A stretch of 24,275 bases of DNA from positions 1 to 24,275 of the forward strand of contig CAYUBP010000002.1 of the NCBI GenBank assembly GCA_964443115.1. The letters are read 5' to 3'. Origin of the DNA: an uncultured Dehalococcoidales bacterium (GTDB lineage: Bacteria > Chloroflexota > Dehalococcoidia > Dehalococcoidales > W111). The first letter of the stretch is position 1; each line of letters opens with the position of its first letter. The notes below the pieces were generated by a model. The model made no database searches, had not been told where the DNA came from, and saw only the letters and a list, made by a program, of their open reading frames with translations. Below are positions 1-24,275 of the stretch, one piece after another. The position numbers were made by a program, and so were the translations under genes.

Positions 1-11
1 ACGATTCCCCA
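1..11 (-). tRNA. Probable 5' end of a tRNA (Gln-like), truncated by the window edge
   Basis: Reverse complement of 1-11 is TGGGGAATCGT, which resembles the U1-starting 5' end of bacterial tRNA-Gln (acceptor strand TGGGGAA, U8). It lies just downstream of a near-consensus minus-strand promoter. Only 11 nt are visible. Confidence 0.35.
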
Positions 12-21
12 GCGCATAAAA

Positions 22-50
22 ATTATAGCATCTGGTCGGCTATTCGGCAA
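22..50 (-). promoter_or_regulatory. sigma70-type promoter firing off the left edge
   Basis: Minus strand TTGCCG (50-45), 17-bp spacer, TATAAT (27-22), preceded by TGn (extended -10 TGCTATAAT). Confidence 0.6.
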
Positions 51-75
51 CACGCAAAAAACAGGCTAACCATGC

Positions 76-131
76 GATGTTTAAGAGGGGCGTAAGCCCC
101 TCTATATAGTTCTTCCCCCTCTCCTTTCCAA
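76..131. repeat. Short intergenic palindromic repeat, family A copy 1
   Basis: Hairpin AGAGGGG-CGTAAG-CCCCTCT (84-103) plus a CCCCTCTCCTTTCC tail. Its reverse complement aligns with 5788-5836. Confidence 0.6.
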
Positions 132-157
132 AGCTTTGCCCTAAAAGTGCCTTTTTT

Positions 158-222
158 GTCATCCTGAGCATGGCGAAAGGACTCACCCCCAGATTCTTCG
201 TCGCTTCGCTCCCCAGAATGGC
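158..222. repeat. REP/RPE-like palindromic element, family B copy 1 (degenerate)
   Basis: GTCATCCTGAG...AGATTCTTCGTCGCTTCGCTCCCCAGAATGGC. The core CTTCGTCGCTTCGCTC matches the reverse complement of GAGCGTAGCGACGAAG in the 14166-14260 element at 15 of 16 positions. Confidence 0.6.
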
Positions 223-284
223 TTTTGAGGCGACCTCTCCTTTCCAATAAGAGGGGAGATTATGGGGTAAAGTCAGGGAAGCTC

Positions 285-328
285 TTGACACTGCGTCGCC
301 TAACAGTCTATGGTATTCAGTAAAGGAG
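285..328 (+). promoter_or_regulatory. sigma70 promoter and RBS of rnc
   Basis: TTGACA (285-290), 18-bp spacer, TATGGT (309-314). AAAGGAG Shine-Dalgarno at 322-328 ahead of TTG 335. Confidence 0.55.
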
Positions 329-334
329 AGAGCT

Positions 335-1030
335 TTGGCTGATTTAGCTGGCTTGCAGCAGGTTTTAGGGGTCTCGTTTAAAGACCCATCGCTTCTGGAG
401 CAGGCCCTGGTTCACAGCTCTTATATCAACGAGAACCCGGCTCTTGCCACTACCTCCAACGAGCGGCTGGAGTTCCTTGGCGACGCTATCCTGGGTCTAA
501 TCATTGCCGAAAAGTTGTACCGGGATTTCCCCGGCTTGAACGAGGGAGAAATGACCAGGCTCCGCTCCAGTCTGGTGTGCCGGGACTCTCTTTCTGCTAT
601 AGCCAGCACCATCGGTCTGGGAGGCTATCTCTACCTGGGAAAGGGAGAGGAGACAAGCGGCGGTCGTACCAAGCTGACTAACCTTGCGGCTGCCACGGAA
701 GCAGTGATTGCGGCTGTTTACCTTGACCGGGGACTGGCAACAACCAGAAGATTTGTCCTGAGATTATTTGACACAGAACTGAAAAGGATAGCCAGCCGGC
801 GCGCCGTGGCAGACTATAAATCACAGCTACAGGAGCTTGCCCAGGCAAAGTGGAAGGTGCCACCGGTCTATCAACTGCTGGAAGCAGTGGGCCCAGACCA
901 CGACAAGAGGTTCACCGTTGAGGTAAGGGTTGGCAGAAGCGTGCTTGGCAGAGGCTCAGGCAAGAGTAAGCGGGCTGCCGAGGCTGAGGCTGCCCGCATG
1001 GCGCTGGAGCGGACTGGCTTTACTGGATAG
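335..1030 (+). CDS. rnc: Ribonuclease III
   Basis: RNase III signature NERLEFLGDAIL, the EAVIAAVYLD motif, and a C-terminal dsRBD (DYKSQLQE...GPDHDKRF...GSGKSKRAAEAEAA). TTG start with SD. Confidence 0.97.
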   Translation: MADLAGLQQVLGVSFKDPSLLEQALVHSSYINENPALATTSNERLEFLGDAILGLIIAEKLYRDFPGLNEGEMTRLRSSLVCRDSLSAIASTIGLGGYLYLGKGEETSGGRTKLTNLAAATEAVIAAVYLDRGLATTRRFVLRLFDTELKRIASRRAVADYKSQLQELAQAKWKVPPVYQLLEAVGPDHDKRFTVEVRVGRSVLGRGSGKSKRAAEAEAARMALERTGFTG

Positions 1031-1074
1031 CCCGCCTCTGCTAAACTGTATACAAAACTGAGTGAGGTGTGTTT

Positions 1075-1221
1075 ATGGGAGGTCGAGACTACCGACGGCG
1101 GGAGCCGAAGAAAACCAAAAAGGATGCCAGGAAGATACCAGCGGCTACCATTCTACCACCTCCAATGACTGTGGAAGTCATCAAGAAAAAAAGGAAGGAA
1201 GCGGAGGAAGAGGAGAAATAG
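1075..1221 (+). CDS. 48-aa highly charged small protein, missing from the ORF track
   Basis: ATG 1075 to TAG 1221 encodes MGGRDYRRREPKKTKKDARKIPAATILPPPMTVEVIKKKRKEAEEEEK. GAGGTG SD lies 5 nt upstream. It fills the rnc-acyP gap. Confidence 0.7.
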   Translation: MGGRDYRRREPKKTKKDARKIPAATILPPPMTVEVIKKKRKEAEEEEK

Positions 1222-1256
1222 CCTCCTACCAGAAGCCAGCTAGCAGCGGCGAGGAC

Positions 1257-1532
1257 ATGGCTTCAGTCCAGGCGATTGTTTACGGCCATGTCCAGGGGGT
1301 CTTCTTCCGTGCCTTTGTGTCCCGGAGGGCAACCGGGCTGGGCGTGACTGGCTATGTGCGCAACCTGCCCGGCGGCAGAGCGGTTGAGGTCAACGCGGAG
1401 GGGCAGCAGGATAAACTTGAACAGCTAATCAGCTACCTCCGCACGGGACCGCCGGCAGCCCGTGTGGAGCGTGTGGAGACAAGGTGGTCAGAATACACCG
1501 GGAGCTACCACGGCTTTGATGTAAGGTATTAG
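1257..1532 (+). CDS. acyP: Acylphosphatase
   Basis: VYGHVQGVFFR and GYVRNLPGG.VEV.AEG motifs. True start is likely ATG 1257 (GAGG SD). The track's N-terminal extension from 1062 overlaps the 48-aa ORF. Confidence 0.93.
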   Translation: MASVQAIVYGHVQGVFFRAFVSRRATGLGVTGYVRNLPGGRAVEVNAEGQQDKLEQLISYLRTGPPAARVERVETRWSEYTGSYHGFDVRY

Positions 1533-1533
1533 T

Positions 1534-2295
1534 CTACGCTTCAAGCCCGACCCTGGCTTCTTTTATCAGCTCAAGGTACTCAGTCCTGAGCTGCAGCATC
1601 TGTGCCGCTTCGCTATCCACCTCAAAAGGCTCACCAACGAAAACCTTACCGTAGTCTTCAACCCTGCCCTTTGTGGGGTCATCCCCGCTGATTAATCCCT
1701 GGCGGGCTTCAATAATCCCCATGTCAAAGGGCAGTGTAAAATACAGGTCGGCTATGACCTTGTCTATCCCCAGACTGTACAGGTCACTCCAGCCGCCGGC
1801 TGAATCGCCGTACTTGCTGGCGGGCAGTAGCGACAGCAGGTTCATGATACTGAAGTAGCCTCTGCCGCCTAACACCTTGAGCGGGGAGACGCTTATCAGG
1901 TAGTCACTGGAGAGGATAACGTTGGGTACCCAGAAGGTTGGTATCATCAGCGGCTTGGGCAAGGGATTATCTACCTCTACCCAGATGCAGTCCCTCACAT
2001 CCAGCATCAGCACCCGCGGAAAATCGTAACCCAGAGCCCGGTATATCGGCTGCATCGGGCTGCCGCCAGGGGTGCCTTCAAGCAGCAGAATGTCAGCATC
2101 GCTCACCCGGCGGATGCCCTCTATGATTGCCGACAGTATGCCGGGACTGGTGGCTACCGGATACGCCACATCATACGAGGCGCAGGGCTTAATCAGGACA
2201 CGCCGTGCCCTGGATACCGCTGGCGGCGGCTTGAAGGTAAACTTTGAAGCTTCAAATATCACGTCTCCCTCCAGCAGAGGGCAAGTAGATTGCAT
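1534..2295 (-). CDS. DUF362-like protein (divergent)
   Basis: RVLIKP motif, D.LISVSPLK and MNL segments typical of DUF362 proteins. Last gene of the mobA-moeA run. Confidence 0.6.
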   Translation of the reverse strand: MQSTCPLLEGDVIFEASKFTFKPPPAVSRARRVLIKPCASYDVAYPVATSPGILSAIIEGIRRVSDADILLLEGTPGGSPMQPIYRALGYDFPRVLMLDVRDCIWVEVDNPLPKPLMIPTFWVPNVILSSDYLISVSPLKVLGGRGYFSIMNLLSLLPASKYGDSAGGWSDLYSLGIDKVIADLYFTLPFDMGIIEARQGLISGDDPTKGRVEDYGKVFVGEPFEVDSEAAQMLQLRTEYLELIKEARVGLEA

Positions 2296-2307
2296 TTCCC
2301 AGGGATA

Positions 2308-3579
2308 TTAAATCGGTTTACTCCAGTCAAGCATTATTACCTGGACTGTGTCCCCCGGCTCCACCCTTGCCTTATCCTCGGGGATGATAACCAGACCGTT
2401 AGCTAAAGCCATTGAGGTCAGGATTGCTGAGCCCTGGGGTCCTGTCAGACGGGCGAAATAGCGCCCGTCACGCTCGGTGACTACCGCCCGGCTGAAGACG
2501 CGGCGCTGGTCGCTGTTTACTATGGAGTCCTCTATTATTGCCTCTATTATTGGCCTGGACAGGTCTTTCCTGCCCATCATCTTCAGGATAGCCGGGCGGG
2601 CAAATACCTCAAAAGCCACCATGACACTGACCGGGTTACCGGGCATCCCGAGGTGGGGAATGGCTCTGCTGTTACCCTCCCGATCAACGCCCCTGACTGT
2701 GCCGGAAGTAAGCGGCTTTCCTGGCTTCATCCGGACCTGCCAGAAGTTGATTTCGCCCTCTTTAGCCAGGATGTCCTTTACTATATCATAATCGCCGACT
2801 GATACGCCACCGGTAGTTATCAGCAGGTCAGCCTCAAGCCCCCGGCGGAAGCTGGCTTCCAGCGACCGGGCATTGTCCCTGGCTATCCCCAGCATCCTGG
2901 GGATTCCCCCGTAGCGCAACACCAGGGCTGCCAGGCTGTAGCCATTACTATCATATATCTTACCCGGAGGCAACTGCTGGTCAACGCTCGCCACCTCGTC
3001 ACCGGTGACGAGAATGGCAACCACTGGGCGGCGGATAACCTTTGCTACGCCCTTACCCAGCGACGCCAGCACGCCGACCTCTGAAGGCCTTATTAGCGTT
3101 CCCGCGGCAAAAACCAGCGACCCTTTTGCTACATCCTCGCCAGCACGGCGGACTTCCTTACCCACAGCGACTTCCCGCAGGATGCCAATTTCCAACGGCG
3201 GCTCCTTGGTAGCCCTGTCCCGCCGGGCATCATCGGTATCCTCAAACCTGACCACCGAGTCCGCCCCACCCGGTATCGGCGCTCCGGTCATAATCCGAAT
3301 AGCAGTACCCGGCTCCACCCGCCGCGAAGAGAAAGAGCCTGCCATCACCGTGTCAATTACCCGTAGCAACCGGGGAGACTCCCGGCTGGCACCCCGCGTA
3401 TCTTCAGCACGGACGGCGTAACCATCCATCGCCGCATTGTCCAGCGACGGGATATTGATAGCTGAATATACATCTTCAGCCAGCACCTGACCCAGGCAGG
3501 CGAGAATCGGGCACTCCTCCCCTTCCAGGACATGTACCTGCCCCAGAATCCTCTCCAGAGCCTCGTCAACAGTTATCAT
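2308..3579 (-). CDS. moeA: Molybdopterin molybdotransferase (gephyrin-like)
   Basis: DNAAMDGYA, IMTGAPIP.GADSVV..ED, TTGGVSVGDYD, MKPGKP, GMPGNPVS and GPQGS motifs. ATG 3579 overlaps the mobA stop (ATGA). Confidence 0.95.
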   Translation of the reverse strand: MITVDEALERILGQVHVLEGEECPILACLGQVLAEDVYSAINIPSLDNAAMDGYAVRAEDTRGASRESPRLLRVIDTVMAGSFSSRRVEPGTAIRIMTGAPIPGGADSVVRFEDTDDARRDRATKEPPLEIGILREVAVGKEVRRAGEDVAKGSLVFAAGTLIRPSEVGVLASLGKGVAKVIRRPVVAILVTGDEVASVDQQLPPGKIYDSNGYSLAALVLRYGGIPRMLGIARDNARSLEASFRRGLEADLLITTGGVSVGDYDIVKDILAKEGEINFWQVRMKPGKPLTSGTVRGVDREGNSRAIPHLGMPGNPVSVMVAFEVFARPAILKMMGRKDLSRPIIEAIIEDSIVNSDQRRVFSRAVVTERDGRYFARLTGPQGSAILTSMALANGLVIIPEDKARVEPGDTVQVIMLDWSKPI

Positions 3580-4184
3580 TGGCAACGTCTCCTTGCTAGT
3601 TCCTCTGCCTTCTCCATGTCAGCCTCGGTATTAATGTTGAAGAAGCTCAGGTGCTCAGGGTCAAACCGGCTAATCTCCTCACTATCTACATACCTGACAT
3701 TAACTAGGTCTAATAGTCTATAAATGCCCAGCTCGTCTTTTTTTAACATCTGCTCTATAGGACTCAGGCAAGCCTTAGAATAAACCGCATGTAGCGGCTC
3801 AACCATTGTGCCAAAACGGGGTATCACCAGGTCAAAGCCGGCAGCAAGCTGTACCATATGGCTCAGCAGGCCTCTGTTTAAGAAAGGCATGTCACAGGCA
3901 ACGACAAGGTTATATGGTGAGCGAGATGCAGCAAGCCCGGTAAAAATACCGCCCAGCGGGCCCCTGGCCGGGTAAATATCAGCTACTGCCCTGTACCCCG
4001 TATAGCCGGCAAGCCAGGGACAGCTTCCAGGTTCACCGGTCACGACGATTATATCACTATCAAGAAAGCTTATACCATCAAGAACCCGCCGGAACAGACT
4101 CTTTCCACCAACTATTATATTCGCCTTATCGCGCCCTAAGCGAGAGCCTCTACCGCCAGCCAGAACAATGCAACTTAAGTCCAA
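3576..4184 (-). CDS. mobA: Molybdenum cofactor guanylyltransferase
   Basis: VLAGGRGSRLGRDKA, GPLGGI, ACDMPF, EPLHAVY and FFNINT motifs. TTG start. Confidence 0.92.
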   Translation of the reverse strand: MDLSCIVLAGGRGSRLGRDKANIIVGGKSLFRRVLDGISFLDSDIIVVTGEPGSCPWLAGYTGYRAVADIYPARGPLGGIFTGLAASRSPYNLVVACDMPFLNRGLLSHMVQLAAGFDLVIPRFGTMVEPLHAVYSKACLSPIEQMLKKDELGIYRLLDLVNVRYVDSEEISRFDPEHLSFFNINTEADMEKAEELARRRCQ

Positions 4185-4230
4185 GACGTGCTTCAGGGTT
4201 TCCTTTCCTTGTCCTCTCCCTCCTGGTTAT

Positions 4231-4239
4231 ATTTTACCA
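4231..4239 (-). promoter_or_regulatory. Possible extended -10 internal promoter for mobA-moeA-DUF362
   Basis: Minus strand TGGTAAAAT (TGnTAAAAT) immediately after the pepA stop. No clear -35. Confidence 0.35.
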
Positions 4240-5736
4240 CTAACGGTCAATAGGGAGCGAGAGGGCAAGGTTGACCAGTGTACGCACCGGCACACCGGTA
4301 GCCCCCTTGACCAGATAGCCCCGTTCCTTTTCACTGAGGCTGGTGCCGGCGATGTCAAGGTGAACCCACGGGGTATTACCGGCAAACTCAGCCAGGAAAA
4401 GAGCGGCGGTGATAGCCCCGCCGAACCTGCCGCCGACGTTCTTGATGTCAGCCACATCGCTCTTGAGCTGCTCCTTAAAATCATCGTGCATCGGCATCTG
4501 CCAGATAAGCTCCCCCGCTTCAGCACCGGCGGCAATCACCCTGCCCAGCAGCCCCGGGTCATTGCTGAAAGCACCGGTGTATATGTCTCCCAGGGCAGCC
4601 CGTATTGAGCCGGTGAGAGTCGCCACATCAACCAGGGACTTTGCGCCCAGCCTGTTGGCGTAAGCCAGGGCGTCAGCCAGAATCAGCCTTCCCTCGGCAT
4701 CGGTAGAGATAATCTCAATAGTCTTGCCGTTCATCGCCGTCAATATGTCACCAGGCTTCAGGGCGTTACCGTCAGGCAGGTTCTCTGTAGCCGGTATGAA
4801 AGCGGCAACATTAACGCCGGGCTTGAGCCGGGCGATGGCACTCAGCGCCGCCATGACCGCTGCCCCGCCCGCCATGTCCCCCTTCATCTCCTCCATCTTC
4901 TCCGCAGGCTTGATGGAGATACCCCCGGAATCAAAGGTTATCCCCTTGCCCACCAGCGCCAGGTCAATGTCGCCGGAACTGCGCCCATTATAATGCAGGG
5001 TAATGAACCTGGGCGGCTGGCGGCTCCCCTGCGCTACCCCGAGCAGCCCCCCCATGCCCAGCTCCTGCATCTGCTCACGCTCAAGGACACTCGCCTCAAG
5101 CCCGTATGTCCCGGCAATCCTCAACGCCGCCTCAGCCATGTGGCTGGGGGTCATGAAGTTCGCCGGCTCGTTGGTCATGTCCCGGGCAAGGTTAGTCGCC
5201 TCCGCCAGCACCCTGCCCCGGCTGACGCCCCCCTCAATACCCGCCAGGTCTGCCTCACCGGCGGCAACTATTATGAGCTCTTTTATCTCGCCGTTCCCGG
5301 CTTCTCCGGTCATGTGCTTGCGGAATGAATAGACACCGAGCACAGCACCCTCGGTCAATGCCTGGGCTGCCTTATCCCTGCTGGCTCCTGTATCGGGAAC
5401 GATGGCAGCCGCTGTTTCAACTCTTCTCTGCTGCAAACACCGGCAGACCACAGCGGCGCTATCGCGGACTTTGTCCCGGGATAGCTCCGGCTTCTTGCCC
5501 AGGCCGGCAACCGCTACCCTGCCCGCGGGTAACCTGCCCAAGGTGTGGATAATAGTAACCTCATCAGGCTTGCCTTTGATTTCCCCCCGGCTGACCATCT
5601 GCGATATGGCCCCGCCAAGGGCGCCGTCTATCCGGGCAAGCTCACCATCAAGCCGCTCCGTCTCTTCAAACAGATAGACAATGATTGCCCCCGTCTCCAT
5701 GCCGGCAATATCACCGGCGATAACCTTAATTTCCAT
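4240..5736 (-). CDS. pepA: Leucyl aminopeptidase (M17 family)
   Basis: GKGITFDSGG, MKGDMAGGA, STDAEGRL, DVATLTG and WVHLDIAG motifs. Confidence 0.96.
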   Translation of the reverse strand: MEIKVIAGDIAGMETGAIIVYLFEETERLDGELARIDGALGGAISQMVSRGEIKGKPDEVTIIHTLGRLPAGRVAVAGLGKKPELSRDKVRDSAAVVCRCLQQRRVETAAAIVPDTGASRDKAAQALTEGAVLGVYSFRKHMTGEAGNGEIKELIIVAAGEADLAGIEGGVSRGRVLAEATNLARDMTNEPANFMTPSHMAEAALRIAGTYGLEASVLEREQMQELGMGGLLGVAQGSRQPPRFITLHYNGRSSGDIDLALVGKGITFDSGGISIKPAEKMEEMKGDMAGGAAVMAALSAIARLKPGVNVAAFIPATENLPDGNALKPGDILTAMNGKTIEIISTDAEGRLILADALAYANRLGAKSLVDVATLTGSIRAALGDIYTGAFSNDPGLLGRVIAAGAEAGELIWQMPMHDDFKEQLKSDVADIKNVGGRFGGAITAALFLAEFAGNTPWVHLDIAGTSLSEKERGYLVKGATGVPVRTLVNLALSLPIDR

Positions 5737-5787
5737 CTTTTGCTCCTTCGACCACTAAATCCCGTCCCTCTGACCACCTTCTATTAT

Positions 5788-5836
5788 GAAAGGAAGGGGT
5801 ATTTTCTTAAGAGAGGCTTTGCCCCTCTTTAACACT
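5788..5836. repeat. Short intergenic palindromic repeat, family A copy 2
   Basis: GAAAGGAAGGGG...AAGAGAGGCTTTGCCCCTCTTTAACA aligns with the reverse complement of 76-131 (GAAAGGAGAGGGGG...AGAGGGGCTTACGCCCCTCTTAAACA). Confidence 0.55.
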
Positions 5837-5897
5837 GCCGTAGCGAAGTATAAAAGAAAAAGCTTCTCCCTCAATCTGCTAAATAAGATAGAGCAGA

Positions 5898-6269
5898 TCA
5901 AACATCCAGAATCAAATCCTTGTAACGTTTTTCAATTGTCTTAGCTTTGAATACAGCCGCTCTGATTTCTAATTTCGTCTTATCATTGACTGAACCCAAA
6001 CCAACAACTAATTCACTATGCCTGAAAGGATACATGCGCGCACAATCCAGATAAGAGTCGTTAAATAGGAAGTGATAATCGGCCTTACTTAAAACTACCT
6101 GGCATTCAAGCAGGTGAGGTCTTTTAGAAATGTATCTATTAACCTTGGAGTTCACCAAGAAGCCCATATAGCCAATGTCATCCAGGTTCTCGCAGACAAC
6201 GAAGACAAACTTTAGTTTGTGAGGATTGGTATGGCGGCAATTCTCAACACGATAAACACGCCACACCAT
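5898..6269 (-). CDS. Hypothetical protein; putative toxin (PanT) cognate to the upstream Panacea antitoxin
   Basis: 123-aa ORF 5 bp downstream of a DUF4065 gene on the same strand, in an AT-rich islet. The predicted beta-rich core with a C-terminal helix is loosely PemK/MazF-like (inference). Confidence 0.6.
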   Translation of the reverse strand: MVWRVYRVENCRHTNPHKLKFVFVVCENLDDIGYMGFLVNSKVNRYISKRPHLLECQVVLSKADYHFLFNDSYLDCARMYPFRHSELVVGLGSVNDKTKLEIRAAVFKAKTIEKRYKDLILDV

Positions 6270-6274
6270 TGCGT

Positions 6275-6796
6275 CTACTCATCATCTGAGTTTGACAGAT
6301 GATCTATTAGGTCGTCAGAATCAGCAAGCAACGCCGCAATACTCTCTACCGACATCTTTACACTACGCTTGTTTCCCCGCTTGTCCCAAGCCTGTTTCCA
6401 TGCATCATCATGGGCTGCTTCTCTTCTAGCCCAATTTGGAACTTGACCCCACACTGCTACAATCTGGTCTAAACACTCTATATCCGATTCGCTTAAGTAG
6501 TCTAAGTTTGCCTCTCGTAAACCTACGACCTGATTTCCTTTAATTTCTAAACCATTAATGGAGTCCACGCTAGCCTCTTTCAATAGGTCATAGGCGTTAG
6601 AGGGTGTTGCACCCTGCTCCATAGCACAATAAGTCTCACCAAAGATGAACCGCCCATATTTCTCCAAACTGGTTTTGTCCGCCAAATAGACCAACTTACA
6701 TATACCATAGATGTCAGAATCAGAGATTCTACGGGACAGATACAAGATGGTCTCAACAGCCTTTGCTCGGTCAAACCGGAAAATAACCCTACCCAT
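6275..6796 (-). CDS. Panacea domain (DUF4065/SocA-like) antitoxin
   Basis: F..KA.E.ILYL, KLVYLADK.SLEKYGRFI.G..Y.AM..G..PS..YD, and LS.SDIECLD motifs characteristic of DUF4065. Confidence 0.85.
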   Translation of the reverse strand: MGRVIFRFDRAKAVETILYLSRRISDSDIYGICKLVYLADKTSLEKYGRFIFGETYCAMEQGATPSNAYDLLKEASVDSINGLEIKGNQVVGLREANLDYLSESDIECLDQIVAVWGQVPNWARREAAHDDAWKQAWDKRGNKRSVKMSVESIAALLADSDDLIDHLSNSDDE

Positions 6797-6803
6797 ACTG
6801 TTA

Positions 6804-6850
6804 TTACCTAATCTTTACCTAATTGTAGCATTCGCTCTTGAATTGTCAAG
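6804..6850 (-). promoter_or_regulatory. Promoter of the Panacea operon with candidate operator repeats
   Basis: Minus strand TTGACA (6849-6844), 16-bp spacer, TACAAT (6827-6822) with TGn extension. Palindrome CTTGA-N4-TCAAG (6837-6850) covers the -35. Direct repeat TTACCTAA at 6804-6811 and 6815-6822. Confidence 0.6.
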
Positions 6851-6895
6851 CTTCAACTGACCCCATATTCTCTTCTGGACTCTGGCTTTAGGGAC

Positions 6896-7477
6896 TCAGT
6901 GCTTTAGCTCTCTCACTATCTTGTCCAGTACCGGCGTAATATCCCGCGAGGTATCAACCACAAAGTGATGGCGGCGGATTTTTTCAACCCCGGGTCTCAT
7001 CCTCCGGTATACCTCCCAGTCAGCATCCGATTTGCTGTTTGCCGCTGCCTGCCTTGCCGTGAGCCGCTCCTTCACCACTCCCGGCGGCGCCTCGACCTGC
7101 ACCAAGACAAGCTTCGCTCCTGACCTCTCGGCGATACTGTACAGCGGCTCGCGGTGTTTCTCAGACAGGCTGGTGGCGTCCAGTATCACCGGAATTCCCT
7201 TTTTAAGGAGTTGCCCGATAAGAAGGTGAATAGCTCCGAAGAGCCGCGAGCTTTCACCGGGGCTATACGCCGGTGACGGAAAAAGTGCCTTGCGCAGGGC
7301 GTCAGTCTCCAGGATGAGAAACGGCAGCCTCTCCGCCAGACGGCCGCAGAAGTGGGACTTACCCGTCCCGGGGAGACCGCTGACCACGACAAAAGCGGGG
7401 CGGGCTACCGGCTCGGGGAGCTGCCCCAGGCTGTCAGCCAGGACTTGGACATCGGAACCGGGCTGGCTCTGAAGCAT
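6896..7477 (-). CDS. P-loop AAA_33-type predicted kinase
   Basis: Walker A GLPGTGKS, TDALRK, VILDAT and SDADWEVY motifs. Confidence 0.8.
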   Translation of the reverse strand: MLQSQPGSDVQVLADSLGQLPEPVARPAFVVVSGLPGTGKSHFCGRLAERLPFLILETDALRKALFPSPAYSPGESSRLFGAIHLLIGQLLKKGIPVILDATSLSEKHREPLYSIAERSGAKLVLVQVEAPPGVVKERLTARQAAANSKSDADWEVYRRMRPGVEKIRRHHFVVDTSRDITPVLDKIVRELKH

Positions 7478-7509
7478 GGCTGGTGCCCCTCTTACACACC
7501 CCTTCCCGC

Positions 7510-8751
7510 CTACGGGGTAACGGTCAGAATCTTCCGCACCTGCTCCGGGTATGTGGCGATAAGGCGCAGCTCGTCGTCGGTGAGCGGAATCTGGGTATGG
7601 GCATTGGAGTAGCGCACCAGTTCCAGAACGCGCCCCGCCGTCTCATCATCGGGGAAGTTAATACCCAGCTTACCGTAGACATGTTTAAAGCCTGCCAGCC
7701 CTCCGTACTCGCCGGTGGTGATGATACGCCGTGACGGTACTTCCTCTTCAAAAGCGTTGTCCGCCAGCTGGCAGGTGCCCAGCAGCTCGCAGTCGTAGAG
7801 TTCGTAGTTGTAGCGGTCCTTGAGGGTGCCGTCGGCGTGGATGCCAGCTTCATGGGCGAAGGCGTTGGCGCCGACGCCCGGCTGGTTGATGGGAATGGGC
7901 ACGCCGAAAGCGTAGGCGGCGTACTTTGCCAGCTTGTAGGCAACGGTGAGGTCAAGCGGGTCCCCAATCTCGTAGTCCTCCATGCCCCGGGCAAACTTAA
8001 TCGCCAGGATACAGCTCAGCAGGTCTGCCTGCCCTGCCCGCTCGCCAAGCCCGTTTACTGATGTATTGATATAGGCGTCAACCCCGCCGTCAATTGCCCC
8101 CCGGGCGCCGGCAACCGAGTTGGCGACCGCCATCCCCAGGTCGTTATGGCAGTGCTGCTCAACGGGAATCCGGGCTCTCTCTGCTATAGTCCTGACCCGC
8201 TCGTAGATGCTCATCGGGGTATCATAGCCCAAGGTATCGCAGTACCGCAGGCGGTCAGCGCCAGCCTCTTTAGCCGCCTGGGCAAACTCAATCAGGTAGC
8301 CAAGGTCGGTGCGGGAGGCATCCTCGGCATTCACCCCTATGGTGCGGGCGCCCCCTTCCCTGGCGTAGCCTACCGCCGCTGCCATCTGCTTGATTACCCC
8401 TTCTCTCCCCATCTTATTGAGGAACTTCTTGGTTATCATCTGGTCTGAGGTAGACATTGAGAGGTTAAAGTCCCGCACTCCGGTAGGCAGCGCCCCCCTA
8501 ACATCGCCGACGATTGCCCGGCACCAGCCCTCCAGAACAAGCGAGCCCATCGCCCCCAGCTCCTTCAGCTCCAGGTTAGCCTTAATATAGTTACGCTCGT
8601 GCCGGGTAAAGGGAAAGGCAAATTCTGACTGGTGGACACCCATCTCCCCGAGGTATATGTTCACCATCGTCTTTTGCAGCTTCGCCAGCTTGATACGGGA
8701 TGCCTGAACGGTATCCCGGTTGGTAACATCAATAAAGTAAATTTTTGGCAT
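7510..8751 (-). CDS. LeuA/homocitrate synthase family enzyme, most like Re-citrate synthase
   Basis: IDVTNRD, NAEDASRT, RYCDTLG, HCHNDLGMA, GLGERAG and GIHADG motifs. No LeuA C-terminal regulatory domain. ATG 8751 has a GGGAG SD. Confidence 0.8.
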   Translation of the reverse strand: MPKIYFIDVTNRDTVQASRIKLAKLQKTMVNIYLGEMGVHQSEFAFPFTRHERNYIKANLELKELGAMGSLVLEGWCRAIVGDVRGALPTGVRDFNLSMSTSDQMITKKFLNKMGREGVIKQMAAAVGYAREGGARTIGVNAEDASRTDLGYLIEFAQAAKEAGADRLRYCDTLGYDTPMSIYERVRTIAERARIPVEQHCHNDLGMAVANSVAGARGAIDGGVDAYINTSVNGLGERAGQADLLSCILAIKFARGMEDYEIGDPLDLTVAYKLAKYAAYAFGVPIPINQPGVGANAFAHEAGIHADGTLKDRYNYELYDCELLGTCQLADNAFEEEVPSRRIITTGEYGGLAGFKHVYGKLGINFPDDETAGRVLELVRYSNAHTQIPLTDDELRLIATYPEQVRKILTVTP

Positions 8752-8820
8752 GTGGTGCACTCCCTGCTAACAATAAAATAATAACAATAATCCGTTGCTT
8801 GTAGCAAATCCGAGGAGAGG

Positions 8821-9501
8821 CTAGCGGTGGTGACGGTCAAAGAGGAGACGGGCGAGGAGGATACCGCCCACGCCGGCGCCCGGCGTGAGGTCTTCCCTGA
8901 GCTCCCGGGTCAGTCTTCTCACCGCTATCATGACGAACAGGACGAGGCATGCCAGCGTTATCTCGGCGGGTTGACCCAGCCCCCAGCTGGCTACGGGCAG
9001 CACGGCAAAGCCGATAATCATACCCAGAGGGAGACTGGCGCTCTTGGGACCGCCCAGCTTGAGGCGCTCATCAACTGAGCGGGTGGAGTCCAGCAAGCGG
9101 GGCAGAGTGCGGACAGCCGCCCCGATGACAACGGGTATGAGAGCAAAAAGGGTTGCCCAGGTAGTCAGGGTAATAGCCATACCCAGCCCGGTGCTGTTTC
9201 CCCGTTCCCCGTCAAAGCGGAGAAAAACGGGCCACATCTGGCCGGCGACCGCCGCCAGCCCGGCGAGGGCAACCACATACTCATCAAAACCCAGCCACCT
9301 GCCCACCAGCACCGGTATCATCCCCTTGGCAAAGTCAGTCAGTATTCCCAGCATGCCGGCAAACACCCCCGCCTTCCGCCACAGGGTAATGTGAAGGTCG
9401 TCTTCCACGCTGATGCGCCATAGCTTCGCCAGGCCATACAGGTGTGGCGCCGAGCCCAGTAAATAAGAGCCAAGAACCAGTGCGATATTAGCCAGCAACA
9501 T
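8821..9501 (-). CDS. plsY: Divergent PlsY-family (glycerol-3-phosphate acyltransferase-like) membrane protein
   Basis: YLLGS, D.AKG, and PVF..F.G..G motifs with several TM segments. Canonical catalytic motifs are degenerate (see findings). Likely start is ATG 9501. Confidence 0.65.
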   Translation of the reverse strand: MLLANIALVLGSYLLGSAPHLYGLAKLWRISVEDDLHITLWRKAGVFAGMLGILTDFAKGMIPVLVGRWLGFDEYVVALAGLAAVAGQMWPVFLRFDGERGNSTGLGMAITLTTWATLFALIPVVIGAAVRTLPRLLDSTRSVDERLKLGGPKSASLPLGMIIGFAVLPVASWGLGQPAEITLACLVLFVMIAVRRLTRELREDLTPGAGVGGILLARLLFDRHHR

Positions 9502-9566
9502 AGAGCTTTTTCTCTGGTTAAGAACTTGATTAATAACTAATATAGTAAAACACAGGCGGCACCCGT

Positions 9567-9603
9567 TTGACAAGTTATATCTTATGTTGTTATATGCTAC
9601 AAT
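9567..9603 (+). promoter_or_regulatory. Promoter(s) of argC
   Basis: TTGACA at 9567-9572 with TGnTATATG 18 bp downstream. A second extended -10, TGCTACAAT, at 9595-9603. Confidence 0.5.
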
Positions 9604-9621
9604 TATTCAAGTATTCAAATT

Positions 9622-9654
9622 GGCGGGCTCCGGCTAATGGTTGCCGGGTCTGCC
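9622..9654 (+). other. Stable hairpin in the argC 5' leader
   Basis: GGCGGGC-t-CCGGC pairs with GCCGGGTCTGCC: 12 bp including two G-U pairs, one bulge, and an 8-nt loop. Confidence 0.45.
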
Positions 9655-9687
9655 TCCAATGAGGAATAATACTGAGAGGTGGTCCCG

Positions 9688-10719
9688 ATGGGCAAAATCA
9701 GGGTTGGTATTATCAATGTCACCGGCTACGCCGGCTCCGAACTGGCAAGGCTGCTGGCGGTGCACGCGGAGGTGGAGCTTGCCTCGGTCACCGGGCGCAG
9801 CGCGGTGGGGCAGAGACTGGACACCGTCTTCCCCCACCTTGCAGGGCTTAATTTGATTATCAATAGCGAGCTTGGAGACGTTGACTTCGCTTTCTCGGCA
9901 ATGCCCCACATGGAGAGCGCCCGGCAGGTCATACCCCTGGTTGAGCGCGGCATCGGGATAGTTGACATCAGCGCTGATTTCAGGCTTAAGAATGCGGCTG
10001 ATTACCAGGAATGGTATGACTTTGAGCACCCCGCCCCGCAACTGCTGGAGAACGCGGTCTATGGCCTGCCCGAGCTATACCGCTCCCGCATTGCCGGGGC
10101 GAAGCTGGTGGCTAACCCCGGCTGCTACCCGACCGGAGCTATCCTGGCACTGGCGCCAGCGGTCGGGGAGGGTTTAATTGAGCCGGGCATTATTATTGAC
10201 AGCAAGTCCGGCGTATCCGGAGCCGGCAGGACCCTGAGCCTCGGCACTCACTACTCCGAGGCTAACGAGGATGTCGCTGCCTATGCCCTGGGCGGACACC
10301 GGCACCTGCCGGAGATTGTCCAGGAGCTGACATTGCTCCGCACGGAGCCGCCGCCATCGGTCACTTTTGTCCCCCACCTGATACCGATGACCAGGGGGAT
10401 ACTGACGACCTGCTACGCCCAGCTAAGCTCCGGTAATACCCGCATGAAGGCGGAGAAAATAAGCCATCTCTACCGGGACTTCTACCGCGGTGAGCCGTTT
10501 GTTACCGTGGCTGAGGCACCGCCCCACACCAAGCATACCTGGGGGAGCAACCATTGCGTCATCTACCCCACAATTGACCGGCGGACGGGGAGGCTTATCA
10601 TCATCAGCTGCATTGATAACCTGGTCAAGGGGGCGGCGGGGCAGGCTATCCAGAACATGAACCTGATGCTTGGCTTCCCGGAGACTTCAGGGCTGCAGGC
10701 ACCGGCGGTCTATCCCTGA
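9688..10719 (+). CDS. argC: N-acetyl-gamma-glutamyl-phosphate reductase
   Basis: DISADFRL, catalytic NPGCYPT, SGVSGAGR and DNLVKGAAGQA motifs. ATG 9688 follows a GAGGTG SD. Confidence 0.97.
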   Translation: MGKIRVGIINVTGYAGSELARLLAVHAEVELASVTGRSAVGQRLDTVFPHLAGLNLIINSELGDVDFAFSAMPHMESARQVIPLVERGIGIVDISADFRLKNAADYQEWYDFEHPAPQLLENAVYGLPELYRSRIAGAKLVANPGCYPTGAILALAPAVGEGLIEPGIIIDSKSGVSGAGRTLSLGTHYSEANEDVAAYALGGHRHLPEIVQELTLLRTEPPPSVTFVPHLIPMTRGILTTCYAQLSSGNTRMKAEKISHLYRDFYRGEPFVTVAEAPPHTKHTWGSNHCVIYPTIDRRTGRLIIISCIDNLVKGAAGQAIQNMNLMLGFPETSGLQAPAVYP

Positions 10720-10736
10720 TTCAAGGGGACAGGTCT

Positions 10737-11066
10737 ATGAAAAGGCTTGAGTACACCCACCTGAAAACGGACGAGGACGTGCTCTGCATTGCCGGCTATT
10801 ATACGCCATCTAAAGAAGCCCGGCTGAAGTATAAAGACCGGGAGGTCTTGTACGTGCTGGGGCAGGCGGTAATGTCATCCTGCTGCGGCGCCGGCTGCTG
10901 GGAGTACGCCCTGGTGCCCGGCTACGTGGTCAGATGGCAGAGCAAGACCGGCGAGGCGGGGCTGCCCGTGTCCGATGTTGAACCGGTTGCGGATAAGGCA
11001 GCGCAGACGGATATCAGCCGCATCCTGAAAGAGACGGAGTCCGTCTCACAGGTTGATTTCTGGTAG
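10737..11066 (+). CDS. Hypothetical protein with SSCCG motif
   Basis: 109-aa ORF, 17 bp after argC, with SD-like GGGGACAGG. Contains SSCCGAGC. Confidence 0.75.
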   Translation: MKRLEYTHLKTDEDVLCIAGYYTPSKEARLKYKDREVLYVLGQAVMSSCCGAGCWEYALVPGYVVRWQSKTGEAGLPVSDVEPVADKAAQTDISRILKETESVSQVDFW

Positions 11067-11079
11067 GAACGGGATAGGC

Positions 11080-12351
11080 TTGGCAAATAATCGCCGCTTT
11101 GGCCCGGCAGATTACATCAAGGTCACTGTCTTCGGCTTTGCCCTGGCTGCGCTCTGGAACGGGCTGCACCGCATTATTCTCCCCCTGCGGTTGCAGGACT
11201 TTGTCGCCGAGACCGAGAAGAATACCTACCTGAGCTATCTTCTGGTCGCCGGTCTGGTGCTGGCGATGCTCGTCCAGCCCATAGCCGGGGAGATTAGCGA
11301 CCACTCCAGATTCCGCCGGGGGCGCCGGCGTCCCTTTGTTCTTATCGGCGTTATCGGCGCCATGCTGTTCCTGCCGGGTATAGGGCTGGCAGGCAGCTAT
11401 GCGGCTATCTTCGCCACCTACTGCCTGCTCCAGGTCAGCTCCAACATAGCCCAGGGCCCATACCAGGGCTTTATCCCCGACCTGGTGCCACCGGAGAACA
11501 GGGGGCTGGCTTCGGGGGTAAAGAGCCTGCTGGAGATACTGGGCGGTATTGCCCTGGTGCGGCTGGTGGCTATGTTCATGGACCACTACTCCAGCGGGGA
11601 GGGAGACTACTGGCTCTGGCTCAGCGTGGGCACGCTGGCTGCCGTCCTGCTGGGCACCGCAGTGGCGACCCTCGTCCTGGTCAAAGAGAAACCCTGGGCT
11701 GGCACCGCTCACCTGTCCTTTCCGTCAGCCCTGTACAGGAGCTTCCAGATTGATTTCAGGGTTGACCGTGATTTCGTCTGGTTTCTCGCTTCCCGTCTCC
11801 TTATCTTCATGGCGTTTGCTATCCTGCAGAAGTTTGCCCTTTACTTTATTCAGGACGTCATCGGAATCGCCAATCCGGCGGCGGCAGCCAGCGAGTTGCT
11901 CATCGCCATTGGTATCGGCATGTTGATTATAGTCTATCCCGCCGGGCAGCTATCAGACAGGATAGGCCGTAAGCCACTGGTCATGGCTTCGGGACTCCTC
12001 GGCGCCCTGGCAACGGGGCTGCTCTTCTTCAATCACAGCTACCAGGGCTTGATTTTATCGGGGGCGCTGCTCGGGCTGGCTAACGGGGCTTTCATGAGCA
12101 CTAACTGGGCTCTAGCCGTAGACCTGGCGGCGAAGGGCGAGGAGGCAAGATACCTGGGACTGACCAACATCGCCACCGCCGGGGGTAGCGCCCTGGCGCT
12201 GCTTATCATCGGGCCCGCAATTGATTTCTTTAATGCCCGCAGCTCGAACCTCGGCTACTCAGTCATGCTCGGAGCCTGTTTTGTCTGTTTTATTTCCGGT
12301 TCACTTCTGCTGCTCAGGATAAGAGGGCGGCGTCAGGCTCAACTCACATAG
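11080..12351 (+). CDS. MFS transporter (SLC45-like/MFS_1)
   Basis: About 12 hydrophobic segments, GEISDHSRFRRGRRRPF and GQLSDRIGRK MFS loop motifs. Likely TTG start at 11080 (track start 11053). Confidence 0.9.
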   Translation: MANNRRFGPADYIKVTVFGFALAALWNGLHRIILPLRLQDFVAETEKNTYLSYLLVAGLVLAMLVQPIAGEISDHSRFRRGRRRPFVLIGVIGAMLFLPGIGLAGSYAAIFATYCLLQVSSNIAQGPYQGFIPDLVPPENRGLASGVKSLLEILGGIALVRLVAMFMDHYSSGEGDYWLWLSVGTLAAVLLGTAVATLVLVKEKPWAGTAHLSFPSALYRSFQIDFRVDRDFVWFLASRLLIFMAFAILQKFALYFIQDVIGIANPAAAASELLIAIGIGMLIIVYPAGQLSDRIGRKPLVMASGLLGALATGLLFFNHSYQGLILSGALLGLANGAFMSTNWALAVDLAAKGEEARYLGLTNIATAGGSALALLIIGPAIDFFNARSSNLGYSVMLGACFVCFISGSLLLLRIRGRRQAQLT

Positions 12352-12929
12352 GGCAGCACCAGCTCCCAGCCCCAGACGCTGGCCAGCATCAGCAGTATGT
12401 ATTTCACACTCTTGCCCGTCCAGGTCAAGAGCAGGAACTTCCACATGGGGAAACGCAGGGCGCCGGCGACCACGCCGGCAACATCAAAGGGGAGTACAGG
12501 AGCGGCAGCGAAGATAAAGATGGTCCAGACGCCCCACCTCTTCATCCACCTCTCCACCCGCTCGTACGCCCTGCCCTGCGGCACCGCTTTCCGCCCACTA
12601 TAGCCGACCATGTAGCCGGTCATCTCGCCAAGCGTCCCCCCGGCGGCGCCGACCAGCCCGAGCAACACCGGGTTCAGGGTAGCCACGTAGGGGAAGATTA
12701 CCAGTATGCCGGGCACCGGCAGAATCACCGTGGCGTTGCTGAGCAGGCTGACAACAAAGACACCGAGGTAGCGGTAGTTGCCGAACTGCTCTACCTTCTC
12801 CTGGTCTATCAGGAAGAACAGCCCCACGGAGACGGCGGTGACCGCCAGCAATATTACCAGTGGCACGAGCCTGCTTCTTAGCTGGCTTCCCTTCTGCTCA
12901 CCCTGACTGCTGGCGCTGGCCGTATCCAT
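12339..12929 (-). CDS. VTT domain (DedA/TVP38) membrane protein
   Basis: LPVPG, GGTLGE.TGY.VG and P.LPFDVAG..AG motifs. Convergent 13-bp overlap with the MFS gene. Confidence 0.85.
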   Translation of the reverse strand: MDTASASSQGEQKGSQLRSRLVPLVILLAVTAVSVGLFFLIDQEKVEQFGNYRYLGVFVVSLLSNATVILPVPGILVIFPYVATLNPVLLGLVGAAGGTLGEMTGYMVGYSGRKAVPQGRAYERVERWMKRWGVWTIFIFAAAPVLPFDVAGVVAGALRFPMWKFLLLTWTGKSVKYILLMLASVWGWELVLPYVS

Positions 12930-12973
12930 CTATAGCATTTTAGCACATTCCGGGGCAGAGGTATCCGGCGGCG

Positions 12974-13003
12974 TTGTCTATCAGCCGGATGTCATGCTAT
13001 ACT
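12974..13003 (+). promoter_or_regulatory. tRNA-Glu promoter
   Basis: TTGTCT (12974-12979), 18-bp spacer, extended -10 TGCTATACT ending at 13003, 10 nt before the tRNA. Confidence 0.55.
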
Positions 13004-13013
13004 TTGTCAGTGT

Positions 13014-13086
13014 GCCCCCATCGTCTAGTGGACTAGGACACTGGCCTTTCAAGCCGGCAACAGCGATTCGAATTCGCTTGGGGGCG
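13014..13086 (+). tRNA. tRNA-Glu (anticodon TTC), CCA not encoded
   Basis: Cloverleaf: acceptor GCCCCCA/TGGGGGC, D stem GTCT/GGAC, anticodon stem CTGGC/GCCGG with loop CT-TTC-AA, T arm AGCGA-TTCGAAT-TCGCT, discriminator G. Confidence 0.96.
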
Positions 13087-13108
13087 CTTACTATATTTTA
13101 AAGCGCCC
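13082..13108. terminator. Hairpin between the convergent tRNA and hydrolase genes
   Basis: Perfect 8-bp inverted repeat GGGCGCTT/AAGCGCCC around an 11-nt AT-rich loop. No clear U-tract. Confidence 0.4.
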
Positions 13109-13135
13109 GGCTCAGCCTCTTATAGCAAAAACCGC

Positions 13136-14095
13136 CTACTGCTTGGTGATGGTCAGGACAATGATAGCCACCGCCAGCAAGGCAGCTGACTCGGCGAACT
13201 TTCCTGATTTGTGCGAGGCGAGAAGAGCGCACAGCGTTTCAATACGTCCGGCTGACACCTCAGCCAGGACGGGCGCCGGCTCTGCGGGTACTTCAGCGAC
13301 AGCCGGCTGCCCCTGCCCCAGGAACTTGAACAGCGTCTGCGAGAACTCGTGCCGGCTCTGCCGGTAGACGCTGTGACCGCAGTCTTCAAACACCTGCAGC
13401 CTGCAATCCGGGATGAGGCGGGCGGCTTTATAGGCAGCGCTGACAGGCACTATGTTGTCCTTTGCCCCCCAGACCAGCAGTGTGGGCATCTTAAGGTCAT
13501 AGAGAGAGGCTGATAAATGTGGCTGCCGCCTGAGTGATGCGATGTACCTTCCCATGTCAATCTTAACGGGAGGCAGGGGGTTAATAAAAATTGAGGCAAA
13601 GACCCGTTTTACCACCCAGCCGAGTGCCCTCATCAGGACATGGAGAGACCGGCTGAGCGGCTTGGCCAGCGCCGGCAAAGACACCAGCCTCACCCATAGC
13701 CCAACCTTGGCTCCCAGACCCAAGCTGCTGACAAGAACCAACTTCTCCACCTTTTCCGGGTGCTTTAAGGCGTAGTTCAGGGCGATGCTGCCCCCGATAG
13801 AGTGCCCTACAAGATAGAACCGCTCCAGCCCCAGGCTTTCCACAAAGCCGCCCACGAACTCAACATACTGGGAAAGGTGGAACTGGTCACTAATCGGCTG
13901 GCTGTCGCCATAGCCGGGGAGGTCAGGCAGGTACACGCGGTAATGCCGGGCAAGACCGGCGGCACTATCAAGCCACACGCTGGCTCCTTCGCCGCCGCCA
14001 TGGATGATAACCAGAGGTCTTCCGCCACCACCCACAAAGTAACTGGCATTATACCTGCCCACCCTTATTTCCTGGTGGGACATACTATTCGGCAT
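13136..14095 (-). CDS. Alpha/beta fold hydrolase with C-terminal extension
   Basis: HGGG oxyanion motif, DLPGYG, nucleophile elbow GHSIGG, WGAKD acid and CGH His. Start is ATG 14095 or 14083. Confidence 0.88.
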   Translation of the reverse strand: MPNSMSHQEIRVGRYNASYFVGGGGRPLVIIHGGGEGASVWLDSAAGLARHYRVYLPDLPGYGDSQPISDQFHLSQYVEFVGGFVESLGLERFYLVGHSIGGSIALNYALKHPEKVEKLVLVSSLGLGAKVGLWVRLVSLPALAKPLSRSLHVLMRALGWVVKRVFASIFINPLPPVKIDMGRYIASLRRQPHLSASLYDLKMPTLLVWGAKDNIVPVSAAYKAARLIPDCRLQVFEDCGHSVYRQSRHEFSQTLFKFLGQGQPAVAEVPAEPAPVLAEVSAGRIETLCALLASHKSGKFAESAALLAVAIIVLTITKQ

Positions 14096-14108
14096 ATCTA
14101 CTGCAATT

Positions 14109-14138
14109 ATTATACAGCAAAACGCACATACTATTCAA
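14109..14138 (-). promoter_or_regulatory. Promoter of the hydrolase gene
   Basis: Minus strand TTGAAT (14138-14133), 18-bp spacer, TATAAT (14114-14109). Confidence 0.5.
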
Positions 14139-14165
14139 AAATTCAGCGCGCTGGGTTCTGCTCAT

Positions 14166-14260
14166 TCTTGGTTGTTAGGACATGTCATTGCGAGGAGCGT
14201 AGCGACGAAGCAATCTGATACAAAGAGATTGCTTCGCTCCGCTCGCAATGACAACCAAGA
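14166..14260. repeat. REP/RPE-like long palindromic element, family B copy 2
   Basis: Nested inverted repeats TCTTGGTTGT/ACAACCAAGA, TGTCATTGCGAG/CTCGCAATGACA and CGAAGCAATCT/AGATTGCTTCG. Confidence 0.75.
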
Positions 14261-14292
14261 TTGCGTAAAAGGGCACGCTGGGCTTGGTGTTT

Positions 14293-14321
14293 TTGACATT
14301 GGAGGGTAAAAGTTGTATTAT
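14293..14321 (+). promoter_or_regulatory. Near-consensus sigma70 promoter upstream of mocA
   Basis: TTGACA (14293-14298), 17-bp spacer, TATTAT (14316-14321). Confidence 0.7.
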
Positions 14322-14552
14322 TAGTCTCCCTGAGAGGGGAGGCAAGCCAGGCACGCATATCCGAGACGCTATGCGGGGCAGAGGCGGGGATACCGGCAGT
14401 ATGACCGGGCGGACAGAAGCCGAATAGAAGCCGGGCAGGTATTGCAGTAGTAGCGGGCGGGACATCAGAGCCGGGGCAAAACCGAGCAGGATGAGGGGCA
14501 GGGTCAGCCGGAGTTCCCTCCGGTGGGGAGCCCCGGAGCAGGAGATGATGGG

Positions 14553-15164
14553 ATGAAAGGCAGGGTCCCCTGGATATCAGTAGTACTTCTTGCCGCCGGC
14601 GAATCAAAGCGTATGGGACAGCCCAAGCAGCTAATGCAGCTGGGGAAGACTACTATCCTGGAGCAGTCCATCAGCAATTTCCTCGCCTCCGAGGCAAAGC
14701 AGGTTATCGTGGTGCTGGGACACCGGGCTGAAGATATGGTTGGGCTAGCCAGGGACAAACCGGTTACGATAGTGGTTAACCCAGCCTACCGCCAGGGGAT
14801 GGGCACATCCATAGCCGCCGGGACAGGTTTAATCAGTGATAAAGCGCAGGGGATTATGCTGGCTCTCTGTGAGCAGCCGTTTATCGACCCCGGGACCATC
14901 AATCAGTTGATAGCGACATTTGGCGCCCAGAACAAGGGCATTGTCATCCCGTGCTACGGCAGCCTCCGCGGTCACCCGGTTATCTTCGCCACCAGGTATA
15001 AAGATGAGCTATCAGGACTAACGGGTGACACCGGCGGCAGGCAGATAATCGCCCGCCACCCCGAAGATGTCCTTGAAGTCGCCGTTGCCTGCGAGGGTGT
15101 CATTACTGACATTGATACTCCTGACAGCTATAATCTGGCGCTTGGCAAAATACGCAACAGGTAA
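14553..15164 (+). CDS. mocA: Molybdenum cofactor cytidylyltransferase-like nucleotidyltransferase
   Basis: LLAAGESKRMGQPKQL, NP.Y..GM.TSI, RGHPVIF, GDTGGR and DIDTPD motifs. Directly upstream of the xanthine-oxidase-family cluster. Confidence 0.82.
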   Translation: MKGRVPWISVVLLAAGESKRMGQPKQLMQLGKTTILEQSISNFLASEAKQVIVVLGHRAEDMVGLARDKPVTIVVNPAYRQGMGTSIAAGTGLISDKAQGIMLALCEQPFIDPGTINQLIATFGAQNKGIVIPCYGSLRGHPVIFATRYKDELSGLTGDTGGRQIIARHPEDVLEVAVACEGVITDIDTPDSYNLALGKIRNR

Positions 15165-15199
15165 ACAGGTAAGTTGAAAATTGGGCGAATTTCCCCCAA

Positions 15200-15228
15200 A
15201 ATATAGCTAATATAGCTGTAGTATAGTT
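15200..15228 (+). promoter_or_regulatory. Tandem direct repeats upstream of yqeB
   Basis: AATATAGCT (15200-15208), AATATAGCT (15209-15217) and AGTATAGTT (15220-15228). Confidence 0.4.
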
Positions 15229-15275
15229 GTGACCCGCAAGATAGCGGGGAAAAGAATTATCATTGAGGGGGAGAA

Positions 15276-16085
15276 ATGCCTGGTTCTGACATTACCGTGC
15301 TAATCAAGGGGGCCGGAGAAATCGGCAGTGGCGTTGCCCACAGGCTAAGCCAGTGCCGGTTCCGGGTATGCCTCACGGAGTGCCCCCGCCCGCTCGCCGT
15401 ATGCCGGGGTACCGCCTTCTCCGAAGCCGTTTTTGACGGGGAAAAGACCATTGAGGGTATCACCGCAGAGCTTGTGCCGGCATCGGAGACATATCAGGTC
15501 TGGAGCCGGGGGAACATACCCCTGGTTATTGACCCCGACGCAATAGTGATAGGGCAGCTTAAGCCGGACGTAGTGGTTGACGCCATCATGGCGAAGCGGA
15601 ACACCGGTACCAGGATTACCGATGCCCCGCTGGTGATTGGCCTCGGGCCGGGGTTTAGCGCCGGCAGCGACGTCCACGTCGTGGTTGAGACCAGCAACAG
15701 TGAAAAACTCGGCAGAGTGATAAAGCATGGGCAGGCGGAGCCGAACAACGGTACGCCGGTAGCTATCGGGGGGCTCACGCGAGAGAGGGTGGGCTGGGCA
15801 CCCCGGGCGGGAGTGTTTATCTCCCGGCTGGAGCTGGGAGATAGTGTGGTCTCTGGACAGACGGTGGGGTGGGTCGGTGACCTGCCGATGGCGGCACCGT
15901 TAAGCGGCATCCTGCGGGGTCTGCTGCGGAGTGGGTTGGAGGTAGCCAGGGGAGACAAGCTATTTGAGGTTGACCCGGCAAACAGCCGGGACGTCTGCTA
16001 TACTATTAGGGACAAAATGCGCGTAGTTGCCGAAGGCGTTCTGAAGGCAATTACAAACTGGAGCCCGGGGGGTGTTTCATGCTAG
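15276..16085 (+). CDS. yqeB: YqeB/EF2563-family selenium-dependent molybdenum hydroxylase maturation protein
   Basis: IKGAGEIGSGVAHRL, AFSEAVFDG, VVDAIMAKRNTGT, IGLGPGF.AG.D and C-terminal biotinyl-like APLSG.LRG...GDKL.EVDP motifs. Confidence 0.88.
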   Translation: MPGSDITVLIKGAGEIGSGVAHRLSQCRFRVCLTECPRPLAVCRGTAFSEAVFDGEKTIEGITAELVPASETYQVWSRGNIPLVIDPDAIVIGQLKPDVVVDAIMAKRNTGTRITDAPLVIGLGPGFSAGSDVHVVVETSNSEKLGRVIKHGQAEPNNGTPVAIGGLTRERVGWAPRAGVFISRLELGDSVVSGQTVGWVGDLPMAAPLSGILRGLLRSGLEVARGDKLFEVDPANSRDVCYTIRDKMRVVAEGVLKAITNWSPGGVSC

Positions 16086-16879
16086 ACATCTACCAGGAAA
16101 TAACCGGACTGATAGCCAGAGGGGAGCGGGCAGTGCTTGCCACCGTCATCTCCAGCCGCGGCTCGGCGCCAAGAAAAGCCGGCTCCAAGATGCTCGTTAA
16201 GAGGGACGGCAGCTCTATCGGCAGCATCGGCGGCGGGGGCATTGAGGAGCAGATGAGGCAGAAGGCTATGGAGATAATGGACTCGGGTGCGCCGCAGGTA
16301 GTCCACTTTGACCTCTCCGGAAGCGGAGAGGAAGCAGCCATGATTTGCGGCGGGCAGGTGGACGTATTCATCGAGCCAATAGTGCCACCGGAGACGCTCT
16401 ATCTCTTCGGCGCCGGGCATATCTCCTACGGCACGGCGATAATCGGCAAGATGCTGGGGTTCCGGGTAGTGGTAATAGACCCGCGACCGGAATATACCAG
16501 CGCTGAGAGGCTCCCCGGTGCCGACCGGCTGCTCGTGGAAGACTACGACGACGCCTTCCCAAAACTGGACATAGACGAAAACAGCTACATCGTCATCTAC
16601 ACCCCGGGGCATGTCCTTGATGAGCAATGCCTCCAGTCTGCCGTCGGCACCAGAGCCAGGTATATCGGGATGATTGGCAGCAAGAAGAAGGTTAAGGAGA
16701 TTAAAGACCGCCTCTTAAAGAAGGGAGTAGCCCGCGAGAAGCTGGACAGGGTGCACGCTCCCATCGGGCTGGAAATCGGTGCCGAGACGCCGGAGGAGAT
16801 TGCGGTAAGCATACTGGCAGAGATAATCAAGGTGAGAAGAGCCAGCATGGACAGCGGACATAAGGGGGCGACGGGGTAA
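16079..16879 (+). CDS. xdhC: XdhC/CoxI-family Moco insertion chaperone
   Basis: GSAPRKAGSKM, GSIGGG, MICGG, FGAGHI, YIGMIGSKKK and APIGL.IGAETPEEIAVSI motifs. Confidence 0.93.
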   Translation: MLDIYQEITGLIARGERAVLATVISSRGSAPRKAGSKMLVKRDGSSIGSIGGGGIEEQMRQKAMEIMDSGAPQVVHFDLSGSGEEAAMICGGQVDVFIEPIVPPETLYLFGAGHISYGTAIIGKMLGFRVVVIDPRPEYTSAERLPGADRLLVEDYDDAFPKLDIDENSYIVIYTPGHVLDEQCLQSAVGTRARYIGMIGSKKKVKEIKDRLLKKGVAREKLDRVHAPIGLEIGAETPEEIAVSILAEIIKVRRASMDSGHKGATG

Positions 16880-17101
16880 ATGGCAAAGACGGGGATGATA
16901 TGCCCCTTCTCGGGCAGGTTGTGCGAAGACTGCGCCTCTTACCGCGGCAGGCATTACTTCCTGTGCTTCTGCGAAGCGTACCGGGGATACATGAAGACGG
17001 CAGACAAAAAACGTAAGGCAAAACCAAACGGGAAATTTGAGATGCCAGTGATAAAAATCAGCCGGGACATATTTGATGCGGCGTTAAAAGATATTAAATA
17101 A
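16880..17101 (+). CDS. 73-aa Cys-rich hypothetical protein
   Basis: ATG directly after the xdhC stop (TAAATG). N-terminal CPFSGRLCEDC..YRGRHYFLCFC. Confidence 0.75.
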   Translation: MAKTGMICPFSGRLCEDCASYRGRHYFLCFCEAYRGYMKTADKKRKAKPNGKFEMPVIKISRDIFDAALKDIK

Positions 17102-17110
17102 GGAGGTCTC

Positions 17111-17569
17111 ATGCTAATTGAAGGCAAATTTACGATGAAGGCGCCGAGGCAGGTGGTATGGGACTTCGTTATTGAACCAGGGACACTGGCTTCCTGCATC
17201 CCCGGTGCTGAGAAGATGGAAGCCGTTGACGACAATACCTGGGAAGGTGTGGTCATACAGAAGGTCGGGCCCATATCGGTGAAGCTCCACTTCACCCAGA
17301 CCCTCGTGGAAATTGACCCCCCTAAACACGTGAAAGCCATCGGCAAGGGTGCTGACGTGACCAAGGCGGGCACCTTCTCCCAAGAGACCATAGTTAACCT
17401 GAATGAAATCTCCCCAAACGAAACTGAGGTAGCATATACCTCCAATGTCAGCATGGTGGGCAAGCTGGCTACCTTTGGCGATAGGATAATGCGAGCCAAG
17501 GTCAAGTCGGTCGGTGAAGAGTTCACCAGGAACCTGCAGGAGAAACTCCGGAGCAAGATCGGCGGCTAG
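17111..17569 (+). CDS. coxG: CoxG/SRPBCC family protein
   Basis: F...APRQ.VWDF....LASCIPG, KVGPI and GKLATFG.RI motifs. AGGAGG SD. Confidence 0.88.
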   Translation: MLIEGKFTMKAPRQVVWDFVIEPGTLASCIPGAEKMEAVDDNTWEGVVIQKVGPISVKLHFTQTLVEIDPPKHVKAIGKGADVTKAGTFSQETIVNLNEISPNETEVAYTSNVSMVGKLATFGDRIMRAKVKSVGEEFTRNLQEKLRSKIGG

Positions 17570-17588
17570 ATGATAACGGAGGGTCAAG

Positions 17589-18488
17589 ATGATAAGAGAC
17601 TTTGAATACTTTGGCCCCAAGACACTAAAAGAAGCTCTTGCCCTGCTGGACAAATATCGGGATGAATACAAGGTAATCTGCGGCGGGCAGTCGCTGCTCA
17701 TCCTGATGCGGCAAGGGCTGGTTGCCCCCGAGCACCTGATTGACATCAAGGGCATAACCGAGCTGAGCTACATCAAGCCCGACGCTAAGAAGGGAATCAG
17801 GATCGGTGCCCTGACCACGCACCGGACGATAGAAAAATCGGCGGTGATAAAGAAGGGCTTTGCCGTCCTCGCCGGGATGGAACGGCGGCTAGCCTCAATC
17901 CAGACCCGGAACTGGGGAACCATTGGCGGCAACCTGTGCCACGGCGACCCGGCGGGAGACCCGGCGCCGGTGCTGATGGCGATGGGTGCCAGCCTGACCA
18001 TGGCCAGCGTAAACGGTACAAGAACCATGCCGGTTGAAGACTTCTTTCTGGACTACTTTGAGACGGCGCTGGAACCCGGGGAGTTGCTTACCGAGATTCA
18101 GGTACCTGCGCCGGCACCTCGTACCGGCACCGCCTACACCAAGTTCAACATCATCCAGAGTGACATGGCGACGGTAGGCGTCGCAGTATCAATTACCCTG
18201 GGCTCAGGCGACGGCGTCTGCAGTGATTGCCGGATAGCGCTGGGGGCGGCGGCACCGACCCCCATGAGAGCTAAAGATGCAGAGAAGTCACTCAAAGGCA
18301 AGCAGATTACGGAAAGCCTGCTCAAAAAAGCCGGGGAGATAGCTTCTACCGAGGCACAGCCAATAACCGATATCCATGCCTCAGACGACTACCGGAGAGA
18401 GCTGGTCAGGGTACTGGTAAAACGGGTCGGCCTGGAAGCCTTAGCCCGGGCTAAAGCTCAGGCTCATGAAGGAGGTCCCATAGCATGA
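17589..18488 (+). CDS. Xanthine-oxidase-family FAD-binding (medium) subunit
   Basis: P.TLKEAL, GGQSL, IGALTTH, RNWGTIGGNL, D.APVL and DIHAS..YR motifs. No [4Fe-4S] insertion. Confidence 0.93.
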   Translation: MIRDFEYFGPKTLKEALALLDKYRDEYKVICGGQSLLILMRQGLVAPEHLIDIKGITELSYIKPDAKKGIRIGALTTHRTIEKSAVIKKGFAVLAGMERRLASIQTRNWGTIGGNLCHGDPAGDPAPVLMAMGASLTMASVNGTRTMPVEDFFLDYFETALEPGELLTEIQVPAPAPRTGTAYTKFNIIQSDMATVGVAVSITLGSGDGVCSDCRIALGAAAPTPMRAKDAEKSLKGKQITESLLKKAGEIASTEAQPITDIHASDDYRRELVRVLVKRVGLEALARAKAQAHEGGPIA

Positions 18489-18964
18489 AGAAAGAGCTTA
18501 AGCTCACAGTAAATGGCCAGCCTTATGAACTGTCCATTAACCCCAAGACTCTCCTGGTTGAGGTACTGAGAGACCACCTGGGGCTCACCGGCACCAAGCG
18601 GGGCTGTAGCGACAGCGCCTGCGGTGCCTGTACTGTGATGCTCAACGGGATGGCGGTCAAGTCATGCTCGGTGCTGGCGGTCCAAGCCGATGGTTGCCAG
18701 GTCACCACCGTTGAGGGCCTGGCAGAAAATAATGAGCTCACCCCGCTACAGAAAGCCTTCCTTGACCATGGCGCCTATCAGTGCGGTTTCTGTACCTCGG
18801 GAATGCTGATGGCGACTACGGCGCTACTGGAGGAGAACGCTAGCCCCACCAAGGAGGAAATAAAAGAGGGTATTGACGGCAATATCTGCCGGTGCACAGG
18901 CTACAACAGTATTGTCCGGGCCGTAACCGATGTGGTCAAGGGTGTGTACAAGGAGGAGAAATGA
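18485..18964 (+). CDS. Xanthine-oxidase-family 2x[2Fe-2S] (small) subunit
   Basis: GTKRGCSDSACGACTV...SC, QCGFCTSG and CRCTGY. ATGA overlaps at both ends. Confidence 0.95.
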   Translation: MKKELKLTVNGQPYELSINPKTLLVEVLRDHLGLTGTKRGCSDSACGACTVMLNGMAVKSCSVLAVQADGCQVTTVEGLAENNELTPLQKAFLDHGAYQCGFCTSGMLMATTALLEENASPTKEEIKEGIDGNICRCTGYNSIVRAVTDVVKGVYKEEK

Positions 18965-21234
18965 GCAAGTTCTCAGTAGTCGGTACACGCGTACATAATG
19001 TTGACGGGCCGGAGAAAGTGACCGGCAGCGCCCGCTATACTTTTGATATGGTGCTACCCGGTATGCTATACGGTAAAATCCTGCGGAGCCCGTACCCCCA
19101 CGCCAGGATTCTTAACATTGACACCAGCAAGGCAGAGCAACTGACCGGGGTTAAGGCGGTGGTCACCGGCAAGGACACGCTGGGGCACAAGCAGGGTATC
19201 TGGCGGCGTTTCCCCGAGCTCTGTGACGAGCAAATCCTCTGCCGGGATAAAGCCCGCTTTATTGGCGACCCGGCGGCGGCAGTGGCAGCGATTGACGAGT
19301 CCACCGCCGAAGAGGCGCTGGACCTGATTGAGGTTGAATACGAACCGCTGCCAGCCGTATTTGACCCCATGGACGCCATTAAAGAGGACGCCCCCCAGAT
19401 TCATGACGGTGTGGAGCTTAATATCAACGTCACCCGCCACATTGAGTGGGGCGATGTTGATGAGGCATTCAAACAGTGCGACCATATCAGAGAGGACTAC
19501 TTCAAGTGCTCGTCACAGGCTCACGTCTGCATGGAGACCCACTGCGCTCTCGCCAGCTTCAGCTATGACAGCAAACTCACGGTGTGGACTTCAACCCAGT
19601 GCTCATACTACATCCAGGCTCTGCTGGCAGACATGCTGGGCTTGAGAGAGGGTGACATCAGGGTAATCAAGCCCCACACCGGCGGCGGCTTCGGCAGCAA
19701 GTTCGAGCTGGACTCAGCCCAGTTCTGCGCCTCGCTGCTGTCCATGAAGCTGTGCAAGCCGGTGAAGATAGTCCTCAGCCGCGAGGAGGAGTTTACGGCT
19801 ACCAAGCGGCGGACGCCGATGTACTACGCCATTAAGCTCGGCGCCAAGAAGGACGGCACCCTGCTGGCAAAAGAGGTCCGCGTCATCAGCAACGGCGGTG
19901 CCTACACCGGCATGGGGGCGACCGCCCTCTACCTCACCGGCTTCTTCTCATCATTCCCGTACAAGTACCCCAACTATCGTTATGATGGCTACCGGGTCTA
20001 CACCAACACCGAGCCGACATCAGCCATGCGCGGCTTCGGCGCCCCGCAATCAACATTTGTTGGCGAGTCCCAGATAGACATGATGGCGGAAGACCTGGGG
20101 ATAGACCCGATTGAAATCCGGCGTAAGAACGGCATGACCCCCAACTACGTGGTACCGGGTCAGGCCGTTATCCAGAGCTGCGGGCTGCACCAGTGCCTGG
20201 ACGCCATTGAGAAGCACATCAAGGAGCGGGGCAAGCTACCTCCCAACCACGGTATTGGTGTCTCCGCTTACGGGTTCATGTCTGGCGGCATCTTTAACTG
20301 GTTTGATACCCCCTACGCCTTCTCCGCAGCCCTGGTCAGGATAAACGTTGACGGCAAGGTTGACCTGTTCACCGGAGCCTGTGACATCGGCCAGGGCTCC
20401 AATACAACGCTGAGCATGATATGCGCCGAGGAGCTAGGCGTGAGGCTTGAGGACATCAGGATACACGCCGCTGACACCGGCATCTGCCCGGTGGACATTG
20501 GTGCCTGGGGCAGCCGGGAAACGCTGATGGCGGGCAATGCCGTCAAGATGGCAGCTGCCGAAGCCAAGAAACAGCTCCTGGAGTTTGCCGCTGCCAAGCT
20601 GGCACCCAACATCACCTACGAGCTAGACATCAAAGACCGCTGGGTTCACATCGTCAACCGCCCGGAGAGGGGTGTCTCCTACTACGACATCGTCAAAGAC
20701 GCAATCAGAGCCAAGGAAGGGGAGGCTATTATCGGGCGCGGGCACTATACCCCGCCCAGCGGCAAATTCGGCATGATTTCCCCGGCTTACAGCTTTGGCG
20801 TTCAGGCTGCCGAGGTTGAAGTAGACCCGGAGACAGGCAGGTACAAGCTGATAAACGTGACCACCGCCCATGAGAGCGGCACGGTCATTAACCCGGTGGG
20901 CATAGAAGGGCAGCTGGAAGGGGCAATCATGATGGCTGGCGGCTACGGCTACTGCGAGGACCTGCCCATGGACGAGGGCAAGATTCTCAACCCCTCCATC
21001 GCCGACTACAAGCTTATCCGCTCCATGGACATGCCGGAGACCAATATTCTGGCGATTGACACCTACGAACCCGAGGGACCGTTCGGCGCCAAAGAGGCTG
21101 GCGAAGGGCTCACCAATCCCACCGCCGGCGCCATCGGTAATGCGGTGTACAAAGCCGCCGGCGTGAGAATCTACGACCTGCCAATAACACCGGAGAAGGT
21201 CCTCAAGGCACTGAAGGAGAAGAGGGGCAAATAG
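18961..21234 (+). CDS. Xanthine-oxidase-family molybdopterin-binding (large) subunit, HcrA-like
   Basis: KVTGSARY, GGGFGSK, AMRGFGAPQ, DIGQGSNT, GQLEG and GAKEAGE motifs. True start is ATG 18961. Confidence 0.93.
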   Translation: MSKFSVVGTRVHNVDGPEKVTGSARYTFDMVLPGMLYGKILRSPYPHARILNIDTSKAEQLTGVKAVVTGKDTLGHKQGIWRRFPELCDEQILCRDKARFIGDPAAAVAAIDESTAEEALDLIEVEYEPLPAVFDPMDAIKEDAPQIHDGVELNINVTRHIEWGDVDEAFKQCDHIREDYFKCSSQAHVCMETHCALASFSYDSKLTVWTSTQCSYYIQALLADMLGLREGDIRVIKPHTGGGFGSKFELDSAQFCASLLSMKLCKPVKIVLSREEEFTATKRRTPMYYAIKLGAKKDGTLLAKEVRVISNGGAYTGMGATALYLTGFFSSFPYKYPNYRYDGYRVYTNTEPTSAMRGFGAPQSTFVGESQIDMMAEDLGIDPIEIRRKNGMTPNYVVPGQAVIQSCGLHQCLDAIEKHIKERGKLPPNHGIGVSAYGFMSGGIFNWFDTPYAFSAALVRINVDGKVDLFTGACDIGQGSNTTLSMICAEELGVRLEDIRIHAADTGICPVDIGAWGSRETLMAGNAVKMAAAEAKKQLLEFAAAKLAPNITYELDIKDRWVHIVNRPERGVSYYDIVKDAIRAKEGEAIIGRGHYTPPSGKFGMISPAYSFGVQAAEVEVDPETGRYKLINVTTAHESGTVINPVGIEGQLEGAIMMAGGYGYCEDLPMDEGKILNPSIADYKLIRSMDMPETNILAIDTYEPEGPFGAKEAGEGLTNPTAGAIGNAVYKAAGVRIYDLPITPEKVLKALKEKRGK

Positions 21235-21258
21235 TACATGAGGCAGGAGGGTTTATTG

Positions 21259-21477
21259 ATGAGCTATCACTGTCCGGTTTGTAATAAGGTTTCAAGCACC
21301 GCTTACGACCTTGCCCGCCACATGATTGGGCGGGGAGACAAGGTGCACCGGGACTGGATTAACTCTAAAGACCTAAAGTACTCCGAGTTGCTGGCATTGC
21401 AGTTCAAGTCCTTTGGCGGCGAGGGCTATAAAGCCCTGGCCAAGGTGCTGGAAGAGGAGACCAAGGTTGAAGACTAG
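21259..21477 (+). CDS. 72-aa C2H2-like zinc-finger microprotein
   Basis: AGGAGG SD before ATG 21259. Pattern C-x2-C-x12-H-x8-H (CPVC...DLARH...KVH). Confidence 0.75.
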   Translation: MSYHCPVCNKVSSTAYDLARHMIGRGDKVHRDWINSKDLKYSELLALQFKSFGGEGYKALAKVLEEETKVED

Positions 21478-21550
21478 CCCGCCTTTCTAGCGAACATGAT
21501 TGTTGTTTTGTTACCGTTATTATAGCCCAAAATCTTCCCAGGAGGCATCA

Positions 21551-22951
21551 ATGGTTGGTATTGTTTCGTACGGCGCTTACATTCCAAAGTGGCGGCTGAG
21601 CCGGGAGCTGTTGCGGAAGGGGATGAAAGGAGAAAAAGCAGTGGCTGCCCCTGACGAGGACAGTGTTACCATGGCAGTAGCGGCAGCACTGGACTGTCTT
21701 AATGGAACCGACCGCTCGTCCATTGACGGTCTTTTTTTTGCCTCCACAACGGCTACTTACCGTGAGAAGCAGATAGCTACCATAGTAGCAGCGGCGGCTG
21801 ACCTCCGCCGTGATATCATAACCGCTGATTTCGCCAATTCTCTACGCGCCGGTACCGGTGCTCTTAAGGCAGCTATTGATGCCGTTAAGGCGGGCTCGGC
21901 AGAAAAAGTACTGGTCGTCGCCAGTGATGTCCGCCTCGGCGGACCCGGCTCGGAGCAGGAGCTGGAGGTGGGCGACGGAGCGGCAGCGGTAATTGTTGGC
22001 AAGAATGACGTTGCCGTTGAGATTGAAGACAGCTACTCCGTTGCCAATGAGGTCTTTGATGTCTGGAGAGCCGAGGATGACAGGTTCATCCGTGCCTGGG
22101 AAGCCCGCTTCGCCCAGACTGCCGGGCTGTTCAAGGTAGTTCCGGAGGCGGTTGAGGGACTGCTCAAGAAGTCAGGCTGCAAAGCCCAGGACTTTGCTAG
22201 GTTGGTAACCTATGCCCCGAACCCGAGACAGGCGGCGGAGCTGGGCAAGATGCTCGGCTTTGACCCCAGGACACAGATACAGGACTCCATTTTTGACGCC
22301 GTCGGCAACACGGGCACGTCCTACGCACTAATGCTGCTGGTAGCGGCTCTGGAGCAAGCCAATGCCGGCGACCGCTTCATGCTCGCAAGCTACGGGAACG
22401 GCAGCGATGCCTTCTCGCTGCGGGCAACAGAGGCACTGGCGAAGCTCAAGGGGAACCGGCGCGGCGTCGCCGTTCACATTCAGTCAAAGCGCTCGGTCCC
22501 TGATTATGTCACCTATCTTAACTGGCGGAAGCTGATGCCCAGGGGCATGGTGATTAACCAGCTCTACTTCTGGACATATCCCTCAGCGCCGCCAATAAAC
22601 CGGGAGCGGAACCGTATTTACCCGCTGCACGGGACAAAATGCCAGAACTGCGGTAATATCCAGTTCCCCCCGCAGCGGGTGTGCGCCTTCTGTCATACTA
22701 AAGACAGGATGGAGGAAGTACGGCTGTCCGATAAGAATGCCACTCTATTCTCCTTCTCCACCGAGTTTGCCAGCGGGCAGCTTATCGGCATCGTTAACTT
22801 TGAGGGTGGCGGCAGGATATGGTGCAACATAGTTGATGCCAACTATAAAGACCTTGAAATCGGCATGCCCGTAGAGATGAGCTTCAGGGAAGTGCTCTTT
22901 GAAATGGGCATGCATGACTACTACTGGAAAGCGGTACCACGAAGGGCTTAA
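21551..22951 (+). CDS. HMG-CoA synthase/KAS-III-like domain fused to a DUF35 (Zn-ribbon + OB-fold) domain
   Basis: GIVSYGAYIP, DEDSVTMA, GDGAAA, VGNTG and SYGNG motifs. C-terminal KCQNCG..QFPPQRVC..C and IGMPVEM.FR. GGAGG SD before ATG 21551. Confidence 0.88.
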   Translation: MVGIVSYGAYIPKWRLSRELLRKGMKGEKAVAAPDEDSVTMAVAAALDCLNGTDRSSIDGLFFASTTATYREKQIATIVAAAADLRRDIITADFANSLRAGTGALKAAIDAVKAGSAEKVLVVASDVRLGGPGSEQELEVGDGAAAVIVGKNDVAVEIEDSYSVANEVFDVWRAEDDRFIRAWEARFAQTAGLFKVVPEAVEGLLKKSGCKAQDFARLVTYAPNPRQAAELGKMLGFDPRTQIQDSIFDAVGNTGTSYALMLLVAALEQANAGDRFMLASYGNGSDAFSLRATEALAKLKGNRRGVAVHIQSKRSVPDYVTYLNWRKLMPRGMVINQLYFWTYPSAPPINRERNRIYPLHGTKCQNCGNIQFPPQRVCAFCHTKDRMEEVRLSDKNATLFSFSTEFASGQLIGIVNFEGGGRIWCNIVDANYKDLEIGMPVEMSFREVLFEMGMHDYYWKAVPRRA

Positions 22952-22963
22952 GAAGGAGGAGTT

Positions 22964-24151
22964 ATGCCTGGCGTAAAGGATAAAGTAGCTATAATCGGCA
23001 TGGGGTGCACCAGGTTTGACGAGCACTGGGACAAGGACATAAAAGACCTCATCATTGATGCTTGCTGGGAGGCTTTTGATGATGCCGGGGTTGACCCCAA
23101 GGACATCCAGGCTGCTTGGTGGTCCACCATGTGGAACGGTGAGCTGGGGAGGTCTCTCGCATACCCGTTGAAGCTCGGTTTCATACCGATTACCCGCATA
23201 GAAAACAGGTGCGCCAGCGGTCAGGATGCTATCCGCAACGCCGCCTTTGCGGTGGCATGCGGCGCTTATGACCTGGTGCTGGTCTGCGGGGGAGAAAAGC
23301 TCAAGGACATCGGCATGCCCTCCCCCGGGGGAGACCCTTCAACACCCTACACCAGCCGTGTTGAGCCTACCTCTTTCCCTGTAGCCATGTTCGCCCAGCT
23401 CGCGCAGAGGTACTTCCATCACTACGGCATCCCGATTGACAAGGGCAAGGAGATTCTAGGCCGCATCGCCGTAAAGAACCACCATAACGGCGCCCTTAAC
23501 CCCAAAGCCCAGTTCCAGCGTGAGATAACCCTAGAACAGGCAATGAACGCCCCCATCGTTTCCTACCCGCTGGGGCTGTTTGATGCCTGCGGCGTCACCG
23601 ATGGCGCCGCCGCGATGATACTCTGCCGCGCCGATATTGCCGGGAACTTCCGCGACGACTACATCCTGATGAAGGCGGAAGGCATGGCATGCGGGCACTA
23701 CCAGCCCCAGACCGAGGACAACTGGGACCCGTATTACATACAGGAGAACGTAACCGGCTCCAGTATGGCTTATAAAGAAGCCGGCATCACCAACCCGCGG
23801 AAGGAGCTTGACCTCGCCATCGTCCATGATTGCTTCACCATCACCGAGCTGGCGATATACGAAGACCTCGGCTTCAGCGAGCGGGGGAAGGGCCCGGAGG
23901 ACGTGGCAGCGGACACCTTCGCCCTTGACGGCGAGCTGCCGGTCAACACCGACGGCGGTCTGAAGTGCTTCGGGCACCCGATTGGCGCCAGCGGCATCAG
24001 GATGGTCTATGAAGTGTACAAGCAGCTCCAGGGTAAAGCCGGACCGCGGCAGGTCAAGATAAAGAACGGGCTCGGTCTGGCTCATACCTACGGCGGAACC
24101 CCCATAGATAGTGGGACGGGTGCATTTACTATATACGGCACCCGTGACTAG
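22964..24151 (+). CDS. SCP2-type thiolase / acetyl-CoA acetyltransferase
   Basis: ENRCASG (nucleophilic Cys), KNH.NG, DGAAA, HDCF and GHPIGASG motifs. Lacks the terminal CxG of classical thiolases. Confidence 0.9.
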   Translation: MPGVKDKVAIIGMGCTRFDEHWDKDIKDLIIDACWEAFDDAGVDPKDIQAAWWSTMWNGELGRSLAYPLKLGFIPITRIENRCASGQDAIRNAAFAVACGAYDLVLVCGGEKLKDIGMPSPGGDPSTPYTSRVEPTSFPVAMFAQLAQRYFHHYGIPIDKGKEILGRIAVKNHHNGALNPKAQFQREITLEQAMNAPIVSYPLGLFDACGVTDGAAAMILCRADIAGNFRDDYILMKAEGMACGHYQPQTEDNWDPYYIQENVTGSSMAYKEAGITNPRKELDLAIVHDCFTITELAIYEDLGFSERGKGPEDVAADTFALDGELPVNTDGGLKCFGHPIGASGIRMVYEVYKQLQGKAGPRQVKIKNGLGLAHTYGGTPIDSGTGAFTIYGTRD

Positions 24152-24227
24152 CGGCACTTAACCAGGAAGTCGGGCTGCTACTGGCAATTACTCTAAGGGG
24201 CACCCTTAAGACCTGAGGACACCCATT

Positions 24228-24275
24228 AGATCGGAAGAGCGTCGTGTAGGGAAAGAGTGTAGGATAGGGTGTGGG
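24228..24275 (+). other. Illumina TruSeq adapter read-through (assembly artefact)
   Basis: AGATCGGAAGAGCGTCGTGTAGGGAAAGAGTGT (24228-24260), then AGGATAGG (reverse complement of i5 index D503 CCTATCCT), then GTGT and G's. Confidence 0.97.

Follow-up and report, generated by a model that had tools for sequence, protein, structure and literature searches.

[quoted passage not shown] It is a reductive dehydroxylase and uses the MCD form of the molybdenum cofactor (PMC12771579). A 4-HBCR-related enzyme of the same family, the urolithin C 9-dehydroxylase Ucdh of Enterocloster bolteae, which we liken to the present system by description and not by sequence comparison, takes away a phenolic hydroxyl that stands para to a carbonyl by means of a catalytic, an FAD and a 2x[2Fe-2S] subunit and depends on XdhC; it acts on a free polyphenol lactone instead of a CoA ester, and neither microproteins nor CoxG have been reported with it (PMC12771579). 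The molybdenum CO dehydrogenase (Mo-CODH) CoxMSL has the order M-S-L, a CoxM-like FAD subunit and, in its cluster, the SRPBCC protein CoxG, which shuttles menaquinone (PMC12202499). Selenium-dependent molybdenum hydroxylases such as nicotinate dehydrogenase and purine hydroxylase are XO-family enzymes of anaerobes with YqeB in the operon; the role of YqeB was predicted (PMC2276186) and a genetic role has been reported (PMC11448449).

Among thiolases, the archaeal acetoacetyl-CoA thiolase/HMGCS/DUF35 complex (PDB 6ESQ) and the acyltransferase PhlACB (5M3K) are homologous three-part assemblies. The ACAT/HMGS-DUF35 type was characterised in 2026 as a general beta-oxidation thiolase, and its Pseudomonas fluorescens member, PfACAT/HMGS-DUF35, catalyses thiolysis only and no condensation (PMC12960953).

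Here we compare these systems with a locus of an uncultured Dehalococcoidales bacterium (W111), the window being the whole analysed stretch of 24,275 nucleotides. Eleven genes, all on the forward strand, lie between positions 14553 and 24151. The original prediction had described a same-strand cluster of ten; each gene it named is present on that strand, and the count needs correcting. The explanation that we favour, with about even confidence, divides the cluster into two units, a 4-HBCR-like molybdenum enzyme operon (unit 1, 14553-21477) and an ACAT/HMGS-DUF35 thiolase (unit 2, 21551-24151).

Gene content and family placement of the molybdenum enzyme

Unit 1 would be a combined maturation and structural operon for a molybdenum-flavin-iron-sulfur enzyme. 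A candidate operon promoter, TTGACA-17-TATTAT (14293-14321; 11/12 matches, a consensus match only), lies upstream of MocA, the molybdenum cofactor cytidylyltransferase (14553-15164; PF12804; TIGR03310, 187.8 bits against a cut-off of 186.45), which would supply MCD; its presence is consistent with the use of MCD by 4-HBCR. It is followed by YqeB (15276-16085; TIGR03309, 290.5 bits, above the cut-off of 220), which marks selenium-dependent molybdenum hydroxylases, takes part in their maturation and may provide a labile selenium ligand, and by an XdhC-family chaperone (16079-16879; PF02625 and PF13478; NF045664, 304 bits, below the cut-off of 350) that would insert the cofactor. YqeB and XdhC overlap by 7 bp and XdhC abuts the gene of a 73-residue microprotein, mp73; overlaps of 4 bp join M to S and S to L, and the remaining gaps in the cluster measure 3-111 bp.

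The FAD-binding, CoxM/CutM-like M subunit (17589-18488), aligned pairwise with Thauera HcrB, lacks the ~36-residue insertion with four Cys that forms the [4Fe-4S] loop of HcrB. The S subunit (18485-18964; PF00111 and PF01799) has eight Cys, at positions 41, 46, 49, 61, 100, 103, 135 and 137, for two [2Fe-2S] clusters. The molybdopterin-binding, catalytic L subunit (18961-21234) carries the motifs GGGFG at 241 and AKEAGEG at 710, and reads AMRGFG at residue 355, in the region where the CODH signature loops lie.

The best NCBIfam model for L is that of the 4-HBCR alpha subunit (TIGR03194, 742 bits, below the cut-off of 995), followed by XdhA (558 bits). Its best PDB match, by a wide margin, is 1rm6_A (504 bits), the next being quinoline oxidoreductase (292 bits), and it is nearer to 4-HBCR than to CoxL (241-285 bits). 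The closest characterised relative of L is the 4-HBCR alpha subunit, at 38% identity and below the family cut-off; this relative is a reductive dehydroxylase, which makes the hydroxylation assumed in the original prediction doubtful.

We set the window against 82 related loci, whose L subunits are 66-93% identical to its own, and against 80 canonical hcrCAB loci. The related loci belong to Chloroflexota, Aminicenantes, Desulfobacterota (including the isolate S. aromaticivorans UI), Bacteroidota and Spirochaetota. Compared with the canonical loci, the window L is only 35-39% identical to HcrA, the gene order of the clade is M-S-L as opposed to S-L-M, and mp73, a second microprotein (mp79), the CoxG-like protein and YqeB are each found in 0/80. 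Among the related loci, mp79 is present in 79/82, CoxG in 67/82 and mp73 in 59/82, while YqeB occurs near the L of the clade in 5 further loci from two phyla. The unit mp73-(CoxG)-M-S-L-mp79 is conserved in at least five phyla. The enzyme thus represents a clade of its own that is widespread and has 4-HBCR as its nearest characterised relative; the kinds of component are already known, and the novelty lies in a microprotein-bearing, possibly selenium-dependent variant of that enzyme.

Microproteins and the CoxG-like protein

The two microproteins had been proposed as metal-binding from the outset, and both prove to be real genes: conservation across phyla together with invariant metal-ligand motifs rules out chance open reading frames. 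mp73 (16880-17101; no Pfam family) has the invariant motif CP-x5-C-x2-C-x2-YRGRHYYLC, with Cys8, 15, 18 and 29, and lies directly upstream of CoxG or M where it occurs. It is a probable metal- or Fe-S-binding partner of the molybdenum enzyme. The predicted model of mp73 is of low confidence (pLDDT 54.6).

mp79 (21259-21477; an open reading frame from 21238 is possible) most likely starts at ATG 21259, which yields 72 residues as in its relatives and has GGAGG upstream. Its motif, CPxC-x12-H-x8-H, precedes a small helical domain, and the whole is predicted as a classical beta-beta-alpha C2H2 zinc finger with a helical domain (AF2 pLDDT 83.5). In P0296 and P0325, a distant mp79-like domain is joined to a PD-(D/E)xK nuclease-like one, which hints at DNA binding. 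mp79, perhaps along with mp73, could therefore regulate transcription of the operon as a small zinc-finger protein and be no subunit, a reading that we consider somewhat unlikely: mp79 stands directly 3' of L, within 150 bp in 73 of its 79 loci and across phyla, its identity tracks that of L (85% at an L identity of 88%, ~50% at 74% and ~41% at 67%), as is usual for stoichiometric partners, and some loci have a TetR regulator of their own.

The CoxG-like SRPBCC protein (17111-17569; 152 aa; PF06240, 78 bits) has no membrane anchor in the window, which sets it apart from Mo-CODH. It had been counted among the cofactor-tailoring proteins, which it is not; in Mo-CODH, CoxG is a quinone-binding partner (PMC12202499). 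In our favoured explanation, mp73 with its four Cys, mp79 with its C2H2 zinc site and the soluble CoxG-like protein may be dedicated subunits or assembly or electron-transfer partners, and may replace the [4Fe-4S] loop missing from the FAD subunit of the clade.

Reaction and catabolic setting

In other genomes, the neighbours of the clade include Oah (TIGR03200, 531 bits against a cut-off of 464; 8 loci, two phyla) and Had (TIGR03201, 463 bits against a cut-off of 339; locus L005), as well as genes for ECH/HCDH, SDR, ADP-forming acyl-CoA synthetase, separate thiolase+DUF35 pairs, HGD-D with its activator, TRAP or SSF transporters, and IorAB with an aminotransferase. Oah and Had, along with the thiolase-DUF35 neighbours, point to benzoyl-CoA-type aromatic catabolism, and with the acyl-CoA genes they bear out the earlier tie to CoA-dependent anaerobic aromatic catabolism; nothing was found that points to the steroid-type substrate also suggested. 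The window itself contains no Oah, Had or benzoyl-CoA reductase.

For the M/S/L core we infer a para-substituted aromatic acyl-CoA as substrate; most probably, 4-hydroxybenzoyl-CoA or a close analogue loses its hydroxyl to give benzoyl-CoA. As L scores under the equivalog cut-off for 4-HBCR and the enzyme has a different set of subunits, the substrate could differ as well.

The reaction could also be oxidative. The enzyme would then be an aromatic aldehyde oxidoreductase, which might for example act after a PCMH-like flavoprotein and convert 4-hydroxybenzaldehyde to 4-hydroxybenzoate, or else an aryl-CoA hydroxylase; either would pass electrons via FAD to a carrier, a quinone or some other, bound by the CoxG-like protein. 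The CoxM-like FAD subunit and CoxG do resemble those of oxidative, quinone-reducing enzymes, which favours the hydroxylase/dehydrogenase direction: M is closest to CutM/CoxM and lacks the [4Fe-4S] entry point for ferredoxin, and CoxG is kept in most loci of the clade. XdhC and MocA score best against aldehyde-oxidoreductase (AOR-type) maturation families, and a flavoprotein trio (two VAO/PCMH-like proteins and a CCG Fe-S protein) adjoins the module in 11-13 loci. On the other hand, the likeness of these flavoproteins to PCMH is limited to the FAD domain (63-70 bits), the window CoxG is without an anchor, and the score of L against 4-HBCR far exceeds those against MOP (249 bits) and PaoC (199 bits). 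Ucdh, moreover, is an XO-family reductive dehydroxylase with an FAD subunit outside the 4-HBCR type (PMC12771579). Overall, we judge the oxidative direction unlikely.

The thiolase unit, its adjacency and the place of YqeB

Unit 2 begins with a fusion (21551-22951) of an HMGS-like domain, whose best matches are 6esq_I and PhlA, and a DUF35 domain with a zinc ribbon (C364, C367, C378, C381) and an OB fold. The E-C-H-N tetrad of HMG-CoA synthase reads T66, L98, Y221 and N253, three of the four being lost, and the Cys position is non-Cys in this fusion and in all 120 top relatives. Because Glu, Cys and His are replaced, the protein cannot make HMG-CoA, unlike the archaeal complex; the label HMGS in the original prediction needs correcting accordingly. 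The SCP2/archaeal-type thiolase (22964-24151; PRK06157, 487 bits against a cut-off of 403; best PDB match 6esq_A, 209 bits) has its motifs intact: C83 (CxS), H288-D-x-F291 and G337-H338. It retains HDxF, unlike PhlC, and CoA-dependent thiolysis is therefore expected rather than Friedel-Crafts acyl transfer. Judged from these residues, the dead HMGS-like scaffold with DUF35 would hold an active thiolase that cleaves 3-ketoacyl-CoA.

The pair is of the ACAT/HMGS-DUF35 type. With PfACAT/HMGS-DUF35 it shares the fused HMGS-DUF35, the lost tetrad and a thiolase with Cys, HDxF and GHx; it differs in keeping the tetrad Asn (N253) and in the great expansion of the family in Dehalococcoidia, with several paralogues per genome. 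Among 80 fusion loci, the thiolase is adjacent in 67, acyl-CoA DH, ECH, SDR, HCDH and CoA-transferase genes are neighbours, and molybdenum enzyme genes are near the fusion in 0/80.

This last count bears on the model first put forward, in which all eleven genes form one pathway, the molybdenum enzyme hydroxylating an aromatic, heterocyclic or steroid substrate and the thiolase pair cleaving the product. Its check on the co-conservation of L and the HMGS-DUF35/thiolase pair across genomes is negative: the fusion lies near L in only 2/82 loci (L081 and L082, close relatives that keep the order of the window). The two units do share a strand, and the spacer between them (21478-21550; 73 bp as first noted; AGGAGG ribosome-binding site at 21540-21545) has neither a terminator-like consensus nor the promoter-like one suspected there. 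A further 16 loci have other thiolase+DUF35 pairs close to the module, yet the resulting 18/82 is only slightly above chance expectation for thiolase-rich genomes. In L081 the spacer reaches ~370 bp, unrelated genes follow mp79 in other Dehalococcoidales loci (L identity 84-88%), single genomes contain many paralogues of the pair, set among generic beta-oxidation genes, and the nearest characterised enzyme is a reductase, not a hydroxylase. We therefore regard a single pathway as quite improbable. The two units adjoin in this lineage only, and the thiolase unit is a generic, exchangeable module. There is no need for an undescribed pathway, as the known benzoyl-CoA scheme and the recent thiolase type accommodate the parts (PMC12960953).

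In L081 and L082, unit 2 is followed by a trio of two VAO/PCMH-like flavoproteins and an HdrD-like Fe-S protein, and also by 3-hydroxyacyl-CoA dehydrogenase and enoyl-CoA hydratase; because of these genes, a plausible role for unit 2 is in the lower, beta-oxidation-like stage of the same aromatic-acid catabolism.

Elsewhere, YqeB usually goes with selenium-dependent hydroxylases of N-heterocycles. On that precedent the enzyme could be one that acts on a purine, nicotinate or a related compound and has no connection with aromatic CoA esters. Such a role would suit the YqeB above its equivalog cut-off, its recurrence in the clade and the XdhA score of L, but is very improbable, since L matches 4-HBCR clearly best and is not of the xanthine/nicotinate dehydrogenase type, its neighbours in other genomes are acyl-CoA genes and genes of the benzoyl-CoA pathway rather than those for purine or nicotinate catabolism, and YqeC is found neither in the cluster nor in the rest of the window. 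The loci closest to that of this wastewater bacterium come from Dehalococcoidales and Chloroflexota MAGs, in agreement with the Dehalococcoidia-like host that had been proposed.

The molybdenum enzyme and its relation to 4-hydroxybenzoyl-CoA reductase

The plus strand of the window carries eleven closely packed genes between 14553 and 24151. The original prediction is borne out in its gene set and its packing but had counted ten genes, and its labelling of CoxG as cofactor tailoring was wrong. The genes for YqeB and XdhC, M and S, and S and L overlap, and those for XdhC and the microprotein mp73 abut. Family scans identified MocA (14553-15164, as delimited earlier; TIGR03310, 188 bits against a cut-off of 186), XdhC, a CoxG-like SRPBCC protein and the FAD-binding (M), 2x[2Fe-2S] (S) and molybdopterin-binding catalytic (L) subunits of a molybdenum enzyme. 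The last two genes encode an HMGS-like protein fused to a DUF35 zinc-ribbon/OB domain (the fusion, 21551-22951) and a thiolase (22964-24151).

The enzyme has the three-subunit layout of the XO/CODH family, with all domains far above their cut-offs: PF01315, PF02738 and PF20256 (hammerhead and two MoCoBD) in L, PF00111 and PF01799 (two [2Fe-2S] domains) in S, and PF00941 (FAD_binding_5) and PF03450 (CO_deh_flav_C) in M. Identity with Mo-CODH (CoxMSL) was rejected on model scores (TIGR02416, 299 bits against 991; NF040766, 348 against 950). [quoted passage not shown] S and M stay below the cut-offs of the corresponding gamma (TIGR03193, 169 bits against 257.8) and beta (TIGR03195, 125 against 405) models. 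M resembles CutM/CoxM, HcrB is absent from its PDB matches, and direct alignment shows that it lacks the four-Cys [4Fe-4S] insertion of about 36 residues present in Thauera HcrB. The top matches of XdhC and MocA are aldehyde-oxidoreductase maturation families.

We compared the cluster with 80 canonical hcrCAB loci (Thauera, Magnetospirillum, Aromatoleum and others), searched within 8 kb. L shares 35-39% identity with canonical HcrA, and the gene order is M-S-L in the window, as opposed to S-L-M (hcrC-A-B) in the canonical loci. None of the 80 loci encodes mp73, mp79 (the second microprotein flanking the enzyme genes), CoxG or YqeB within 8 kb. The low identity of L, the missing loop in M and the different gene order and neighbours thus place the window enzyme in a separate clade. 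The hcr-type operon of Geobacter metallireducens is canonical (PMC1924859), so that this organism is unsuited as a model for the clade.

To our knowledge, removal of a phenolic hydroxyl, in effect XO-family catalysis run backwards, is known only for 4-HBCR and, since 2025, Ucdh. The mechanism of 4-HBCR is accounted for by its extra [4Fe-4S] loop. The existence of Ucdh as a second XO-family reductive dehydroxylase (PMC12771579) shows that this chemistry reaches beyond 4-HBCR itself. No papers on pcmRST turned up in the literature search.

Proteins conserved alongside the enzyme

Relatives of L were collected at 80 genome loci with 66-88% L identity and at two closer loci, L081 and L082, reached via the fusion protein. 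The resulting 82 loci (L001-L082) belong to Chloroflexota, Aminicenantes, Desulfobacterota, Bacteroidota and Spirochaetota, the Desulfobacterota carriers including the isolate Syntrophorhabdus aromaticivorans UI and Desulfomonile. JGI names already label this L clade in MAGs as 'putative 4-hydroxybenzoyl-CoA reductase', and the literature contains a generic mention of such a putative enzyme in Dehalococcoidia (PMC4959651).

The most constant neighbour of L is mp79, present at 79 of the 82 loci and at 76 of the 77 where enough downstream sequence is available; at 73 loci no more than 150 bp separate its start from the end of L. CoxG accompanies L at 67/82 loci, and mp73 at 59/82 (57 of the 68 where enough upstream sequence is available). 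We also considered whether M of the Syntrophorhabdaceae variant without mp73 carries an HcrB-type loop; this was rejected, as the loop is absent from this 293-aa protein.

The microprotein mp73 (16880-17101) contains five Cys, has no solid family and shows the invariant motif CP-x5-C-x2-C-x2-YRGRHYYLC. Its 48 detectable homologues are all unannotated, and an AF2 model built on a 29-sequence alignment was uninformative (pLDDT 54.6). The mp79 ORF (21238-21477) has a C2H2 pattern and likewise no solid family; the alignment of its relatives and a GGAGG upstream indicate a true start at 21259, giving 72 aa. Invariant in mp79 are CPxC-x12-H-x8-H, ARH, GxGD and W. A confident model predicts a beta-beta-alpha zinc finger followed by three helices, for which Foldseek returned no significant structural match (best E = 0.8). 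Matches to mp79 fall into about 56 clusters among 1.84 billion representatives. In two distant relatives, P0296 (263 aa) and P0325 (200 aa), a PD-(D/E)xK nuclease-like N-terminal domain is fused to an mp79-like C2H2 domain. By analogy with these fusions, a DNA-binding role for mp79 is possible, and its fold may have a nucleic-acid-binding origin. P0296 contains two mp79-like C2H2 domains.

YqeB, which is otherwise associated with N-heterocycle hydroxylases, is encoded with the enzyme (TIGR03309, 290.5 bits against a cut-off of 220). It lies near L in the window and at five other loci, across two phyla (L010, L057, L063, L081 and L082), and YqeC gave no model match in the operon or among the extra ORFs of L081. 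At the S. aromaticivorans UI locus (L063), which encodes mp79 and an L of 70% identity, a YqeB with an N-terminal PEP-utiliser swivel domain (12399-13679; 323 bits against 220) directly follows L; this domain arrangement hints at a phosphotransfer step in YqeB-dependent cofactor maturation. Genetic evidence ties YqeB to selenium-dependent molybdenum hydroxylases (PMC11448449, PMC2276186).

The thiolase module and its proposed link to the enzyme

Hydroxylation followed by thiolytic cleavage had been proposed as one pathway, with co-conservation of the two modules as its test. We ran all window proteins by tblastn against the 82 L loci and found the fusion near L at only two of them, L081 and L082, which share the whole gene order of the window. 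Dehalococcoidales loci at 84-88% L identity carry unrelated genes after mp79. For the reverse comparison, a pattern scan from the single fusion protein gave no relatives in genome contigs, and an alignment-based profile was then used, yielding 80 loci (L083-L162), mostly from Dehalococcoidia and often several per MAG. Components of the molybdenum enzyme occur at 0/80 of these loci, and a thiolase is adjacent at 67/80. The other neighbours are acyl-CoA dehydrogenase, enoyl-CoA hydratase, SDR, 3-hydroxyacyl-CoA dehydrogenase, family III CoA-transferase and acyl-CoA synthetase, which together with the thiolase adjacency indicates that the pair is a generic beta-oxidation module. A specific pathway of hydroxylase then thiolase is not supported.

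The 73-bp spacer between mp79 and the fusion (21478-21550) contains no promoter- or terminator-like consensus, weak evidence either way, and holds a good ribosome-binding site. From this sequence, co-transcription of the mp79 region and the fusion/thiolase pair in the source organism is possible. The pair has undergone strong expansion in Dehalococcoidia, where single MAGs among L083-L162 have several paralogues, and is also found in Bathyarchaeia and Armatimonadota.

When the fusion is compared with archaeal HMG-CoA synthase (6esq_I), T66, L98 and Y221 replace the catalytic Glu82, Cys114 and His238, and only Asn270 of the 6ESQ tetrad survives, as N253. In the window fusion and all 120 closest family members, the position of the catalytic Cys is occupied by Leu, Ile or Thr; the window fusion has the zinc-ribbon cysteines 364, 367, 378 and 381. 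Scores against the HMG-CoA synthase models stay below the cut-offs (PRK04262, 235.9 bits against 244; TIGR00748, 176 against 353). A role of the fusion at the start of the mevalonate pathway was rejected on account of these three lost catalytic residues (Glu, Cys and His). The catalytic residues of HMG-CoA synthase have been confirmed, and PhlA likewise lacks them (PMC6392133). The thiolase keeps C83 (CxS), H288-D-C-F291 (HDxF) and G337-H338 (GHx), and among solved structures it is closest to the archaeal acetoacetyl-CoA thiolase of the 6ESQ complex.

In Pseudomonas fluorescens, a dead fused HMGS-DUF35 with an intact ACAT was described in 2026 to carry out acetoacetyl-CoA thiolysis and no condensation (PMC12960953). 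The window pair combines both features of this PfACAT/HMGS-DUF35 type, a fusion that has lost the tetrad and an adjacent thiolase that has kept its motifs, and therefore belongs to an already described type of thiolase scaffold. The thiolase half of the cluster is thus the less important one, adding a Dehalococcoidia example to that type.

Genomic context and a proposed function

We clustered the ORFs neighbouring the 82 L loci and scanned the recurrent ones for families. Oah occurs at 8 loci from two phyla, much more often than chance would give if the gene is taken to be about single-copy in each genome. At L005, Oah is joined by Had (463 bits, cut-off 339) and by a hydratase of Dch size. 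In Aminicenantes (L026, L033, L038, L039, L043, L045 and L046) the module sits in a compact catabolic island: an ADP-forming acyl-CoA synthetase, an SSF symporter and an HGD-D-type protein together with its BcrAD-type activator are encoded upstream, and Oah, ECH/HCDH, SDR, thiolase and DUF35 downstream. SCP2-type stand-alone thiolases, often with DUF35, occur at 16 further loci; TRAP transporter genes flank the module in Syntrophorhabdus, and another group of loci has IorAB and an aminotransferase as neighbours. These neighbourhoods link the clade with the breakdown of aromatic acids as CoA thioesters via the benzoyl-CoA route. The proposed link between the molybdenum enzyme and CoA-dependent cleavage is thereby partly supported at the level of the pathway, as seen in the clade's neighbourhoods, but neither for this particular thiolase module nor as a new pathway. 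Oah and Had in related loci are consistent with a predicted ferredoxin-dependent dehydroxylation of 4-hydroxybenzoyl-CoA.

A flavoprotein/Fe-S trio lies directly upstream of mp73 in 11-13 loci, mostly from Chloroflexota, among them L001, L002, L004, L006, L009, L010, L011 and L048. Two VAO/PCMH-like FAD proteins of about 485 and 534 aa enclose an HdrD/TfrB-like Fer4-CCG protein of about 431 aa, and the FAD domains of the two best match vanillyl-alcohol oxidase and p-cresol methylhydroxylase (63-70 bits). In L081 (12797-17176) and L082 (12751-16819) the trio follows the thiolase pair, together with HCDH and ECH, just beyond the equivalent of the window's end. The trio may function as an oxidoreductase for 4-alkylphenols or 2-hydroxyacids, or else in electron transfer as a partner protein set.

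At L007, L008, L019, L042, L046, L050, L059, L061 and L062 the module has a second, more distantly related XO-family enzyme beside it. Some of the catalytic-subunit ORFs of these enzymes, at 890-950 aa, have a length compatible with S-L fusions, and the loci resemble islands of several molybdoenzymes.

The proposal that we consider the likeliest, at about even odds, is that the cluster encodes an MCD-containing enzyme resembling 4-HBCR, with a para-substituted aryl-CoA as substrate. In this proposal mp73, mp79 and CoxG would make up for the missing [4Fe-4S] loop as dedicated partners, and the thiolase pair would serve a beta-oxidation-like lower pathway in the window's lineage. Against it speak the AOR-type scores of XdhC and MocA and the links of YqeB to N-heterocycle hydroxylases. 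The CoxM-like M subunit and CoxG, which are hallmarks of oxidative, quinone-linked enzymes (PMC12202499), argue in the same direction.

A bolder proposal, which we consider unlikely, is that mp73-(CoxG)-M-S-L-mp79 forms an unrecognised five- or six-component aryl-CoA (de)hydroxylase of strict anaerobes (Dehalococcoidia, Aminicenantes, Syntrophorhabdus and Desulfomonile), perhaps selenium-dependent, with both microproteins as subunits. Here, the 4-Cys mp73 would supply the metal or Fe-S centre that the HcrB loop holds in 4-HBCR, the C2H2 mp79 would cap the catalytic subunit, and YqeB would install a selenium ligand. In both proposals the substrate, the reaction direction and what selenium and the microproteins do are inferred.

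The components of the cluster are of known kinds; the conserved microprotein-bearing, loop-less and possibly selenium-dependent architecture of this widespread clade appears not to be described in the literature searched. Uncultured anaerobes that are abundant in sediments, aquifers, landfills and digesters have this form of the enzyme, and MAG studies routinely label it '4-hydroxybenzoyl-CoA reductase' despite the missing loop, the two unannotated metal-binding microproteins and the usual CoxG-like protein. If the microproteins are subunits, claims of phenol, p-cresol and tyrosine degradation by Dehalococcoidia and Aminicenantes rest on an enzyme of undefined composition, electron donor and perhaps cofactor (selenium).

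DNA runs place the source habitat of the sequence in wastewater and landfill metagenomes, and none of the RNA-seq runs in which the locus was looked for matched. With Rfam, no Moco or other riboswitch was found 5' of MocA; the matches were one tRNA and SAH, the latter sub-threshold (E = 0.16). The tRNA gene (13014-13086, plus strand, 58 bits) lies between a VTT-domain gene and an alpha/beta hydrolase gene. About 10 kb upstream of the cluster, the minus strand encodes MoeA and a MobA-type guanylyltransferase (2308-4184), which indicates that the organism also makes an MGD-type cofactor and that the cluster is not the sole Moco locus of the window. Also on the minus strand, at 5898-6796, a 123-aa ORF without family match precedes the gene of a Panacea/SocA-like antitoxin-domain protein (PF13274); this patch has a GC content of 0.443, against 0.54-0.61 in its surroundings, and is probably a toxin-antitoxin insertion.

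Follow-up and report, generated by a model that had tools for sequence, protein, structure and literature searches.

Organisation of the gene pair

Two genes, here called A and B, lie on the same strand and in the same frame of the window, i.e. the whole stretch of 24,275 nucleotides that was analysed. Each is preceded by a strong Shine-Dalgarno site, and both fit the coordinates given in the preliminary description. We place the start of gene A at ATG 21551 and not at the upstream TTG 21500, because the family consensus opens MVGIxSYGAYIP. As read from the sequence, genes A and B are closely coupled and co-transcribed. Downstream of gene B the contig has an adapter-truncated end.

Table 1. 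Features of the locus of genes A and B (positions in the window)
Feature	Position	Strand	Description or basis
Shine-Dalgarno of gene A, AGGAGG	21540..21545	+	5 nt upstream of ATG 21551; read from sequence
Gene A	21551..22951 (stop codon 22949-22951)	+	466 aa, HMGS-fold domain fused to DUF35
HMG-CoA-synthase/KAS-III-fold domain, predicted pseudoenzyme, gene A aa 1-330	21551..22540	+	PDB-sequence alignment, AF2 model, Foldseek
T66 of gene A	21746-21748	+	aligned with E82 of HMGS 6esq_I
L98 of gene A	21842-21844	+	aligned with C114 of HMGS 6esq_I
Y221 of gene A	22211-22213	+	aligned with H238 of HMGS 6esq_I
N253 of gene A (GNTG)	22307-22309	+	aligned with N270 of HMGS 6esq_I
Flexible linker, HMGS-like domain to DUF35, gene A aa 331-354	22541..22612	+	AF2 pLDDT, conservation
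DUF35 module (rubredoxin-like Zn ribbon and C-terminal OB fold), gene A aa 355-466	22613..22948	+	Pfam, PDB matches
Shine-Dalgarno of gene B, GAAGGAGG	22952..22959	+	within the 12-nt gap from gene A stop to gene B ATG 22964; read from sequence
Gene B	22964..24151	+	395 aa, archaeal/SCP2-type thiolase, catalytic
Nucleophile Cys83 of gene B	23210-23212	+	in NRCASG
HDCF of gene B, aa 288-291	23825-23836	+
His338 of gene B (GHP)	23975-23977	+	in GHPIGASG, aa 337-344

Gene A combines an HMGS-like domain without the catalytic triad and a DUF35 module

The single open reading frame of gene A contains, in this order, the Pfam domains ACP_syn_III, ACP_syn_III_C, zf-ChsH2 and OB_ChsH2_C. Among PDB sequences, matches to HMG-CoA synthase (HMGS) and PhlA cover aa 2-326 (PhlA 9skh_A at 1.1e-35, HMGS 6esq_I at 2e-35), and DUF35 proteins match aa 354-463. 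HMMER residue alignment to 6esq_I, the HMGS of M. thermolithotrophicus (E=2e-35), places T66, L98 and Y221 of gene A at its E82, C114 and H238. The preliminary description of this DNA had claimed that the Cys, His and Glu positions of HMGS are substituted. This is borne out: the strings on which it relied, ASTTATY (aa 64-70), SLRAGT (aa 97-102) and TYAPN (aa 220-224), are all found, and the Methanothermococcus alignment, which could have spoken against the claim, reveals no intact Cys/His/Glu triad. Its account of catalytic loss needs one correction, as the Asn that completes the E-C-H-N tetrad, N270, is retained as N253. Judged by these replacements of Glu, Cys and His, the HMGS-like domain is most likely non-catalytic. 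Since Asn253 and many charged residues are strongly conserved, it may have a residual binding or regulatory function.

The single-chain AF2 model of gene A has a pLDDT of 90 and a pTM of 0.92. Foldseek aligns it with 6esq_I (TMt 0.89), PhlA (0.87-0.88) and MucA (0.83-0.85), so that the predicted fold fits the archaeal HMGS of 6ESQ and PhlA equally well. Confidence is low in the linker alone (pLDDT ~53-69, falling below 50 at aa 338-340), and no other stretch is less conserved in family alignments. Beyond it, zf-ChsH2 (aa 361-383) and OB_ChsH2_C (aa 411-446) both exceed the Pfam cut-off, and the CxxC...CxxC of DUF35 is intact as previously described, the Zn-ribbon cysteines of CQNC...CAFC being C364, C367, C378 and C381. 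This part matches 6esq_E at 2.5e-12 and PhlB 5m3k_B at 1.1e-4.

Could gene A be a working HMG-CoA synthase and the pair feed the mevalonate pathway? Its homologues are mostly named 'hydroxymethylglutaryl-CoA synthase' in source records, and its score is close to the PRK04262 cut-off, which a Bathyarchaeia homologue passes (250). Gene A itself stays below the cut-offs of the NCBIfam HMGS models PRK04262 (235.9<244), TIGR00748 (176.2<353.35) and TIGR01835 (82.2<360.35). With Glu, Cys and His changed to T, L and Y it would be incapable of the chemistry, and the same is true of every relative examined. Replacement of the tetrad in archaeal HMGS abolishes HMG-CoA formation, and the fused protein of P. 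fluorescens makes no HMG-CoA (Liao et al., Nat Commun 2026, PMC12960953). We regard this explanation as practically negligible.

Gene B is a thiolase rather than an acylase

The best PDB match of gene B is the archaeal acetoacetyl-CoA thiolase 6esq_A (E=1.6e-60), and NRCASG, HDCF and GHPIGASG all align with its motifs; the earlier assignment to intact SCP2-type thiolases thus stands. Gene B has the Pfam domains Thiolase_N and Thiolase_C_1. It exceeds the cut-off of NCBIfam PRK06157 (acetyl-CoA acetyltransferase; 486.9 vs 403) and remains under the threshold of the thiolase equivalog NF053570 (287.4 vs 600). Its bit score is 208 to the archaeal acetoacetyl-CoA thiolase as compared to 75-79 to PhlC. 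We consider gene B a true thiolase and not a Friedel-Crafts acylase because it keeps HDxF, which is lost in PhlC and MucB, where the acceptor pocket is rebuilt (PMC12960953). A H-to-Y change in HDxF abolishes activity (PMC12960953).

These data bear on the possibility that A-B is a Friedel-Crafts C-acyltransferase of the PhlABC/MucABC type, transferring acetyl from acetyl-CoA or an acylphenol to a phenolic or tetramic-acid acceptor. The three modules are indeed common to both, gene A resembles PhlA as much as archaeal HMGS in sequence and fold, and its active-site residues are gone as in PhlA and MucA (PMC12960953). The acylase explanation is nonetheless very improbable: loss of HDxF defines PhlC and MucB (PMC12960953) and gene B has HDCF, its scores favour the archaeal thiolase, DUF35 is fused in gene A instead of being a separate PhlB, and no PKS or NRPS gene, type III PKS or NRPS-PKS included, was found among all annotated ORFs of the window or in the loci of relatives. 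Moreover, the characterised fused complex that retains HDxF is a thiolase, an activity absent from the acylases (PMC12960953). What the preliminary description called PhlABC-like therefore applies to the architecture, and its lean towards a C-acyltransferase with phenolic acceptors is not supported, since gene B keeps HDCF and is much nearer to archaeal thiolase than to PhlC.

A benzoylsuccinyl-CoA thiolase of the BbsAB type was also considered and rejected. The comparison with BbsAB, made previously, fails at both curated thresholds (BbsB 141.7<750, BbsA 24.4<250), and there are no bbs genes nearby.

Relation to known thiolase-DUF35 systems

The closest described counterpart is the PfACAT/HMGS-DUF35 complex of P. 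fluorescens, likened here by its published description; the proteobacterial fused homologues within reach are 31-33% identical to gene A. Both systems have an HMGS-like domain without Glu/Cys/His and DUF35 in one polypeptide, an adjacent thiolase with catalytic Cys, HDxF and GHx, and no PKS or NRPS neighbours. The P. fluorescens complex cleaves acetoacetyl-CoA, and its formation of acetoacetyl-CoA from acetyl-CoA is undetectable (PMC12960953). About 1,000 'orphan' bacterial loci of this type were counted, and the module was termed an evolutionary intermediate without a pathway (PMC12960953). The differences are that gene A keeps the tetrad Asn, while PfACAT/HMGS-DUF35 lacks the tetrad; that the subfamily of the window belongs to Chloroflexota/Dehalococcoidia and reaches into Bathyarchaeia; and that the gene contexts found here point to beta-oxidation and not to the absence of a pathway. 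Fused homologues from cultured Proteobacteria and Actinobacteria (31-33% identical, full-length) also lack the tetrad. No Pseudomonas entries came up when homologues were searched a second time with a Pseudomonadota MAG as the seed. The novelty implied by the preliminary description does not hold, because the P. fluorescens fused dead-HMGS-DUF35 and ACAT pair was expressed and assayed in 2026 (PMC12960953). The architecture and one activity are already published, and A-B is no new kind of system.

The archaeal thiolase/HMGS/DUF35 complex of M. thermolithotrophicus (6ESQ) has the same three modules encoded together. Gene B and the DUF35 part have their best sequence match here, and the HMGS-like part a joint best one, and a shared interfacial CoA site would be the expected organising principle in A-B too. 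In 6ESQ, unlike in gene A, HMGS is active (E82, C114, H238, N270) and acetoacetyl-CoA is channelled to HMG-CoA for the mevalonate pathway; its DUF35 is a separate 130-aa protein. PhlABC (the P. protegens ATase, PDB 5M3K/5MG5/9SKH) and MucABC (S. macacae, PDB 9VBO/9VBT) likewise consist of a non-catalytic HMGS-like, a DUF35 and a thiolase-fold module. In contrast to the pair in the window, their three subunits are separate and encoded in type III PKS (phl) or NRPS-PKS (muc) clusters, and they show no acetoacetyl-CoA thiolysis; gene B was compared with PhlC by HDxF and bit scores. Complexes with dead HMGS subunits still retain the interfacial CoA chamber.

A further group, BbsAB (PDB 7PXP), Ltp2-ChsH2(DUF35) (PDB 6OK1), S. 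acidocaldarius KT/DUF35 and IpfDE, shares with A-B an HDxF-type thiolase-fold enzyme and a neighbouring DUF35 partner, which these enzymes need or bind. They act on CoA thioesters, among them benzoylsuccinyl-CoA, steroid side chains and ibuprofen-CoA derivatives, and serve catabolic routes, or an anabolic one in Sulfolobus. Their DUF35 partners differ from gene A in having no HMGS-like domain.

Conservation of the pair and of the dead domain

Among the best 120 homologues of gene A (53-91% identity), the Cys column holds L, I or T, the Glu column T or S and the His column Y, A, S, P or D; in 79 homologues from named genomes Cys, Glu and His never occur at these positions. The four zinc cysteines of DUF35 are invariant in the latter set (79/79), and the tetrad Asn is kept in 112/121 close relatives and in 43/79 of this wider set. 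Of the 66 partner thiolases from named genomes, 63 have the Cys, 64 HDCF and 64 GH. In comparison with a relative of 83% identity, the dead domain has a dN/dS of 0.11, DUF35 one of 0.065 and the thiolase one of 0.068. The catalytic substitutions are not decay, because they recur in all 120 closest and 79 named-genome homologues and dN/dS is ~0.11; the dead domain is kept under strong purifying selection.

A gene B homologue directly adjoins the gene A homologue in about 64 of the 73 usable loci, gene A coming first in bacteria and gene B first in Bathyarchaeia. In many genomes there are several A-B paralogues, and a number of Dehalococcoidia have A-B-A-B tandem copies. Pairing of dead-HMGS-DUF35 with a thiolase is very common in uncultured anaerobes.

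Genomic neighbourhood

The most frequent neighbours of A-B at 80 named-genome loci are SDR (12), enoyl-CoA hydratase (10), 3-hydroxyacyl-CoA dehydrogenase (9), acyl-CoA dehydrogenase (9), family-III CoA-transferase (8), AMP-forming ligase (7) and ADP-forming acyl-CoA synthetase (6). A Deltaproteobacteria contig (65% identity) has the operon hbd-crt-A-B, Bathyarchaeia have hbd-crt-B-A, and in a Chloroflexota relative (65% identity) A-B is followed by a FadB-like fusion. These neighbourhoods narrow the 'unknown substrate' of the preliminary description to short-chain 3-oxoacyl-CoA, towards which they point.

SDR being the commonest neighbour (12 loci) and the occurrence of the family in Bathyarchaeia could also fit a mainly biosynthetic (Claisen) role, in which DUF35 would recruit a ketoacyl-CoA reductase and a dehydratase and the dead HMGS would stand in the place of a former downstream enzyme. 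There is a precedent: around the ketothiolase/DUF35 pair of S. acidocaldarius, an SDR reductase and a MaoC dehydratase assemble into a complex that drives condensation and was proposed as an archaeal fatty-acid synthase (bioRxiv 2024.07.05.601840). However, formation of acetoacetyl-CoA from acetyl-CoA was undetectable with the characterised fused complex (PMC12960953). The acyl-CoA dehydrogenases, CoA ligases/transferases and NAD-type 3-hydroxyacyl-CoA dehydrogenases nearby are typical of degradation, and an enoyl-CoA reductase of the archaeal FAS type was not seen beside A-B in this lineage. We find the biosynthetic direction improbable.

In the window itself, the genes immediately upstream of A-B on the same strand are not beta-oxidation genes. 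They form an XDH-family molybdenum hydroxylase operon (MocA, YqeB, XdhC, CoxG, FAD, 2Fe-2S and Mo subunits and a small Zn-finger ORF), an arrangement preserved in two relatives. A-B might thus be a specialised thiolase tied to this hydroxylase, which would cleave or form a C-C bond of an aromatic, heterocyclic or unusual acyl-CoA intermediate in a BbsAB- or IpfDE-like manner, and would not act on acetoacetyl-CoA. Distant A-B members do occur in aromatic-CoA catabolic clusters: fused homologues on Variovorax and Rhodococcus plasmids lie amid genes for ring-hydroxylating dioxygenase, AMP-ligase and enoyl-CoA hydratase, resembling the ibuprofen ipfABDEF clusters, whose ipfDE thiolase releases propionyl-CoA (PMC9195938), and pyrogallol-hydroxytransferase-like enzymes adjoin A-B at four loci. 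It is important to note that the hydroxylase is found beside A-B only in relatives at least 83% identical, where synteny carries little information, and is absent from all 80 named-genome loci and from the relatives of 62-71% identity. Even in this lineage, hbd and crt are a few kb away: in a relative of 84% identity three GlcDEF-like genes separate A-B from hbd and crt downstream, and in our contig this series of genes probably lies beyond the adapter-truncated end. In addition, gene B scores above the acetyl-CoA acetyltransferase cut-off and below that of BbsB. A specialised thiolase of this kind is unlikely, though less so than the biosynthetic one.

Proposed function

With a probability of about 0.7, A-B is a heteromeric thiolase in which gene B is catalytic and gene A a non-catalytic partner, the likely reaction being thiolysis of acetoacetyl-CoA or a short 3-oxoacyl-CoA. 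The earlier proposal of a 'scaffolded thiolase' fits all the evidence, including the modelled fold of gene A (TM 0.87-0.89 to 6ESQ HMGS and PhlA). Gene B would be the only catalytic subunit. Its Cys83 would be the nucleophile accepting the acyl group, and the acid-base and oxyanion functions would fall to His288 and Cys290 (HDCF) and to His338 (GHP). By analogy with the archaeal thiolase/HMGS/DUF35 complex, PhlABC and MucABC, the two proteins are expected to form a physical complex, in which the DUF35 'staple' would clamp the thiolase dimer to the dimer of HMGS-like domains. The latter would provide one wall of an interfacial CoA-binding chamber and stabilise the thiolase without doing chemistry, and would be retained for these reasons. 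The CoA-dependent thiolysis, reversible in principle, would be the last step of beta-oxidation or of a butyrate-type route that also involves 3-hydroxyacyl-CoA dehydrogenase and enoyl-CoA hydratase. We infer short-chain 3-oxoacyl-CoA as the substrate. Substrate specificity may differ between subfamilies, since there are several paralogues per genome and distant members in aromatic-CoA clusters.

A wider interpretation is possible, and we offer it tentatively. A-B could be an ancient type of thiolase, under strong selection and in wide use for beta-oxidation or short-chain acyl-CoA in uncultured anaerobes (Dehalococcoidia, Desulfobacterota, Bathyarchaeia), and not a pathway-less intermediate. 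The pseudo-HMGS would be an obligatory structural half of the CoA/acyl chamber that has diversified with the thiolase by repeated tandem duplication (up to three or more pairs per genome) and sets substrate specificity. If this is true, the substrate in the present lineage could be linked to the adjacent molybdenum hydroxylase.

Implications

Thousands of proteins of the gene A type carry the name 'HMG-CoA synthase' in public records, and one curated equivalog model, NCBIfam PRK04262, passes some members with a dead triad. A step of the mevalonate pathway may therefore be inferred in error when the metabolism of Chloroflexota, Desulfobacterota and Bathyarchaeia is reconstructed. For enzymology, the pair clearly exemplifies a pseudoenzyme domain that partners an active enzyme and is subject to strong purifying selection (dN/dS ~0.1); completion of the CoA site, stability or specificity are candidate reasons why the thiolase needs the dead domain. 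In Dehalococcoidia multiple paralogous A-B pairs are found beside acyl-CoA-processing genes, and the A-B module is probably a main type of thiolase by which organic acids and fatty acids are turned over in anoxic sediments and aquifers.

Results

Gene A (the fused HMGS-like pseudoenzyme domain and DUF35) and gene B (the adjoining thiolase) lie on one strand and in one reading frame, and their coordinates agree with the preliminary description. Both genes have a strong Shine-Dalgarno sequence. That of gene A, AGGAGG, stands 5 nt ahead of the ATG; that of gene B, GAAGGAGG, is found within the 12-nt gap between the genes, ahead of the ATG. A longer ORF for gene A, starting from a TTG at 21500, was rejected because all relatives start with MVGIxSYGAYIP. 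The contig end is Illumina TruSeq adapter (AGATCGGAAGAGCGTCGTGTAGGGAAAGAGTGT...), an assembly artefact, which accounts for the window stopping 124 bases past gene B. Translation of the adapter gives spurious peptides of the PYTTLFRS/SLHDALPI type, which are present in many database records.

Features of the window and of related loci
Feature	Position	Strand	Remarks
Molybdenum-related region outside the operon	2308-4184	-	
Low-GC island	5898-6796	-	GC 0.44 vs 0.54-0.61 in surroundings
123-aa ORF	5898-6269	-	adjoins Panacea ORF; no Pfam match
SocA/Panacea antitoxin-domain ORF	6275-6796	-	within low-GC island
XDH-family molybdenum hydroxylase operon	14523-21234	+	MocA, YqeB, XdhC, CoxG, FAD, 2Fe-2S and Mo subunits
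Small ORF between Mo large subunit and gene A	21259-21477	+	72 aa counted from Met8
Gene A	21551-22951	+	466 aa
Gene B	22964-24151	+	395 aa
TruSeq adapter	24229-24275		
Close relative L093, genes 3' of A-B	11797-17977		GlcD/GlcF/GlcE-like, then 3-hydroxyacyl-CoA dehydrogenase and enoyl-CoA hydratase
Close relative L001, genes 3' of A-B	12751-16819		listed together with L093
Bathyarchaeia L007, fused homologue	7992-9413		JAWBZV010000008.1
Bathyarchaeia L007, second thiolase region	2260-4935		thiolase, DUF35-like ORF, oxidoreductase
L091 (Variovorax sp. SRS16 plasmid 3)	2651-12811		fused homologue and thiolase, ring-hydroxylating dioxygenase alpha/beta, several enoyl-CoA hydratases
L092 (Rhodococcus qingshengii pdjl-6-4)	1-11583		fused homologue and thiolase, dioxygenase alpha/beta, several enoyl-CoA hydratases, AMP-ligase

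According to Pfam, gene A consists of KAS-III/HMGS-type N- and C-subdomains followed by a ChsH2-type zinc ribbon and OB fold, i.e. DUF35. Judged by sequence, residues 2-326 match PhlA (9skh_A, 1.1e-35; 5m3k_A, 4.8e-33) and the HMG-CoA synthase of M. thermolithotrophicus (6esq_I, 2e-35) equally well, and residues 354-463 match the archaeal DUF35 (6esq_E, 2.5e-12) and PhlB (1.1e-4). The motifs reported earlier for the catalytic positions (ASTTATY, SLRAGT and TYAPN) are all present, as is the intact CxxC...CxxC (C364, C367, C378, C381). In the alignment, E82, C114 and H238 of HMGS correspond to T66, L98 and Y221 of gene A, and the tetrad Asn is kept (N270 = N253). Gene A stays under the curated HMGS cut-offs (PRK04262, 235.9 < 244; TIGR00748, 176.2 < 353). 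With 88 family sequences as input, AlphaFold2 gives a confident model (pLDDT 90, pTM 0.92) whose only uncertain stretch is the inter-domain linker, residues 331-345. Foldseek ranks the archaeal HMGS 6ESQ/6ET9 first (TM 0.89 on target), followed by PhlA (0.87-0.88) and then MucA (0.83-0.85).

Gene B is an archaeal/SCP2-type thiolase (Thiolase_N and Thiolase_C_1) that exceeds the cut-off of the NCBIfam model PRK06157 'acetyl-CoA acetyltransferase' (486.9 > 403) and falls under the thresholds for BbsB (141.7 < 750) and the M. thermolithotrophicus thiolase equivalog (287.4 < 600). Its closest solved relative is the archaeal thiolase 6esq_A (1.6e-60, 208.6 bits); BbsB gives 134.9 bits and PhlC 75-79 bits. 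The thiolase had been described as intact, and alignment bears this out: the nucleophile C83 (NRCASG), HDCF (288-291) and GHP (H338) are in register with 6esq_A.

Homologues of gene A number more than 5,000. Residue columns were read in the best 120 (53-91% identity), each of which, at about 466 aa, has the length of the fusion; L/I/T occupy the Cys column, T/S the Glu column and Y/A/S/P/D the His column. Scanning a single genome per species yielded 80 loci, mostly from Dehalococcoidia/Chloroflexota, the remaining ones from Bathyarchaeia, Desulfobacterales, Syntrophaceae, Nitrospinae/Nitrospirales, Actinomycetes, Binatia and Myxococcales. In the A-type proteins from these loci (n = 79), Cys, Glu and His are absent from all three columns, and each of the zinc-site cysteines, four in number, is conserved without exception (79/79). 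The partner thiolases (n = 66) retain Cys in 63, HDCF in 64 and GH in 64 cases. A B-type thiolase directly adjoins A in about 64 of the 73 usable loci, 3' of A in bacteria and 5' of A in Bathyarchaeia. Compared with an 83%-identical relative (dS about 0.9), the HMGS-like domain has a dN/dS of 0.11, DUF35 one of 0.065 and the thiolase one of 0.068. Purifying selection on the 'dead' domain is strong, and the loss of its tetrad residues is not decay. What the preliminary description observed is correct and statistically solid.

Only environmental Chloroflexota-type sequences came back from a second large search that started from a Pseudomonadota MAG copy. More distant full-length fused homologues (31-33% identity), which likewise have no tetrad, are carried by catabolic plasmids of Variovorax, Rhodococcus, Sphingobium and others; in the Variovorax copy all four cysteines of the zinc ribbon are lost. 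Two A-B pairs stand close to each other in several Dehalococcoidia/Chloroflexota MAGs: the arrangement is tandem A-B-A-B in three loci (L014, L018, L033) and divergent in L020, and the pairs of L046 and L063 are more widely spaced. In some MAGs (e.g. CAYRGJ01, SOIC01, DAOUMT01) two or three pairs are spread over separate contigs. The duplication suggests diversified substrate specificity.

Recurrent neighbours of A-B were collected from the 80 loci with a Pfam check on cluster representatives. Those that recur belong to acyl-CoA processing. SDR proteins are found in 12 loci, enoyl-CoA hydratase in 10, 3-hydroxyacyl-CoA dehydrogenase and acyl-CoA dehydrogenase in 9 each, family-III CoA-transferase in 8, AMP-forming ligase in 7 and ADP-forming acyl-CoA synthetase in 6. 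Neighbour cluster 2 was discarded, as it consisted of spurious ORFs antisense to A-B in high-GC loci. Context is tightest within the closest subfamily. The order hbd-crt-A-B is seen in a 65%-identical relative and hbd-crt-B-A in Bathyarchaeia (54% identity); another 65%-identical relative has a FadB-like dehydrogenase/hydratase fusion 3' of A-B, and a 63%-identical one a divergent ADP-forming acetyl-CoA synthetase. In the 84%-identical relative L093 (JGI Ga0346702_11249781), whose contig is longer, three GlcDEF-like genes (Pfam FAD_binding_4; Fer4_8 and CCG; FAD_binding_4) and then hbd and crt follow A-B. Since our window breaks off in adapter, the same genes probably follow A-B here too, by analogy with this relative. 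L084 and L089 likewise have FAD_binding_4 and CCG genes close to A-B, which in L084 are adjoined by ETF genes; the Glc-like genes may be a recurrent 2-hydroxyacid-oxidising partner.

Immediately upstream of A-B lies the complete molybdenum hydroxylase operon, in which MocA is a cytidylyltransferase and YqeB (selenium-dependent Mo-cofactor maturation) scores above cut-off; MoeA and MobA genes are found elsewhere in the window. The best model for the Mo large subunit is 4-hydroxybenzoyl-CoA reductase alpha, but this identity was rejected because both the large subunit (741.7 < 994.55) and the FAD subunit against HcrB (124.7 < 404.55) fall short of the cut-offs. The small ORF ahead of gene A has a CPVC...H...H C2H2-like zinc-finger pattern with weak DUF5810/zf-C2H2 matches, and shares 88-90% identity with its counterparts in two syntenic relatives (L001, L093), exceeding gene A conservation. 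A functional link between A-B and the hydroxylase was examined by synteny at rising divergence. Synteny is kept only in relatives at 83-84% identity and is absent from relatives at 62-71% identity and from the 80 genome loci; the hydroxylase is therefore not counted as part of the system.

The two ORFs of the low-GC island are a candidate Panacea-type toxin-antitoxin pair, probably of horizontal origin.

Discussion

The structure of the Streptococcus MucABC acylase has been solved and set beside PhlABC and the archaeal complex (Liao et al., Nat Commun 2026, PMC12960953). The E-C-H-N tetrad of HMGS is absent from both MucA and PhlA; MucB and PhlC retain CxS and GHx, while HDxF of the archaeal thiolases is missing, and thiolytic activity is absent from these acylases (PMC12960953). 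The same study collected 1,030 bacterial loci that combine HMGS, ACAT and DUF35 genes, 1,001 of them without secondary-metabolism neighbours. Its P. fluorescens complex has an HMGS domain without the tetrad and an ACAT with Cys, HDxF and GHx. From acetyl-CoA this complex made neither HMG-CoA nor acetoacetyl-CoA; acetoacetyl-CoA was cleaved, and the HDxF substitution H294Y left almost no activity. The interfacial CoA chamber persists even with a dead HMGS subunit (PMC12960953).

Compared by published description, our pair has all the sequence-level features of the P. fluorescens ACAT/HMGS-DUF35 type, whereas it does not share the HDxF loss that defines the Phl/Muc acylases. In our literature search the fused dead form was described nowhere besides Liao et al. 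(PMC12960953). The A-B pair is a Chloroflexota-lineage member of the module characterised in 2026. The preliminary description was right about the architecture and a 'scaffolded thiolase'; its lean towards a PhlABC-type acylase does not agree with the retained HDCF, and the novelty it implied is lost to the 2026 characterisation.

Neighbouring genes and the P. fluorescens assay combined make thiolysis of acetoacetyl-CoA or another short 3-oxoacyl-CoA the most likely function, although we infer the substrate of this pair from gene context. The reaction is reversible in principle and would be catalysed by gene B. By analogy, A would form a complex with B in which the dead domain serves as a non-catalytic scaffold and CoA-chamber partner.

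The module serves various acyl-CoA substrates, as seen from its catabolic-plasmid and pyrogallol-hydroxytransferase-like contexts. The Variovorax and Rhodococcus plasmid loci resemble ibuprofen ipf clusters (aromatic-CoA side-chain cleavage type), whose ipfDE thiolase releases propionyl-CoA (PMC9195938). In four loci (L047, L048, L058, L066) of uncultured Actinomycetes and one Dehalococcoidaceae MAG, A-B is directly preceded by several genes for pyrogallol-hydroxytransferase-like molybdopterin enzymes with an AhtL-like first domain, joined by 4Fe-4S subunits in the last three; they may be tied to polyphenol catabolism. Bathyarchaeia L007 has a second thiolase (PRK06064 type), and after it come a free-standing DUF35-like ORF of 142 aa and an F420-dependent luciferase-like oxidoreductase. 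A canonical thiolase-DUF35-HMGS trio was rejected there, the third ORF not being HMGS. Since L007 encodes both, free DUF35/thiolase and fused pseudo-HMGS-DUF35/thiolase coexist a few kb apart.

The dead-triad fused homologue of L007 scores 250 bits against PRK04262 'HMG-CoA synthase', an equivalog model with a cut-off of 244, and many family members are labelled HMG-CoA synthase by NCBI and JGI. For this large fused family such naming is a systematic mis-annotation, which could yield false mevalonate-pathway calls. The remaining point of interest is the strict retention of the dead HMGS domain.
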